NCBI GenBank assembly: GCA_965200485.1
Contig: CBDAUD010000002.1
Location: 137,939-201,938 of the forward strand
Source of the DNA: a bacterium
Lineage (GTDB): Bacteria; JAAXHH01
Reading direction: 5' to 3'
Length of the DNA stretch: 64,000 nucleotides
Numbering within the stretch: position 1 is the first letter of the stretch; every line of letters starts with the position of its first letter. Below are positions 1 to 64,000 of the stretch, piece by piece. Below the pieces are notes generated by a model that did no database searches, had not been told where the DNA came from, and saw only the letters and a program-made list of their open reading frames with translations. The position numbers and the translations under genes are program-made.

Positions 1-515
1 TGCATTTGATGTGGCTCGAAGACATGATCACCGGCGACTATACGCCCTTCGTCCTAGCCGACCTCTACCGTGAGGTAACGTCGAAGACTTCCACCCCCGT
101 CCATACCGGGGAACAGATCTACCTCCGGGAGAACTTCGTCGATCTTCTCGAGAAACGCGCCGTGGACGTGGTCGGACCCGATCCGGCCGACGTGGGCGGG
201 ATTGCGGAGCTGAAGTGGATCGCCGAGTACGCGGACCTACACGGCGTGCTCATGGCGCCTCACGGCGTCCTCGACGGGCTGATCGGTCTGGCCGCGCTGG
301 TGCATGCCTCGGCCACCATGCCGCCCAACTACATCGCCTTCGAGTATCCCGTCGGGAATCCGGCCTGGTGGTATGACATCGTGGAGGGCCTGCCGGACCC
401 CATCGTGCAAGACGGCTTCATCGACGTCTGGGACCGTCCCGGCTTGGGCGTCGATCTGATTCCGGACAAGACGATGCCCTATTTGAAGGAAGCCGACCAG
501 GGATTTTTCGACTAG
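1..515 (+). CDS. Enolase-superfamily enzyme, C-terminal part (mandelate racemase / D-galactonate dehydratase-like); 5' end lies off-window
   Basis: ORF 6..515 translates to a typical MR/MLE C-terminal domain (..VGPDPADVGGIAELKWIAEYADLHGVLMAPHG..NYIAFEYP..). The frame is open to the window edge. Stop at 513-515. Confidence 0.7.
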   Translation, partial: HLMWLEDMITGDYTPFVLADLYREVTSKTSTPVHTGEQIYLRENFVDLLEKRAVDVVGPDPADVGGIAELKWIAEYADLHGVLMAPHGVLDGLIGLAALVHASATMPPNYIAFEYPVGNPAWWYDIVEGLPDPIVQDGFIDVWDRPGLGVDLIPDKTMPYLKEADQGFFD

Positions 516-541
516 CCATCGCGAATTCCTGGAGCGACGCC

Positions 542-1696
542 ATGTATGTGAGTTTCCTGAAAGTCAGAAACTGGCGCAATTTCCCGCGGATCGACGTTGA
601 TCTGCAACCGCGGCAGTTTATCGTCGGTCCCAACGCGTCCGGGAAGTCCAACCTGATGGACGTCTTCCGGTTCCTTCGGGATATCGCGAAGACGGAGGGC
701 GGCGGACTGCAGAAGGCGGTCGCCAACCGGGGCGGCATGACCAAGATCCGGAATCTCGCCGCGCGCCGGGATCCGGATATAGCCATTGAAGTCCGATTCG
801 CCCATCCGGTGAACGGCCGCGAGCTCTGGCGCTACGAACTTGGTCTCAAACAGCAAGCCCGGGGACCCAGGCATCCGCTGATCGCCTACGAACGGGCGAG
901 CAGAGCGGGCGTTGCCGTACTCGACAGGCCGAACGAGACCGATCGGGAGGATGTTGTGCGGCTGACGCAGACCTATCTGGAGCAGATCGGGGCCAACCGG
1001 GTGTTCCGGGACATAGCCGGATGCTTCCAGGCCATGACCTATCATCACCTGGCGCCTCCGCTCCTTCGCCATGCGGACCTGGTTCGCAGTCCGGGCGTGG
1101 AGGACGATCCATACGGGATGGATTTCCTGGAAAAGGTGGCCCGGGAGCATGAGCGGCAGCGCCGGGCTCGCCTGTCCCGGATCGAACAGATCCTGAAGTT
1201 GTCCGTACCCCGTCTCGAGCAACTCGAGTTCATACGGGACCAGGAAACGGGCCGGCCCCACCTCCAGGCCCGGTATGCGCACTGGCGTCCCCGCGCCGGC
1301 CTCCAGCGGGAGGACCAGTTCTCCGACGGCACGTTGCGCCTGATCGGCATGTTGTGGACGCTTCTCGAAAGCGATTCGTTGCTGATGCTGGAAGAACCCG
1401 AACTCTGTCTGCACGCGGGTATCGTCAACCGGCTCGCCGCGCTGATCCGGCGCATGCAGCGAAACGCCGGCAGACAGGTGCTCGTCAGTACGCACAGCAC
1501 GGTCCTGTTGTCCGACCCCGATATCGAACGGGAGGAAGTGCTGTTGCTGAAGCCCGTCCCCCAAGGCACGGAAGTGGAGGTGCCCGGCAACGTGCGGGAC
1601 GTCCTGCCGCCGCTGGCGCGGGACGCCCAGGAAGAACGGGTTGCCTTCGAAAGAGCCCAGGCCAAGAAACTGGATCAGCTGAACCTTTTTCAATGA
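542..1696 (+). CDS. AAA_15/AAA_21 ABC-type ATPase, 384 aa, no nuclease domain; related to the ATPases of Septu/PARIS-type and abortive-infection systems
   Basis: N-terminal Walker A FIVGPNASGKSNLMDV; C-terminal ABC signature region FSDGTLRLIGMLWTL, Walker B LLMLEEPELCLH and H-loop VLVSTHS. GGAG ribosome-binding site 8 nt upstream of the ATG. No Toprim/HNH domain at 384 aa. Confidence 0.8.
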   Translation: MYVSFLKVRNWRNFPRIDVDLQPRQFIVGPNASGKSNLMDVFRFLRDIAKTEGGGLQKAVANRGGMTKIRNLAARRDPDIAIEVRFAHPVNGRELWRYELGLKQQARGPRHPLIAYERASRAGVAVLDRPNETDREDVVRLTQTYLEQIGANRVFRDIAGCFQAMTYHHLAPPLLRHADLVRSPGVEDDPYGMDFLEKVAREHERQRRARLSRIEQILKLSVPRLEQLEFIRDQETGRPHLQARYAHWRPRAGLQREDQFSDGTLRLIGMLWTLLESDSLLMLEEPELCLHAGIVNRLAALIRRMQRNAGRQVLVSTHSTVLLSDPDIEREEVLLLKPVPQGTEVEVPGNVRDVLPPLARDAQEERVAFERAQAKKLDQLNLFQ

Positions 1697-1706
1697 AGAA
1701 ACCTTC

Positions 1707-2456
1707 GTGACGAAAATCCGCAACCGTACTGCGCAGTGCCCGGAACGGCATTTCGCGCGCCATATCGCCGCCAACCGCTATCCCGGACGCGGGCTGGTCA
1801 TCGGACGTTCGGCCGATGGCGATCACTGGCTGCAGATCTACTGGATCATGGGTCGAAGTGCGCACAGCCGCAACCGCCGGTTCACGATAGAAGGGCCCGT
1901 ATTGCGGACTGAACCGGTAGACCCCTCGAAACTGGACGCGCCTGAGCTGATCATCTATTCGCCCATGCTCGAGCTGCCCGGAAAATACATCGTTACCAAC
2001 GGCGACCAGTCGCAGACCCTTTACGAGTCTTTGAGAAACGGCGGCAGTTTCGACACCGCGCTGGCCACCCGGGAGCGCGAGCCTGACGCCCCGCACTACA
2101 CGCCTCGGATCAGCGGGATGCTGGAACTGTCGCGGTCGCCTGCCATTACCCTGAGTATCCTGAAGGCGAACCCGTTCGATCCCGGCCGGACGGACCGGAA
2201 TACCTATCGGCCGGCGCTTCCGCCGTCCGGCCGCGGCCTGTGCCTGACGACGTATGCGGGAGACGGAGACCCGCTACCTAGTTTTTCGGGAGAGCCCCTC
2301 GTCATGCCGCTGGAAGGCGGGCCGGAGGAAGTGCTGCGGACGTACTGGAACGCGCTCGACCGCGAGAACAGGATCTCCATCGCCTTGAAACGCGTGGATC
2401 CGGACGGCAGCAGCGAAATCATGGTCATCAACAGATATCAACCCGACCGGAATTGA
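1707..2456 (+). CDS. PurO-like protein (archaeal-type IMP cyclohydrolase fold), 249 aa, GTG start
   Basis: RYPGRGLVIGRSADGDHWLQIYWIMGRSAHSRNRRF resembles the PurO N-terminal motif (Y.GR..VG.......Y.V.SRSFPNR), and the downstream IIYSP..VTNGDQ block also fits. Only 10 bp after the ATPase stop and 1 bp before the next gene. The ~20-aa N-terminal extension relative to PurO means the start is uncertain. Confidence 0.55.
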   Translation: MTKIRNRTAQCPERHFARHIAANRYPGRGLVIGRSADGDHWLQIYWIMGRSAHSRNRRFTIEGPVLRTEPVDPSKLDAPELIIYSPMLELPGKYIVTNGDQSQTLYESLRNGGSFDTALATREREPDAPHYTPRISGMLELSRSPAITLSILKANPFDPGRTDRNTYRPALPPSGRGLCLTTYAGDGDPLPSFSGEPLVMPLEGGPEEVLRTYWNALDRENRISIALKRVDPDGSSEIMVINRYQPDRN

Positions 2457-2457
2457 G

Positions 2458-5400
2458 GTGACGCGGATGCGCATCCCAACAGGCGCTGTTTCTGTTTTTT
2501 TGATGCTAAGTCTGGCCGGATGCGGAGACGCTACGCCTTCCCGCAACGTGTGGATGGAAGCCCTTTCGGAGAAGAACACGGGGCTCGCCTACCTGTACCG
2601 GAACGATCTCCAAGGTGCGGCCGATTCCTTTGAGGCGGTCGTCCGGCTGGTGCCCGGTGAGCCGCTCGGCCACGCGAACAGGGCCCTGGCGCTCCTGAAG
2701 CTCCGGGACTACGAAGCAGCCGATGCGGAGATCGACCGGGCCGTGGATCTCGCGCCGGAGGATGGCGCGGTCCTTTCCATCCAGTCTGACATCGTGGCGG
2801 CCCGAGGGGATCGCGAACGCGCCTTGTCCATTCTCGCCCGCGCGGTCGACCAGAACGAGTCCGACGTGGCGCTCCGATACAAATACCTCACGGAAATGAG
2901 AAGGCTGCGGGGACCGGCACACCGAATCGAAGCCACGGTGGGCGAATTGCAGGCCATGCTCGCGTACGAACCGGACAATCTGGCCGTGCTCGTCGAATTG
3001 AACGAAGCCCTGGTTCGTCTGGACCGGGTGCAGGAAGCCCTGACCGGATACGAACGCCTGTCCCGGTTGCTCGTCCCCGTCCGGGCAGACGTACGGACCT
3101 GGCTGGATCAGACCGTGGACGCGCTGAAACGCCGCGACGCGGCCGAAGCCGAGTCCACCGCGGGCATTCTGGGCAACCTGCTCGTGGTGGATCCGGCCTT
3201 CCGTTCGGCACGGGATCGCCTGGGGGACCCCTCGCAGCAGTCCCCCCCGCTATACCGTTTCCGGACGGCGCCGGCCGACTTGGCCATCCAGACCGCGGAG
3301 GCCCTGGTCGACATGCGTTTCGCAGACGCGACAGACGGATGGCTCGGCGATGCGCTGCGGACACGGGATGCATGGACGGACCTGGCGCTGGCAGACATGG
3401 ACGGGGACGATCGCCTGGATATCGTGCTGACGGGACCGGACGGGTTGTTCGTCGCGCCCAACCGTCTGGCGGACCGGGAGACGATCTCGAATCCGTGGTC
3501 CGTTGCATGGGGGGGATCGGACTATCGGCTGACCCCCGGCGACTTCGACAACGATGGGGACGTGGATCTGCACGTGGCCGGAATCGGGCGGTCCAGGGTG
3601 TATCACAATGCGGGAAACGGCGCCAGCATCCTTGCCCAGACCTTGCCTTTGGCCGAAGATTCGACCAGGTCGAATGCGCCCGTGTACGTGTCGCGGGCGG
3701 ATTTTGACCACGACGGCGATCTGGATATCCTGGCGTCAAACGGGATGGCGCTTCGATTCTATCGGCATACGGCGGACGGACTGTTCGAAGAGGCCACCGC
3801 CGAAACGGGTTTCGAAGAAGCGCGTGGCGAAATCTCCATGGCGGGCGGGAAACCCGCCTCCGTCGCTTCTGCCGCCTACCGCGGGCGGTCCGTTCAGCCG
3901 ATCGCGTGGGGCGACTTCGACCTGGACGGGGCCGTGGATGTGTTCGCGTTGTCCGAGGCCGGTTCCCACCGGATGTACCGAAACGTGAGACAGGGCAGGT
4001 GGGTGGACTGGACCGCCCGTTTTGGTGGCATCCCCCGGGGGCGGGCGCAGGCGGCGGTCGCGGCCGATTTCAATAACGATGGGTCGCTGGACCTGTTTTT
4101 GGCGGGATCCGGGGACGACGGATGCCGGCTGTTGTGGAATGAGGCGGGCAGCGGTTTTGCAGCGGAAGACGCGAATCCGGATGGCGCGTGTAGCGGCCTC
4201 GTTGTCGCCGCCGTCCGGCCCGTCGATTTCGACAATGACGGCTTCATCGACCTCGCGCTGGCCGGCGCCGCGGCACCGGAACGGGACGGGCTCCGGCTGA
4301 TCAGAAACCTCGGGAACGGCCGGTTCGAGGATCAGTCCGCGCTGCTGCCCGACTTGCCCGCCGACGTTGAAGACCTGGAAATCGGCGATCTGGACGATGA
4401 CGGCGATTTGGACCTCGTGCTCCTGTCCGCGGGCCGCGCGGTCATACTCCGGAACGACGGGGGCAACCGGAACGGCTGGTTCAAGGTCCGCCTTGCCGCC
4501 GCGCTGGAGGGAAGCGGCAAGAACAACTTCTACGGCATAGGGTCCACGATGGAAATCAATGCGGCGGCGCACTACCAGTCGCTGCTGGTGAACGGAGCCG
4601 TCACCCACGTCGGGCTCGGCGATCGGGAACAGGCGGACGTAATCCGGGTCATCTGGAGCAACGGGGTACCCCAGAACCGGATCGATCCGGCCTCCCGCAC
4701 GCTCATCGTCGAACCCCAGCGACTGAAAGGCTCGTGTCCGTCGCTGTACACCTGGAACGGCGACCGATACGTTTTCGTCACGCACCTGATGACGCGAAGC
4801 GCGATTGGCGCCCTGACGGAAACCGGTGCGCCCGCCTGGCCGGATGCCGCGAACGACTATGTGAAGATTCGCGGCGACCAGCTGCGCAAGCGAGACGGCA
4901 GATACGAGGTCCGGGTCGTGGAGGAACTCTGGGACGCGGTGTACATGGACAAAATGGAACTTCTGGTCGTCGATCACCCGGCGGAGACGGACATCTACGT
5001 GGATGAGAAGTACCTGCCGCCCCCCTTCCCGGACCTGGAGATCCATACGGTGACCGATCCACGTCTTCCCGTGGCGGCACGCGATCACCGCGGAAACGAC
5101 ATACTGCCCCATCTCACCGCCCGGGACAGCCTGTACGTCGGCGACTATACGCTTGGCCAGTTCCAAGGCGTTCCGGAACGCCATTCAATCACCCTGGACC
5201 TGGGCGACCTGAAGCATGCCAAGCGTATCCATCTCTATCTCGGCGGCTGGATCATGCCGATCGAACCCAGTTCCAACCTGGCCCTGTCCCAGCGAAGGAA
5301 CGCCGCCGTCATACCGCCGTACCTGGAGACGCCGGACAGCAAGGGCCGTTGGCAGACGGTCATTCCATATACCGGCTTTCCGTCGGGGGAACACAAGACG

Positions 5401-6033
5401 ATATTCATCGATCTGACGGACTGTTTCCCTGCCGACGACTTCCGTATCCGGCTCACCACCAATCTGCAATTGTATTGGAGCGAGGCGTTCTTCACCGTCG
5501 ATCAACCCGAGCGCGTAGCGCAGCGGGTTACCCGCCTGTCTCCCGCTTCCGCGGACCTTCATTACCGCGGGTACTCCCGGGAGTACCGGTACGCCCCCCA
5601 CGGTCCCTTCGTTCGGGACTACGATACGCTGAGCGGAGAACCGCAGTGGCTTCCTTTCGAGGGATACAGGACGCGGTACGGCGATGTGGCGTCGCTGCTG
5701 AAGACGTCCGACGATCACTACGTCATCTATAGTTCGGGCGAGGAAATCGCGGTAACCTTCGACGCGGCGGATTTGCCCGATCTGCCGTCCGGCTGGACGA
5801 GGGATTTCATCCTGCACACCGACGGATGGCTCAAGGAGGGCGACCTCAATACGGCGACCGCCGCCACGATCGGCCCCCTGCCCTTTCACGGCATGGACCG
5901 CTATCCGTATGGCATCGAGTCGCATTACCCCGACACCGACGGTCACCGGCAATACCGGGACGCGTACAACACGCGCTGGGTTTCCCAGGCCGGGTTCAGA
6001 GCAGCCGTAAGACGGCACGGCCTGGCACGCTGA
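2458..6033 (+). CDS. Large lipoprotein, 1191 aa: N-terminal TPR repeats, FG-GAP/VCBS beta-propeller repeats, C-terminal ASPIC/UnbV domain (CRTAC1 family)
   Basis: Lipobox LSLAGCGD after a hydrophobic h-region. TPR-like AxxAxxxY pattern at residues ~40-200. Repeated DxDGDGxxD / FDNDG motifs characteristic of FG-GAP. The C-terminal ~450 aa matches UnbV_ASPIC architecture. GTG start. Confidence 0.7.
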   Translation: MTRMRIPTGAVSVFLMLSLAGCGDATPSRNVWMEALSEKNTGLAYLYRNDLQGAADSFEAVVRLVPGEPLGHANRALALLKLRDYEAADAEIDRAVDLAPEDGAVLSIQSDIVAARGDRERALSILARAVDQNESDVALRYKYLTEMRRLRGPAHRIEATVGELQAMLAYEPDNLAVLVELNEALVRLDRVQEALTGYERLSRLLVPVRADVRTWLDQTVDALKRRDAAEAESTAGILGNLLVVDPAFRSARDRLGDPSQQSPPLYRFRTAPADLAIQTAEALVDMRFADATDGWLGDALRTRDAWTDLALADMDGDDRLDIVLTGPDGLFVAPNRLADRETISNPWSVAWGGSDYRLTPGDFDNDGDVDLHVAGIGRSRVYHNAGNGASILAQTLPLAEDSTRSNAPVYVSRADFDHDGDLDILASNGMALRFYRHTADGLFEEATAETGFEEARGEISMAGGKPASVASAAYRGRSVQPIAWGDFDLDGAVDVFALSEAGSHRMYRNVRQGRWVDWTARFGGIPRGRAQAAVAADFNNDGSLDLFLAGSGDDGCRLLWNEAGSGFAAEDANPDGACSGLVVAAVRPVDFDNDGFIDLALAGAAAPERDGLRLIRNLGNGRFEDQSALLPDLPADVEDLEIGDLDDDGDLDLVLLSAGRAVILRNDGGNRNGWFKVRLAAALEGSGKNNFYGIGSTMEINAAAHYQSLLVNGAVTHVGLGDREQADVIRVIWSNGVPQNRIDPASRTLIVEPQRLKGSCPSLYTWNGDRYVFVTHLMTRSAIGALTETGAPAWPDAANDYVKIRGDQLRKRDGRYEVRVVEELWDAVYMDKMELLVVDHPAETDIYVDEKYLPPPFPDLEIHTVTDPRLPVAARDHRGNDILPHLTARDSLYVGDYTLGQFQGVPERHSITLDLGDLKHAKRIHLYLGGWIMPIEPSSNLALSQRRNAAVIPPYLETPDSKGRWQTVIPYTGFPSGEHKTIFIDLTDCFPADDFRIRLTTNLQLYWSEAFFTVDQPERVAQRVTRLSPASADLHYRGYSREYRYAPHGPFVRDYDTLSGEPQWLPFEGYRTRYGDVASLLKTSDDHYVIYSSGEEIAVTFDAADLPDLPSGWTRDFILHTDGWLKEGDLNTATAATIGPLPFHGMDRYPYGIESHYPDTDGHRQYRDAYNTRWVSQAGFRAAVRRHGLAR

Positions 6034-6099
6034 TAGCGCGCCGGTCCACTGGTTCGACTGCGATCCGCCTGCGAGTCGCCGGTCTGCCTTCGACCCGTT

Positions 6100-7125
6100 T
6101 CAGGAACCTGGAACCAGGGACACTTTGATCAACTCCCCCGGATCATCCACCAGTTTCGCGAAAATACCGGGTCCCTGCGCAAGTTCCCGGGCGACGACCA
6201 TGGATGCGACGTCGATCTTTCCGGAGGAGATCAGTTCAAGGGAGTAGGCGAAATCGAGGCTCGTGTAGGCGTAGGATCCTCTGACCGACAGTTCCTTGTT
6301 CACCATGGCCACACCGTCGATGGCCATGGGCCCTTCGGCGCCCAGGCCCAGCATCACGGCCTCGCCGCCTTCCCGCAGCATGCGCACGGCCTGTTCCTGC
6401 GTGGCGGTGTGCCCCACCGCCTCGATGGCCAGGTCCACCCCGCGTCCATCCGTCATGTCCATTACCGCTTCCACCGGATCCTGCGAGCGTACATCGACAA
6501 CGTCCGTCGCGCCCTGAGCCGAGGCCAGAGCCAGTCGGGAAGAGACCATGTCGGTCACCGCGATACGGGTCGCACCGATGTGACGGGCTACCTGCAGGGC
6601 GAGGAGCCCCTGCGTACCGGCACCGATGACGGCCACCCGTTTGATGAAGCCGCGCAGGCTTCGGTCGAAGATGTGCAATGCGTTCGAGAGGGATTCGACC
6701 ATGCTGCCCTCGAGATCGCCCACGTGGTCGGGCAGCGCGAAGCACGATTCCGCCGGAACGGAGACATACCTGGCGAAGGCGCCCGGGTGCTCGATTCCGA
6801 TGACCGTTCGGTGCGGACAGATACTGGTGCGTCCCCGGCGGCATTCCTCGCACAGACCGCAGGAAAGGATCGGATTGACGGTGACCCGTTGGCCGATGGA
6901 AAGTTCGTCCACTCCCCGGCCCCGATCCACGATTTCTCCGGTAAACTCGTGCCCCATGATCAGCGGCGGAACGCGCTTGGCGCTCTTGCCCAGAAATCCG
7001 TGCAGATCAGAACCGCATATGCTCGCGGCGCCGACTTTCAGTACGACATGCCCGGGCGTCGCGCCGGGTTCTGCCACCTCCTGCATTTCCATCTCGCGCG
7101 TTCCCAGATACATGAGCGCCTGCAT
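6100..7125 (-). CDS. Zinc-dependent alcohol dehydrogenase (MDR family, threonine/sorbitol dehydrogenase-like)
   Basis: Catalytic-Zn motif GHEFTGEIV, structural-Zn Cys cluster CGLCEECRRG..C, Rossmann fold VAVIGAGTQG. Confidence 0.85.
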   Translation of the reverse strand: MQALMYLGTREMEMQEVAEPGATPGHVVLKVGAASICGSDLHGFLGKSAKRVPPLIMGHEFTGEIVDRGRGVDELSIGQRVTVNPILSCGLCEECRRGRTSICPHRTVIGIEHPGAFARYVSVPAESCFALPDHVGDLEGSMVESLSNALHIFDRSLRGFIKRVAVIGAGTQGLLALQVARHIGATRIAVTDMVSSRLALASAQGATDVVDVRSQDPVEAVMDMTDGRGVDLAIEAVGHTATQEQAVRMLREGGEAVMLGLGAEGPMAIDGVAMVNKELSVRGSYAYTSLDFAYSLELISSGKIDVASMVVARELAQGPGIFAKLVDDPGELIKVSLVPGS

Positions 7126-7202
7126 GCCATCCTCCTGTATGCTATGTGCTGTATTCCGTGTACGGTATTCGACGGACGAGTTTTCGAAGTGCGCGCACCG
7201 GC

Positions 7203-8531
7203 TCAGTAGTTTCTGAACATGATCACGGAGTCGATGGTGCGCGCGTCGGCAAAAAGCATGGCCACGCGGTCCAGACCGACGGCGATCCCGCCCGAAGGCG
7301 GCATGCCGTATTCGAGGGCCGCCAGCAGCGCTTCGTCAACGCTGCCATCGTAGCCTTCTTGGGCCTGCTTGATCCGAAGCTCCGCCTCGAAACGGGCACG
7401 CTGCTCCACCGGATCGTTCAACTCCGTGAAGGCATTGGCCAGTTCAAGTCCCCCCATGTAGAGTTCGAATCGCTCCACGTACCGGTCATTGCCGGGAACG
7501 CGGCGCGCCAGCGACGGCAACCGGGCGGGATATTCGGTCAGGAAGACCGGACGGTCGGCGGGCAGGGCGGGTTCGACATCCGCCAGGAAAACGCGATGAA
7601 ACAGATCGTCCCAGCCGTCGTCTTCGCGGACCTCGTATCCTCTGGATTCGGCTTCGGAAGCGAACACGTCAGGGGCATCGCAGTCGTCCAGATCAATGCC
7701 GGTACGGTCCAGAAAGAAGTCCCGCACCCGGTACCTTGGCCACGGCGGGTTCAGATCGATCCGGGTACCCTGATAGGTCAGTGCGCCACATCCGTTGAAT
7801 GCCATCGCCAGGGACGCCAGGTAGTCCTCCGTGGTTTTCATGACGGATTCATAATCGGCGAAGGCCTCGTACCACTCCAGGCCGGTGAATTCGGGATGGT
7901 GGGTGTCGTAGCGCTCGCCGTTTCTATAGAACCGGCATATCTGGTAGATGCGTTCGCATCCCGCCGCCAGCAGGCGCTTCATGTAATGTTCCGGCGAGGT
8001 CTGCAGATAGAAGGGACGCGATCTGCCGAAGTCGTCCAGGTAGACCGTCTTGAAGGAACGCAGGGCGGGAGTCAGATCCGGCACCGTCATGAAGGCGGGC
8101 GTGTCCACGCCGAGGAAACCGCGGGATTCGAAGAAAGAACGGGTATGGGCGAGGAGACGCGCCCTGATTTCCACCGCCGCCGCGGCCGCGGGCTCGGGCG
8201 CTTGTCGCAGACAGGGGGCCAGGAGTCGTACGGCGGATACGACGCATACGTCCCGATTCCACGTTCCCGCGCACTCCACCAGATCACCGCTGGAGAGCAC
8301 GGAGCATATCCCGGACAGGCCGGGATCGGCCAGATCCAGCTCGATCTGGCCGGTCGCGTCCTTCAATACGCCGCGCCGGGTGTCCGGGACCAGCCGAACC
8401 AGCCGGCCGGCCACAACGAGCTTGCCCCAACCGCTGCCGGATTCCAGGACCTGGCGTACCGTATGCGAACGCCCGATCCGTGCGGGATAGGCTTCGAAAC
8501 CCTGGTTGCGGAGCTGTTCGATACGAGACAT
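7203..8531 (-). CDS. Class II lysyl-tRNA synthetase family protein with N-terminal OB fold (LysS / EpmA-GenX-like EF-P lysyltransferase)
   Basis: Class II motifs FYLQTSPE, ..FRNGE..THHPEFTGLEWY.., GGLELANAFTELNDP, GMPPSGGIAVGLDRVAML. OB-fold segment GWGKLVVAGRLV..GQIELDLAD. The track ORF starts at 8735, but the homologous start MSRIEQLRN is at ~8531. The 68 upstream codons are a probable spurious extension. Confidence 0.7.
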   Translation of the reverse strand: MSRIEQLRNQGFEAYPARIGRSHTVRQVLESGSGWGKLVVAGRLVRLVPDTRRGVLKDATGQIELDLADPGLSGICSVLSSGDLVECAGTWNRDVCVVSAVRLLAPCLRQAPEPAAAAAVEIRARLLAHTRSFFESRGFLGVDTPAFMTVPDLTPALRSFKTVYLDDFGRSRPFYLQTSPEHYMKRLLAAGCERIYQICRFYRNGERYDTHHPEFTGLEWYEAFADYESVMKTTEDYLASLAMAFNGCGALTYQGTRIDLNPPWPRYRVRDFFLDRTGIDLDDCDAPDVFASEAESRGYEVREDDGWDDLFHRVFLADVEPALPADRPVFLTEYPARLPSLARRVPGNDRYVERFELYMGGLELANAFTELNDPVEQRARFEAELRIKQAQEGYDGSVDEALLAALEYGMPPSGGIAVGLDRVAMLFADARTIDSVIMFRNY

Positions 8532-8747
8532 TGCATCGTTCCCGGTATAACGAATGCGGCTAAACGAGTGGTAAACATTAACGGTCGAATCGGACAAACG
8601 CAAGCACCACTTCGGGCTTGATTTATTGCCTTGGAAACGGTACCATAGCAGGAGTCGGTCCGGACTTCGGAACCCGGTCCGAATCACAACGCCACAACGC
8701 ATCGCCCGCGGATATATGCCCGCAGCAATCTTCATCCGGTTTTTTCA

Positions 8748-9917
8748 ATGACCCTCGTCCGCTCTTCATGCCTGCGCCTGCTCCTGGTAGTGCTGTTTCC
8801 GGCGGTTCTGTTCCCTGCGGCCGCCTGCGGAACGACGCCGGCGCCCGGCAATGGCAATCCGGAAACCGATCCCGTCCTGTCCCGCATTCAACTGCCGAAG
8901 GGCTTCACGATCGGAATCTACGCAAGGGACGTTCCCAACGCGCGGGCGATGGCCATGGGACCGGGCGGAACGCTATTCGTGGGATCCCGGCGCGCGGGCA
9001 ACGTATACGCCGTGCAGGACCGGAATCGGGACTTCGTCGCCGACGCGGTGCTGGTTCTGGACAGCGGGTTGAAGATGCCCACCGGCATCGCTTTCCGCGA
9101 CGGGGCGCTGTACGTGGCCGAGATCGACCGGGTCCTCCGGTACGACGACATAGAAAACCGGCTCGACGACCCCCCTGAACCGGTCGTGGTCAACCGGGAC
9201 TTTCCGTCCGACCGGCATCATGGCTGGAAATTCATCCGCTTCGGTCCGGACGGCAAGCTGTACGTTCCCGTGGGCGCGCCGTGCAACGTATGCGAACGCA
9301 GCGACCCGCGTTACGCGACCATCATGCGGATGAATCAGGACGGATCGGGCCTGGAGGTCCACGTGCGCGGCGTGCGGAACACCGTGGGCTTCGACTGGCA
9401 TCCGGAATCGGGCGAACTCTGGTTTACCGACAACGGGCGGGACCTGATGGGCAACGACATCCCGCCGGACGAACTGAACCGCGTAACGGTGGCCGGCCAG
9501 CATTTCGGCTTCCCGTATCACCACGGCGTCGATGTGCCCGATCCCGAATTCGGCGGCAGACGCCCACCGGAAAACTTGGTGCCGCCCGCGCAGGAACTCG
9601 GTCCGCACGTGGCCGCCGTGGGCATGCGGTTCTACACCGGCACCATGTTTCCGGCCGGCTACCGTAATCAGGTGTTCATCGCGGAACATGGATCCTGGAA
9701 TCGGGACAGCAAGATCGGCTACCGTATCACCCTCGTGCGACTGGACGGTAGCGAGGCGACCGGATACGAAGACTTCGCTACGGGCTGGCTGGAGGACGAG
9801 GAAGTCTACGGCCGACCTGCCGACGTGGAAGTCATGCCCGACGGGTCCCTCCTCGTATCCGACGATTACGCCGGGATGATCTATCGGATCACCTACGACA
9901 ACGAATCGGCAAACTGA
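8748..9917 (+). CDS. PQQ-dependent sugar dehydrogenase (soluble aldose/sorbosone dehydrogenase family), lipoprotein
   Basis: Signal peptide plus lipobox AAACGT. Beta-propeller motifs (GIAFRDGALYVAE, ELWFTDNGRD, GFPYHHG) typical of the GSDH family. Confidence 0.75.
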   Translation: MTLVRSSCLRLLLVVLFPAVLFPAAACGTTPAPGNGNPETDPVLSRIQLPKGFTIGIYARDVPNARAMAMGPGGTLFVGSRRAGNVYAVQDRNRDFVADAVLVLDSGLKMPTGIAFRDGALYVAEIDRVLRYDDIENRLDDPPEPVVVNRDFPSDRHHGWKFIRFGPDGKLYVPVGAPCNVCERSDPRYATIMRMNQDGSGLEVHVRGVRNTVGFDWHPESGELWFTDNGRDLMGNDIPPDELNRVTVAGQHFGFPYHHGVDVPDPEFGGRRPPENLVPPAQELGPHVAAVGMRFYTGTMFPAGYRNQVFIAEHGSWNRDSKIGYRITLVRLDGSEATGYEDFATGWLEDEEVYGRPADVEVMPDGSLLVSDDYAGMIYRITYDNESAN

Positions 9918-9938
9918 TCGGACTGGAGTTGCGCGCCG

Positions 9939-11747
9939 GTGTCAGACCACATCAGCGTACTACCCGAGAAGCTGGCGAATCAGATCGCCGCAGGCGAGGT
10001 GATCGAACGGCCCGCCTCGGTCGTAAAGGAACTGGTCGAAAACGCCATCGACGCGGGTGGCCTGCGTATTTCCGTGGAGATCAAGGGGGGCGGCAAGCAA
10101 CTCATACGCGTCATGGACAATGGCAGGGGCATGGGCCGGGCGGACGCCTCGCTGGCTTTTGCGCGCCATGCAACCAGCAAAATTTCGGACGAAGAGGATC
10201 TCTGCCGCATTGGTACGTTGGGGTTTCGGGGGGAAGCGCTGGCTGCCATCGCCTCCGTGGCCCGGGTCGATCTGACGACGAATACGGCGGGGGAAGCGGC
10301 GGGCACCCGGGTTCGCGTCGATGGCGGGTCGGCCCCGCAAGTCGGAGATGCCGGCCGTGCGCAGGGCACCACGGTCTCCGTCTCCCAGCTGTTCTACAAT
10401 GTGCCGGCACGTCGGAAATTCCTGCGGAAGGCGGGTACGGAAACGCGCCATATCGTTTCGACCGTGTCCACGATGGCTATGGCCCATCCGGAAATCGCCT
10501 TCTCGCTGACGGTGGATGGAAAGGAAAGCCTGTCCCTTCCCCCGGTCTCCAACACGTACGCCCGTGCCCAGGCCGTCATGGGCAATGCGCTGTTGGATCA
10601 CATGATGCCGGTCGCCTACGATGACGAGCTGGTCAAGATACACGGATTCATCAGCCGTCCCGACGCCACTAGGGTTTCCCGCACGCACCAGTACCTGTTC
10701 ATCAACCAGCGCCCGGTATCCAGTCGCGCGCTCAATCGCGCCGTGTTCGAAGGGTATGGATCCATTCTCCCCAGGGACCGGTATCCCGTATCCATCGTTT
10801 TTCTGACGGTCGATCTCGACCAGGTGGACGTCAACGTCCATCCGGCGAAACGCGAAATCCGGTTCGCCGACGAGTCCAGCGTGTACAAGCGGCTGTTGCG
10901 GGCTGTTCGTCTGGCGCTGCAGACTTCGGACGTGGTGCCGGTTTTCGAAACGGATACGCCGGACGCGTCCACCATGACGCCGGCTGCAGCGCCGATAAAC
11001 GGGGGCGAAACCGGTGCGGGATCAATCATGGAACGCCGAACGCAGATCGATCTGTTCGGACCGGTCCGACGTGGCGCCGACGCCGCTTCGGAAACCTGGA
11101 CCTATACCCCGGGCGATCCGGGGCCGGAAGGCGCCGGCGAAGCGCGGCAGGGAACCGTCAGGGAGGATGCCCAGGGGGCGCTGGTGTCATTCTGGCAGCT
11201 GCACAACGCCTACATCGTCGCGCAGGTAAGGGATGGATTCATCCTGATAGACCAGTACGCCGCCCATGAACGCGTGCTGTTCGAACGCGCGTTGCAAACG
11301 ATGGACCGGGAATCCGCGCCTTCCCAGCAATTGTTGTTTCCTGTGACGTTGGATCTCATGGTGCCGCAGTTCGCCCTCGTCCAGGAACACTTCGATCTGT
11401 TCGGCAGGCTGGGATTCAGTTTGAAACTGTTCGGTGAGCGGACCGTGGTCGTGGATGCCGTCCCCTGCGCGGCGCACAACCAGGGGGAGGATACGTTGTT
11501 CCCGCGCATGGTCGAGAACCTGCAGAACCTCTCGGCCAGGGACCTCAATCCGGCGGAGCGTATCGCACGCACTTTTTCCTCCCACGCGGGCATCAGGAAG
11601 GGGGATCCGCTGTCTCAGCAAGAGATGAACACCCTCGTGAACGATTTGTTCGCCACGGAAATGCCCTATGTGACGCCCAGCGGCCGGCCGGTCCTCGTGC
11701 GCATGCCGCTTGAAGAGATCGAGCGCCGGTTCAACAGGGCCCCTTAG
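9939..11747 (+). CDS. mutL: DNA mismatch repair protein MutL
   Basis: N-terminal GHKL ATPase LANQIAAGEVIERPASVVKELVENAIDAGG, GFRGEAL motif; the C-terminal dimerisation domain carries a QGEDT motif that resembles the MutL endonuclease-type motif (DQHAxxERxxxE-like), which I could not confirm by eye. Confidence 0.9.
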   Translation: MSDHISVLPEKLANQIAAGEVIERPASVVKELVENAIDAGGLRISVEIKGGGKQLIRVMDNGRGMGRADASLAFARHATSKISDEEDLCRIGTLGFRGEALAAIASVARVDLTTNTAGEAAGTRVRVDGGSAPQVGDAGRAQGTTVSVSQLFYNVPARRKFLRKAGTETRHIVSTVSTMAMAHPEIAFSLTVDGKESLSLPPVSNTYARAQAVMGNALLDHMMPVAYDDELVKIHGFISRPDATRVSRTHQYLFINQRPVSSRALNRAVFEGYGSILPRDRYPVSIVFLTVDLDQVDVNVHPAKREIRFADESSVYKRLLRAVRLALQTSDVVPVFETDTPDASTMTPAAAPINGGETGAGSIMERRTQIDLFGPVRRGADAASETWTYTPGDPGPEGAGEARQGTVREDAQGALVSFWQLHNAYIVAQVRDGFILIDQYAAHERVLFERALQTMDRESAPSQQLLFPVTLDLMVPQFALVQEHFDLFGRLGFSLKLFGERTVVVDAVPCAAHNQGEDTLFPRMVENLQNLSARDLNPAERIARTFSSHAGIRKGDPLSQQEMNTLVNDLFATEMPYVTPSGRPVLVRMPLEEIERRFNRAP

Positions 11748-11918
11748 GCGGTCGAAGCGCCGGTGGGCCTCGCGCTATCCCCGTGCTTGACATCATATTT
11801 GCCAACTCATACTTTAAAATAGAGTCGAACGGAGGCTGTGTACCGGGACGTGTCTCGTCCCGAGGGATACCGTCCAGGCGCGGGGCCTTACGCGCGTCGG
11901 CCTCATGGAGCGTCCCAT

Positions 11919-12359
11919 ATGTTCGAGAGGCGGCAGGATCCACCCGGTTGCGGCGTGACGCTGGAACTTGCGATTCCCAGCAAGCCCGAGTTGGCGGCGG
12001 AGGTGGATCGGCGCATAGCGGACCTCACCGCACGGGCAGGCTATGACCAGGGCATATGCGGCGACATCATGATCGCCGTGAACGAAGCGGTAAAGAACGC
12101 GATACTGCATGGGAACCAGTGCGACGAGTCCAAGCAGGTCATCATCACCTGCAACTGCAGTTCGACCGAGTTCCGCATCCACATCTGCGACCGCGGCCCT
12201 GGTTTCGACCCCGAATCCCTGCCGGATCCCCGCAAGCCGGACAATCTGCTCAAGGAGACCGGCCGGGGCATCCTGATGATCCGGTCGCTCATGGACGAAG
12301 TGAAATATGACGTGACGGAAAGCGGCACGGGCGTGACGCTGATCAAGTACGGCGAGTGA
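11919..12359 (+). CDS. Anti-sigma regulatory factor (serine protein kinase, RsbW/SpoIIAB-like HATPase_c_2)
   Basis: GHKL-type motifs VNEAVKNAILHG and DRGPGFD, with a TGRGILMIRSLMD lid. ATG at 11919 chosen by homology length. Confidence 0.7.
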   Translation: MFERRQDPPGCGVTLELAIPSKPELAAEVDRRIADLTARAGYDQGICGDIMIAVNEAVKNAILHGNQCDESKQVIITCNCSSTEFRIHICDRGPGFDPESLPDPRKPDNLLKETGRGILMIRSLMDEVKYDVTESGTGVTLIKYGE

Positions 12360-12367
12360 GGAGACGC

Positions 12368-13399
12368 ATGGAGTACGTAGAACTTCGCAGCGATACCATG
12401 ACCAAACCGACGCCTGCGATGCGCCGGGCCATGGCCAACGCCGAAGTCGGCGATGACTGTTTCGGAGAAGACCCCTCGGTCTGCAGGCTGGAAGAAGCCA
12501 TGGCCGTCATGCTCGGCAAGGAGGCCGGCCTGTTCGTCACGAGCGGAACGCAGGGAAATCAGGTTGCCGTCCGGTCGCAGACGCATCACGGCAATGACAT
12601 CATCACGGAAGAGTACAGCCACGTATTCAACGCGGAAGCCGGCGCCCTCGGTGCGCTGTCCGGGGTGCAGGTTCGGCTGCTGAAAGGTGAACGCGGCGTT
12701 TTCACGCCTGCGCAGATAGAGGAATTGATACAGCGTGGAGACAATGTGCATTATGGCAGGACCGCGCTCGTCGCCGTGGAGAACACCCACAACAAATCCG
12801 GGGGGTATCCCTGGCCCGTGGATGCCCTGTCCCGGATCGGCGCATACGCGCGGTCAAACCGCCTGCGCGTACACATGGACGGCGCCCGACTGTTCAACGC
12901 CTGCGCAGCTACAGGCCTTTCAGCCCAAACTTATACGCAGCACATCGACACGGTTACCGTATGCCTTTCCAAGGGCCTGGGCGCCCCGGTAGGCAGTGTG
13001 CTGGCGGGTGACCGGGCTACGATCGATGCTGGCCGGTACTACCGCAAGATGTTCGGCGGCGGTATGCGTCAGGCGGGCGTGCTGGCGGCTGCCGGCCTCT
13101 ACGCAATGGAGCACAATATCAGCCGGCTTGAGGAAGACCATGTGCACGCCGGTCGATTGGCCAAAGCGCTCGCCGAAATCGACACGGTAGAGATCGACCT
13201 GAACGAGATACACAGCAACATGGTCTTTTTCCGCCTGCGGAACGGTCTCGACCCCTTCGAGGCCGTCGACCGGCTTTCGGAAGAAGGGGTCAGGATGCTG
13301 GCCATGAAACCCGGTGTCATCCGGGCGGTTACCCATCTGGATGTGAGCAGCGACCAGATCAGCCGGGCTATTGAGGTCTGCAGGCGGGTGCTGAGCTGA
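12368..13399 (+). CDS. ltaE: Low-specificity L-threonine aldolase (beta-eliminating lyase family)
   Basis: ELRSDTMTKPTPAMRRAMANAEVGDDCFGEDPS..GTQGNQ..; PLP-lysine region VCLSKGLGAPVGS. GAGGAG ribosome-binding site before the ATG at 12368. Confidence 0.85.
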   Translation: MEYVELRSDTMTKPTPAMRRAMANAEVGDDCFGEDPSVCRLEEAMAVMLGKEAGLFVTSGTQGNQVAVRSQTHHGNDIITEEYSHVFNAEAGALGALSGVQVRLLKGERGVFTPAQIEELIQRGDNVHYGRTALVAVENTHNKSGGYPWPVDALSRIGAYARSNRLRVHMDGARLFNACAATGLSAQTYTQHIDTVTVCLSKGLGAPVGSVLAGDRATIDAGRYYRKMFGGGMRQAGVLAAAGLYAMEHNISRLEEDHVHAGRLAKALAEIDTVEIDLNEIHSNMVFFRLRNGLDPFEAVDRLSEEGVRMLAMKPGVIRAVTHLDVSSDQISRAIEVCRRVLS

Positions 13400-13408
13400 C
13401 TGATCCGA

Positions 13409-14464
13409 TCAGAAGGTGTAGGTCATCTCGAAGGCGAAGTTGACCTTGGACTTCTCCGAATCCCCGAAAATAGCCTCGTCCGCGAAATCCCTTCGGAGTT
13501 CCATGAGGAACCCGAGCCCGTCCGTCAGCGCGAAAGTCGGCGCGATGGTGAGGGCCTGTTGGGTGACGTTCAATGCCGCGCCATGATGATGATCGTCGTG
13601 ATCATCGCCCGTTTCCTCCCTGGCGAAGTAGTCGTATCTGCCCGTCAAGCCCATGATGTCGGTAAGCGTCAAGTGCGCCATCACCTGAAACCCATTCCAG
13701 CTGTCTTCCTCGTGGTGGGTCCTCCGTTCCGTTTTACCGATATTGTACTCTCCGCCTATGAGGAGTTTCGGGGTGGGCGTAATGAGCAGGTCGAAGTCGT
13801 ACATCGTCAGGTCGTTCGGGGAGCCCGGCCGCTCGCCCCGCATGGCCGCGAACCCTATCCCGCCGTACACGTCGTGGCGGTACCCGATTCGGCCGCCGAT
13901 CATCTTTTTCATGTTCTTGTCGACATTCTGGTCCGATCCGTTCGAAAGGTGTACTGCCGCGTCGATACCGCTGCCCAGGTCCATGGACAGCATGGCGCCG
14001 GAGATCGTGTAGGGTAACGCCATCAGAAAGACCAGCGAGTTTGAATACTGGTACATGAACGGGGGGTCCCCGGATTCGATCCCCATGGGCGCGTGGAATT
14101 TTCCGACGGTCAGGGTCGGGTAGGTTCCATCGGTCCTTCCCATCCCGAGATTCAGGGTCATGTATCCCTGCTCCGCGTTGACCCCAAAACCGCCCTCGCC
14201 GTCGTTCGTCCAGTCCACGTCAACCCGCAGCGAACCGATATCCCCGAAGTTCCTTTCCAGGACGATTTCGACTTGGTCAAGACCGAAGGTGTTCGAATCG
14301 TCCGTATTGGTATAGGTGTAGCTGGCGTCGACGAATCCAGAGATTCCAACCAGATCGGTAAGGGCCGAAGCGCCGTCTTCGGTCTCTTGGGCGCCGGCGT
14401 TCCAGGTCATGCCCAAGGCGACCGAAAGCCATGCCGCGCATCGTGGCAAAAAACGGATAGGCAT
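13409..14464 (-). CDS. Outer-membrane beta-barrel porin-like protein, paralog 1, with Asp/His-rich loop ETGDDHDDHHHG
   Basis: Signal peptide MPIRFLPRCAAWLSVALGMTWNAGA-QE. Amphipathic beta-strand pattern. C-terminal beta-signal ..FAFEMTYTF ending in Phe. Confidence 0.7.
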   Translation of the reverse strand: MPIRFLPRCAAWLSVALGMTWNAGAQETEDGASALTDLVGISGFVDASYTYTNTDDSNTFGLDQVEIVLERNFGDIGSLRVDVDWTNDGEGGFGVNAEQGYMTLNLGMGRTDGTYPTLTVGKFHAPMGIESGDPPFMYQYSNSLVFLMALPYTISGAMLSMDLGSGIDAAVHLSNGSDQNVDKNMKKMIGGRIGYRHDVYGGIGFAAMRGERPGSPNDLTMYDFDLLITPTPKLLIGGEYNIGKTERRTHHEEDSWNGFQVMAHLTLTDIMGLTGRYDYFAREETGDDHDDHHHGAALNVTQQALTIAPTFALTDGLGFLMELRRDFADEAIFGDSEKSKVNFAFEMTYTF

Positions 14465-14583
14465 TATTCAGTCTCGCGTGAAATCCCGCGCCGGCACGAT
14501 CTTAGCGGCGACCTGCCTTGACGGGCGTGGCACCCAGGCCAAGCGGGCCGGCCGGCGCTGCTTGCAATCGTTTGCCGGCTTGA

Positions 14584-15639
14584 TCAGAAGGTATAGGTCA
14601 TCTCGAACGCGAAATTGACCATGGACTTCTCCGAATCCCCGAAAATCGCGTCGTCCGAGAAATCCCTGCGGAGTTCCATGAGGAACCCGAGTCCGTCCGT
14701 CAGCGCGAAAGTCGGCGCGATGGTGAGGGCCTGCTGGGTGACGTTCAATGCCTCGCCATGATGATGATCGTCGTGATCATCGCCCGTTTCCTCCCTGGCG
14801 AAGTAGTCGTACCTGCCCGTCAAACCCATGACGTCGTTAAGACGGTAGTGCGCCATCACCATGAAGCCGTTCCAGTCGTTTTCCCTGCTTGTTGCCCGCT
14901 CTTCCGTTTTGCCGTTGTTGTATTCCCCCCCCAGGGTGAGCTCCGGGGTCGGCGTCAGGGTAAGGTCGATGTCGACGACCGTCAGATTGCCCGTGTGCCC
15001 CGCCTCGTCGCCCCGCATGGCGGAGAACCCGACCCCGCCGAGTTCCTCGTGACTGTAGCCGATTCGTCCGCCGATCATCTTGCTGGTATTCGAGTCTACG
15101 TTCTGGTCCCATCCGTTCGTGAGATGCACCACGACGTCGAGGCCGCCGCCCAGGTCCATGCCCAGCATGGCGCCGGTCAGGTTCGTGGGCAGTCCCATGT
15201 CGAAGACCAGCGCGTGGGAAAACTGGTACATGTCCGGAGCGTCCAGGAGCTCGAATCCGATGGGCGCGTTGAATTTGCCGAAGGTCAGGGTCGGGTAGTT
15301 CCCTTCGCTCCTTCCCATACCAAGATTCAGGGTGACGTATCCCTGTTCCGCATCGAGCGCGAAGCCGCCCTCGCCGTCGCTCACCCATTCCAGGTCGGCC
15401 CGCAGCGTACCGATATCTCCCAGGTTCCTCGCCAGGTCTATCTCCACCTGGTCGAGACCGAAGGTGTTCGAATCGTCCGTATTGGTATAGGTGTAGCTTG
15501 CGTCAACAAATCCCGAGATTTCAACCAGATCGGCAAGGGCTGAACCGCTTTCTTCGGTTTCCTGCGCACCGGTGGTCCAGGCCATGCACAACATGACCGG
15601 TACCCACGCGGCGCATCGTCGTAACAAGAAGGTAGACAT
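14584..15639 (-). CDS. Outer-membrane beta-barrel porin-like protein, paralog 2 (tandem duplicate), same DDHDDHHHG loop
   Basis: About 75% identical to paralog 1 overall; the C-terminal ~100 aa are nearly identical. Start chosen at MSTFLLRRCAAW (15639) to match paralog 1 and a GAGGAG ribosome-binding site. The track ORF extends to 15699. Confidence 0.7.
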   Translation of the reverse strand: MSTFLLRRCAAWVPVMLCMAWTTGAQETEESGSALADLVEISGFVDASYTYTNTDDSNTFGLDQVEIDLARNLGDIGTLRADLEWVSDGEGGFALDAEQGYVTLNLGMGRSEGNYPTLTFGKFNAPIGFELLDAPDMYQFSHALVFDMGLPTNLTGAMLGMDLGGGLDVVVHLTNGWDQNVDSNTSKMIGGRIGYSHEELGGVGFSAMRGDEAGHTGNLTVVDIDLTLTPTPELTLGGEYNNGKTEERATSRENDWNGFMVMAHYRLNDVMGLTGRYDYFAREETGDDHDDHHHGEALNVTQQALTIAPTFALTDGLGFLMELRRDFSDDAIFGDSEKSMVNFAFEMTYTF

Positions 15640-15759
15640 TTCACTGACTCCTCGGTCAGATGATTGAAAAGAAAACGCGCGATTAATGACTGATTTCAAT
15701 TGTAGAAGGAAGTCCTCATCAAGAAGAAACCACCAAATTGCATGTTGTCAAATGAAACG

Positions 15760-17829
15760 TTACCAATTCATGAAACGATCGATACGCTGGCGCGCTCCGG
15801 CGACGAGTAGCACGTCATCTTCCTGGATCACATAATCCGGCGAGGGCACGAAGTGCGACTGGTCGATCCCGTGGCCGCGTTTCCTAATGAGCAGGATCTG
15901 CACCTCGTGCCGGCTGCGGATCTGAAGGCGCCGAATGCTGCGGGCGGTAAAGCGGTCCGGCGCGCTGATTTCGACCATGGCGTAATCGCTCCCCAGCTGA
16001 ACGACCTGGTTTCCGGTCAGCGCGTTCACCATGCTGCCGAATTCGCCGGCCAGATCCCGGCTTGCGGCCTCCCGGTTGTAGGCGTCCATGACATGTTCCC
16101 GGCTGACGGCGCCGACCAGTCGACCCGTCCCGGGTTCCACCACGGGAAAGGCGTTCACATGATGCTGGCCAAACCACAGCATGACCTGGTCCAGCGTGTC
16201 GTCGTCCATGACCGTAGGAAGATCGAACTGCGCAATGTCATGCGCCACGATAACGCCTTCGAGATCCGCGCCGTAGGCAACGAGCCGGCGAATGCGGTCA
16301 AAGGTGACGGTGCCTCGGTAGCGCGCGTCCTCGTCGGTGATGTAAAACTCCGTCTGGTTACTTTCGGACAAGCGGGTCATCAGTTCGTCGAGGGACGCTT
16401 CGGGCGGGATTGTTTCAAAGAGGGTCCCCCGGGCCTGCCGCACGCTCAGCGACCGCAGGATATTCGTTTCCTGGCGCTTTTCAAGGTCCACGTTTCGCCT
16501 CAGGAGGCGCAGGGTGTATACGGAAGGCTTGAGCAAATAGGCGGACAGCGCCGTACTGACGATGACGGAAAAGGCGAGTGGCAGGATCAGCTGGTAATTG
16601 CCGGTCATCTCGAAGATCATCAGCATCGATGTGATGGGCGTCCGGGTGGTCGACGCCACCAGAGCGCCCATCCCGACCAGCGCGTAGGCGCCCCCGGTGG
16701 CTGTCGCAGCGGGCAACAGGCGGTTGACCAGGGCGCCGAAAGTCCCCCCCAGCATGCATCCGACGAACAGGGATGGCGCGATGACACCGCCGGTTGCACC
16801 CGAACCCAGGGTGAAGGACGTGGCGGCGATTTTCATGAAGACGAGGACAAGGAGCAGTTGCCACCCCAGTTCGGAGAACAAGGCCCGGTCCATGGTTTCG
16901 TATCCCACGCCCAGGATCTGTGGATAAAGCAGGGCCAGGGTGCCGACGAGCAGACCGCCGGTCATCGGTTTCAGGTAATCGGGAAGCGGCACTTTGCCGT
17001 AGAGGTCTTCCATCCCGTAAATCGCCCGCACGAAGAGGGTGCCCACGATTGCAGCCAGGATGCCCAGCACGGCGTACAGGGCAATTTCGAGCGGATGAAG
17101 ATTCACCGCATGCGGAGGCACGACGAAGGCCGGCTGGTTGCCCAGGAAGTGACGCGAGATGGCAGTGGCTACCACCGAGGAAATCACGATGGGGCTGAAC
17201 CGGCTGAAGGAGAAATTGCCCAAAATGACTTCGAGAGAGAACAATGCGCCCGCGATCGGCGTGTTGAAGGTTGCCGCTATGCCTGCCGCCGCGCCGCAAC
17301 CGACGAAGGTGCGCATGCGATGGGCGTTTACGCGGGACAACTGGCCGAAGGTGGATCCGATGGACGCGCCGATCTGGGCGATGGGCCCCTCGCGACCTAC
17401 CGACAGGCCGGTGCCTATGCTGATGGCTGTGGCCAATGAGGTCTCCGCGGCGACCCGAGGTTTGATGCGGCCGCCGCGCAGGGCCACGGCTTCCATCACA
17501 TCCGGCAGTCCGCGGGCTTCGCGGCAGCTGAACCAGAGCAGCACACCTGCGATCAGCCCGCCGGCGGTGGGTACGGCGAGCACCGTCAACGTATTCGGCG
17601 CACCGCTTTCGGGTGATGCGCCGTCCCAGGCGACGGATTCGATAAACAGCACCAGCTCGCGAAACGCAATCGCGCCTCCCGCGCCGAGGATACCGATCAG
17701 TACCGCGGCGCCGATCATGAAGACCTGGTCGGTCGTCCTCATGCGTTCGATATTGGCGTGCAGACGCTGCCTGAAGCGGCGTACCATGACGCGCCAGAGA
17801 CGAAACACCCGCAACCGGGACATATTCAT
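15760..17829 (-). CDS. ClC-family voltage-gated chloride channel / H+-Cl- antiporter with C-terminal CBS pair and TrkA-C (RCK_C) domain
   Basis: Selectivity motifs GLSVGREGP, GSGATGGVIAPS and GxFxP-like elements. About 10 transmembrane helices. C-terminal CBS-like and TrkA_C-like segments. Exact start among several N-terminal Met codons is uncertain. Confidence 0.8.
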   Translation of the reverse strand: MNMSRLRVFRLWRVMVRRFRQRLHANIERMRTTDQVFMIGAAVLIGILGAGGAIAFRELVLFIESVAWDGASPESGAPNTLTVLAVPTAGGLIAGVLLWFSCREARGLPDVMEAVALRGGRIKPRVAAETSLATAISIGTGLSVGREGPIAQIGASIGSTFGQLSRVNAHRMRTFVGCGAAAGIAATFNTPIAGALFSLEVILGNFSFSRFSPIVISSVVATAISRHFLGNQPAFVVPPHAVNLHPLEIALYAVLGILAAIVGTLFVRAIYGMEDLYGKVPLPDYLKPMTGGLLVGTLALLYPQILGVGYETMDRALFSELGWQLLLVLVFMKIAATSFTLGSGATGGVIAPSLFVGCMLGGTFGALVNRLLPAATATGGAYALVGMGALVASTTRTPITSMLMIFEMTGNYQLILPLAFSVIVSTALSAYLLKPSVYTLRLLRRNVDLEKRQETNILRSLSVRQARGTLFETIPPEASLDELMTRLSESNQTEFYITDEDARYRGTVTFDRIRRLVAYGADLEGVIVAHDIAQFDLPTVMDDDTLDQVMLWFGQHHVNAFPVVEPGTGRLVGAVSREHVMDAYNREAASRDLAGEFGSMVNALTGNQVVQLGSDYAMVEISAPDRFTARSIRRLQIRSRHEVQILLIRKRGHGIDQSHFVPSPDYVIQEDDVLLVAGARQRIDRFMNW

Positions 17830-17852
17830 GGGATGCCCGCTTCACCTTCGCC

Positions 17853-18992
17853 TTGTCATCAACGAGGAATTACCGTATCATACATTCTAATCGACCACCG
17901 TGGTTTAGTCAATTTCTGCCAGGGGAAGCGGCGAACGTGACCGACGATTTCATTATACCACTGCCCGACACGTCGGATTGGGGGAAGCCCGACCAGGGAA
18001 TCAAGGTAAAGCCCGTCGAGGGCCGCGGCATCCTGATGCGGGACTGCCAGGTCGGCAGGGCGGGCGAGGTGCCGGACTTGGCGCCCGAAGGCCGGGGACT
18101 CGCGCAGCGCGGATCGGTGGTCGATCCCGGCACGCCGGATTTCGGCTTCCCCATCAGGGAAAAGAAGCTGGTTTGGGCCGACAACATCGCGGAACTGTAC
18201 GAGCAGGGCAAGGCGGGGCAGTGGGACGCCACGACCGACATCCCATGGCACGATCTGCCCGAATTGCCGGACGATCTGGAGCAGGCCGTGTGTCAGGTCA
18301 TGACCTTTCTGATCCAGAACGAATATCTGGCCATGTATCTGCCGGCCAAGTTCATGAACCGGATCGATCCCCAGTTTTCCGAAGTGGTCCTCTTCCTGGC
18401 CACGCAGGTCATGGACGAGGCCCGTCACGCCGAGGTTTTCACCAAGCGGGCGCTCGCCAACGGCGGCGGCCTGCAGTACGTTTCAGCCGCCACGGAATGG
18501 TCCCTGCGCAGTCTGCTTGCCCAGGACGACTATGCGAACGGCTCGTTTCTGATGCACGTGCTGGGCGAGGGGACCTTCATGGAGCTGCTGATGTTTCTGG
18601 AACAGGTCGCTCCCGATCCGGTGACCGCCCGGACCTTCAAGTTGGCACGCCAGGACGAGGGACGGCACGTGGGGTACGGCATATCCCATTTCGCCTACCA
18701 CATAGAACAGGATCCGTCGATAAAGGACGATCTGATGCGGGCGGCCGAGGAACGGACGCTGTTTCTGCAGCAGGCCTCCGGCTCCAGCCCCTTCGTGTTG
18801 AAGGCCATGATGACGCTGGCCGGCGGCGGAACCCACCCGGAGCAACTCGCCCGGGGCCGCGACGCGGTGGAGGGACTCTACGAGGAAATGCACCGCAAGC
18901 GCGTACGGGAACTCGTATCGATCGGATTCGATCGTCCGGACGCCGAACGCATATCGCATCTCCACGGCAGCGGGGTGCGCAACTTCATGTAA
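17853..18992 (+). CDS. Ferritin-like diiron oxygenase (AurF / R2-like family)
   Basis: Two ExxH diiron ligand motifs (QVMDEARHAEVF and ARQDEGRHVGYG) plus additional helix Glu/His residues. An N-terminal ~60 aa of low-complexity sequence suggests the real start may be downstream (candidate GTG near 17936). Confidence 0.6.
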   Translation: MSSTRNYRIIHSNRPPWFSQFLPGEAANVTDDFIIPLPDTSDWGKPDQGIKVKPVEGRGILMRDCQVGRAGEVPDLAPEGRGLAQRGSVVDPGTPDFGFPIREKKLVWADNIAELYEQGKAGQWDATTDIPWHDLPELPDDLEQAVCQVMTFLIQNEYLAMYLPAKFMNRIDPQFSEVVLFLATQVMDEARHAEVFTKRALANGGGLQYVSAATEWSLRSLLAQDDYANGSFLMHVLGEGTFMELLMFLEQVAPDPVTARTFKLARQDEGRHVGYGISHFAYHIEQDPSIKDDLMRAAEERTLFLQQASGSSPFVLKAMMTLAGGGTHPEQLARGRDAVEGLYEEMHRKRVRELVSIGFDRPDAERISHLHGSGVRNFM

Positions 18993-19058
18993 ACCGCGTT
19001 GCGGGAAGCGCGGCAAGCCGGGCATGCGAGGCGGAAGAGACGTCGCGAAAGGATCTTC

Positions 19059-19448
19059 ATGGGCGTAGTACACAAACACCAGGGCCGGCACGGGGCAAAC
19101 GACTGGTCCGGCGTGGAACAGGCGCCCTACACCCGGGGCGGAGCAGTGGGCGGTTCGGTCCGGGTCGTAATCGGTCCGGATGACGGCGCGCACAACTTCT
19201 CGATGCGCTATTTCGAAATCGAGCCGGGCGGCCAGTCCTCCTTCGACCGGCACCCCCACGATCATGGCATCTACATACTGCGGGGCCGGGCCAAGGTGCT
19301 CATCGGCTGGGAAGTACACGACGTGGGACCGGGAGACGTGGTATACATCGCGCCCGACGAACAGCACCAGTTCGAGAGCGTCGGGGAGGAACCGCTCGGA
19401 TTCCTGTGCGTCGTACCGCCCAAAGACAACGCCCCGAAAACCGTATAG
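19059..19448 (+). CDS. Cupin-domain protein (RmlC-like cupin)
   Basis: Cupin motifs: G(X)5HXH-like FDRHPHDHGIYILRG and GDVVYIAPDEQHQF. ATG at 19059 chosen, since the upstream part of the ORF is Arg-rich junk. Confidence 0.7.
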   Translation: MGVVHKHQGRHGANDWSGVEQAPYTRGGAVGGSVRVVIGPDDGAHNFSMRYFEIEPGGQSSFDRHPHDHGIYILRGRAKVLIGWEVHDVGPGDVVYIAPDEQHQFESVGEEPLGFLCVVPPKDNAPKTV

Positions 19449-19470
19449 GGCGCATCCACCGGTCTAAGGT

Positions 19471-20448
19471 CTAAGGCGCGTGTACATCCGCCGGTCGGCC
19501 GGTCCGCGCGTCGCCGTATTTCCTTCCGTTCTCCATCAGGTGCATCTGCGTATTCACGTAACCCGGACGTACTTCTTCGAAGTGGGGACCCATGATCCGG
19601 TGGAGGTCGCCCAGGGCGTGGAAGGGTATAGTCGGTATGGCGTGGTGTTCGGCGTGGTAGGCGTTGTTCCAGTTCAACCACCGGACTACAGGGTTGGTGA
19701 GGACCGTCCGCGTGTTGACCAGCATATGGCGTACACGAGCACAGCCCGTGTGCTCGGACATGCGTATGAGGCGCATCACCGGTTCGCCCAGCATCCGGGG
19801 CGCCAGCCAGTACAGGATCACGGCCATTGTGTCGAACCAGATTGATACGGCCGCCAGCGTACCGTATGCCAGGACCATGCTCCAGGCCTGCGCCACCACC
19901 CTGCCGCGCACCCTTCCGGGCAGGAATTTTCGCTCGACTGCGTTGAACCGCCCCAAAAGCATCCGCATCAGCGTGGTCAGGTTGCTTTGGAAGTAGGGAA
20001 TGCCCGTGGCGTAGTACAAATACCCGCCCAGGCGCTCGGCCATCGGGATCATTTCCGGATCGTCCCCCGCGATCTGGGTGTGGGCATGATGGGCAAGGTG
20101 CTCGTAGCGAAAATACACGGGGATGAGAAACAGGCCTGTGCCGGTGATCCAGCCGACGATCCGGTTCATGGCCGCGGTTCTGAAGGCCGTTCCGTGGGAA
20201 CATTCATGGAAGGGCGCGAACCAGTGCACCAGGATGACGCCGTGTGCCAGCAGGGCGGGCAACAGCCACCAGGTTCCCGCTGCGAGCGACACCAGGTATC
20301 CGGTAAGCAGCGTGGCCGCCGCGTGCCCGACAAGGAAGACAAGCCCCGGCAGATCCCGGCGCTGACGCAGGGAACGCAGACGGTCCGGTTCGACGATGTC
20401 GGTGGGCTTTACCGGGGATGGTCCCGTACTTTTTTCAAGAACGGACAT
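19471..20448 (-). CDS. Membrane fatty-acid desaturase / hydroxylase family protein (three His boxes)
   Basis: His boxes HECSHG, EHLAHHAH and YHAEHH, with 4 predicted transmembrane segments. Confidence 0.8.
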   Translation of the reverse strand: MSVLEKSTGPSPVKPTDIVEPDRLRSLRQRRDLPGLVFLVGHAAATLLTGYLVSLAAGTWWLLPALLAHGVILVHWFAPFHECSHGTAFRTAAMNRIVGWITGTGLFLIPVYFRYEHLAHHAHTQIAGDDPEMIPMAERLGGYLYYATGIPYFQSNLTTLMRMLLGRFNAVERKFLPGRVRGRVVAQAWSMVLAYGTLAAVSIWFDTMAVILYWLAPRMLGEPVMRLIRMSEHTGCARVRHMLVNTRTVLTNPVVRWLNWNNAYHAEHHAIPTIPFHALGDLHRIMGPHFEEVRPGYVNTQMHLMENGRKYGDARTGRPADVHAP

Positions 20449-20454
20449 CAGTAG

Positions 20455-21003
20455 CTAACCCGCGCGATTCGCCCGGTCGTCGATCTCCACGGTGCCCCGT
20501 TCGAGATTGAAACGGCGCGTCTTCTGTTTTTCCACGTCACCCACAGTCACCCGCACGAAGAAGGCGCCGTCGGGATAGTCTATGGAGTGGATGTCTCCCT
20601 GCGCGAAGGCCGTAGCCTCCCCCGCGCCGACCACGTACTCCCGGGCGATCTCAAGGCGGGCGGGTCCTTCGGAACCTCCATCGTCCAGCCGTTTCCAGCG
20701 CCGCATTACGGTGTGGCCGGTATAGTTCCCGTAAATTACGCTGCAGGGACCGTGATCGTGCGGCGGGGAGGCGCCGCCTTTGCGGCCGCCGTGGACGATG
20801 ACATGGATATCCGTTTCCGGATCATGGCCGATCACCGTGTGCCCCTTGTACTCGTTCAGATTTACATAAGTCTCCAGAAGATCGGTCTGGCCAAGCAACC
20901 GCTCGGTACGCTGCCTGATTGATTCCAGTCCGTCCCGGACGCCGTTTTCGCGCACGATTTGCCGGGCGTCGGCCAGAAATTGATCAACAGTGTAGGATGT
21001 CAT
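20455..21003 (-). CDS. Cupin-fold protein, cysteine-dioxygenase-like
   Basis: VIVHGGRKGGASPPHDHGPCSVIYG..H metal-binding His pattern on a cupin scaffold. Start MTSYTVDQ at 21003. Confidence 0.55.
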   Translation of the reverse strand: MTSYTVDQFLADARQIVRENGVRDGLESIRQRTERLLGQTDLLETYVNLNEYKGHTVIGHDPETDIHVIVHGGRKGGASPPHDHGPCSVIYGNYTGHTVMRRWKRLDDGGSEGPARLEIAREYVVGAGEATAFAQGDIHSIDYPDGAFFVRVTVGDVEKQKTRRFNLERGTVEIDDRANRAG

Positions 21004-21180
21004 CAATGGCCTCCTTGATCTTCGTCTCCGCACCATCCACAGATAGTTGAGAATACAACTTGCGTTTCATGCCGAAATTGCGTATCGTAACCATCTTGGA
21101 TGTAATATACGCACAAGAAAACCAGTTGTCCACCAATACTCAGTACGCTTCATGCTCAGTGATTCAACGGAGGAATCAGG

Positions 21181-21777
21181 ATGACCCGCATCGGAAAGTT
21201 GGGCTTTCTTTTCGCAGCATGCATGACGCTGGCCGCACTGGCCGCCGCGCCCGCCGCGCAGGCCCAGACGATCTCGGACGCACAGGCGAAAGTCGGTGAA
21301 ATGCCGGACGATCCCCCGCGTCATTTCAATCTGGGTATTGCGTATTTCAAGGCGGGCCAGTTTACAGACGCCATCGGCGCTTTTGAGAAAGCCATCGAAT
21401 TGAAGGCGGATTACAAGGAAGCTTTCTACAACCTGGGGTTGGCCCAGCAGAAGGCGGGCCAGACGTCCAACGCGATCAAATCGTTCAAGCGGGCGACGGA
21501 GCTGGATCCCAAGTACGCGGACGCCCACGGCGCGCTGGGCGGCGCCTATCAGAAGATCAAGAGCACCAGAAACGCGATCCGTTCGTACCAGGCTGCTATC
21601 CGCATCAACGGCAAAAAGGCGACCTGGCACTACAACCTGGGTATCCTGTATCAAACCCGGGAGGACTATCCCAACGCGATAAAGGCCTACGAGACCTACT
21701 TGAAGCTGGCGCCCCGGGCCAGGAACGCCGCGTCGTTGCGCAAAATCGTCGACCAGATGAAGGACGCGACCCGGTAG
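21181..21777 (+). CDS. Secreted TPR-repeat protein
   Basis: Signal peptide ..LAALAAAPAAQAQ. Four TPR units (AIGAFEKAIELKADYKEAFYNLG, etc.). GGAGGA ribosome-binding site before the ATG. Confidence 0.8.
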   Translation: MTRIGKLGFLFAACMTLAALAAAPAAQAQTISDAQAKVGEMPDDPPRHFNLGIAYFKAGQFTDAIGAFEKAIELKADYKEAFYNLGLAQQKAGQTSNAIKSFKRATELDPKYADAHGALGGAYQKIKSTRNAIRSYQAAIRINGKKATWHYNLGILYQTREDYPNAIKAYETYLKLAPRARNAASLRKIVDQMKDATR

Positions 21778-21837
21778 TCAACGTATAGTCGGCTTCCGGC
21801 ATGTCAGACGATTACGCGATACGCGATCAGGACAAGA

Positions 21838-21870
21838 ATACAGAAAAGCCTCCGCCATCTAAAGCGGAGG
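21838..21870. terminator. Bidirectional rho-independent terminator between convergent genes
   Basis: Perfect hairpin AAAAGCCTCCGC-catctaaa-GCGGAGGCTTTTCTG with flanking A/T runs on both strands. Located between the TPR gene (+) and the ABC substrate-binding protein gene (-). Confidence 0.8.
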
Positions 21871-21925
21871 CTTTTCTGTATTGTAGTTTTCCCCTGCGCA
21901 TTGCGCATCTCCCGGGGGATTGTCG

Positions 21926-23587
21926 TCAGCGGGAGATGTATACCCGCGTGTAGTCCATAGCCCCGACGGTGCCGTCCGGGTTTTTTGTCATCCCCTTGAC
22001 CCAGGGTTTTCTGAGCTCCAGGTTCACCGGGTGGAATAGAAAGGCGCCGGCGTAGTCGGCCACCATGATCTCCTCCGCCTCCGCGTAAAGGGCGCGGCGC
22101 CTTTCCCTGTCGAGCTCGGAAGCGGCCTGCTCCACCAGTCGATCGAATTTCGTGTTCGTCCAGTCCGACCGGCCGTATCCCTGCGGCTGCGAATGCCAGA
22201 TCATGTCGAGCATGTTGCGCGGGTCGAGGTAATCGGCGTAGAACACGATAAGCCCCAGGTTCATGCGCCAGTTGTACATGTTGGTCATGTACATGGTCCG
22301 GTCGGCGCTCCGGATCGTGACGTCGATCCGGAGGTTCTCCTTCAACATGGCCATGATCGCCTCGCTGACCCGCTTGATCGTGGGATTGGGCGCCCGCAGC
22401 CACATCTCCTGACGAGGAAATCCCCTGCCCCGCGGATAGCCGGCTTGCCGGAGAAGCACCTGGGCTTTCTCGGGATCATAGGACTGGTAAGGCTTCATGA
22501 TATCACCGTTATACTCGCCGAATTCGGGCGGGATCATCGAGTAGGCGGGCACCGCCGTACCGCCCAGCAGGATCTTCGTGATGACCTCCCGGTCGATCGC
22601 CCGCGCGAAGGCTTCGCGCACCCGTACGTCGTCGAAAGGCGGCTGGCGGGTGCGGAAGAAGAGATACCACGACGCCCTTGCCGGCACCTTGACCAGGTCC
22701 GGTGCAAGTTCCGGATCGGCCAGGATGCGCGGCATGTCGGTCACATCTACGAGTTCGCGGTCCACCTCGTTGTTTTCGTAGGCGAGCACCGTGGCGACCG
22801 CCGCGTTGCGGAAGGGATGGACGACCTTTTCCAAATAGGGTTTGTGGGGTCCGTTGTACATGGGATCCGGAACGAAGGTCATATGGCTTCCCGTGACCCA
22901 TTCCGACAACTTGAAGCCCGAATTCGAGACGATGTTTTCAAGACGGGTCCATTTCCTGTCGTACTTTTCAACCTGCCATGGCGGGACGGGCAACGCATTT
23001 CCGTAGGATACGATGTACGGCAGGTAGGGAGCCGACGCCTCCGTCTCGATGACCAGCGTGTGATCGTTGACCGCCCAGACGCCCAGCTGGGTCAGGTCCT
23101 CGATTTCGCCACGGTTTATGGCCCTCGCGTTCTTGAAATCGTGGTAGAAGAATCCGTAGGGGTTGGCCTCCTGCGGGTCCAGCATCCGCCGGAAGGAGTA
23201 CACGAAGTCATGGGCCGTAACGGGCCGGCCATCGCTCCATCGCGCGCCCCGGCGCAGATGGAAGGTCCAGGTCTTGCCGTCCGGGGAGGATGTGAAACTG
23301 TCGGCGGCGGCCGGTTCGGGATTCCAGTTCGGGTCGCGCCGCAGCAGGGGCTCGAAGGGGATGATCGTATCTTCGGTGTCATAGTCGTTGATGGCCGAAT
23401 CGAGCGTGCGGGGTTCCGGACTCATGTATCGGAAGACCTGCTGGTCTCGCGGGGACGCGTCGGGAGGCAGGGGCCGCGCGGCCGATTCGCCGGAACCGCC
23501 GCCCTGCGCCAAAATCAACAGGGGAATCAGAAAGAAGCCGGCAACCGCTCCGAATACGACCGTGGTGCACTTCAAAGCATGGGACAT
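21926..23587 (-). CDS. ABC transporter substrate-binding protein, family 5 (peptide/nickel/opine, OppA/DppA-like)
   Basis: Signal peptide MSHALKCTTVVFGAVAGFFLIPLLILAQG. Roughly 550 aa mature length and SBP_bac_5-like composition. Start chosen at M20 of the track ORF. Confidence 0.7.
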   Translation of the reverse strand: MSHALKCTTVVFGAVAGFFLIPLLILAQGGGSGESAARPLPPDASPRDQQVFRYMSPEPRTLDSAINDYDTEDTIIPFEPLLRRDPNWNPEPAAADSFTSSPDGKTWTFHLRRGARWSDGRPVTAHDFVYSFRRMLDPQEANPYGFFYHDFKNARAINRGEIEDLTQLGVWAVNDHTLVIETEASAPYLPYIVSYGNALPVPPWQVEKYDRKWTRLENIVSNSGFKLSEWVTGSHMTFVPDPMYNGPHKPYLEKVVHPFRNAAVATVLAYENNEVDRELVDVTDMPRILADPELAPDLVKVPARASWYLFFRTRQPPFDDVRVREAFARAIDREVITKILLGGTAVPAYSMIPPEFGEYNGDIMKPYQSYDPEKAQVLLRQAGYPRGRGFPRQEMWLRAPNPTIKRVSEAIMAMLKENLRIDVTIRSADRTMYMTNMYNWRMNLGLIVFYADYLDPRNMLDMIWHSQPQGYGRSDWTNTKFDRLVEQAASELDRERRRALYAEAEEIMVADYAGAFLFHPVNLELRKPWVKGMTKNPDGTVGAMDYTRVYISR

Positions 23588-23668
23588 GGTGATGTTCCTA
23601 TGGTAGAGCATCAATTGACTAAGAAGTACCAGCGAACTTTGCATTCGGGTTGGCGAAACCCGAACAGC

Positions 23669-24985
23669 CTATCGGTTTTCTTCCAGCGCTTCGGCCACGG
23701 CGCCCACGAGGCCGTCGACATGGGTTTCGTCCATGGCTGCGGAGAGACAGTTCATGACGAGACCGTTTGACAGATAGTAACCCCGGTTCAGCAGGGAAAG
23801 GTACATCCCGGATACCGGCCCCTTGTCCGCCGCCGCAACGGCGCGATAGGTCCTGACCGGGCCTTTCGTGAAGTAGATGCTGAAGGTAGAACCCGATGCG
23901 ACCGTCGTTGCCACCGCGCCCGTACGGGCGAATGCGTCCTCAAGTCCTTTCACCAAACGGTCCGCGAGCCGGTCGAGCCGGGCGTAGACGTCGGGCGTCA
24001 GGACCTCCAGCATGGCGAGGCCAGCGGCCATGGCGACGGGATGTCCGCTGAACGTGCCGCTTTGATTAAGCCGTGCCTTGCCCTGGGTTGGATCCAGCAG
24101 AGACATGAGATCCCGGCGGCCGCCAAAGGCCCCTACCGGAAATCCGCCCCCGACGATCTTGCCGTACGTGGTCAGATCGGGCAGGATGCCGCACTGGGAC
24201 TGGACGCCTCCCGGCGCCGCGCGGAAACCCACGATTTCGTCCAGGATCAGGAGGATGCCGTGCCGCGTCGTAATATCGCGCACCGCCTTTACGAAGTCCA
24301 ACCGCTGCGGAATGACCCCCGTCTTGGGATCGAGTATGACGGCCGCCAGTTCATCCTTTCTTGCCTTGATGATCGATTCCACGACCGCTGCGTCGTCGAA
24401 CGGCAGAATGACGACGTTGTCCGTGGCGTTGGGCGGCATGCCCCCGACGCTGGGCACCGGCAGCGGGTGATCGGCCGGCCCCGCCTGCTCCGGATCGGGC
24501 GAAGTGCTGATTTCAACGGCGTCGTGGCTGCCGTGGTATCCTCCCTCGAATTTGGCGATGACGTGCCGGCCCGAGAACTCCCTGGCCAGGCGGATCGCGT
24601 GCAACGTGGCTTCGGTCCCTGAGTTGCAGAACCGGACCTTCTCCAGGGAGGCCACCCGGCCGCACAGTGCTTCCGCCAGTGCGGTTTCGATTCCCATGGG
24701 CGCGGCCACGGCGATACCGCGCTCCAGCTGCCGCTCCACGGCCCGGATCACGACGGGATGGTTATGCCCCAGGATTTGCGAGGTGTGGTGATTGGCGAAA
24801 TCCACGTACCGGTTCCCGTCCACGTCGTAGAGATGGCAGCCTTCGGCCCGTTCCATCGTGATCGGATACGGGGCATAGTAGTACGCCCCTTTGGCGACGC
24901 CGGGCATGACCTCGCCCGCGCGCCCGAATGCCTCGCGGGACCGTCGCGTCCGGTCTCGGTAGGCGGATTCCTGTGACGTATGCAT
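23669..24985 (-). CDS. Class III aminotransferase (glutamate-1-semialdehyde 2,1-aminomutase-like)
   Basis: YVDFANHHTSQILGHNHP, GSGTEA, PLP-lysine region ..TYGKIVGGGFPVGAFGG... Confidence 0.8.
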   Translation of the reverse strand: MHTSQESAYRDRTRRSREAFGRAGEVMPGVAKGAYYYAPYPITMERAEGCHLYDVDGNRYVDFANHHTSQILGHNHPVVIRAVERQLERGIAVAAPMGIETALAEALCGRVASLEKVRFCNSGTEATLHAIRLAREFSGRHVIAKFEGGYHGSHDAVEISTSPDPEQAGPADHPLPVPSVGGMPPNATDNVVILPFDDAAVVESIIKARKDELAAVILDPKTGVIPQRLDFVKAVRDITTRHGILLILDEIVGFRAAPGGVQSQCGILPDLTTYGKIVGGGFPVGAFGGRRDLMSLLDPTQGKARLNQSGTFSGHPVAMAAGLAMLEVLTPDVYARLDRLADRLVKGLEDAFARTGAVATTVASGSTFSIYFTKGPVRTYRAVAAADKGPVSGMYLSLLNRGYYLSNGLVMNCLSAAMDETHVDGLVGAVAEALEENR

Positions 24986-25031
24986 GGACCGGCTTTCCCT
25001 TCCCTGTCGAATGGACCCGCAGCGCCGGCGC

Positions 25032-25796
25032 CTACGGCTGGTAGGCTTCCCAGAGCGCCTTGTAGTATGCCATCAGTCGTTCGGGTTCGGGACTGTGGTC
25101 GATTTCAGCGAGTGTGTACCCGTCGTACCCGTCGTCATGGAGCAGCCGGAACAGCTCCCGCCATGGATACTCGGCGCGCGCAAGTTCGGTGATATGCACC
25201 AGGCCGATCTTGTTACGCAGCAGCCGATAGTTGCATTCAATGGATCCGTCCACCACCTCGCCGAAATTGGAGTTCCAGCAAATGTACGCATTGGGATGAT
25301 CCGCATGATCCATGATGGCCCGCATGCGTCTCGGCTCCTGCGTATCCCGGCCGTGCACCTCCACCCGAATCTGCACGCCGAGGCCGTCGGCCGCTTCCGC
25401 ACACGTCCCGACGGCCTTTCCGATCTGTTCGAGCGTCGCCTCTTCCGGAACGCCCGCTTCGGTCTGCAGCCCGTTGGGGCGTACCTTCACGCCCGGGCAG
25501 TCGAGGTCGGCCGCCAGTTTCGCGTACGCCAGCGTGCCGTCTATGTTCGCTCGAACCTCGTCGGGATCGAGCGAGTGATATTCGAAAGCCGTGCCAAGCC
25601 CCGCCAGATCCACGCCGCCGTCCTCGAATCTTCGACGAACCTCCGATCGCTCGTCCGCACTCAGCGCGGCTTCTACGCCGTGGGCGTGGGTCGTACGGAG
25701 TTCCACTCCGGTAAAACCCGTCCTGTGGCACATGTCGATGAGGGCCGGCAGGTCCCAGTCCTTGCCGATCTGATAGGTCACGAATCCCAGCTTCAT
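25032..25796 (-). CDS. Sugar phosphate isomerase/epimerase (xylose isomerase-like TIM barrel)
   Basis: AP_endonuc_2 / TIM-barrel pattern, with GFTGVEL, divalent-metal Glu/His/Asp ligands and ..VHITE... Confidence 0.7.
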   Translation of the reverse strand: MKLGFVTYQIGKDWDLPALIDMCHRTGFTGVELRTTHAHGVEAALSADERSEVRRRFEDGGVDLAGLGTAFEYHSLDPDEVRANIDGTLAYAKLAADLDCPGVKVRPNGLQTEAGVPEEATLEQIGKAVGTCAEAADGLGVQIRVEVHGRDTQEPRRMRAIMDHADHPNAYICWNSNFGEVVDGSIECNYRLLRNKIGLVHITELARAEYPWRELFRLLHDDGYDGYTLAEIDHSPEPERLMAYYKALWEAYQP

Positions 25797-25853
25797 AGGG
25801 TCTCCCCGCCAACCGGCCTCAACGTGCGACCGGCCTCAACGCTTCAGCCTTCT

Positions 25854-26957
25854 TCAACCCTGGAGTCGCCGTACGCGCGCCGGTACGCTGTCCTCGCGTA
25901 TTTCGGCGGAAAGGATGCCGAGATGCCGATCCTCCACGGGAAGACGAACCCTTTGCCCGCCCCTGCGATGCGATTCGCGCAGGGCGATGGCCACTTCCAG
26001 CGCCTCGCGTCCGTCCACGCCCGAACACTTGGGCGCGTGGCCGTGCTCAATGGACGAGATCAGGTCCGCGACAATGGCCAGCCCCATGCCGGGGTACCGG
26101 GCCGGCCAGGGAAACGGGACGCGCGCGGGCACCCCTCTTTCCCGCGGACCGCCGGGAAGCTGCCTGAACAATTCGACATCCTGCCCGTTCGCGCAGGAGC
26201 GGAAACGGCCCGCCGTGCCCAGAACGTCAATTTCCCAGTTCGCCATGCCGCAGGGCATGCCCCGGATATAAGCCCGCACGTCGTTGTCGAAAGCAAGATA
26301 GCCGTTGCCGCTCAGGTCATGTTCGCCCGCCGCCGCCTCGTCGGACTCCATCTCGCCGTATACCCACTGAACACTGCCGCCGGCCATGTACCGGACGATA
26401 TCGATGAGATGGCTGCCGTTGTGGGACAGCCCGCAGTGGCCGTACCCCGTCACTTGAACGACCGCTCCGAGCTCGCCCGCTTCAATCAGTGCCTTTGCTT
26501 CGGAAAAAAAAGGATTCCATCGCCTTGCGCAGTTGATGGCGAGCGCAACGCCGTGTTCGGCGCAGGTGTCCACCATGGCATCCGCCTCGGCCAGGGTCAG
26601 GGCGATCGGCTTCTCGGCCCAGATGGCTTTCACGCCGACCCGTGCGGCGTCCTGCACGATCTGCGATCGGACCCGTGCGGTGGTACAGACGCTAAGCAGG
26701 TCAATACGTTCCCTTTCAAGCATCTCGCGGTAATCCGCGTAAAGACGACCGTCTTCAATACCCCACCGTTTGCCGAAAATGGCCCGCTGCTCATCGTGGG
26801 GATCCGCCCCGGCGACCAGGTCCACGTCCGGCGCGGCGTGGTAGGAGGGCGCATGGCAGTAGGGCAGGAACACGGAACCGCCCTGTTCGATCTCGTCGTC
26901 GAAAGTGCTCCCCATGCGGCCCAGTCCGATCACGGCGGCGCGGTATCTGTTGGCCAT
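25854..26957 (-). CDS. Gfo/Idh/MocA-family NAD(P)-dependent oxidoreductase
   Basis: N-terminal Rossmann AVIGLGRMGS. EKP motif (WAEKPIAL). Confidence 0.8.
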   Translation of the reverse strand: MANRYRAAVIGLGRMGSTFDDEIEQGGSVFLPYCHAPSYHAAPDVDLVAGADPHDEQRAIFGKRWGIEDGRLYADYREMLERERIDLLSVCTTARVRSQIVQDAARVGVKAIWAEKPIALTLAEADAMVDTCAEHGVALAINCARRWNPFFSEAKALIEAGELGAVVQVTGYGHCGLSHNGSHLIDIVRYMAGGSVQWVYGEMESDEAAAGEHDLSGNGYLAFDNDVRAYIRGMPCGMANWEIDVLGTAGRFRSCANGQDVELFRQLPGGPRERGVPARVPFPWPARYPGMGLAIVADLISSIEHGHAPKCSGVDGREALEVAIALRESHRRGGQRVRLPVEDRHLGILSAEIREDSVPARVRRLQG

Positions 26958-27047
26958 TTCTTCCTCGGTCGAATTCTGCAGAACCGGGCGTCGCCAGATT
27001 GCGCACCACAATCGGCCGCGATCTTCGGCATGACCCGGATCGGTTCA

Positions 27048-27077
27048 GTTGCTTTCGGTTGCTTTCGGTTGCTTTCA
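27048..27077. repeat. 10-bp direct tandem repeat, 3 copies (GTTGCTTTCG)
   Basis: Read directly: gttgctttcg gttgctttcg gttgctttca, in the intergenic region between two minus-strand genes. Confidence 0.8.
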
Positions 27078-27184
27078 GCTGATCCGTTGCACGCATAAAC
27101 TACGCCGTTACCGGCCGCGAGACAAGCGGCAAATACAACATGCCGGTCGGTTTGCGGACCATTTTCCAGGCAGAAGCAGCGGCA

Positions 27185-27697
27185 CTACCTGCTGGCAGCG
27201 CGTTCCACCCAGAACCGTCCCCACTGTTCCAGATAGTCGGAACTGCTCCAGGCCTTGTCCGCGCCCACGCCCGTGACCACTTCGATATCGAGTTCCCTGC
27301 AGACGTTCCACTCGGGGATATTGGACTTGTCGGTCCGGTCTCCGCCCTTGGTAAACACGCGGGGCCGGATCACCCGCAGGGCCGCGCGGACCGTATCGTC
27401 GTTTTCTACTTCAAAGGGGACGACATAGTCCACGGCGCGAATACCGGAGACCACCCGGCACCGGGCCTGGAGATCCATAAAGGGTTTTCCCTTCTTTCGG
27501 CGAAGAAAATCGTCTCCGTTGACGATGACAACCAGCGTATCCCCATAGGCGGATGATTCCAGCAGGCAGGAGAGATGGCCGGGATGGAGCGGATCGTACC
27601 CGCCGGACGTGGCGACGATGGCGCCCAGGCCGGATCTCAGCGAGGCAAACGCTTTCAGTTCGACGATTCGGGCTGCATTTCGCGTGTTTTGGGACAT
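27185..27697 (-). CDS. Cytidylyl/adenylyltransferase-like nucleotidyltransferase (RfaE domain II / glycerol-3-phosphate cytidylyltransferase-like)
   Basis: VATSGGYDPLHPGHL (HxGH nucleotidyltransferase motif), 170 aa. Confidence 0.7.
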   Translation of the reverse strand: MSQNTRNAARIVELKAFASLRSGLGAIVATSGGYDPLHPGHLSCLLESSAYGDTLVVIVNGDDFLRRKKGKPFMDLQARCRVVSGIRAVDYVVPFEVENDDTVRAALRVIRPRVFTKGGDRTDKSNIPEWNVCRELDIEVVTGVGADKAWSSSDYLEQWGRFWVERAASR

Positions 27698-27736
27698 GGT
27701 CCGGGAACGAAGTCGGGGTGGGTGACCAGCAAAAGC

Positions 27737-28291
27737 TCAGAAGTTCAGCGTCTGCGTGATCTGCTGTTGGTTGAACACCAGACTCTTCTTCCGGCCGTTG
27801 GCATTGACATGCACAAGATTGACCTGGTCTTCAAACGTCTCGAGGAACAGGGTATTCGTTATGGTCATCGTTTTCAGTACGGGGACGTTCTCGACTTCCA
27901 CGTAACACCATATTGCGTCCGAATCCACTTCCTTTCCGATAAAGGCGGCGTTGACGCGCTGTCCGTTCGTCTCGATTACGACGTGGCGCGCGAGATAACG
28001 GCCGATGTAGATATCCGCTTTTTCGGATTCGCGCTCCGTACCGAGACGCAGCCGTTCCGCGCCCATCGTTTCGAGTACGAGTTCCAGGTCGTCCATGAAC
28101 AGGCGAAAAGACAGTTCCAGCGCACCGGTGTCCGGGTTGTGATCCAGCTGGCAGACACTGATGTAGAACGGGTGGTCCGCTTTTGGTCCGGTACCCGTCT
28201 CGACCCTTGTGCCCATGGCGCTCGCGTCCCGGACCGGGCACATCAGCAGGAAGCTCGTCAGAATAAGCCGGAAGCCTTGCCGCGATTTCAT
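27737..28291 (-). CDS. Secreted hypothetical protein
   Basis: Signal peptide MKSRQGFRLILTSFLLMCPVRDASA. Balanced composition, unlike the Arg-rich opposite-strand ORF. No recognisable motif. Confidence 0.5.
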   Translation of the reverse strand: MKSRQGFRLILTSFLLMCPVRDASAMGTRVETGTGPKADHPFYISVCQLDHNPDTGALELSFRLFMDDLELVLETMGAERLRLGTERESEKADIYIGRYLARHVVIETNGQRVNAAFIGKEVDSDAIWCYVEVENVPVLKTMTITNTLFLETFEDQVNLVHVNANGRKKSLVFNQQQITQTLNF

Positions 28292-28660
28292 CGGTGCTTT
28301 CGTGAACGGTTTCCGTGGTATTGTCGCAAACGCATCCCGGCGCCTCGGGCAAGGGAACGGTCCGCGGCCCGCCCGTGCCTCGCCTCCGTACGTGGCCGGC
28401 CGCCGGTCGTCTCAGGGTACATGCGCGGGCCGCCGCTGTCAAGCCTGCGCGGAAAACGCGGTCTTCGGATTGCCCTCTACGCGACGGATTGCCTTTACAC
28501 GACGCCTTCCAAACGGTATATTCCCCACACTGATATCATTAAACTCATAACAGTCCATGCAGTTTCATGCAGGCTCGCACCGTTTCATGCAAGTTCATAC
28601 GGATACTACTTTACGTAGCGAAACATAGCGAACGGTAGATCAGCACCTGGAGGCCGATCC

Positions 28661-31033
28661 ATGGCTAAGCGTCTAATGCATCTCCTTTGCGCACTGAGCA
28701 TCGCGTATTTCTCCCCTTCCCTGATGGCCCAGAAGGGGCCGGAAACGATCAACCGGAGCAAGTTCCGCCAACTCAAACAGGAAGCCCCGACGCCGAACGT
28801 ATACCGGACCGCTTCCGGCGCGCCGGGCCATCAGTACTGGCAGAACGAGGCGGACTACGAGATGCGTATCGAACTGGACGACGAGACGCAGCGGCTTCAT
28901 GGCGCCGAGGTCATCACCTACCACAACAATTCGCCGGATGAACTGGCCTATTTGTGGGTCCAGCTCGACCAGAACGTGCGGGCGCGGGACTCGGATACGC
29001 GAAAGATCGCGGGCAGCCGGGTACCGGGGCGGCTGAGCTTTGCCGGGATGCGCCGCCTGCTGAACGACTTCGACGGCGGGTTCAAGATCGAGTGGGTGCG
29101 GGACCGCCGCGACAACCCCCTGCCCCACACCATCAACGGGACGATGATGCGGGTGGACATGCCCGAACCGCTTCGGCCCGGGAATTCGTACACGTTCAAG
29201 ATCAAGTGGTGGTACAACATCAACGACCGGATGAAACTCGGCGGCCGGTCGGGCTACGAGTATTTCGAGGAAGACGGCAACTACCTGTACGCCATCGCCC
29301 AGTTCTTCCCCCGGATGGCGGTGTACAACGAGGTGGAAGGCTGGCAGCACAAGCAATTTCTGGGCCGCGGCGAATTTGCGCTGCCCTTCGGCGACTACGA
29401 GGTCAGCATCACCGTCCCGGCCGACCATGTCGTTGCGGCCACCGGGGTGCTGCAGAATCCCCGCGAGGTGCTCAACGCCGAACAGCAGGCGCGACTCGCC
29501 CGTTCCCGGAACGCGGACGAACCCGTAATGATCGTTACGGAGGAGGAAGCGATCGCGGCCGAAGCGGAACGCGCGACGGAGAAGAAGACCTGGGTATTTC
29601 AGGGGGACAATGTGCGGGATTTCGCCTTCGCCAGCTCGCGCAAGTTCATCTGGGACGCGATGGGCGTTCAGTCCGGTTCACAGCATGTCATGGCCATGTC
29701 CTTCTATCCCAAGGAGGGCAACCCGCTGTGGGAGCGCTACTCTACCAAGGTGGTAGCCCATACCCTGGACGTCTATTCGAAATACACCTTCCCCTATCCC
29801 TATCCCACGGCGATTTCCGTGCACACAGACCGCATCGGCATGGAATACCCGATGATCTGCTTCAACGGCGGCCGTCCGGAAAAGGACGGCACGTACAGCG
29901 AGCGGACGAAGTACGGAATGATCAGCGTGATCATCCACGAAGTCGGGCACAACTACTTCCCCATGATCGTCAATTCGGACGAGCGGCAGTGGACGTGGAT
30001 GGACGAGGGACTGAACACCTTTCTTCAATTCCTGGCCGAACAGGAATGGGATACCGAATATCCATCCCGCAGAGGCCCCGCCCACCGCATCGTGAACTAC
30101 ATGAAGGGCGACCAGGAGCGCATCTCGCCCATCATGACCAATTCCGAGTCCATTTTCCAGTTTGGTCCCAACGCGTACGGGAAACCCGCCACCGCGCTGA
30201 ATATCCTGCGGGAAACCGTCATGGGGCGGGAACTGTTCGACCATGCCTTCCGCACCTATTCGCAGCGCTGGATGTTCAAGCATCCGTCTCCCGAGGACTT
30301 CTTCCGCAGCATGGAAGACGCGTCCGCAGTGGACCTGGACTGGTACTGGCGGGGCTGGTTCTACAGCACGGACCATGTGGATCTCGGTCTGGCGGAGGTC
30401 AAGTGGTTCCAGATAGACACGCGGAATCCGGCGGTGGAGAAGGAGATCGCCAGGACGAACAAGGCGGAAGAAAACCGGGGAATCAGCTACGCGCGCAACC
30501 AGACCGAAATACCGGATCCGATGGTGCGGCAGGATTCGACGCTGGTCGATTTCTACAACCGGTACGATCCCTTCGAAATATCGATCCTCGACCGCGAAGA
30601 ATATGACGAATACTTGAAAAACCTGGACGCCGAGGATCTGGCCCTGCTGCAAAGCGGCAAGCACTTCTACGAGCTGACCTTCGAGAACGCGGGCGGGCTG
30701 GTCATGCCGTTGATCCTGGAATTCGAATTCGAGGACGGCACCACGGAAGTGCAGCGGATTCCCGCCGAAATCTGGCGGATCCGGGACGACCGCGTAACCA
30801 GGGTTTTCGTGACGGATCAGCCGGTGGAAAGGATCACGCTCGACCCCTTCCTCGAGACGGCGGACACGGACCTGAGCAACAATGTCTGGCCGCCGCAGTC
30901 GAAGCCTACGCGCTTTGAACTGTTCAAGCAGCGTCGCCAGACGCCCGAGAATCCGATGCAACGCCAGAGACGGGCGGAAGAGCGGGAAAAAGAAGAAAAA
31001 GAAGCGCAGGATACGCAGACGGAGACGAGGTAG
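28661..31033 (+). CDS. M1-family zinc metallopeptidase (aminopeptidase N-like), secreted, with a Lys/Glu-rich C-terminal tail
   Basis: Signal peptide. HEVGHNYF (HExxH) followed by WMDEGLNTF (gluzincin third ligand) at M1 spacing. C-terminus RRAEEREKEEKEAQDTQTETR. GGAGG ribosome-binding site. Confidence 0.8.
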   Translation: MAKRLMHLLCALSIAYFSPSLMAQKGPETINRSKFRQLKQEAPTPNVYRTASGAPGHQYWQNEADYEMRIELDDETQRLHGAEVITYHNNSPDELAYLWVQLDQNVRARDSDTRKIAGSRVPGRLSFAGMRRLLNDFDGGFKIEWVRDRRDNPLPHTINGTMMRVDMPEPLRPGNSYTFKIKWWYNINDRMKLGGRSGYEYFEEDGNYLYAIAQFFPRMAVYNEVEGWQHKQFLGRGEFALPFGDYEVSITVPADHVVAATGVLQNPREVLNAEQQARLARSRNADEPVMIVTEEEAIAAEAERATEKKTWVFQGDNVRDFAFASSRKFIWDAMGVQSGSQHVMAMSFYPKEGNPLWERYSTKVVAHTLDVYSKYTFPYPYPTAISVHTDRIGMEYPMICFNGGRPEKDGTYSERTKYGMISVIIHEVGHNYFPMIVNSDERQWTWMDEGLNTFLQFLAEQEWDTEYPSRRGPAHRIVNYMKGDQERISPIMTNSESIFQFGPNAYGKPATALNILRETVMGRELFDHAFRTYSQRWMFKHPSPEDFFRSMEDASAVDLDWYWRGWFYSTDHVDLGLAEVKWFQIDTRNPAVEKEIARTNKAEENRGISYARNQTEIPDPMVRQDSTLVDFYNRYDPFEISILDREEYDEYLKNLDAEDLALLQSGKHFYELTFENAGGLVMPLILEFEFEDGTTEVQRIPAEIWRIRDDRVTRVFVTDQPVERITLDPFLETADTDLSNNVWPPQSKPTRFELFKQRRQTPENPMQRQRRAEEREKEEKEAQDTQTETR

Positions 31034-31047
31034 GGCTTCAGTCTGCG

Positions 31048-31659
31048 CTAGAGTTTCAGCCAGCAGAGGCCTTCGCCGCTCCGGTAATAGACGGCTACGG
31101 CTCTGCCGTAGACCGCGTCTTCAGAAACAAACCCGAAGACGCGTCCATCCTTGCTGTTTCCCCGGGCGTCTCCTACGGCCAGGAGATAGCCCGGAGGAAT
31201 GGCTTGCGGGCCGTAGTCCTCGCCCCCGCTGTAGCGCAGGTTCAACCGTACCCGCCGCTCGCCGTAGAACTCCTCCCGCATGTCCGTGGTCGAGCCCATG
31301 GGATGCCCGTTGATGGATACCTGGCCACTCCGGATGGAGACGGTATCGCCCCCTACCGCGACGATCCGCTTGACGAGGCGGATGTCCTCCACGGGTGAAT
31401 CGAACACGACCACCTCGCCGCGTTCAACCTTGCTTCCCCGCGTCAGCTTCCAGTCGGTGAAGGGCACGCGGAAACCGTAGGTGTACTTGGCGACGAAGAT
31501 CCGGTCGCCCGGCAGGAGCGTGTATTCCATGGAGCCGGAGGGTACGGTGTAGTGATCGGCCAGCGTGGAGCGGCCAGCCAGCAGGATCAGCGCGATGACC
31601 CCGAAGGAGAGGACCTCCCGGCCTATCGTCTTTATCCTGTGATGCATGCGCAACGCCAC
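31048..31659 (-). CDS. lepB: Signal peptidase I
   Basis: S26 boxes VPSGSMEYTLLPGDRIFV (catalytic Ser), VKRIVAVGGD (catalytic Lys box), GDARGNSKDGR. Confidence 0.85.
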   Translation of the reverse strand: MALRMHHRIKTIGREVLSFGVIALILLAGRSTLADHYTVPSGSMEYTLLPGDRIFVAKYTYGFRVPFTDWKLTRGSKVERGEVVVFDSPVEDIRLVKRIVAVGGDTVSIRSGQVSINGHPMGSTTDMREEFYGERRVRLNLRYSGGEDYGPQAIPPGYLLAVGDARGNSKDGRVFGFVSEDAVYGRAVAVYYRSGEGLCWLKL

Positions 31660-31745
31660 CTCATGACATCATGCGTCCATGATACCGTGGCCTTTCCGCC
31701 CGCGATACCGTTTCCTGGCAGCCCGCTTTCAACAGGTCGCACGAA

Positions 31746-32450
31746 TCAGTCCCGCGAGGAAAGGAAGAACTGGAGAATGTACCAGAACAGCAACGCCACG
31801 GAGGCGAAGAGCTGCAAGGCGGCCCCGACGTGCCGGTCCGCCGGATAGTGGTGCAGCACATTCGACGTGTCGTAGAGGATCGCTCCGCCCGCGAGCACGA
31901 TCATGGCCACGGTAAAGATCGTACCGAGATGGAAACCGAACAGCACACTGGCTACGATCAGGACGAGGGCGCAAATGAAACCCCAGCGCAGCAGCCCGCC
32001 GAGGAAGGAGAAGTCCCTACGGGTCTGAAAGGCGATTGCCGTCAGGCCGATAAAGGCGATGATCGTCACCGTGGCGGCGCTGTTGATCACGCCCGGCGCC
32101 ATGGTTTCGGCAACGTGGAGCAACGGCGTGAAGATGATGGCTTCGCCCACGACGAACAGGCCCAGCGCGCCGTACTGGCCGGCCGTGGTCTGCGCGTTGT
32201 GCGCAAAATGGGTGGCGATCCAGCTCAGAATCATGAAACCGCCAAGCACGATGAGCCAGGAACCGCCGAGTAGCACGTTCGCGATCGACTCCGCCATGCC
32301 GGTCTGAAACAGGTAGTACTCGATCAGGACGAAAGCCAGAATCGCCCCGAGAAGATGCGTATAGGTCCGCGAAATAAACGCTCCGCGCGCGTCGACTCCC
32401 AATTGGGCGACGGGGACTTCACGCCGGGGCGCGTAGGCCGTTCTGGTCAT
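31746..32450 (-). CDS. Bax-inhibitor-1 / YccA family membrane protein
   Basis: Seven transmembrane segments and the C-terminal ..GGAILYDTSNVLHHYPADRHVGAALQLF.. hallmark of the BI-1 family. Confidence 0.8.
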   Translation of the reverse strand: MTRTAYAPRREVPVAQLGVDARGAFISRTYTHLLGAILAFVLIEYYLFQTGMAESIANVLLGGSWLIVLGGFMILSWIATHFAHNAQTTAGQYGALGLFVVGEAIIFTPLLHVAETMAPGVINSAATVTIIAFIGLTAIAFQTRRDFSFLGGLLRWGFICALVLIVASVLFGFHLGTIFTVAMIVLAGGAILYDTSNVLHHYPADRHVGAALQLFASVALLFWYILQFFLSSRD

Positions 32451-32633
32451 GGCGTATGCTCCTTCTCTTCAGGTTGTACGGTCTCTGGTCCCATCTCCCG
32501 GCTTGTACGATCCGATGCGGAAAGGTGATGGGGTTTGGGGGTTGGCTGTGCGTTCGAGCTTCAGGCGTCCGGTACCGCGCCGGCCTTTCTCGCCTTCCAT
32601 TAGCAAACGCGCCGCCGCAGGTCCGGTTGCGTC

Positions 32634-33026
32634 TCAAGATTCGTCGAACAGATCCTCAAGACCCTGCAGCAGGTTGTCTCCTTCAGATCGAACAAGCGCC
32701 AGAATAGCGTTGTGCGGCACGATCATGTAGGTTTTTTCCTGATAATTGATCTCGATGGACTCCTTGCGCAAATAGAATGCGAAATCACCGGGTTGGGCTT
32801 GCAGGGGCAGGTAGCGCACAGACTCGGCCGGTTTCGCAATCGGGTCCCCCTCGTTGTAGTCGGGATTCGGCATCAGGTGCCCCGGACCCACGCGAATCAC
32901 CTTTCCGGTACCGACCTTCTCCTTCTCCGTTACCGTGGCGGGAAGGTACAACCCGGAATGGGTAAGCTGTTCGCCGTCATGCTGCTCCACCAGGACCCGG
33001 TCGCCAACAATGATCAATTCGCTCAT
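32634..33026 (-). CDS. GroES-like co-chaperonin (Cpn10 fold), orphan, 130 aa
   Basis: IIVGDRVLVEQ..SGLYLP..KEKVGTGKVIRVGPG..AILALV matches the GroES beta-barrel pattern. No groEL adjacent. Confidence 0.6.
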   Translation of the reverse strand: MSELIIVGDRVLVEQHDGEQLTHSGLYLPATVTEKEKVGTGKVIRVGPGHLMPNPDYNEGDPIAKPAESVRYLPLQAQPGDFAFYLRKESIEINYQEKTYMIVPHNAILALVRSEGDNLLQGLEDLFDES

Positions 33027-33090
33027 ACGATTCCCATACGGTTAACGCGCGCCTGTTCCCCCACCATCGTTCACTATCTTTCCGCAATTT

Positions 33091-33140
33091 GTTCGGAGTT
33101 GGTTCGGTATTCGTTCGGTATTCGTTCGGTATTCGTTCGA
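33091..33140. repeat. 11-bp tandem repeat, about 4 copies (GTTCGGTATTC)
   Basis: gttcggagttg gttcggtattc gttcggtattc gttcggtattc gttcga, immediately upstream (coding-sense) of the GroES-like gene. Confidence 0.8.
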
Positions 33141-33267
33141 TTTGTCAGGTACGCATCAACATACGCATTTCACCGTGTAATCGCAACCAAAATCCGGGAC
33201 AAAACGACGCGGTTCGGCCGCAGTCGAAGAACCAGCTCCGCTCCAAAGTGGCCGGCAAGCGACCGGA

Positions 33268-34479
33268 CTACCGCACGGCGCCGGCTTTTTTCAACGATTC
33301 GATTCGATCCTCGCCATAGCCGAGCATTTCCGCAAGCACATACCGACCGTCCTGATTGAAACCGGGTGGGGCGTTCAGACGCGCGGGGGGTGAAATGGCG
33401 TCGCTTTCAAAGGCGATCGTGCGCAATCCGCGGATCGACGCGCCGTCTGTTCGATGCCCGGACAGCCGCAGCGCATCGGTGGATTCCTGGTCAAGGACTT
33501 CGTCCAGCCGCCGTACCGCCCCGGCCGGTACTTTCCGCGCATGCAGCGCTTGCAGCAGGGCTTCTGTTTCATGTTGGCCGATCCGGCGTGCCAGCATCGT
33601 GTTCAGCGCGTCGCGGTGAACGACCCGCTGCCGGTTCGTGCCGAACCGTTCGTCCTTCGCCAATTCCGGCATGCCCAGCGCTTCGCAAAGCGCCCGAAAC
33701 TGGCTGTCGGTGCCGACGGCCAGCACGATCGGCGCACCGTTCAGGGTCTCGTACGTCGTCCCGTACGGCGCAATGTTGGGATGGTCCGAGCCGGCGCGAA
33801 CGGGGATCGAACCGCAAACCAGGTAATTCGACGCCTGGTTGGCCAGCGAGGCGACCCCGGCGTGGAACAGCGACACCGTACTGCAGGATCCCCGGCCGGT
33901 TTGCATACGCGCAATGAGGGCAATCAGCAGGGCTTCCTTGAGCTGATGGGCCAGGAGCAGGTCGATAAGGGCTACCGGCATCTTGACCGGACCGCTGTCC
34001 TCGGTTCCGTTCATGCCCGTGAAACCGGTCTCCGCCTGCAGCACGGCATCGAAACCCGGCCGCCCGTCCCTTGCTCCGAAGGCGGTGATGTCGGCGTAGA
34101 CGAGCCGGTCGTTTTGGGCGCGGAGGGTCGCGTAGTCGAGTTTGAACTTCTCCGCGTCGCCGGTTTTGAAACTCTGCACGAACACGTCGGCCCGGCGAAC
34201 AAGGTCCAGCAGGACCGCGTATCCTTCGGGGATCGAAAAGTCGATTCCGATGGATCGCTTGCCCCAGTTCACCGAGGAGAAGTAGGCGGTGACGTCGTCG
34301 TCCCGATCTTCCGAAGGCAGTTTCCAGCGGCGGGTGGTATCGCCGCCGGTCTTCATGTTCTCCACCTTGATCACCGTGGCGCCCAGCTCCGCGAAGAACA
34401 TGCCCACGGCCGGACCGGCCAGCACGTTCGCCGCCTCGATGACGATCAGTTCCCTGAAGATGGAGTCGGTGGAAGGCAC
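33268..34479 (-). CDS. Family III CoA-transferase (CaiB/BaiF/Frc-like)
   Basis: VIEAANVLAGPAVGMFFAELGATVIKVE at the N-terminus, catalytic Asp region and ~400 aa length typical of CoA_transf_3. Confidence 0.8.
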   Translation of the reverse strand: MPSTDSIFRELIVIEAANVLAGPAVGMFFAELGATVIKVENMKTGGDTTRRWKLPSEDRDDDVTAYFSSVNWGKRSIGIDFSIPEGYAVLLDLVRRADVFVQSFKTGDAEKFKLDYATLRAQNDRLVYADITAFGARDGRPGFDAVLQAETGFTGMNGTEDSGPVKMPVALIDLLLAHQLKEALLIALIARMQTGRGSCSTVSLFHAGVASLANQASNYLVCGSIPVRAGSDHPNIAPYGTTYETLNGAPIVLAVGTDSQFRALCEALGMPELAKDERFGTNRQRVVHRDALNTMLARRIGQHETEALLQALHARKVPAGAVRRLDEVLDQESTDALRLSGHRTDGASIRGLRTIAFESDAISPPARLNAPPGFNQDGRYVLAEMLGYGEDRIESLKKAGAVR

Positions 34480-34482
34480 GGC

Positions 34483-34848
34483 TCAGGTGAAATCGAGCCA
34501 CCGATGCTGTTCTTCCGGCATCCAGCAGGTTTCGGTGACGGTGGTCCGGTCGAAGAACTGATAGGGGTCCACCTTCCGGTATTCCTCGTAGGGGCCGGAC
34601 CAGTCCTTTCGCCGTTCCTTGTAGGCGAGAAAACCTTCGTGGGACACGTACTCGAACACCATGACGTAGCGCCCGGTGGGCTGTCCGGTATTACGGGCTA
34701 CCTCGCGGAAATACCGGGCGGACCGCCACTCGGGGAAGAGTTCCTCCCTGTGGCGTTCCACGAAGCCGAACCAGGTGCGGATCATTTCGTCGTGATCCGC
34801 CTTTCGGTCGGGCTTCGGCACCCAGGTTTCCACTTCGAAGAACGACAT
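34483..34848 (-). CDS. Hypothetical protein, 121 aa
   Basis: ORF with coding-like composition, placed 3 bp downstream of the CoA-transferase on the same strand. No motif recognised. Confidence 0.4.
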   Translation of the reverse strand: MSFFEVETWVPKPDRKADHDEMIRTWFGFVERHREELFPEWRSARYFREVARNTGQPTGRYVMVFEYVSHEGFLAYKERRKDWSGPYEEYRKVDPYQFFDRTTVTETCWMPEEQHRWLDFT

Positions 34849-34929
34849 GATCCATCCGTTCCGGCAAGGTCCGTTCCGGTCAGGCGACGCGAGCGCGCCC
34901 GTGGCCGTCTCACGGGCTTTGGCAGGAAA

Positions 34930-35002
<73 letters not shown>

Positions 35003-35177
35003 AGGCAAATTGCCGCATACCGCTCCCGTCCAAGATACATCGAAGCAGTCGAAATAGCAATGACAAAACCGGCCATGGGGTCCCCGAAGCAGCGCCTGCG
35101 CATCCCTGTGCGGTTCCTTCATACATCCCTTATATATCCCTTGCCGAAAAAGGCCTCCCGGTCTATGATGAGCTGTC

Positions 35178-36119
35178 ATGAACACCTTCCAGAAAACCGC
35201 GGTGGCGACCCTGGCGGCTATCGTTCTGCTGATCGCCATAGGCAGCCTGGTGCGCACCACCGGGGCGGGACTGGGATGTCCCGACTGGCCGAAATGCTGG
35301 GGTTTCTGGCTGCCGCCATCGAGCGTCGACGACCTGGATCCGGTTTACCTGCTTGAAAAGGGTTACGACCCCGCTTCTTTCAACCCGGCAAAGATGTGGA
35401 TCGAATACGCCAATCGCCTGGTGGGGGTGGCGATCGGCATACTCGTGTTCGTCACCTTCCTGCGTTCGTTCGGATACAGAAGGACGAAGCCGGCGGTCTT
35501 CTACGGCGCGGGTCTGTGTCTGGCGCTGGTCGTCTTCCAGGGCTGGCTGGGCGGGCAGGTGGTCCGGTCCGGCCTGCGTCCCGGCATCATCACCCTCCAC
35601 ATGTTCCTGGCCGTCCTCCTGTTGGGGGTGCTGGTCTACGTGACCTTTCAGTCCTTGGAACAGCGCGTCCGAATCGAACTGACAGACCAGGGACGCACCA
35701 CGCTGCTACGCCTGGGCTCCGCGCTGCTGGCGGTCACGACGATCCAGCTGCTTCTGGGCACCCAGGTTCGCGAGGGCATAGACCCCTTCATCAAGGATAC
35801 CGGCGGCCTGCCCCGGGGCGAATGGCTGGCGCAGGTGGGACTCGTCGATCACGTCCACCGGATATCCTCCTGGCTGGTCCTTCTGGCCGGATTCCTGGTA
35901 TACCGCGCTGCGCGCCGGCATGCATCGGGAAGCCGCGTGGTCCCGCTCGCCCGGTTCATCCTGGCGGGGATCGTGTTGCAGATCGTACTCGGGATCATAC
36001 TCGCCTACGCAGCGCTGCCGAAACCGGTCCAGGTGCTGCATCTCGTTCTGGCCACGCTGCTCGTCTGCGCGCAATGCACTGTTCTGCTCATGGCAAAGCC
36101 TGCGCGGCATGCGCCTTGA
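35178..36119 (+). CDS. ctaA: Heme A synthase (CtaA/COX15)
   Basis: Hallmark SLVRTTGAGLGCPDWPKCWG N-terminal Cys pair, about 8 transmembrane helices, conserved His residues in the C-terminal half. Confidence 0.85.
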   Translation: MNTFQKTAVATLAAIVLLIAIGSLVRTTGAGLGCPDWPKCWGFWLPPSSVDDLDPVYLLEKGYDPASFNPAKMWIEYANRLVGVAIGILVFVTFLRSFGYRRTKPAVFYGAGLCLALVVFQGWLGGQVVRSGLRPGIITLHMFLAVLLLGVLVYVTFQSLEQRVRIELTDQGRTTLLRLGSALLAVTTIQLLLGTQVREGIDPFIKDTGGLPRGEWLAQVGLVDHVHRISSWLVLLAGFLVYRAARRHASGSRVVPLARFILAGIVLQIVLGIILAYAALPKPVQVLHLVLATLLVCAQCTVLLMAKPARHAP

Positions 36120-36328
36120 TGCGCAGGGTAGGAGCGCCACGGCATGCACCCTGGTGCACAGGGCAGTGGCGGTGCGCCGTACGGCGCCGATTTATGCTTT
36201 TCACAAATCGCCCGGCCGGTTATTATTGATCATATTCCATACCGATCATAACCGGGCGTGGCGGGTTGCCGCCGCCATGCGGCCACGGCGTACAGCGCAT
36301 ACGGCCCCTTACGCCTGAGGACGAATCT

Positions 36329-36694
36329 ATGGACAACTTGACGGACCAGCTAAAGCGGATCCGAAAACGATTCGAAGACGGCGAACTCTCCGCCGAAGAC
36401 ATCGACCGCGCGCTGGGGATGGCAGCGGAGGCGAACGGGGGTCTGAAACAAAGCCTGCTTTACCTGCAGGCGCCCACGACCAACCCGCACTCGGCGGTGG
36501 TCGGCATCAGCATCTACGAAGACGGGGCGGACTCCGACGGCCTCGGCGAAGACGGTGAGTTCCGATACCGGTCGATCAAGGAGGCGCTGGACGACGGATG
36601 GCGCATCATCAAGTTCCCGGAAGCGTCTCTGGCCATGCGGGAACAGGATACCTATGGACTCGGATACGAGTTTGTGCTGGAGCGATGGAGATAA
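36329..36694 (+). CDS. Hypothetical small acidic protein, 121 aa
   Basis: ATG at 36329 with coding-like composition. Immediately precedes the PhyH gene on the same strand. Confidence 0.45.
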   Translation: MDNLTDQLKRIRKRFEDGELSAEDIDRALGMAAEANGGLKQSLLYLQAPTTNPHSAVVGISIYEDGADSDGLGEDGEFRYRSIKEALDDGWRIIKFPEASLAMREQDTYGLGYEFVLERWR

Positions 36695-36703
36695 ACGAAG
36701 GCG

Positions 36704-37621
36704 ATGGCAACAACCGGGAAGCGACGGCGACAGCCGATGGAGACTACGATGAGTCCGACGCCTTACGGAAGGGAGATGAACTGTGCTCCGACGCTGACGG
36801 ACCAGGAGGTGATCGATTTCTGCAGGAACGGCTACCTCATGCTCCCCGGTGTCGTGCCCGACGAGGTCAACAGGCAGGTCCTCGACTACCTGGAACGCAA
36901 CGACAGCACCTACGAGCCCACGCCGATCATGAAAGCGTCCTTTTTCCTGGAAGGCGTGCTCATGAATCCGCAGGCGGCCGGCGCCGTCCGTTCGCTCCTC
37001 GGAGACGGGTTCGCGCTGCCACGCATCATCAGCAACCACCGGGGTCCGCTGCCCTATGACAAACCCCAGAACTGGCACCGGGACGGCGGCACGATCTATA
37101 CCGACAGGCTGGAGTACCTGCAGGTATTCTATTATCCGGAAGCATGCACCGACGACATGGGCCCCACCGTCGTCCTGCCCGGATCCCACTTCATGCGGAA
37201 CAAGGCGCCCATGATGGCTCATCTCGGATCCATCCGCGGCACGGTGTCTTCGGCGGGTCCGGCGGGCACCATCTTTCTCACCGTCTACGGAATCTGGCAT
37301 CGCAGGTCGAAAGCCACCTCGGGTCCGTCGGGGAAGAGCAAGTATAGGAACCTGCTGAAATACAACTACTGGCGGACCAGGCCCCCGGCCAGGGACTGGA
37401 TCAGGCAGGACGGGTTCGATTTCAACACGGTGGCATTCGATCCGCCGGCGGGCGTGTTCGAGCAGTTTCAGGGCGGCATCGCGGCCGCGCGCATGTTCGC
37501 TTGGCTGTGCGGCGCGGAGGAGGAGTACCGGAAACGGGGCGGCCAGTGCTGGCCGATCGCCCTCACCGTGCGGGACGGGGTCAATCAGGAAGGCACGCCG
37601 AGGTCGCTCGCGAACCTTTAG
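36704..37621 (+). CDS. Phytanoyl-CoA dioxygenase (PhyH) family Fe(II)/2-oxoglutarate oxygenase
   Basis: PhyH-like pattern (..HRDGG..D.., ..GSH.., R near the C-terminus). Alternative ATGs at 36737 and 36749. Confidence 0.7.
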   Translation: MATTGKRRRQPMETTMSPTPYGREMNCAPTLTDQEVIDFCRNGYLMLPGVVPDEVNRQVLDYLERNDSTYEPTPIMKASFFLEGVLMNPQAAGAVRSLLGDGFALPRIISNHRGPLPYDKPQNWHRDGGTIYTDRLEYLQVFYYPEACTDDMGPTVVLPGSHFMRNKAPMMAHLGSIRGTVSSAGPAGTIFLTVYGIWHRRSKATSGPSGKSKYRNLLKYNYWRTRPPARDWIRQDGFDFNTVAFDPPAGVFEQFQGGIAAARMFAWLCGAEEEYRKRGGQCWPIALTVRDGVNQEGTPRSLANL

Positions 37622-37681
37622 AGTACGGATCTGTTAGTGTACGGATTTGGCGCCAGACCACGAACAGAAGAGAAGCCGGCC

Positions 37682-38908
37682 ATGAAAATAACCGATATAG
37701 CCATAACGCATATCAACCCCAGGCTCGCGGACCGGAATGCCCATCGCAAGGTCCAGTTCCAAGGGATCGATACCCAAACGATCTTCAAGGTCGTCGCGGA
37801 CAACGGCGTGGTCGGATACGGGGAAAGCCGGGGTCACGTCGCGATGGACGTCCGGGAGGTGGAGCGGCTTGGGGGCAGCAATCCCTTCGACCACATCAAC
37901 GCCGATCTGCCCGTGGGCCTCATGGGCGCCCTGTACGATGTCATGGGCAAGCATCTCGAGATACCGGCCTACAAGCTCATGGGACAGAAGGTGCGGGATC
38001 GGGTCCCGGTTGCGGCTTGGACCCGCGTCGCATCCCCTGAGGAACTGGCCGCCGAGGTCGTCCGCGCGGTGGACGAAGGGTACATGATATTCAAGATGCA
38101 CACCGGGGAGTACTACGACGTCTACGAACAGAACCACGCCGTGGAGGAAGTCGCGCCGGCCGGTTTCAAGATGCACTACGATTTCAACCACAACCGTTCG
38201 TCCGCCGATGTGATGCGCATCATCGCGCACCTTGAGCAATCGCCTGTCGTCGCCGTAATCGAGGATCCGCTGGTGTGGCGCGACGTCGACGGGTGGCGAC
38301 GCCTGCGCGAAAAGACGTCGATCCCCCTGCTGATGCACGTGCCGCAACTCGGCGGCGGACCGGAGATCATGCACGGTTGCGCCGATCTCTACATGGTCGG
38401 CGAGCACGGGATCGGCATGAGCCTTAAAAGGGGATTCGCCTGCGCCGAAGCGAATGTCTCCACCGTGATCCAGTTGACCGGCGGCACCCTCAGCAAGGCG
38501 CTGGCGCTTCATCTGGGCGCGGTGATCCCCAATGTTTCGCATACCGTAAACCTGGACGACCAGTACGGCGAGGACGTTACCGGGGGGCGTTTCGAGGTGG
38601 ACGGCGGCAGCTCCCCCGTGCCCGAGGAGCCCGGACTCGGCGTCGAGGTGGACGAAAAGGAACTGCAGCGTATCGCGGGAAATCCGAAGACGGACATTCC
38701 CCGGCACATCGCCAGAACCCGTGTCCCCGGCGACCAGGTGTACTATACCATCGGATATCCGCCGGTCAGTCGGTTGACGGGTTTCGAGGAGGGCAATATT
38801 CGCGGCATACGGCTGGATATCTGGGAAGAGGACGGCAGCGCGTCCTGGCAGGAAACCTACGACCGGATCGAACGGCACGGACCCATCATGCGCAAGGAGC
38901 CGGAATGA
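37682..38908 (+). CDS. Enolase-superfamily enzyme (mandelate racemase / muconate lactonizing family)
   Basis: MKITDIAITHI.. capping domain; barrel metal ligands (..KMHTGE.., ..IEDP.., ..D..) and KxK-like motif. Confidence 0.75.
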   Translation: MKITDIAITHINPRLADRNAHRKVQFQGIDTQTIFKVVADNGVVGYGESRGHVAMDVREVERLGGSNPFDHINADLPVGLMGALYDVMGKHLEIPAYKLMGQKVRDRVPVAAWTRVASPEELAAEVVRAVDEGYMIFKMHTGEYYDVYEQNHAVEEVAPAGFKMHYDFNHNRSSADVMRIIAHLEQSPVVAVIEDPLVWRDVDGWRRLREKTSIPLLMHVPQLGGGPEIMHGCADLYMVGEHGIGMSLKRGFACAEANVSTVIQLTGGTLSKALALHLGAVIPNVSHTVNLDDQYGEDVTGGRFEVDGGSSPVPEEPGLGVEVDEKELQRIAGNPKTDIPRHIARTRVPGDQVYYTIGYPPVSRLTGFEEGNIRGIRLDIWEEDGSASWQETYDRIERHGPIMRKEPE

Positions 38909-39606
38909 ACGACACCCCCCGCATTCTCGTCACCGGTTCCGCCGGTGTCATCGGTACGATCATCGTGAACGGGCTTAAGGACCGCTATCCCCTCCGGGGT
39001 TTCGACCGGGTATCGACGCCGGGATTGGAGGACGAGGTCGTCGGCGATATCACGGACATGGACGCGGTGCTTCAGGCCACGGAAGGCATGGACGCCGTCA
39101 TTCATCTGGCCGGCAACCCGTCCGGCGGCGCCTCGTGGGAGGAGATCCTGCACGCCAATTTCATCGGGACCTACACCCTCTTCGAGGCGGCCAGCCGCAA
39201 CGGGGTGCGCCGCGTCGCCTTCGCGAGCCGCGCGGGACTCCTCGCGCCTTATCCGCAGGACGTCTTCCGCACGATCGACATGACGCCGAGGCCCGAGAGC
39301 TACTATTCCATCAGCAAGGTCTTCGGGGAAAGCCTGGGCTATATGTACGCGGTGCGTTTCGACATGGAAGTGGTATGCGTGCGCATCGGGAATTTCCAGC
39401 GGCAGCGGGACCTGCCCGGGCATCCCCATCATCTGAGCCACGGCGATGCCGTCCGCGTTTTCGAACGGGCGGTCATTCACCCCGGTATTCGTTTCGAGGT
39501 CGTGTTCGGCGTGTCCGACAGCAACCGGCGGATGTACGACCTCGATCACGGCCGCCGGGCGATCGACTATCACCCCCAGGACAAGTCGGTGATCGATCCG
39601 CAGTGA
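38905..39606 (+). CDS. NAD(P)-dependent epimerase/dehydratase (atypical SDR), 233 aa
   Basis: ILVTGSAGVIG Rossmann motif. The start overlaps the previous stop (ATGA), indicating translational coupling. Confidence 0.75.
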   Translation: MNDTPRILVTGSAGVIGTIIVNGLKDRYPLRGFDRVSTPGLEDEVVGDITDMDAVLQATEGMDAVIHLAGNPSGGASWEEILHANFIGTYTLFEAASRNGVRRVAFASRAGLLAPYPQDVFRTIDMTPRPESYYSISKVFGESLGYMYAVRFDMEVVCVRIGNFQRQRDLPGHPHHLSHGDAVRVFERAVIHPGIRFEVVFGVSDSNRRMYDLDHGRRAIDYHPQDKSVIDPQ

Positions 39607-39687
39607 ACCGGGGCTCGCCCGGCCGTCCGCGCGGCGGTCTTCGTCTGAGCGTCGTAGCCGTCCTGCCGGGGAAGCCGGTCGGCTTGC

Positions 39688-40470
39688 CTAGAGCGCGGTC
39701 CAGCCGCCGTCGACCATCAGCGTGGCGCCGGTGACGTATCTGGACGCGTCGGAGGCCAGAAAGACCACGGCGCCCTTGAGGTCCTCGTTGTTCAGCATGC
39801 GTCCGAGGGGCACCCGCTGCTCGTACCTTCGGACAAACGGTCCGGGCTGTTCATTGAAGTAGCCGCCCGGACAGATGGCGTTGGCCCGCACGCCCTGCTT
39901 GCCGTAGTAGTTCGCGATGTACCGGGTGAAGTTGACCATGCCGCCCTTGACGAAGGTGTAATCCGGGGGTTGCTTCATTCCGGTGTCTTCGTAGAGGCTC
40001 GGATCGTTGGCGACAATGCCGTAGATGCTCGAAATGTTGATGACGCTGCCAGCACCCTGGGCCGCCATGGCCGGGACGAAGGCCTTGCACAGCGCAAAGA
40101 GTCCCACCATGTTGCCCTGGGCGCTCGCGGCCCAGTAGTCCGGTGTCTGATCGTCGAAACCGCCGCCCCGGCCGACCACCGCGCTGTTGACCAGGATGTC
40201 CACGCGGCCGAAACGATCCGTGACGCGCTGTTCCAGGGCGCTGATCGAATCAACGTTGGTGATGTCGAGCGCTTCGGGATGGGCGTCGAAGCCCCGTTCG
40301 TTCAGTCCGGCAACGAATCGCCGGTTGTTTTCGAGACCCCGGGAGGCGACGACCACGGTCGCTCCCGCTTCGGCCAGCGCTTCGGAGATGCTGCTGCCGA
40401 ACTGCGGACCCGCTCCGCCCGTGACCACGGCGGTGCGCCCCGCCAGGGAAAAGCTGTCGAGTACACCCAT
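39688..40470 (-). CDS. Classical SDR-family oxidoreductase
   Basis: TAVVTGGAGPQFG, NSAV, catalytic S...YxxxK (SSIYG..Y..GK). Confidence 0.8.
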   Translation of the reverse strand: MGVLDSFSLAGRTAVVTGGAGPQFGSSISEALAEAGATVVVASRGLENNRRFVAGLNERGFDAHPEALDITNVDSISALEQRVTDRFGRVDILVNSAVVGRGGGFDDQTPDYWAASAQGNMVGLFALCKAFVPAMAAQGAGSVINISSIYGIVANDPSLYEDTGMKQPPDYTFVKGGMVNFTRYIANYYGKQGVRANAICPGGYFNEQPGPFVRRYEQRVPLGRMLNNEDLKGAVVFLASDASRYVTGATLMVDGGWTAL

Positions 40471-40560
40471 GCGTAGGCTCCTTTCGTCTTCGAGTGTAAT
40501 TCGAAATATAACACATCCGGTTCCGGCGCAACAAAACCTTTGTATCCTTTTGCGGAGGGC

Positions 40561-41409
40561 ATGTCAATGATCTATGGATCAGGCGATTTCTGTTATGAGA
40601 AAGTACCCGGATGGGGCGCTGAACGGGTGCTGGGCATCACCACGGCCGTGGCCACGGATTCGCAGGACCGTGTGTACGTTGTCGATCGCGAGCCGAATCC
40701 CGCGGTGGTGGTGTACGACCGGGACGGGCGCCTGCTCGGCGAATGGGGACACGACGTCCTGTCCCTTCCGCACGAGATCTGGATCGATGCGGACGATCTG
40801 ATCTATATTCCGGACTGCGGCGACCACTCCGTGCGGGTGTTTTCTGCGGACGGGAAGGTGCTGCGGACGCTGGGCGAGCCGAACCGGACCGGCGCACCCG
40901 GAGAACCCTTCAACATGCCGACGCGCGTGGTGAAGGGGCCGAACGGGGACCTGTACGTGGCCGACGGGTACGGGCAGTGCTACATACATCGGATGACGGC
41001 CGAGGGCGAACTGCTCCATACCTGGGGCGGCCAGGGCGCGGCTCCGGGCCAATTCACGCTTCCCCACAACATTTTCCCCGCTTCCGACGGCCGTTTGGTG
41101 GTTGCGGACCGGGAGACCAACAACCGGATGCAGGTCTTCGATGGTGACGGTCGCTTCCTGGCGGAATGGCCAGGGCGCCTGCATCCCTGCGGCCTCTTCA
41201 TAGATCCCCAGGATACGGTTTACGTGAGCGAGGGCGGCGGGGTCACCATCATGAACATGGACGGCCGGCTGATCGCCCAGTTTGCCGTTCGAGGCGGTCC
41301 CGACGATCGGCCCCACGGCGCGCACAGCGTGTGGGTCGATCGACACGGCGACGTCTACGTCGGCGAGGTGGGCGTGGAAAACCTCGTGCACAAGTACGTC
41401 AGAGTATAG
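40561..41409 (+). CDS. NHL-repeat six-bladed beta-propeller protein
   Basis: Repeated ..G.G.G.F..P.G.A.D..G.LYVAD..N.R.Q.F.. units. GGAGG ribosome-binding site before the ATG at 40561. The track ORF begins with TTG at 40540. Confidence 0.7.
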   Translation: MSMIYGSGDFCYEKVPGWGAERVLGITTAVATDSQDRVYVVDREPNPAVVVYDRDGRLLGEWGHDVLSLPHEIWIDADDLIYIPDCGDHSVRVFSADGKVLRTLGEPNRTGAPGEPFNMPTRVVKGPNGDLYVADGYGQCYIHRMTAEGELLHTWGGQGAAPGQFTLPHNIFPASDGRLVVADRETNNRMQVFDGDGRFLAEWPGRLHPCGLFIDPQDTVYVSEGGGVTIMNMDGRLIAQFAVRGGPDDRPHGAHSVWVDRHGDVYVGEVGVENLVHKYVRV

Positions 41410-41415
41410 CCGCGC

Positions 41416-41652
41416 ATGCCCAACGGCGACGCCATGACCACTTCATCGCGGGACTACCGGCTGCCCCGCTGGATCTGGGCGGCCTACCTGGTCCTTTTCG
41501 CCCTTTCCGTGCCCTGGTATCTTCCCGAAGTCGATCCGATGCCCATCTGGTTCGGCCTGCCGTACTGGGTGGCGATCTGTCTGGCGGTCTGCCTCGCCAT
41601 CGCCTGCTTCACGGCATGGGTGATTCACCGGTACTGGCGGGAGGGCGCCTAG
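41416..41652 (+). CDS. DUF3311-like small membrane protein (accessory subunit encoded upstream of SSS transporters)
   Basis: 78 aa, two transmembrane helices. Stop lies 3 bp before the symporter start. Confidence 0.6.
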   Translation: MPNGDAMTTSSRDYRLPRWIWAAYLVLFALSVPWYLPEVDPMPIWFGLPYWVAICLAVCLAIACFTAWVIHRYWREGA

Positions 41653-41655
41653 CCC

Positions 41656-43143
41656 ATGGCGGATCAGCCCTACGGCCCCGGCGCGCTCGCCTTTCTGGTC
41701 GCCTACCTCGTCTTCATGATCGTTCTGGGATACGTAGCCCGGTCGCGCCGCCGGGACGATTCCATGTCGTCCTTCTACCTGGCGGGCAAGAACCTGGGCG
41801 CGCTGGTCCTTTTCTTCACGCTCTACGCCACCCAGTACAGCGGCAACACGCTCATCGGCTATCCGGGCGAGGCCTATCGGTTGGGTTTCGTCTGGATCAT
41901 GAGCATCGGATTCATGATGTCCATCGTGGTGGCCTACCTGCTGTTCGCGCCGCCGCTCTACCGTCTTTCGCGTCAATACCATTTCGTTACGCCGGGCGAC
42001 TGGATCACCCACCGTTTCGGATCCGGCCGGTTGACCGCCTTTGCCGGCGTCTTATTCGTCGTTGCCATCGCCAATTACCTGCTCGCGCAACTGCTCGCCG
42101 TTGGGCACATCGTCTACGGTCTTTCCGGCGGGGCGGTGCCGTTCTGGGCGGGCGTGGTGGTCCTGGCCGTCATCATCCTGTTCTACGAGACCCTCGGCGG
42201 GATGCAGGCTGTCGCCTGGACCGACTGTATTCAGGGCCTGCTGCTGTTCGCGGGTCTGATCGGCATGCTGGTCGCGGTCGTCGGGGGCACCGACCGGCTC
42301 GCGGAAGCGACCGACTGGATCATCGCGCATCAACCGGAGAAAGCCGCGCTGCCCGGGGGAGAGGCGGTCCGGACCTGGTTCAGCACGATCCTGCTCGTGG
42401 GCTTTGCGGCGGCCGTCTATCCCCAGGCGATCCAGCGCATCTTCGCGGCCCGGAGCGCCCGCAGCCTGAAACGGTCCTTCACGTTCATGGCCTTCATGCC
42501 GCTGGTCACCATCACGGCGGTCGTCCTGGTGGGCATCCTGGCCATTCCCCGGCTGACGGGTCTGGAAGGGCTCGCCACCGACCAGGTGATGCCCCGTCTG
42601 CTTGGCGTATGGGCGGCTGAATCCGCCTGGTTGTACGTGATGACCGTGTTCGTACTCACGGGCATCGTCGCCGCGATCATGTCGACGGCCGACTCCGTGC
42701 TGCTCAGCCTGTCCTCCCTGCTCGTGAAGGACGTCCTGGGCCGTTTCCGGCCGGGCATGCTCCCGGAAGCGCGCCTTACCGTCTGGGGAAAGCGTCTGTC
42801 CTGGATCATCATGGCCATCCTGGTCGCCATCGCCCTGACGCCGGATCTCACGCTGTGGGGACTCATAGAGCTCAAGATGGAAGTGTTGATCCAGACGGCG
42901 CCGCTGTTCGTGCTGGGGGCGCTATGGCCGCGATTCAACGCGGCGGGCGCGACCGCGGGCATGGTGGCCGGCACGCTGCTCGCGGCGGGGCTGACCCTCG
43001 CCGGGATGGGCAAAGTCTGGGGATTGCACGCCGGCGTGCTGGGTCTGGCGTTGAACGTTGTCGTAGGGGTTGTGGTGAGTCGGGCGGGGTGGGGTTTCAG
43101 AGGCCGCGCGGCTGATCAATCAGTCGGCCTGTCGGTACATTAA
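41656..43143 (+). CDS. Sodium:solute symporter family transporter (SSS)
   Basis: About 13 transmembrane helices. N-terminal FYLAGKNLG and the conserved SSF glycine pattern. Confidence 0.8.
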   Translation: MADQPYGPGALAFLVAYLVFMIVLGYVARSRRRDDSMSSFYLAGKNLGALVLFFTLYATQYSGNTLIGYPGEAYRLGFVWIMSIGFMMSIVVAYLLFAPPLYRLSRQYHFVTPGDWITHRFGSGRLTAFAGVLFVVAIANYLLAQLLAVGHIVYGLSGGAVPFWAGVVVLAVIILFYETLGGMQAVAWTDCIQGLLLFAGLIGMLVAVVGGTDRLAEATDWIIAHQPEKAALPGGEAVRTWFSTILLVGFAAAVYPQAIQRIFAARSARSLKRSFTFMAFMPLVTITAVVLVGILAIPRLTGLEGLATDQVMPRLLGVWAAESAWLYVMTVFVLTGIVAAIMSTADSVLLSLSSLLVKDVLGRFRPGMLPEARLTVWGKRLSWIIMAILVAIALTPDLTLWGLIELKMEVLIQTAPLFVLGALWPRFNAAGATAGMVAGTLLAAGLTLAGMGKVWGLHAGVLGLALNVVVGVVVSRAGWGFRGRAADQSVGLSVH

Positions 43144-43257
43144 TCCCTGCTGGCCGGATGAAGGAGACAACGGGGCGAATCCCCGGGTGTTGGGGCCCAC
43201 TGTCGCGTTTTTCGGGTGGTCCGTTCGCCCTTTCTGCGGCGAGTGTGACAAGATCCT

Positions 43258-44531
43258 TCATCCAAGAACCCCCGCCGCGAACAAGGTGCCCAAATCCACT
43301 TCATTTCGCCAATTCTCTAGTTCAGGATGCGCTGTTCCGAGCACGATATCCGTCGATCCGGTCTCATCTTTCGCGAAACACAGCACCTTGTCCAATCTGG
43401 CTGAGTTCAGCAACACCCGTGAATGCGTTGCCACTAGCACCTGCCCCGTATACACCGACGCGAGCGAGTCATAGACCGTCGACACGGCACCAGGGTGGAT
43501 CCCGTTCTCGGGCTCCTCGACCAGAAAGACCCCCTGCTGTAGATCGTCGGGGTGGACATATGCCAGCAGAATGAGCGCCGTATGCCGTAGGGTGCCGTCG
43601 GAGACGAACCAGGACGGTATTTTGTATCCGCCGGCATACTTGTATTGTATACCAGGTAGCGATGCCTGTCGTCAGGCCGCTCTACGGTTGTGATATCGAC
43701 CAGGTCCGGAAGGACGATCTGAAGGTGGGCGATCCAACTGCGGTATCTCCTTTTGTTCTTTTGTCGAAGCCGACTGACCAACCAGGGCAGGCTCGATCCA
43801 TCCGGGCGGAAGCCTTTCGCCCGGCTCGGTGGGCTTGGCTTGCGTATCTCGAGGCTATTGAGGACGAGACGTTGGACCCCGTTGGCGAGATGGTCGCGAA
43901 ACCACATGGCCACAGGGAAATTCCGGTCATCCGATGGGAGATTTCCCAGTGCCGAATGCAGGGGGCTCAGATTAAACGATGCCGTCCTACCCTTGCCTGT
44001 TTTATAGGTCTCGTTGTAGAAATTGTTGTTCCCGCCGGATACCTTACTGACCACGACCTTGTTGCTCTTTAGACGTTTATTCACGGACAGGGAGGTTGGC
44101 GCGGAGGATGGCATGGGAAACGACGGCCGACGGCGTTCCGTCTTCTCGTCGGCCGTCCTCAGCAACAACGTCTCGGCCTTTATCTCAAACTGCCGCATCG
44201 TCTCATCGAAACCTATGGCGACCTCGTATCGGGCCGTATCAAGATGCGGCTTCGCCGTTCGTTTTCGCAGATCGTCCGGGATTCGCGCCTCAATCGCAAG
44301 TTCCAGATTCTTACCCTGGTGCTGGAAGAGCAGTTCCTCCGGATTCCCCGTTCGATTCTCAATGGCCTCTGTGATGCCCGTGGTTACCAAGTCTTGCAGA
44401 AAACCGAGGACATCAAGAAAGGTCGTCTTGCCTGAAGCGTTCGGTCCCACAAGGACGTGAAATGCTCCGAGGGGTCTGGACGCGTAACGCAGGCATCTAT
44501 AGTTCAGCGCTTCAATCAGCGTAATCATCAT
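43258..44531 (-). pseudogene. AAA_15/AAA_21 ATPase, paralog of the 542..1696 gene, disrupted by a frameshift (orphan, no partner gene)
   Basis: Frame A (44531 down to ~43640) encodes the Walker A region HVLVGPNASGKTTFLDVLGFLQDL. Frame B (about 43670 down to 43258) encodes ..SWFVSDGTLRHTALILLAY..FLVEEPENGIHP..VLVATHS.. (signature, Walker B, H-loop). The two parts cannot be joined without a +/-1 shift near 43600-43680. Confidence 0.7.
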
Positions 44532-44567
44532 ACGGATCCGCGTACTGCCGACAGTGGCCATCCCCCC

Positions 44568-45785
44568 TCAGCGCCCCAACCCCTTCACGGCCGCCTCGAT
44601 CCGTTGCAGCGCATCGGCGAGGATCGATCGGGGGCAGGCGATGTTGATCCGCTCGAAGCCCTCGCCTTCCGGTCCGAAGATATACCCCTCGTCGAGAAAG
44701 ACGCGCGCCTCCTCCATCATCAGGTGCTGCAGGGCGTCCTTGTCGAGGCCCAGACTCCTGAAATCCACCCAGACGAGATAGGTGCCCTCGGTTTCGATGA
44801 CGGGTATGCCGGGCAGGCGCTCGCGGAAGAAGGAGACGAGGAAGCGGTAGTTCTCCTCCAGGTAGGCCAGCAGCTGCGCCAGCCATTCCTCGCCATGATC
44901 ATACGCGGCTTCGACGGCCGCGATGCCGAAGGGGTTCAGCGTGAAGATGCCGGTGCTGCGGACGGTCTGCTTAAACGTCGCCCTGCGTTCCGCATCGGGA
45001 ATGATCAGGTTCGACACTTGCAACGCGGCGAGGTTGAAGGTCTTGCTGGGAGAAGTGCAGATGATCGACCGGTCCCCGTAATCCGCGCCCAGCGTCGCAT
45101 ACGGCGTGAAGGTCCGGTTTCCGAGGATCAGGTCGCCGTGGATTTCATCGGACACGACCAGCACGTCGTGATCCATGCAGATCCGGCCGAATCGCCGCAG
45201 TTCTTCGGCGGTCCAGATGCGCCCGACCGGGTTGTGCGGGCTGCAGAGGATGGCCATCTTGACGGCCGGGTCGGCGCACTTTCTTTCCAGGTCGTCGAAA
45301 TCCATGTAGTAGCGCCCGTCCCGGCAGCGGAGCGGGTTCAGCGCCGGCCGCGCCCCGAGGACTTCTATGGCGCTGAAGAAGGGGTAGTACACCGGCGGCT
45401 GTACCAGCACCTTGTCGCCGGGTTGCGTGTACGCGGAAACCAGCATGTGCAGGGCGGGCACGATGCCCGGGGTGAAGCAGATGGCGCCGGGATCGACAGA
45501 CCAGTCATGGCGCCGTTTCATCCACCTCGTCACGGATTCGTAGTAGGAAGGCGGCGGAAAGGCATATCCGTAGATACCCAGACGGGCAGTCTCCATCACC
45601 GCGTCCACCACTGGCTGCGGGCACACAAAATCCATGTCCGCCACCCAGAGCGGCAGGACGGGTTTCTCGTGCCGACTGGCATCGGTTTCGTCCCACGGTA
45701 CGATCGCCCCGTCGCGTTTCACGAAGTCCCACTTGTACGAGTTGGTTCCGTTGCGGTTGATGCGTCGGTCGAAATCATAGTTCAT
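44568..45785 (-). CDS. PLP-dependent aminotransferase class I/II, MalY/PatB-type C-S lyase
   Basis: ..SPHNPVGRIW.., ..SPSKTFNLAALQ (PLP-lysine), about 405 aa. Confidence 0.8.
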   Translation of the reverse strand: MNYDFDRRINRNGTNSYKWDFVKRDGAIVPWDETDASRHEKPVLPLWVADMDFVCPQPVVDAVMETARLGIYGYAFPPPSYYESVTRWMKRRHDWSVDPGAICFTPGIVPALHMLVSAYTQPGDKVLVQPPVYYPFFSAIEVLGARPALNPLRCRDGRYYMDFDDLERKCADPAVKMAILCSPHNPVGRIWTAEELRRFGRICMDHDVLVVSDEIHGDLILGNRTFTPYATLGADYGDRSIICTSPSKTFNLAALQVSNLIIPDAERRATFKQTVRSTGIFTLNPFGIAAVEAAYDHGEEWLAQLLAYLEENYRFLVSFFRERLPGIPVIETEGTYLVWVDFRSLGLDKDALQHLMMEEARVFLDEGYIFGPEGEGFERINIACPRSILADALQRIEAAVKGLGR

Positions 45786-46123
45786 GCGAAGGCCTTTTCC
45801 ATGTGAGGGGCATGTCGCGAAGCATGCGCAGGGTATGTCCTGAAGCGAAACAAGTTCGGTAGTGCGGGACCGTATGTTAACCGCTTAAGGTGAAGCTGTC
45901 AATTTGCATTTATCGGTTGCCATACCGCGGTGGAAACTGTACTATCTTGACGCGGTGGCCGCCGGTCTGGACCGCCGTTCTTAATGACTAAAAAGACAAA
46001 TTGGGAATATGCGATCGGCCCAGCGTCGTTGCCCGTCCGGATCGGTTTCATCGCACGGGTGTCCGCCAACGCATTGTCCGGTCAGTCCTGAATGTTGTAA
46101 AGGCGACAAAGTTCTTCTCACCC

Positions 46124-48244
46124 ATGCGCCTGATCGAAAGACTCAATAGCCTGCCCGCCGGCGCTTCCCTGGTCCTGGCCGGCGTGGGCCAGCGCGCCGG
46201 GGTCCCTGCCAAAGAAGCCGACGCGGGCTGGCCCATGGGCGTGGTGCGCCGGCCCGACGGCGACCTGATCGTGATCGACTACCAGTGGCATCGGCTGTGG
46301 CGCATCGATCGCGACGGCATCCTCCACGCGTTCGCCGGGGACGGGATAGCGGGCGACTCGGGCGATGGCGGTCCGGCCTCCGAAGCGCGGTTTCGCCACC
46401 CCCACGATCTGACCCGGGACCGGCACGGCAACCTCTATCTTTCCGATCTGGGCAACTTCACGATCCGCCGCATCGACTACGAGACGGGGATCGTCACCCG
46501 CGTCGCGGGCAACGGCCGGGTGGGCCGCGGCGGCGACGGCGGGTCGGCGCTGGACGCCGAGCTGGACTGTACGTGCGGCGTGGCCGTGGACCGGGAAGGC
46601 AACGTGTACCTGGCCAGCGAATGGACGAACAACATTCGGCGTATCGACGCCCGGACCGGGATCGTCGAGACCGTCTTCGGGCCGCATGCCCGGCACTATC
46701 CCTCGGAGCGGGGAGAAAGCCGGCCGTTCGCGGGCCCGGCCCTGAGTCTGGGCGGCTACCATGGCGATGGCGGTCCGGCTCGGGACGCGGGATTCCATCA
46801 CCCCGAACATCTTGCATTCGATTCGCGGGGCGATCTGTACGTGTGCGACAATTCCAACGATCGGATCCGGAAGATCGATATGCAATCCGGCATCATCGAC
46901 ACGGTCCTGGGAAACGGGCAGCGCGCCTCCAACGGCGACGGCGGTCCCGCCGTGGAAGCAAGCACGCTCATGCCGGATGCCATCTGTCTGGACGTCCACG
47001 ACAATCTCTACGTCGGCGAGAAGTACGGCTTCCGGGTCCGGAAGGTGGAGCGGGAGACGGGTACCGTCCGTACGCTGGCGGGCACCGGCGAACCGGGGTT
47101 CGGCGAGGAAGGACTGCCCGGCGTCGTCACGCGATGCAATTCCGTGGAAGCGGGTATCTGCGCCGACCCGGACGGCACGGTGTTCTGGGGCGACTGTTCC
47201 GGCCGCTTGCGGCGCTGCGACGGTAAAACGGGGATCGTGACGACGGTCCTCGGCGGCACGACCGTACACGACGGCGAGGCCGCTTCAAGTGCGTTTCTGA
47301 ACGGTCCCGGCGGCCTGGCTGCCACGCCCGATGGCCGCATCGTCATAGCGGACGTGTGGAACCAGCGCATCCGGGCGATTGATCCGGAATCCGGGGTGAT
47401 TGAGACGGTCGCGGGGACCGGTTCGCGTGCGTACGGCGGCGACGGCGGTCCTGCCGTCGAAGCCCACCTGGGGAATCCGCACGACGTCTCGGTGGACCGC
47501 GCCGGAAGGATTGTCATCGCGGATACGCGTCACGGGCACGTGCGGCGCGTGGACGGGGACGGTGTGATCCGAAACGTCGCCGGCGCGGCGTTTCAGTGGG
47601 ACAAGGGCGATGGCGGACCCGCTCTGAGCGCATGCCTGATGCACGTCCTCTCGGTCGCCCACGGCCCCAACGACGACCTATACATCGGAGACGCGGGTTG
47701 CGGACGGATCAGGAGAATCGACGCCAGCACGGGCATCATCACCACGGTAGCGGGCGTCGGTCTGCACGGATACGCGGGGGACGGCGATCTCGCTGTCCGG
47801 GCGCGGATCGGCGCGCCGACTGCCATCCAGGCAGATGGCAACGGAAATCTCTACTTCGCGGACGACCGGTACCATGTGGTCCGGCGGGTGGATGGCGGCA
47901 CCGGGGTCATTTCCACCGTGGTCGGTACGGGAGAAGCAGGGTTTTCCGCGGACGGTTCGAGGGCCTCAAGCGCGGCGATCTCCCAACCCAGGGGGCTGGC
48001 CGTGGACGCGCGTGGTCGGGCGTACTTTTCCGATACGGGCAATAATCTGGTACGTCGCATCTCGGAGAACGGCGTCCTCGAAACCGTGGTCGGCAGCGGG
48101 GCGTACGGCGACTCCGATGCGCCTCTCGCCGCGCGAGCGGTCCCGTTGAACCAGCCCAATGGCCTGTGTTTCTACGGTGAGGACGTCCTGCTCCTCAGCG
48201 ATCACTTCAATAACCGGTTGAAGGCGGTCCGCATCGGAGACTGA
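46124..48244 (+). CDS. Large NHL-repeat beta-propeller protein, about 707 aa, at least 10 NHL units
   Basis: Repeated G.GDGGPA..A.L..P.G.A.D..GNLY..D..N..IRRID units. ATG at 46124 after a 338-bp lower-GC promoter region. Confidence 0.75.
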   Translation: MRLIERLNSLPAGASLVLAGVGQRAGVPAKEADAGWPMGVVRRPDGDLIVIDYQWHRLWRIDRDGILHAFAGDGIAGDSGDGGPASEARFRHPHDLTRDRHGNLYLSDLGNFTIRRIDYETGIVTRVAGNGRVGRGGDGGSALDAELDCTCGVAVDREGNVYLASEWTNNIRRIDARTGIVETVFGPHARHYPSERGESRPFAGPALSLGGYHGDGGPARDAGFHHPEHLAFDSRGDLYVCDNSNDRIRKIDMQSGIIDTVLGNGQRASNGDGGPAVEASTLMPDAICLDVHDNLYVGEKYGFRVRKVERETGTVRTLAGTGEPGFGEEGLPGVVTRCNSVEAGICADPDGTVFWGDCSGRLRRCDGKTGIVTTVLGGTTVHDGEAASSAFLNGPGGLAATPDGRIVIADVWNQRIRAIDPESGVIETVAGTGSRAYGGDGGPAVEAHLGNPHDVSVDRAGRIVIADTRHGHVRRVDGDGVIRNVAGAAFQWDKGDGGPALSACLMHVLSVAHGPNDDLYIGDAGCGRIRRIDASTGIITTVAGVGLHGYAGDGDLAVRARIGAPTAIQADGNGNLYFADDRYHVVRRVDGGTGVISTVVGTGEAGFSADGSRASSAAISQPRGLAVDARGRAYFSDTGNNLVRRISENGVLETVVGSGAYGDSDAPLAARAVPLNQPNGLCFYGEDVLLLSDHFNNRLKAVRIGD

Positions 48245-48373
48245 CCCGGCATTCGCTGGGGGCCGACCTTCGGCTGGCATTCCGACGGCTGGCCGGGTAT
48301 CCTACAGTCGGCCGGGTATCCGCCAAGACCGGCTGCAAGTCGCGACCGGCCGGAAATCGAAACGGGAGAAAGC

Positions 48374-49495
48374 ATGAAGATCACCGAAATAAAGACGGCC
48401 GAAGTGACCGTGGAATCCGGGTACACGTACCACTACGTCCGCGTCTTCACGGACGAAGGCGTGTACGGCACCGGGGAGGCCAGCCATATCGATCGCGGCT
48501 GGCGGGAGTCGACCCGGCACATGGCGGATATGCTCATCGGCAGGGATCCGCGGGACGTGGACGCCTGTTTCGAGCTGGTCCGCCGCCGGTACATTTTCAT
48601 GGGCGGGGCGGGCGGCGCGGCCATATCGGCGCTCACCGGGATCGAAATCGCGCTATGGGACCTGGCGGGAAAGGCGCAGGGCGTCCCGGTGTATCGGCTT
48701 CTGGGGGGCAAGTTCCGGGACCGGGTCCGGTTGTACGTGGACAGCGCGCACTACGACTACAACGAGCGCGCCGCCGAGGTGAATGAACGGGGCTTCACGG
48801 CGATCAAATTCGATCTGGACGACGCGCAGAACCCCCACAAGCTGGATCCGTGGAACTGGTCGGTTACGCCCGATGAATTGAAGTCGCTCGTGGACCAGGC
48901 CGTCGCGATTCGCGCGGGGATCGGTCCGTCCCTGGATCTCGCCATAGATCTGCACGGACGATACGATGCGACCGCCGGCATGAAGATCGCCCGGGAGCTT
49001 GAACCGCTGAACCTCCTGTGGCTCGAGGAGCCGGTACCGCCGGAGAACATCGATGCCCTGGCGAAGATCACGCAGGCGACGGGCACGCCGATCTGCGTGG
49101 GGGAGAACCTCTATCTGCGCTACGGGTTCAAGGAACTGCTGCAGAAGCAGGCGGCCGACATCATCATGCCCGATATCTCGAAATGCGGCGGTCTGTCGGA
49201 ATGCCGCAAGATCGCCAACATGGCCGAGATGTACTACGTGCCCTTCGCGCCGCACAACAACTCCAGTGCGCTGAGCACGGTCGGGGACGCCCATGTTTGC
49301 GCGAGCGTGCCGAATTTCCTGGCCCTGGAATTCCACCGTTTCGACGATCCTACCTGGGACGATGTGCTCGCCACGGACGCTTCAGTCATACAGGAAGGGC
49401 ACGTGGTGTTGACGGAATCCCCGGGACTGGGCGTGGAGTTGAACGAGGATTTTCTTGCCGCGCAGCTGACAGACGGCGAACCGTTGTGGCGGTGA
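48374..49495 (+). CDS. Enolase-superfamily dehydratase (D-galactonate dehydratase / MR-like)
   Basis: MKITEIKTAEV.. capping domain; ..KFDLD.., ..LWLEEP.., ..GENLY.. metal-ligand strands; ..APHNNSS... Confidence 0.8.
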   Translation: MKITEIKTAEVTVESGYTYHYVRVFTDEGVYGTGEASHIDRGWRESTRHMADMLIGRDPRDVDACFELVRRRYIFMGGAGGAAISALTGIEIALWDLAGKAQGVPVYRLLGGKFRDRVRLYVDSAHYDYNERAAEVNERGFTAIKFDLDDAQNPHKLDPWNWSVTPDELKSLVDQAVAIRAGIGPSLDLAIDLHGRYDATAGMKIARELEPLNLLWLEEPVPPENIDALAKITQATGTPICVGENLYLRYGFKELLQKQAADIIMPDISKCGGLSECRKIANMAEMYYVPFAPHNNSSALSTVGDAHVCASVPNFLALEFHRFDDPTWDDVLATDASVIQEGHVVLTESPGLGVELNEDFLAAQLTDGEPLWR

Positions 49496-49564
49496 CGCGC
49501 ATCGCTTGAACATACGACGGCAAACCGATAGAAAAACCTGGGCTCTCAGAGGTGGAAAGGCATC

Positions 49565-49945
49565 ATGCACTGGTACCTTGAAGTATTCAGGAAGTACGCT
49601 GTTTTCGAAGGCAGGGCAAGGCGGAAGGAGTATTGGACTTTCTTCCTTTTTCATAGCGTGATCTTCATGGTCCTCGCTTTGTTCGACGAAGCCATGGATT
49701 TGAAAGTGGAACTGGATGACGAGCAGTTTCGCTTTCTTTCTACGCTCTATGGTCTCTTCACGATCATACCGGGCCTCGCAGTCCTCGTACGGCGATTGCA
49801 CGACACGGAAAAAAGCGGCCTGTGGTTGCTTATCGGGTTGATCCCGCTCTTCGGCGCAATCACCCTGCTCGTATTCACCGTACGGACCGGGAACCGGGGC
49901 ACGAACCGGTACGGATCGGATCCGAAGGAAACGAAGACCTGGTAA
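49565..49945 (+). CDS. DUF805 (YhaH-like) inner-membrane protein
   Basis: GRARRKEYW...RRLHD..SG hallmark, 3 transmembrane helices, 126 aa. Confidence 0.75.
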   Translation: MHWYLEVFRKYAVFEGRARRKEYWTFFLFHSVIFMVLALFDEAMDLKVELDDEQFRFLSTLYGLFTIIPGLAVLVRRLHDTEKSGLWLLIGLIPLFGAITLLVFTVRTGNRGTNRYGSDPKETKTW

Positions 49946-50020
49946 ACCGACGACCGGTTACCTTCGAAGACCTCGTAAACCGAACGTTTGTGCAGCGAAT
50001 ACGCCACGAAAGGACTGATC

Positions 50021-51019
50021 ATGATCCGAGTGGGTTCTATTGGGCTTGGCGGCATGGGTTCACACCAGGCCAGGGCCTTCGACGGGGTCGATGGCTGTAA
50101 ACTGGTTGCAGGCGCGGACCCTTCGCCGGAGATGCGGGAGCGATTCGCCGGTAATTTCCCGGATGCCCGACTGTTCGACTCCACCGAAGCCATCGTCGAC
50201 AGCGGCGAGGTGGACGCCGTAGTGATCGCGGTGCCCACGGGCCTGCACTACGCCGCGGTATCGACCGCCCTGGCCGCCGGCCTGCCCGTGCTGGTGGAAA
50301 AACCCATGGCCCGGACGGTGGAGGAATGCAGGCGCTTGAACGAGGAGGCCGATCGGAAAAACACCGTCCTCATGGTCGCCCATTGCCGACGCTTCGATCC
50401 GCACTGGAAGTCTTGGGGCGCCTGTGTCGCCTCGGGGAAGCTCGGCGGGCCCATCCTCTGGCGAAGCGCCATGGCCGGTTTCGGACCGGGCAGATGGTTC
50501 ATGGACCACGATTTGGGCGGCGGCCCCCTCATGGACGGCGCCGTGCACAACTACGACTTTGCGAATTTCCTCTTCGGGGATCCGGAAAGCGTGTTGTCCA
50601 GTTCGATCAACATGGATCCGGAATCGACCGCCCTGGACACCTGCTCCGCCATCGTTCGCTATCGAAACGGAAGTCAGCTGCTCATGTCGTGGAGTTGGGC
50701 GGCACGGGGAAATGACATGCAGGACATTGTCGGACCGAAGGGGTTCATCCAGATCGGCGTCGGCGATCTGCCCGAACCGGAAGACGACGTTCCGCATCAG
50801 TACTGCTGTTTCACGGATCGGGAGGGCGCGCAGACGCTGATCAAGGCACGCGCCGAACCGGACATGTATGCCTTGCAGGCGGAGCATTTCCTGTCCTGCG
50901 TGCGCGGGGACGTCACCTGTCTTTCGCCGGGCACCGAAGCGATCAAGGCCGTCGCCGTCGCGGACACCATCCTGCAGGCCGGCCCCGGCGGCGAGGCGCG
51001 CGTGGTGACCTGGACGTGA
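50021..51019 (+). CDS. Gfo/Idh/MocA-family oxidoreductase
   Basis: MIRVGSIGLGGMGSHQA Rossmann motif. EKP motif (LVEKPMA). Confidence 0.8.
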   Translation: MIRVGSIGLGGMGSHQARAFDGVDGCKLVAGADPSPEMRERFAGNFPDARLFDSTEAIVDSGEVDAVVIAVPTGLHYAAVSTALAAGLPVLVEKPMARTVEECRRLNEEADRKNTVLMVAHCRRFDPHWKSWGACVASGKLGGPILWRSAMAGFGPGRWFMDHDLGGGPLMDGAVHNYDFANFLFGDPESVLSSSINMDPESTALDTCSAIVRYRNGSQLLMSWSWAARGNDMQDIVGPKGFIQIGVGDLPEPEDDVPHQYCCFTDREGAQTLIKARAEPDMYALQAEHFLSCVRGDVTCLSPGTEAIKAVAVADTILQAGPGGEARVVTWT

Positions 51020-51176
51020 AAGTTCGGCCTGATACCGGCAACGGTACCGGATGTTCGCGGTTCGACCACAAACAGATCGCAAGCCGATGACAACTTGCGT
51101 TCAAGTCGGCTTCACCCTTTCACAGGCGACTTCACCCTGTTCAAGTCGGTTCCACCCATTCAAAAGGGAAACAATC

Positions 51177-51638
51177 ATGAATCTGATCAAGCGCTGTCTG
51201 CTCGAAAGCTGCGGCAAAACCGATCTCGGTCTGCTCATCATCCGCGTCGTAATCGGCTTCAGCATGGCGGCCTTTCACGGCATGGGCAAGATGTTCTCTC
51301 CCGAACGCTGGGCTGCAATCGGTGGCAATATGGAATTGGTCGGCATCGGCTTTCTTCCGGCCTTCTGGGGTTTCATGGCCGGGTTCGCGGAGTTCTTCTG
51401 CTCGATCCTGCTGATCCTCGGTCTTTTCTTCCGTCCCGCGACATTGCTGCTCGCGCTGACCATGGCCCTCGCCATGCTGCGCCACCTGACCCTGCCCGAG
51501 GGCGATCCCGGGGCGGGTTTCAGCGGCGCGTCCCATGCCATGGAGCTGCTGGCCATTTACGTGGCGCTTTGGTTCTCGGGTCCGGGCAAGTACAGCCTGA
51601 ACAGCCTGATAGCGGGTGGAAAGGAAGTGCGGGCTTAG
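51177..51638 (+). CDS. DoxX-family membrane protein
   Basis: 4 transmembrane helices with ..LLIIRVVIGFSMAAFHGMGK.. AAGGGA ribosome-binding site before the ATG at 51177. Confidence 0.7.
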   Translation: MNLIKRCLLESCGKTDLGLLIIRVVIGFSMAAFHGMGKMFSPERWAAIGGNMELVGIGFLPAFWGFMAGFAEFFCSILLILGLFFRPATLLLALTMALAMLRHLTLPEGDPGAGFSGASHAMELLAIYVALWFSGPGKYSLNSLIAGGKEVRA

Positions 51639-51738
51639 CACAGGCACAACGGGGAAGGGCAGTCCGGCTTCAGGCCAGCAAGGAAGCGCGGGGGCGTTTC
51701 ATCGGGGGAAGGCGGATTCGACAAAGGACGGAAAGCCG

Positions 51739-52876
51739 TCAATACACGGCTACGGTCATGGCCTCGAAGCGGTCCATGTCCCACTCCGCGCCCCAACCCG
51801 GTCCGTCGGGCGGTGCGATGTGGCCGTCCGCGATGGGCGGCTTGTTGACCATTCCCCAGGTGCTGGCCGTGTCTGCGAAGCCGTTCGCGCCCGTCTCGTA
51901 GAAACCCGTATTGTCGATGCAGCATCCGAGATGGGCGTGGACCAGTCCGAAGAGTCCGCCTTCGGCATTCAACTCGATGTTGGTGTCGTACATCTCAGCG
52001 AAGTGCGCCATCTTGAGTACCTGGGTGGTTCCGAAGCGGGCGTTGGCGCGAAGGAGGTCCGTCGCCCCGGAGATTAGTCGCTGGGTTGAGATGCCCAGAT
52101 CATGCATCAGCGTTTCGTTTCCCATGACCGGGATGGTCAATTCCTGGCACAGGATCCGATACTGCTGTTCCTTGTGTTCGTGCATCGGTTCCTCCAGCCA
52201 GACGAAATCCAGTTCCTCCATCACCCGGCCGACTTCGATGGCTTCCTGGAGATTGTAGGAACAGACCGGATCGTTCAGCAACAGGTAGTCGGGACCTACG
52301 ACCCGGCGGACTTCCCGGAAAATGGGGATGTCCGCCCTTCCCCCCTTGTAGGTGTGGAATTTGTAGGCGTTGATCCCGTACGCCCTGCCCTCTTCGATCA
52401 TCCGCAGGTAGGTTTCCATATCGGCGTCGCCCCCGGTCAGATACACCGGAAACCGATCCCGCACCCGGCCGATCAGGTCGTAGACCGGCAGACCGGCCTT
52501 CTTGCCGGCGATGTCCCACAGACAGTTGTCGAAGTCCCCGAACCAGCCGGGTTTCTGGTATAGCCACCGGGTGCCCTTGTGAAGCAACTGAAAGAGCGCT
52601 TCCCGGTGCAGCGGGTTCCTGCCCAGCGTCTGCGTGCGCAGGATCTCCACCTGCTCGCGGTCCACCGTCGTCGTGCACATGCCGTCGATGCCGGCGTCGG
52701 TCTCCACCCGGAGGAAGTGCTGGCGCAGCGGTTCCCGCTTCGCTTTCGTCTTGCTGCCGTGGGTGTACTGGATGCGCCGCAGGCCGGGGACCTGCTTCAG
52801 TTCCAGATACCACTGCCGCTGATCGGGATCTTCCAGAATGAAAAGCCTGATGTCCGTGATCTTCACGGGGTCTTCC
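51739..52876 (-). CDS. Enolase-superfamily enzyme (MR/MLE family), GTG start
   Basis: VKITDIRLFILED.. capping domain, ..KFHTYKGG.., ..LEEP.., ..GNETL... AAGGAAG ribosome-binding site 5 nt before the GTG at 52874-52876. The upstream part of the track ORF is Pro/Gly-rich junk. Confidence 0.7.
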
Positions 52877-54041
52877 TTGTTGCACGGGATGCCGGGGCCG
52901 CAGACGCGGGCGCCGGAAGTTCGGCGATGAACTGATAATCCGGTTCCCTTTCCTGGCGGTCCAGGATCTGGATGATCTGTTTCCATGTCGCCCACAGGCC
53001 GCTTGTGCAGTGGGGCATCTCATGCCGGATGAGCCGGTGCAGCCTGCCCAGTCTGTAGCAGGGTACTGCCGCGTACATGTGATGCTCCGTATGGTAGTTC
53101 ATGTGCCAGTAGAGGAATTGCAGGACGGGGTTGATATGGAACGTCCTGCAACACAGTCGGAAGTCCGGAATCTCGTCCTGCAAGCCCACGTGCTGCGTCG
53201 CGTTGCACAGGAATTGCAGCCACGCGCCGAACATCATCGGGAAGGTGATCACCAGGGGAACGACCCAGAGGCCGAAGTAGAGGGAACCCCCGGCGATCAA
53301 CACATGGCCGGTGAACATGAACCGCTCCCAGCGGGTATAGGCCCTGCGCCGATCCGGATCGCTTTCGGGGAAGAGTTCCCGGGACCACCGGTTGTCGGGA
53401 ATTTTCCCGGCGAAAGCCGCCAGCCTGCCTTTCACCAGATCGTAGGGATACCGGTAGTTGACGATCGACCACTTCCACATGTTCCGGACGTCGATCTTCC
53501 CGGGGAGAACCACCTCCTGATCGTCCGGATAATGCAGCGTGTACTTGTGGTGTTCGGTGTGGCTTGCCCAGAAGTGATGGTGATTGTGCCATCCCAGGAA
53601 GCTGTACACGCGCAGGAAGAACCGGTTCAGCCAGCGGGTCCGGAAGACGGAATCATGCACGAGCTCGTGAAAACCGTTGACCAGGAAGTGCCAGAAATGC
53701 CCGTTTACGAAAACCAGGACGAGGGTAACGTACCAGGGCCAGTTGAGGGCGGAGTAGATGGCGAAACCGGCCGCGATGGCGAGGACGGCCAGATACCCCA
53801 GCGTCTGTACGAATCCGAGGAAGTCGCTGCGCCGGTTGAGTTTCGCGAGCTGTTCCCGTGACAGACGGCAGCGGTACCACTTCACGCGGGTCTTCGGAGG
53901 CGCCGCGTTGTACTTGGGTCCTTCGGTAAGCACTTCCTCGTCGGCCAGCCTGCCGGGATCCGGGCCGACAATTTCGGCCGGATCGCCTGGTGGGCTGGCC
54001 GCTCTGGCCGTTTTACGCACGAGTCCGCCCTGCCTTTGCAA
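52863..54041 (-). CDS. Membrane fatty-acid desaturase / hydroxylase family protein (second copy in window)
   Basis: His boxes HELVHD, WHNHHHFWASHTEHH and HTEHHMY. Overlaps the downstream enolase gene start by 14 bp. Confidence 0.75.
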   Translation of the reverse strand: MQRQGGLVRKTARAASPPGDPAEIVGPDPGRLADEEVLTEGPKYNAAPPKTRVKWYRCRLSREQLAKLNRRSDFLGFVQTLGYLAVLAIAAGFAIYSALNWPWYVTLVLVFVNGHFWHFLVNGFHELVHDSVFRTRWLNRFFLRVYSFLGWHNHHHFWASHTEHHKYTLHYPDDQEVVLPGKIDVRNMWKWSIVNYRYPYDLVKGRLAAFAGKIPDNRWSRELFPESDPDRRRAYTRWERFMFTGHVLIAGGSLYFGLWVVPLVITFPMMFGAWLQFLCNATQHVGLQDEIPDFRLCCRTFHINPVLQFLYWHMNYHTEHHMYAAVPCYRLGRLHRLIRHEMPHCTSGLWATWKQIIQILDRQEREPDYQFIAELPAPASAAPASRATRKTP

Positions 54042-54093
54042 TGTGATATGTGATCGGGAACGCGCGGAAGATACGGTGGACCGTCTCCGGTCG

Positions 54094-55080
54094 TCAAGCG
54101 CATTCTCGCTTCAGATGCCGGTCGAACCACGCCACCATCCATTCGAAGTATTCCATTTGAAAGTTGTGGTTGCCCTCGGGCTGGTATACGCGGAAACGTT
54201 CTCCGTGCCCCGCGTCCCGGTAGACGGGCGCCACAACCCGGATCAACGCGTCCACGCCCGCCCTGGGCATGTCCTCGTCGGAAACCGGGGCCACCATCAT
54301 GAAGGGCCGCGGCGCGATGCAATTCGCCACGATGTCCGGATGGTCGAAGAAGCGGAGCATGTGGGGCACGTAGAAGTAGGCGCTGTGACGGTACGGATCG
54401 CCTTCCCGCACGACGCTCGCCAGTTGCCCCACCCCGCCGCAGATCGGAGCGCCGGCGGCAAGCCAGGGCGCGCAGGCCATGGCGTACCAGGTCGCATTGC
54501 CGCCCAGCGACATGCCGGTCAGCCCCACGTCGTTGTCCCCGACCCGGTCCTGGGCGCCGAGTACCCGGACGCCCCGGAGGGCTTCTTCCACAAGCAGTCC
54601 CATCTGCGAAATACCGTAGCCCGACAGGTGTTTGAGTTCGATGTACCACGTTTCCTCGTCGGTGCCCCGGCCGTGGCATCCCTTGGGCGAGATGGCCAGG
54701 GTGACGTAGCCCCGCCTTGCCAGTTCCCTGGCCCAGCCGTAAAGGGGTGGATCGTCGCGGCTGTCCTTGTAGAACCTTTCGAGGGCCATGCGCTCGGCCG
54801 ATCCGCCCGTTCCCGGGAGGCAGACCACGCCCGGCAGACATGCGGACGGGTGGTCCAGCGGTTCGATCAGGATACCCGGGACCGTCTCGTCCAGGGAATT
54901 CGCGTACGCGAGCGGCGTGAGCCGGATCCCGTCCTCCACCCGCGACGGGCCTGTGGCGTAATCGACCTGTTCCGGGATCTCCGCCATGCCGAAAAGCTCC
55001 CGCAACTTGCCGCGAATCTCCCCGGGCGGAACCGTACCCGGATAGCGGGGACGCAGCGTGCGGCGGTTGTAGGTAGTCAC
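54094..55080 (-). CDS. Alpha/beta-hydrolase (dienelactone hydrolase / acetylxylan esterase-like)
   Basis: Nucleophile elbow GMSLGG, with downstream Asp and His. Confidence 0.7.
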   Translation of the reverse strand: MTTYNRRTLRPRYPGTVPPGEIRGKLRELFGMAEIPEQVDYATGPSRVEDGIRLTPLAYANSLDETVPGILIEPLDHPSACLPGVVCLPGTGGSAERMALERFYKDSRDDPPLYGWARELARRGYVTLAISPKGCHGRGTDEETWYIELKHLSGYGISQMGLLVEEALRGVRVLGAQDRVGDNDVGLTGMSLGGNATWYAMACAPWLAAGAPICGGVGQLASVVREGDPYRHSAYFYVPHMLRFFDHPDIVANCIAPRPFMMVAPVSDEDMPRAGVDALIRVVAPVYRDAGHGERFRVYQPEGNHNFQMEYFEWMVAWFDRHLKRECA

Positions 55081-55131
55081 GGCGGACGTTCCTTTTCGCT
55101 CCGCATCGGTCTCTCGTGCGGGTCGTTCGAC

Positions 55132-56595
55132 CTACACGGCGTAGGGCGGTACCGGATGCGTGTGCTTTTGCGCCACGTCGTTGCTGAGTTTGCCGGCGCG
55201 CATGAACGCCCGCTCCCGGCCCTGTGCCACCAGCAGGGAGGTCAGCCGTTCCCGGAGCGCGTGGGCCCGGGGGTGATCCCGACGATAGAGATTCCGGCAC
55301 TCGAGCGGATCTTCCTGCAGATCATAGTATTCGAACTGGCCCGTCCGGTAGTGCCAGATGAACTTTTCCGCATGGCCGATCACGTAGTGGCCGTACTCCA
55401 GGTGCTCTGCGTGCAGATGCGACCGGTCAAGCCGCTCTGCTTCGCCCCGAACGAGCGGCATGAGCGACCGGCCGTCCATGCGGTCGGGCGGCGGCAGTCC
55501 GCATACGTCGAGGAGCGTGGGCATGAGGTCGGCCAGACCCACGACCGTTTCGGGATACCGGCGGCCGGCGGGAAATGCCATCTCCGCCGGGAAATTAAGG
55601 ACGAAGGGCACGCGAACCGATCCCTCGTAGCCGAAGGATTTCGCCCAATAGTGATGGTCGCCCATCATGTCGCCATGATCGCCGACGAAAGCGTAGACGA
55701 GATTGCGCAGCCGGAGCATGCGCCACATGTGGTAGGTGAAACGCGTGATCTGGCTGTCCACGTGATCAACGCATCCGTAGTATCCCGCGCGGGCGCGCCG
55801 GACGTCCTTCGGGGAAAGGGGCAGATACTCCGCTTCAGGAAAGGGACCGTGCGCCTTGACGAAGGGCCTTCGTTCGCGGACGTACCCGGCCGGATCTCCG
55901 ATGGCCGGTTCGGGCAGATCGGGATCGTCGGCATACCGTTCGTAGAAGAACGCGGGCGGATCCCAGGGCGGATGCGGTTTGCTGAAGGACACGTACAGGA
56001 AGAACGGGGCGTCGCGACCGTGTTCCCGGACGTGCTCGTCCATGATCCGGATGGCCTGCGTGGCCGTCCATGCGGTCACGTGGAATTCTTCCGGAAAGAC
56101 GCAGGGCCGCGCGGTGTAGCCGTTGTTGGTCAGGCCCGCATTGAAAAGGCCGAAATCGCCCCACCCTTCCGAGGCGAGCCAGTCCAGGTAGTCGTCCCGG
56201 TATCCTTCCGAAAGGAAGCGTCCCTCCTCATGGGTGACGAGTTGGTCGAATCCGTACGGGGCGTCCTGGGGGAAGACATGCCGTTTGCCTACGCAGTACG
56301 TCTTGTAGCCGTTGCGTTGAAAGACCTGGCAGAGCGTGTCCGGTTCCTCCCACCGCGCCAAGTCGTTGAAGCCGACCATGCCGTGCGTTACCGGCCATTG
56401 TCCGCTGAAGAGCGTCCGACGGGCGCCCACGCAGGAAGGGACCTCCGAGATCGCGCGGGGAAAGTAGTGTCCCGTATGGGCGAGCGCGTCGATGCCCGGC
56501 GTGTGGACGACGGGATGGTTCGCTATGCCGAGGGTATCGCCGCGCAGCTGATCGGCGCAGATGAGCACGACGTTGGGCCGGTTGTTCTGCTTCAT
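55132..56595 (-). CDS. Sulfatase (arylsulfatase family, formylglycine-dependent)
   Basis: N-terminal NVVLICADQLRGD metal site and SCVGARRTLFSG (Cys-x-x-x-R FGly motif variant), about 487 aa. Confidence 0.8.
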   Translation of the reverse strand: MKQNNRPNVVLICADQLRGDTLGIANHPVVHTPGIDALAHTGHYFPRAISEVPSCVGARRTLFSGQWPVTHGMVGFNDLARWEEPDTLCQVFQRNGYKTYCVGKRHVFPQDAPYGFDQLVTHEEGRFLSEGYRDDYLDWLASEGWGDFGLFNAGLTNNGYTARPCVFPEEFHVTAWTATQAIRIMDEHVREHGRDAPFFLYVSFSKPHPPWDPPAFFYERYADDPDLPEPAIGDPAGYVRERRPFVKAHGPFPEAEYLPLSPKDVRRARAGYYGCVDHVDSQITRFTYHMWRMLRLRNLVYAFVGDHGDMMGDHHYWAKSFGYEGSVRVPFVLNFPAEMAFPAGRRYPETVVGLADLMPTLLDVCGLPPPDRMDGRSLMPLVRGEAERLDRSHLHAEHLEYGHYVIGHAEKFIWHYRTGQFEYYDLQEDPLECRNLYRRDHPRAHALRERLTSLLVAQGRERAFMRAGKLSNDVAQKHTHPVPPYAV

Positions 56596-56616
56596 CGGCG
56601 GTTTCCACCTCTGTGA

Positions 56617-57447
56617 TTACGACGGTAGGACCCGCTGTCCGAGGACGATGTGGTGAAAGAGCGACTGCGTCCGTTCCGGCAGCGCTTCGAACTGTTCCGG
56701 GGTGAGCGGGACGACGTCGTTGGGGCGAAATCCGCGATTGGCGGCGTCGCGTTCGAAGTCCGACAACCCCGGTACGAGCGGATTCAGGTTGAACCACCAC
56801 GGGGCGTACCGGGCAATGATGGCGATACGGGACTTATCGCTTCGGTTTTCCCCGTTTATGTGCCAGATCCGGCTGTCGAACATCAGCACGCTGCCCGGCT
56901 GGCCCTCCGCCTGGATCTCGGAGGGGTGCGTCCTGCCCGGCGCCAGGCTGATGTCGCCGGTAGGATTGTTGCCCGCCTTGTGACTCCCGGGCACCACCAC
57001 GGTCGCGCCGTTGTCCCCGGTGAAGGAGGTCAGCATCCATATGCTCGTCAAAAGGAGCGGCGCGTCGGGGTAGGGCGCCGGAACGCGGTAGTCGTAGCCC
57101 TGTCCGAAGGGGTAGTCCGCGTGAAGACCCCCGCCCGGCTCTTCGGACCTCGGATAGCCGGGCGCCAGGATGACACCCGTCGTCATCGAGATGCGCACGT
57201 GATGGCCGAACAGGGCTTCGGTGACGCCCATGATGCGTTCATCCGAAAGGTACGGTGCGATGGACGGGTCGTGGGCAATGATCCCCTGGATGGCGTGCCG
57301 GCCGTTCGCCTCGCCGGCGGGGCGGGACCGGGCCGTGGCGACCAGGCTGTTCCGTACCGCGGCCACCTCGTCCGGCGGTATGACGCCGTCAACCACGCAC
57401 CAGCCCTCGATCCGGATTCGCTTCACGAGATCATCGACGGTTGACAT
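56617..57447 (-). CDS. Phytanoyl-CoA dioxygenase (PhyH) family oxygenase
   Basis: ..HADYPFGQ.. / ..GATVVVPGSH.. Fe-ligand pattern, 276 aa. Confidence 0.75.
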   Translation of the reverse strand: MSTVDDLVKRIRIEGWCVVDGVIPPDEVAAVRNSLVATARSRPAGEANGRHAIQGIIAHDPSIAPYLSDERIMGVTEALFGHHVRISMTTGVILAPGYPRSEEPGGGLHADYPFGQGYDYRVPAPYPDAPLLLTSIWMLTSFTGDNGATVVVPGSHKAGNNPTGDISLAPGRTHPSEIQAEGQPGSVLMFDSRIWHINGENRSDKSRIAIIARYAPWWFNLNPLVPGLSDFERDAANRGFRPNDVVPLTPEQFEALPERTQSLFHHIVLGQRVLPS

Positions 57448-57628
57448 GCCCGTTCCTTTCTCTTAGGATGGGGTCACCGGCCAGGTCGTGCACCAAGTCG
57501 CCGAATCCGGTTTGCTATGATGCCGGGTTGCGATGCAAGGCTCATGCCGCAATGCAAGATCGATATTCAAAGCCGGCCGTTTTGTAAAGGCCAATCTCGC
57601 CAATATCCGAACTCCGGCAGGTTTCGAC

Positions 57629-58594
57629 ATGGTATCGTACCGTCCTCTGGGACGCACCGGTTTGAACGTTTCGACGCTGAGCATGGGGTCCGGCGGCTAC
57701 AACCGGCTGGGCCAGACCAGCGATCCCCCGCTGACCGAATCCGAAATGCATCGGCTTGTCCACGGCGCCTTCGACCGCGGCATCAATCTGTTCGATACGT
57801 CGCCGGGCTACATGGATAGCGAGGCGATACTCGGACGGGCCTTTCGAAGTCTTCCGCGGGACCGTTTCTTCGTTTCCACCCGGGTCGCCCTCTCGGAATA
57901 CGACGCGCGCCGAGGTTCCGTCCTGGCGACCCCGGAGGAGATAACGGATTCCATCGAGACCAGCCTGCGCCGGCTGGGGGTGGACACGATTGACGTAGCC
58001 CTGGTCTCCGCCACGGAAAAGGCGGATTTCGGTTACATGGTAGACGAGCTGTTCCCCGTACTCGACGGCCTGCGCCGACAGGGCAAGATTCGTTTTCTCG
58101 GCTCCAGCGAGACGGCGGCGACCGACGGTGCCCACCTCTGGCTGGACGCGGCGCTCCCGACCGGAAAACTGGATGTCGTCATGATCGCATACAGCATGCT
58201 CAACCAGTCGGCCCGGCATACGATCTTTCCGTACTGCGCGGAACGCGACGTGGGGGTCATGAACATCTACTCGGTGCGAAACATCTTCAAGGATCCTGCG
58301 CGGCTGGCCGCCACGATAGCGGATCTGCAACGCCGGGAACTGCTCGACGAGTCCATCGACCCCGCTGCGCCGTATGGTTTCATGCTCGAAGATCCCGACA
58401 TCGCATCGCTGGTAGACGCGGCGTACCGCTTCGTCGTTTACACCGGGGGCGTAACCACGGCCGTATGCAGCGCGGTAACCCTCGACAAGATCGAACAGAA
58501 CATCCAAAGCATCGCCCGGGGGCCGCTCCCGGAAATGCATGTGAAGCGCATCCGGCGGCTTTTCGGTCACCTGAGCGAACCGGTCGGAAACTAG
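57629..58594 (+). CDS. Aldo/keto reductase
   Basis: MVSYRPLGRTGLNVSTLSMGSG..., ..FDTS..Y.., AKR TIM barrel. Confidence 0.8.
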   Translation: MVSYRPLGRTGLNVSTLSMGSGGYNRLGQTSDPPLTESEMHRLVHGAFDRGINLFDTSPGYMDSEAILGRAFRSLPRDRFFVSTRVALSEYDARRGSVLATPEEITDSIETSLRRLGVDTIDVALVSATEKADFGYMVDELFPVLDGLRRQGKIRFLGSSETAATDGAHLWLDAALPTGKLDVVMIAYSMLNQSARHTIFPYCAERDVGVMNIYSVRNIFKDPARLAATIADLQRRELLDESIDPAAPYGFMLEDPDIASLVDAAYRFVVYTGGVTTAVCSAVTLDKIEQNIQSIARGPLPEMHVKRIRRLFGHLSEPVGN

Positions 58595-58606
58595 CCGTAC
58601 AGGCCT

Positions 58607-58900
58607 TCACTTCTTCCCGACGCTTTCGATCTTTTCTTCCATGGTCTGCGCCCGGTCGGTTCGCGTCCCGAGCCGTATGGTCGTGGATATCCGCGGCGCG
58701 CCCATGGCATGTACGGTTTCGTGGCATGATTTCACGGCGGCGAAGACTTCGTCCCATTCGCCTTCGATGTTGGTGCCGTAGGCGTGCATGAACGTCTTGA
58801 GACCGGCCTCGGCCAACACCTTCTGGCAGGCGGCGACGTATTCGGATACCGATACGCCGACCCCGATGGGTACGACACACAGATCAACGATTACTTTCAT
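58607..58900 (-). CDS. MTH1187/YkoF-family small protein (DUF77; thiamine/ligand-binding ferredoxin-like)
   Basis: 97 aa, MKVIVDLCVVPIGVGVSVSEYVAACQKVL.. pattern. Its start overlaps the stop of the upstream SelA-like gene. Confidence 0.6.
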   Translation of the reverse strand: MKVIVDLCVVPIGVGVSVSEYVAACQKVLAEAGLKTFMHAYGTNIEGEWDEVFAAVKSCHETVHAMGAPRISTTIRLGTRTDRAQTMEEKIESVGKK

Positions 58901-60017
58901 GTGCTCTTCCCCGTTCTTCTGTTCTTCATAAGGATCTCGCACAGGCGCGCGGCCACGCGCGCGTCCTCGCCGGGCTCCATCATGTACGGCATGACGGAAA
59001 GGCCGTCGCCCCCGCCCATTTCGATTCGCGGCTCGCCTTCGGACAATTGCCGGACGACTTCGTCCGGGCCGATGCCGATCGACGAAGCATCCCACGAAAT
59101 ATGGAGTACCGGCGCCACGTTGGACCGGCCGGGTTGGCGAACGGACAGACGTATCGACGGCAGCTCGGCGATGGCGTCGCCTATGGTTTGCAGATATCCC
59201 TCCCAGGTCTCCCATTCCGCTTTGTGGTCCCGTTCCACCCATTGCTCCACGGCGGCGAGGAGCCCCATGATCTCTTCCTTGCCGGCCTTCATGGGGCGGG
59301 CGATGGCATGATGCGGCGCGCCGTTCATAAAGGCCGCCCAGAGCAGGTCGCGTCGACCCAGAACCAGGCCCGACGCCTGGGGTCCCCGTAGACATTTGCC
59401 TCCGCTGTAGGCCACGGCATCCACGCCGTCGGAGAGGTAGGGATTCGGTACGTCCGGTCTTTCCGCGGCGGCGTCCACGAAAACGGGCAGGCCGTGCGCA
59501 TGGGCGATCTCGACGATCTCGCCGACCGTCAACACGCCGTCGCCCGCCCGGTCGCCGAAAAGCGCAACCATGGCGGTGTTTTCGTTGAAGGCGGTCCGCA
59601 GGCTGTCGGGGTTGTCCTCGACCTCCACGAGGGAAACGCCCGTCATGCGGATCGCGTGGTCATAGACGTGGCGATGGCTCGCGAGGGTAACCACCTCGTT
59701 TTTCATGCCCGTGGTATCGGGCAGCCGGGCGATGAGATCCGGATCCGTTCCGGCTACGCAGGCGGCGGTCACCTGACAGAGCGCCGCGGCGCAACCGTTG
59801 GTCACGAGTCCGAATTCCACCTGCATGATCTCTCCGATTCGCCGGCCCGCCCCCTCCATCAGCTCTTCGATATGCACGTACCGCCTGGACGCTTCGTCCA
59901 TGGCGCGCCGGACTTCCGGCAGCATGACCGATCCGCTGTACATGGTCAGCGTGCCCTTGCAGTTTATGAGCGGACGCACGCCGACGGTGGTATAGGTTGG
60001 ATGATCCGGCGAAGACA
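58897..60017 (-). CDS. SelA-like PLP-dependent enzyme (L-seryl-tRNA(Sec) selenium transferase-related family), about 373 aa
   Basis: PLP-lysine block AVAYSGGKCLRGPQASGLVLG resembles the SelA FSGDKLLGGPQAG motif. GAGGA ribosome-binding site before the ATG at ~60016-60018 (start base +/-1). The upstream 440 codons of the 859-aa track ORF are antisense to the P450 gene and are rejected. Confidence 0.65.
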
Positions 60018-60216
60018 TGGGAGGTTCCTCGATTCTTGTAATCTCGGTTTTCGGTCGGATTGGAAGAAAATGCTTGATGCGATGGTTTTTTCTCGCATAG
60101 GTATAATAAGATAATAAGAAATTCCGTTGTGAAAACCACCATAAATGTTCTGTGAACGCGCCTTTCTGCAGGCCCGCCTTTCTGCCGACGAAGGTCGAAA
60201 GTCTATGAGGTGAATA

Positions 60217-62320
60217 ATGCAACAGATCACGTACGTTGAAGAACTGACGATTATGCTGATCGACGAAAACACCGGTAGGCTCTTGAACGTGCCGGACCGC
60301 ACCCTGGGCTACGTGCTGTCCGGGGCTGTTCTGTTGGACCTGGCACGCCTGAATCGAATCGACACCGACCCGGACTCGCTCATGCTGCTGGACGGTACCC
60401 CCGTTGGCGACGACCTGCTGGATCCCCTGCTGGCCGATATAGCCCAGGCGGGCGAGGCCAAATCGATCGAGCACTGGGTACGCCACGGCGCAGGAGAGCA
60501 TATCGACCATCTGATAGAGCAGGCGCTGGAGAGGCTGGTGGCGCGTGGCATCCTGGACACCGACGACGGCAGGGGATACTTTAGGCTTTCCCGCCAGGTG
60601 ATCAGGCGTCGCATGCACTACCCTCCCCTTCCGGCGGACGGAGCGGCGGAAGAAGGCGGCGCCGGGACGGCGCAAGAAGACGATGCCCGGCAGGAGGAAA
60701 TACGCACCCGGGTCATGCGCATTGTTCTGGACGACGAGCTGCCGGGTCCGGACGAGTTGCCCATCATCAGCCTGGCGGACGCCTGCGGCCTTTTTCAGCG
60801 GATCCTGCCGTCGGAGGATTACGACCGGCGCGTCAGGGAACGTATCGAAACGCTGGCCGCGATCGGACTGGTGGAGCGGACCGTAGCCGGCGTCGTCCGT
60901 CGAGTTTCCGCGTCCGAAGCCCTTGAGATGGGCGAGGCGGTCCGACGCCATGGCGGCACTTGGCCCAAAGTGCCGGGCCTCCCGTTTTTCGGCAACGCCT
61001 TCAGTATGAACCGCGACCTGCCGGGCTTCTTTTTGAAGCACTTCCGGGAGCTGGGGTCGGTTTACGAAATGAGCGCATTGGGCCGGAAATGGGTGGTTCT
61101 GGCCGGACCGGAAGCCAACAGGTTCATGACTCGGCAGGCCGCCAACCACTTGCGCACAGGGGACTTGTGGACCGGCTTCAATGAAGACATGGGCGCCCAC
61201 CAGAGCATGGTCAGTCTCGATGGCGCCCCGCATTCCAAGTTGCGACGGGCTTTGCAGTACGGTTATTCCGCGCAGTACGCGCGGACGCGGGTGCCCGACA
61301 TCGTCGAAGGGACGAAACGGCACTTGGACCGGCTGCCGACCGACACCCCCGTCACGGTCAACGAGATCAACAAATCGCTGGTCACGGACCTGCTCGGGAT
61401 ACTGACCGTCGGCATGTCTTCGGATTCGTATGTAAAAGATATCAACGGGTACATCACGACGCTGCTGTTGGTGCATGTGTTAAAGAAACTGCCGCCTGTG
61501 GTTCGGTTTTTACCTGGAACGCGTCGGCGTACGAGACGCATGGAGGAGATGTTCCGGAAAATCGTGGCGGGGCGGGAGCCGGGAAAACGCCAGGGATGCC
61601 CCCGCGATTTGGGCGACGACATATTCGAACTGCACGCCAACGACCCCCTTTTCTTGCCGGAAACCGACCTGTTTACGAATCTTATGGGACCCTATCTGGC
61701 AGGAATCGACACGGCGGCCAACACGCTGTCCCTGCTGCTCTATTCCCTTTTGAAGGATCCCGACACCATGGTGCGGTTGCAAAAGGAAGCAGACGATTTC
61801 TTCGCGGGGGGGGGAGCCGAACGCCGAGAGCTTCAAGAAACTGGTGGACACACGCAGCGCCCTGCTGGAAACGGTTCGGTTGTACGCCCTGATTCCGGCG
61901 CTGCCCCGGTATGTCGCCAACGGCTTCGAATTCGGCGGTCACTACATTCCCTCCGGCACGACGGTGATGTGGGCGATGTCCGTATCCCACCTGCTGGAAG
62001 AGCACTTCCCCAATCCGACGCATTTCGACATCGACCGCTATTCCCGGGACAAGGGCTACGGGTCGGGCGTGTTCGCGCCCTTCGGCCTGGGCCCCCACAG
62101 CTGCCTGGGTCAGGGTTTTGCCCAGCTCCTCATGGCCGTCGGCGCCGCCACCATGCTGCACCATATGGACTTCGAACTCGCTTCGCCCGATCCCGATAAG
62201 AAACTCAAAATGACCCATCACACCACCGCCAGGCCTGATGACAATTTCAAGGTCCGGATCTCGCCGCGTAATCAACACGCAGGTGCAAAGCCGGCGTATG
62301 CGGCGACGCCGGGAGCGTAA
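60217..62320 (+). CDS. GPP34 (GOLPH3-like) N-terminal domain fused to a cytochrome P450; reading frame interrupted by a +1 shift in a G10 homopolymer (61806-61815)
   Basis: N-terminal ..LGYVLSGAVLLDLARLNRID.. is a GPP34-like helical domain. The P450 starts near PKVPGLPFFGNAF, with I-helix AGIDTAANTLS. After the G10 run the P450 continues in another frame (ORF 61844..62320): K-helix ETVRLYALIP, then FAPFGLGPHSCLG heme-thiolate loop. Removing one G joins ..FFAGG-EPNAESFKKLVDTRSALLETVRL. Confidence 0.65.
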
Positions 62321-62352
62321 GCTTGACGACAGCAGGCGGACAATCCGCTAGA

Positions 62353-63552
62353 ATGTTCGATCTGGACGCGCTGCGCGCGGTTGCCATGATGCTGGGTCTG
62401 GTGGTGCACGCGGGCATCTTCGTGCTGCCGGACGCGTGGTTTCAGGACATGCTGCAGAAGGAAGTCCAGTCTCCGGACGAAATGACCCTTGTTGATGTCC
62501 TGGTGCCCCCGGCCACCTTCAACTACCATACGGTACAGGACAAATCCGTCGGCGAAGACCGGTTCTACGAAGTGGTGCTTGAACTGATCCACGGCTTCAG
62601 AATGCCAGTCTTCTTCTTGCTCAGCGGGTATTTCTCGGCCATGTTGTGGCAGCGGCGCGGCCTGCGCCCGCTGACGAAGTACCGCCTGAAGCGCGTGGGC
62701 GTGCCGTTCGCCGTCAGCTGCGTGACCATCTTGCCTGCCACGGTCTGGCTGCTAACCCAGGGCAGTCTGAACCAGCGGGATATCCCGCTGGCGGCCTTTC
62801 CCTTTATGTGGCTGTTCAGTCTGGCCCACCTGTGGTTTCTGTGGTATTTGCTTATCCTGGTCGGCGTCATGGTCTTCGCCGTCAAGCTGGGGGCGCGTTT
62901 CCGGCATCCCGCATACGGTTGGCTGACCATCCCGCTGGCCCTGGCGGGCGCGATGCTCATGAGCGAGTCGGTATTCGGCGCGGACGAGTCCGCCCCCACC
63001 CGCCTGGTTCCGAGTCCGGGCAACCTGCTCTACTTCGCCATGTTCTTCGCTTTCGGCGCATACATGTACCAGCGCCGCATCGCCGTCCGGGGCTGGTGGA
63101 TCGTCGCCTTGCCGGCGGCTGTGCCTTGCTACCTGCTCGCCATGCACTTTTTGGAGGGGTATATCGTCCAGGCCGGGGGAAATCCCGGTAACGCCTTTGT
63201 GTTCAGAGACGCGCTGACCGTCTACGCCGCCGTCTTCGAGACGGCCTTCGCCTGGCTGGCCGCCTTTGGGCTGATGGGGCTCTTTCGCATCATAGCCTCC
63301 AAAGAGCGGTTCTGGGTGCGGTACATGTCCGACGCATCCTACTGGATATACCTGATCCACTTCCCGCTGGTCGTCTTGTTTCAACTGTGGATCGTCGATT
63401 GGCCGATCCACTACCACCTGAAGTTTCTGCTGGTTTGCGCCGCGGTGAGTCTCGTCGCGCTGGTCACGTACCACTTCGCCGTCCGGTACACCTTCATCGG
63501 CGCAACACTCAACGGTCCCCGTTCCCCGCGCCAACGACCGGACACCGGGTGA
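62353..63552 (+). CDS. Acyltransferase family 3 membrane protein (OafA/OpgC-like)
   Basis: MFDLDALRAVAMMLGLVVHA.. N-terminal signature of Acyl_transf_3, about 10 transmembrane helices. ATG at 62353; the track ORF starts with TTG at 62323. Confidence 0.75.
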   Translation: MFDLDALRAVAMMLGLVVHAGIFVLPDAWFQDMLQKEVQSPDEMTLVDVLVPPATFNYHTVQDKSVGEDRFYEVVLELIHGFRMPVFFLLSGYFSAMLWQRRGLRPLTKYRLKRVGVPFAVSCVTILPATVWLLTQGSLNQRDIPLAAFPFMWLFSLAHLWFLWYLLILVGVMVFAVKLGARFRHPAYGWLTIPLALAGAMLMSESVFGADESAPTRLVPSPGNLLYFAMFFAFGAYMYQRRIAVRGWWIVALPAAVPCYLLAMHFLEGYIVQAGGNPGNAFVFRDALTVYAAVFETAFAWLAAFGLMGLFRIIASKERFWVRYMSDASYWIYLIHFPLVVLFQLWIVDWPIHYHLKFLLVCAAVSLVALVTYHFAVRYTFIGATLNGPRSPRQRPDTG

Positions 63553-63712
63553 CCCGCATCACGTAATTCCGTGACAATTTGCCCGATTGGCCTTACTCTA
63601 TCCGCATGGAGCCAGCGTCTGCAAACCGGGATCCGAGAAGCCGGAGTCCGCGTATTTGGACTCCATTCGGCATGAATCGGACTTCGTCCCGCTCATTTTC
63701 AGGGTCAGGCGC

Positions 63713-63753
63713 AAAGGGGAATCACGCACTGAGGGGAATCACGCACAAAGGGG
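63713..63753. repeat. Direct repeat, 2 copies of about 15 bp (AGGGGAATCACGCAC) plus a partial third (AAAGGGG)
   Basis: aaaggggaatcacgcac tg aggggaatcacgcac aaagggg, 10 bp upstream of the MBL gene start. Candidate operator or regulatory repeat. Confidence 0.6.
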
Positions 63754-63761
63754 TAGGGAAC

Positions 63762-64000
63762 ATGAAACGAACACTCGGATGTTTTTCGGCGCTGCTTGCG
63801 GTTCTGGCGGTGTCCGGACAGGCCGATGCGCAGCGGAACTGGGACGATGTCGTCGTCGAAGCCCACCCTGTTGCCGGAAACATTCACATGCTGACCGGCA
63901 GCGGGGGCAATATCGGGGTGTCGGTTGGAGACGACGGCGTGCTGATCGTGGACGATCAATATGCGCCCCTGGCCGACAAGATAAAGGCCGTCCTCCGCAG
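63762..64000 (+). CDS. Metallo-beta-lactamase-fold protein (subclass B3-like), secreted; 3' end off-window
   Basis: Signal peptide MKRTLGCFSALLAVLAVSGQADA, then ..VAGNIHMLTGSGGNIGVSVGDDGVLIVD.., the typical MBL N-terminal beta-sheet. Confidence 0.65.
   Translation, partial: MKRTLGCFSALLAVLAVSGQADAQRNWDDVVVEAHPVAGNIHMLTGSGGNIGVSVGDDGVLIVDDQYAPLADKIKAVLR

Follow-up and report, generated by a model that had tools for sequence, protein, structure and literature searches.

A predicted divergent GPP34-cytochrome P450 fusion in a Gemmatimonadota genome: loss of the GOLPH3 PtdIns4P pocket and linkage of its family to conjugating enzymes

A gene coding for an N-terminal GPP34 domain joined to a C-terminal cytochrome P450 was located on the forward strand of the window (the whole 64,000-nucleotide stretch of DNA that was analysed), and a gene for an integral-membrane acyltransferase followed directly downstream. 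The features of the locus were as follows.

60207..60212, + strand: Shine-Dalgarno-like GAGGTG, 4 nt 5' of the ATG at 60217 (sequence inspection)
60217..60951, + strand: GPP34 (GOLPH3/Vps74-fold) domain, aa 1-245 (Pfam PF05719, family profile against PDB, AF2 and Foldseek)
60628..60675, + strand: acidic 16-aa insertion L138-Q153, particular to the window copy, in the loop after the GPP34 beta-hairpin (37-homolog alignment, pLDDT)
60868..60951, + strand: long connecting helix, aa 218-245, from GPP34 to P450 (AF2 secondary structure H218-245)
60964..61805, + strand: N-terminal two thirds of the P450, in the frame of the ATG (PF00067 positions 1-307, E 4.9e-15)
61806..61814, + strand: 9-G homopolymer with a +1 indel relative to the GPP34-P450 family, the site of the frame break (sequence, tblastn, alignment)
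61814..62320, + strand: C-terminal third of the P450, in the +1 frame (PF00067 positions 326-459, E 6.1e-28)
62323..63552, + strand: Acyl_transf_3 (AT3) integral-membrane acyltransferase, conserved partner gene of the fusion (PF01757, E 7e-31)

The two domains were in frame across their junction (aa 245-250) and formed one polypeptide, with no stop codon or internal ribosome-binding site at that point. The N-terminal two thirds of the P450 included a Pro/Gly hinge (P250..G254..G259) and the I-helix AGIDTAA (aa 495-501), both conserved columns in the alignment. The C-terminal third included the ExxR pair (E551/R554), the PxxFDIDRY motif and the Cys loop FGLGPHSCLG, in which Cys629 was encoded at 62102-62104, and ended at a stop codon at 62318-62320. 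The AT3 gene started with TTG at 62323, 2 nt past this stop (an alternative ATG is at 62353), and no terminator-like site was seen between the two genes in a scan around the fusion gene, where sigma-70 promoter and terminator signals were at background level. An Rfam search of the window matched tRNA alone.

A preliminary description of the locus had named both domains from short peptide strings. All of these strings were present in the sequence, and a Pfam scan bore out both identities (PF05719 at aa 8-226, E 3.3e-29, with a score of 102.8 bits where the cut-off is 29.1; PF00067 in two parts lying in different frames, of 55.7 and 98.2 bits where the cut-off is 22.8). What had been described as an acidic linker was the insertion L138-Q153 within GPP34, which was found in 0 of 37 aligned homologs and is predicted by AlphaFold to be disordered (pLDDT <50 at aa 142-151), while the true connector was the helix of aa 218-245. 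The description of 60217-62320 as one continuous ORF was incorrect, as the span of 2104 nt equals 3 x 701 + 1 and a frame break within the P450 had been overlooked.

The ORF at 60217..62199 encoded GPP34 and P450 profile positions 1-307, and a second ORF at 61844..62320, in a different frame, encoded the K-helix ETVRLYALIP, the Cys-ligand loop and profile positions 326-459. A tblastn comparison split the protein between frame 1 (aa 1-532) and frame 2 (aa 531-700). The P450 coding sequence was therefore interrupted as given, by the +1 break at 61806-61814, and the deposited assembly yields a truncated 660-aa product (P0001). Removal of one G gave a 700-aa protein that aligned end to end with 37 homologs and without a gap at the G-run in the 38-sequence alignment. 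The AF2 model of this whole corrected protein had a pLDDT of 86.9 and a pTM of 0.83.

The extra G was slightly more likely to be an assembly error than a genuine inactivating mutation. The 9-G run was the longest homopolymer of the window and such a run is a classic site of consensus indels in long-read assemblies. Coding character also persisted past the break: codon-position GC in the +1 frame was 0.62/0.46/0.78 compared with 0.66/0.42/0.76 on the 5' side, only 4 of 42 conserved columns deviated downstream compared with 18 of 108 upstream, and the catalytic motifs were all kept. A genuine frameshift, either in a recently inactivated pseudogene or in a slipped-strand phase-variable gene, was given somewhat less than an even chance. 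The window copy could be a real pseudogene since it has lost R100, a residue conserved in the GPP34-P450 family, since it was the most deviant of the 38 sequences (22 of 150 conserved columns off, against a median of 8), and since a second gene in the window, for an AAA_21/AbiEii-like ATPase, had a frame break as well, in this case not at a homopolymer. The truncated product of the deposited assembly fits this reading as well, and the genome may carry other GPP34_L paralogs, as 1-6 GPP34 genes per symbiont genome have been reported (Ferreira et al. 2025, PMC11706023). A codon-position GC phase scan for further frameshifts flagged mostly ordinary gene junctions. We also considered programmed frameshifting or transcriptional slippage at the G-run but did not retain either; related loci had no homologous G tract at that position and thus gave no hint of a slippage device conserved in the family.

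The architecture, held in the preliminary description to be undescribed, has already been published and named, so the finding as stated there is no discovery. GPP34_L proteins, in which GPP34 and P450 occur in a single protein, number 656 and were found in sponge symbionts of many phyla, including 92.6% of Gemmatimonadota symbiont genomes (Ferreira et al. 2025, Microbiome 13:4, PMC11706023). The family has been reported from sponge and coral symbionts alone, as absent in free-living relatives and as expressed in Aplysina aerophoba, and rare GPP34-Rieske and GPP34-ABC-ATPase fusions have been reported too. Our search for the same fusion in other genomes found the two Pfam domains together in >115 protein clusters of ~655-690 aa. 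A scan of reference genomes gave 553 matches in >12 phyla, with a peptide pattern that does not fit the NPTHFDIDRY of the window copy, so that the window's own genome was not among them. Several related loci carried the isolate prefixes SB066x or APA, which denote sponge MAGs according to Ferreira et al. 2025 (PMC11706023).

The window protein had both domains in one protein, a reading frame shared across the junction and full length after removal of one G. Like other GPP34_L proteins it had an N-terminal GPP34 and a C-terminal P450 within ~660-700 aa, and it was 35-57% identical to them from end to end. Unlike them it was frameshifted as deposited, had the unique 16-aa acidic insertion and did not have R100. 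The MutL encoded in the window was 75-84% identical to proteins of Gemmatimonadota MAGs. By its sequence, the locus is a divergent GPP34_L member in a Gemmatimonadota genome. An origin of the GPP34-P450 join solely through mis-assembly or a gene-calling artefact, a concern already voiced in the preliminary description, has next to no probability and can be taken as refuted: although the gene does hold an assembly-suspect homopolymer, the junction was in frame and conserved, the AF2 model was confident across it, and the fusion recurred in the independent protein clusters and genome matches given above. What goes beyond Ferreira et al. 2025 is the loss of the PtdIns4P pocket and the linkage to conjugating enzymes.

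The GPP34 family profile matched GOLPH3 (3kn1, E 3.6e-11) and Vps74 (E 2e-9) in the PDB; it was used in place of a phmmer search with the single N-domain sequence, which gave a weak match (Vps74, E 0.06). The N-domain AF2 model (pLDDT 87) had Foldseek matches to GOLPH3/Vps74 only (E at or below 0.001) with TM scores of 0.52-0.66, the best being 0.66 for 9qpq_B, and the projecting beta-hairpin was present at E113-115/E122-124. The domain thus shares with GOLPH3 and Vps74 (PDB 3kn1, 9qpq, 2zih) a fold that includes the beta-hairpin, and is likewise peripheral rather than transmembrane. It differs from them in being 14-18% identical, in its unconserved PtdIns4P pocket, in being fused to an enzyme and in belonging to bacteria, which have no Golgi.

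The PtdIns4P pocket of GOLPH3 is formed by W81, R90, R171 and R174 (Wood et al. 2009). In the 38-sequence alignment the W81 equivalent was Pro in 30 of 38 members and aromatic in none, the R90 equivalent was Ala in 36 of 38, and the R171 equivalent was Asp or Glu in 26 of 38, a reversal of charge. Arg was kept at the R174 position in 35 of 38 members and was Ile in the window copy, where all four GOLPH3 residues were replaced (P26, S35, D97, I100). The preliminary description had suggested a domain that targets a P450 to lipid or membrane. Membrane targeting is still the best-supported idea, albeit unproven, and phosphoinositide binding as in GOLPH3 did not hold up, as the pocket residues were not conserved.

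These substitutions, of three of the four residues family-wide and of all four in the window copy, argue against the published idea of a PtdIns4P-binding effector. Ferreira et al. 2025 proposed secretion of the GPP34 protein into the sponge cell, where it would bind phagosomal phosphatidylinositol-4-phosphate like GOLPH3 and Legionella SidC/SidM and block phagolysosome maturation, with the role of the P450 unspecified. The true homology to GOLPH3/Vps74, the retained R174 equivalent and beta-hairpin, the reported restriction to sponge and coral symbionts and the expression in Aplysina aerophoba are all consistent with this proposal. However, most members had no signal peptide, since the proteins begin directly at the first GPP34 helix, and Ferreira et al. 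2025 are silent on signal peptides; in the window protein neither a signal peptide nor a TM helix was found, and the first helix started from aa 6. Secretion of a haem protein would also need an export route for folded proteins and a host reductase, and the tightly linked or overlapping partner genes of the fusion code for integral bacterial membrane proteins (AT3, MFS). We consider a secreted effector very doubtful.

The P450 domain matched the P450 superfamily, and T499, E551/R554 and C629 were invariant in 38 of 38 sequences, as was H627. Together with FGLGPHSCLG, ExxR, the PERF-type PxxFDIDRY and the I-helix AGIDT, these residues show a predicted E-class, O2-activating P450 with every catalytic motif intact. 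The fold was nearest to CYP51, CYP3A, BM3 and CYP184A1 (TMt 0.76-0.86). A CYP family is defined by at least 40% identity; identity to any solved P450 was 18-22%, so no established CYP family fits. Membership of CYP51 was rejected, the best identity being 22% (M. capsulatus CYP51) and the I-helix reading AGIDTAA rather than the AGQHTS signature of CYP51.

The domain resembles the microsomal class II E-class P450s (CYP51, CYP3A4) in its E-class fold, in the hinge PxxxGLPxxGN directly after the N-terminal module, in the I-helix acid-alcohol pair, ExxR and FGxGxHxCxG, and in a context reminiscent of lipophilic-substrate metabolism followed by conjugation. It is unlike them in that their anchor is a TM helix, in place of which a 245-aa soluble GOLPH3-fold domain and a helix are found here. 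Bacterial E-class P450 fusions are also known in P450 BM3 (CYP102A1) and the Methylococcus capsulatus CYP51-ferredoxin (PDB 7jj1, 6mcw), the haem domains of which were among the closest structures. Their redox partners are C-terminal, whereas here the fused domain is N-terminal, has no cofactor-binding Pfam match and cannot be taken for an electron donor. In the Pfam scan no fused FMN/FAD- or Fe-S-binding domain was found and GPP34 was the only non-P450 domain, which sets the protein apart from the redox-partner fusions. A crude motif scan found no ferredoxin-like ORF within 3 kb in 78 family loci and the window.

These 78 loci, each with a full-length fusion ORF, were used for a neighbourhood analysis of same-strand genes within 2.5 kb, with crude ORF calling. 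Same-strand neighbours included Acyl_transf_3 at 18 loci, sulfotransferase at 15, EcKL/APH kinase at 12, AMP-ligase at 8 and MFS transporters of the DHA2/EmrB efflux type at 17. At least one conjugating enzyme was present at 53 of the 78 loci and none at the other 25, and an MFS gene and a conjugating enzyme occurred together at 10 of the 78. The AT3 and MFS partners were integral bacterial membrane proteins encoded by genes tightly linked to, or overlapping, the fusion gene. The window AT3 was 42-47% identical to the AT3 directly 3' of the fusion at 14 other loci and was orthologous across phyla. Across loci the similarity of the fusion and that of AT3 were weakly rank-correlated (rho 0.29, p 0.21), and no fine-scale co-phylogeny is claimed.

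The membrane proteins among these partners, and a fold that is conserved while its pocket is lost, may also point to GPP34 as a protein adaptor rather than a lipid tether, which would dock the P450 on AT3, the MFS pump or a redox partner by analogy with the binding of Golgi glycosyltransferase tails by GOLPH3. GOLPH3/Vps74 do not need the PI4P pocket to bind membrane enzymes by their cytosolic tails (Wood et al. 2009), and the rare Rieske and ABC-ATPase fusions would suit such a role. However, the partners varied by lineage (AT3, a soluble kinase, a soluble sulfotransferase, a ligase) with no one docking target conserved, and 25 of the 78 loci had none of these partners. An adaptor role was judged unlikely.

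A membrane-tethered oxygenase in a hydroxylate-conjugate-export cassette, analogous to phase I, II and III metabolism, was given about an even chance of being correct; its membrane binding, substrate and coupling to neighbouring genes draw on synteny and analogy. The GOLPH3-fold domain and the rigid helix would take the place of the N-terminal membrane anchor of microsomal P450s, and GPP34 would keep the P450 on the cytoplasmic side of the membrane of the bacterium itself. Contact could be made through the face with the beta-hairpin and a basic patch particular to the family (R100, R130/R132/R134-Y135) or by docking on a membrane partner. The tethered P450 would add a hydroxyl group to a small lipophilic molecule, which could be a sterol or terpenoid of the host, a lipid of the symbiont or a xenobiotic, with redox partners presumably encoded elsewhere. 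The co-transcribed Acyl_transf_3 would O-acylate this hydroxyl. Other lineages would instead phosphorylate it with the EcKL-type kinase, sulfate it or adenylate the molecule, and at many loci the product may be exported by the DHA2-type MFS pump.

Eukaryotic phase I/II/III metabolism of xenobiotics and steroids offers a parallel in that a P450, then a sulfotransferase, an ecdysteroid-kinase-like kinase or an O-acyltransferase, and then a drug-type efflux pump are encoded side by side. The analogy comes from gene neighbourhood alone, and the enzymes on the two sides, bacterial and animal, are not orthologous. Behind the four kinds of partner there could also be four separate pathways with no common theme, and genes can stay adjacent through horizontal co-transfer in the absence of functional coupling.

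A wider version of the membrane-tether proposal, which we regard as improbable, would have the cassettes be a horizontally spread equivalent of phase I/II/III metabolism acting on host sterols, terpenoids and sponge defence chemicals. Some of the sponge lipids that are hydroxylated and sulfated, phosphorylated or acylated would then be products of the symbionts rather than of the sponge, and the GOLPH3 fold would be an ancient oxygenase tether, put to use in PI4P-dependent Golgi sorting by eukaryotes at a later time. Across 16 phyla, few genomic markers of sponge symbiosis have been reported to be as consistent as GPP34_L. The loss of the pocket and the modular links to efflux pumps and to enzymes that transfer acyl, phospho, sulfo or adenylyl groups make the question of a metabolic versus an effector role of this family experimentally tractable.

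The gene at 60217-62320 on the plus strand had been described as one continuous ORF, but its span of 2104 nt equals 3 x 701 + 1 and is divided between two ORFs in different frames.

60217..62199, plus strand: first ORF, 660 aa, from ORF calling
61844..62320, plus strand: second ORF in the other frame, 158 aa, from ORF calling

Both expected domains were matched by Pfam. The first ORF contained the GOLPH3/Vps74-like domain GPP34 (PF05719; E 3.3e-29, aa 8-226) and positions 1-307 of the cytochrome P450 profile (PF00067), while the second carried P450 positions 326-459 including the K-helix and the Cys-ligand loop. The change of frame falls at a nine-G run (61806-61814), the 64-kb window's longest homopolymer. 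Removal of one G gave a 700-aa protein, which tblastn placed as aa 1-532 in frame 1 and aa 531-700 in frame 2. The defect is therefore within the P450 domain and not at the domain junction (aa 245-250), which is in frame and without a stop, so that no stop or ribosome-binding site separates the two domains. The peptide strings quoted in the preliminary description were all present in this span.

A search with the corrected protein returned more than 115 protein clusters of about 655-690 aa, each with PF05719 and PF00067, at 35-57% identity across 93-99% of the query, and 553 relatives were found when a single genome was scanned for each GTDB species. These occurred in Dehalococcoidia, Acidimicrobiales, Latescibacterota, Gemmatimonadota, Binatia, Vicinamibacterales, Bryobacterales, Nitrospirales, Spirochaetia, Trueperaceae, Caldilineaceae, and Alpha-, Gamma- and Deltaproteobacteria. 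An alignment of 38 sequences ran end to end without a gap at the G-run once one G was removed from the window copy, and T499 of the I-helix, E551 and R554 of the ExxR motif, and H627, C629 and G631 of the haem loop were invariant. The fusion architecture is real, and a chimera was excluded by the clusters, the alignment and the spread of relatives across many taxa. In one Dehalococcoidia genome two blocks of hybrid histidine kinase, GPP34-P450 and Acyl_transf_3 integral-membrane acyltransferase (AT3) lie about 1.7 Mb apart on chromosome OZ241987.1 with identical gene coordinates and match scores, which suggests that a segment with the cassette was duplicated recently.

While the fusion itself stood, its supposed novelty had been overtaken by a 2025 publication. 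Two GPP34 architectures are known from sponge symbionts (Ferreira et al. 2025, Microbiome 13:4, PMC11706023), and the long one, GPP34_L, combines GPP34 with a cytochrome P450 in 656 of 663 long proteins. It was reported from sponge-symbiont genomes only, including 92.6% of symbiotic Gemmatimonadota genomes as tabulated, and its expression was seen in an Aplysina aerophoba metatranscriptome (PMC11706023). Membership of the window protein in GPP34_L is near certain. The window was assigned to Gemmatimonadota because its MutL shared 75-77% identity with "Gemmatimonadetes bacterium" MAG proteins; further relatives reached 82-84%, one of them on record ROBB19-1_SAMN11878273_METAG. Other features of the window are as follows.

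2458-6033: TPR, FG-GAP and ASPIC/UnbV repeat protein, 1191 aa
34930-35002, minus strand: tRNA gene, the sole Rfam match in the window
43190-44561 (about 43.2-44.6 kb), minus strand: frameshifted AAA_21/AbiEii-like ATPase (Pfam E 7e-10)
46001-48244: NHL/teneurin-like beta-propeller repeat protein, 747 aa

Eukaryote-like repeat proteins of this class are reported to be enriched in sponge symbionts. Gene calls at 24984-28618 are doubtful because third-position GC of the ORFs picked was 0.61-0.69 against about 0.8 elsewhere, a Pfam scan of them gave no match, and a GC-phase scan pointed to a minus-strand gene at 25050-25500; the calls are probably in error, unless this stretch is of foreign origin.

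The frame break may be an assembly artefact, a reading that we slightly favour, or a real lesion of the window copy, which is only a little less probable. It coincides with the longest homopolymer of the window, codon-position GC past the G-run fits the shifted frame (0.62/0.46/0.78 against 0.66/0.42/0.76 upstream), and the downstream part is no more degraded, with 4/42 deviating conserved columns compared to 18/108 upstream, all of which argue for an artefact. A lesion would agree with the truncated product given by the deposited record, with the window copy being the most deviant at conserved columns (22 of 150, median 8) and lacking R100, and with the frameshift in the ATPase gene. That gene ends out of frame, the part encoding Walker B and the H-loop ('FLVEEPENGIHP...VLVATHS') resuming in another frame, and no homopolymer of at least 6 bases was found near the break. 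Poly-G/poly-C tracts of 12-17 nt were also observed in several related loci, some exactly at fusion gene ends, and are either real intergenic elements or long-read artefacts.

L012:9997 (G16, directly past a gene ending near 9989), L051:7368, L046:11514 and 11536, L058:1651, L067:15922, L068:7918

The AlphaFold2 model, with the family alignment as input, was confident (pLDDT 86.9, pTM 0.83), with disorder only at aa 142-151 and in the C-terminal tail. What had been taken for an acidic linker between the domains is a 16-aa insertion (L138-Q153) inside GPP34, in a loop past the beta-hairpin, and is present in 0/37 aligned homologs. The domains are in fact connected by a long helix (aa 218-245), followed by an invariant Pro/Gly hinge (P250...G254...G259). 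For the N-domain modelled alone, PDB matches were limited to GOLPH3 and Vps74 (TM 0.52-0.66; all 7 matches with E at or below 0.001). The closest structures to the P450 domain were those of CYP51 from M. capsulatus and human, CYP3A4/5/7, P450 BM3 and CYP184A1 (TMt 0.76-0.86), with identities of just 18-22%; the domain is E-class and outside every solved CYP family.

A published model in which GPP34 would be secreted and bind host PI4P rests on analogy to Legionella effectors (Ferreira et al. 2025, PMC11706023). The GOLPH3 pocket consists of W81, R90, R171 and R174, which were mutated to alanine in pairs (W81A/R90A and R171A/R174A) as a test (Wood et al. 2009, PMC2806290). Equivalents were taken from a family-profile alignment to GOLPH3 (3kn1, E 3.6e-11; native numbering via 9qpq).

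GOLPH3 pocket positions in the family (n=38) and in the window protein
W81: Pro 30, aromatic 0; window P26
R90: Ala 36, Ser 2; window S35
R171: Asp/Glu 26, Arg 2; window D97
R174: Arg 35; window I100

Across the family, three of the four pocket positions carry other residues, one of them with reversed charge, and in the window copy all four do, which makes the PI4P model improbable. As judged from these alignments, the domain is a GOLPH3 homolog with no sequence basis for transferring PI4P binding. A basic motif of the family's own lies beside the hairpin (R130, R132, R134 and Y135, conserved in 34-37 of 38 sequences). Most family members begin at the first GPP34 helix (MLRFAEE...) and therefore have no signal peptide.

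ORFs were called in 79 loci, the fusion was located by BLAST and its neighbours were annotated, nearest-neighbour counts taking downstream genes of at least 180 aa. The nearest downstream gene (n=71 loci) encoded AT3 in 18, an EcKL/APH-type kinase in 9, MFS in 8, an AMP-binding ligase in 5 and a sulfotransferase in 4; the nearest upstream gene (n=68) was a sulfotransferase in 12, AMP-binding ligase in 6, MFS in 4 and EamA in 3. On the same strand within 2.5 kb (n=78), AT3 was present in 18 loci, sulfotransferase in 15, EcKL kinase in 12, AMP-ligase in 8 and MFS in 17, with at least one conjugating enzyme in 53. The gene order is modular and in part tracks lineage.

Fusion then AT3: Dehalococcoidia and other Chloroflexota, Acidimicrobiales, Gemmatimonadota
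Fusion, kinase, then MFS: Proteobacteria, Spirochaetia, Binatia
Sulfotransferase then fusion: Binatia, Nitrospirales, Latescibacterota
AMP-ligase flanks: Vicinamibacterales

Caldilineaceae probably share the kinase order, with MFS at equal spacing and the kinase ORF not called. The MFS partner is of the DHA2/EmrB efflux pump type. No ferredoxin or reductase families were among the neighbour families listed for the surveyed loci, nor did a crude scan for Cys motifs pick up a small ferredoxin-like ORF within 3 kb at any of them. The fusion gene of the window is flanked by the following.

56617-57447, minus strand: PhyH (phytanoyl-CoA dioxygenase family) gene, 2.8 kb upstream
60019-60216: 198-bp intergenic region with visibly more AT than the sequence on either side (tataataagataataagaaatt...)
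62323..63552, plus strand: AT3

The AT3 gene starts 2 nt past the P450 stop, and no terminator-like site was found between them; its product was 42-47% identical to AT3 partners at 14 other loci and much less similar to that of another Gemmatimonadota locus. The intergenic region separates the fusion from a divergently transcribed SelA/aminotransferase-like gene and is the likely site of divergent promoters; a sigma-70 consensus scan of it gave no match. Of 68 related loci, 2 likewise have a PhyH gene as the closest one upstream; PhyH may be another oxygenase for branched lipids or a coincidence.

The window gene belongs, as a divergent copy with an interrupted frame, to a known, functionally uncharacterised family. 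Microsomal P450s have a transmembrane anchor in the position where this protein has a GOLPH3-fold domain. We propose, at about even confidence for the explanation as a whole, that this domain would hold a cytoplasmic P450 at the bacterial membrane and that the P450 would hydroxylate a lipophilic molecule. The product might then be O-acylated in the window lineage, or phosphorylated, sulfated or adenylated elsewhere, and often exported. Alternatively, by analogy to GOLPH3 and glycosyltransferase tails, GPP34 may dock onto a membrane protein. Rare GPP34-Rieske and GPP34-ABC-ATPase fusions (Ferreira et al. 2025, PMC11706023) agree with a general-purpose module for the cytoplasmic membrane face. 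The main text of PMC11706023 makes no mention of sulfotransferases, acyltransferases, MFS transporters or signal peptides, and as far as the literature searched shows the pocket-loss and cassette-synteny results are new and testable. One 953-aa product (P0089) is annotated with GPP34, MFS (PF00083/PF07690) and P450 together and could reflect either a triple fusion or gene calls run together; in the former case, the oxygenase would be physically joined to the efflux pump.
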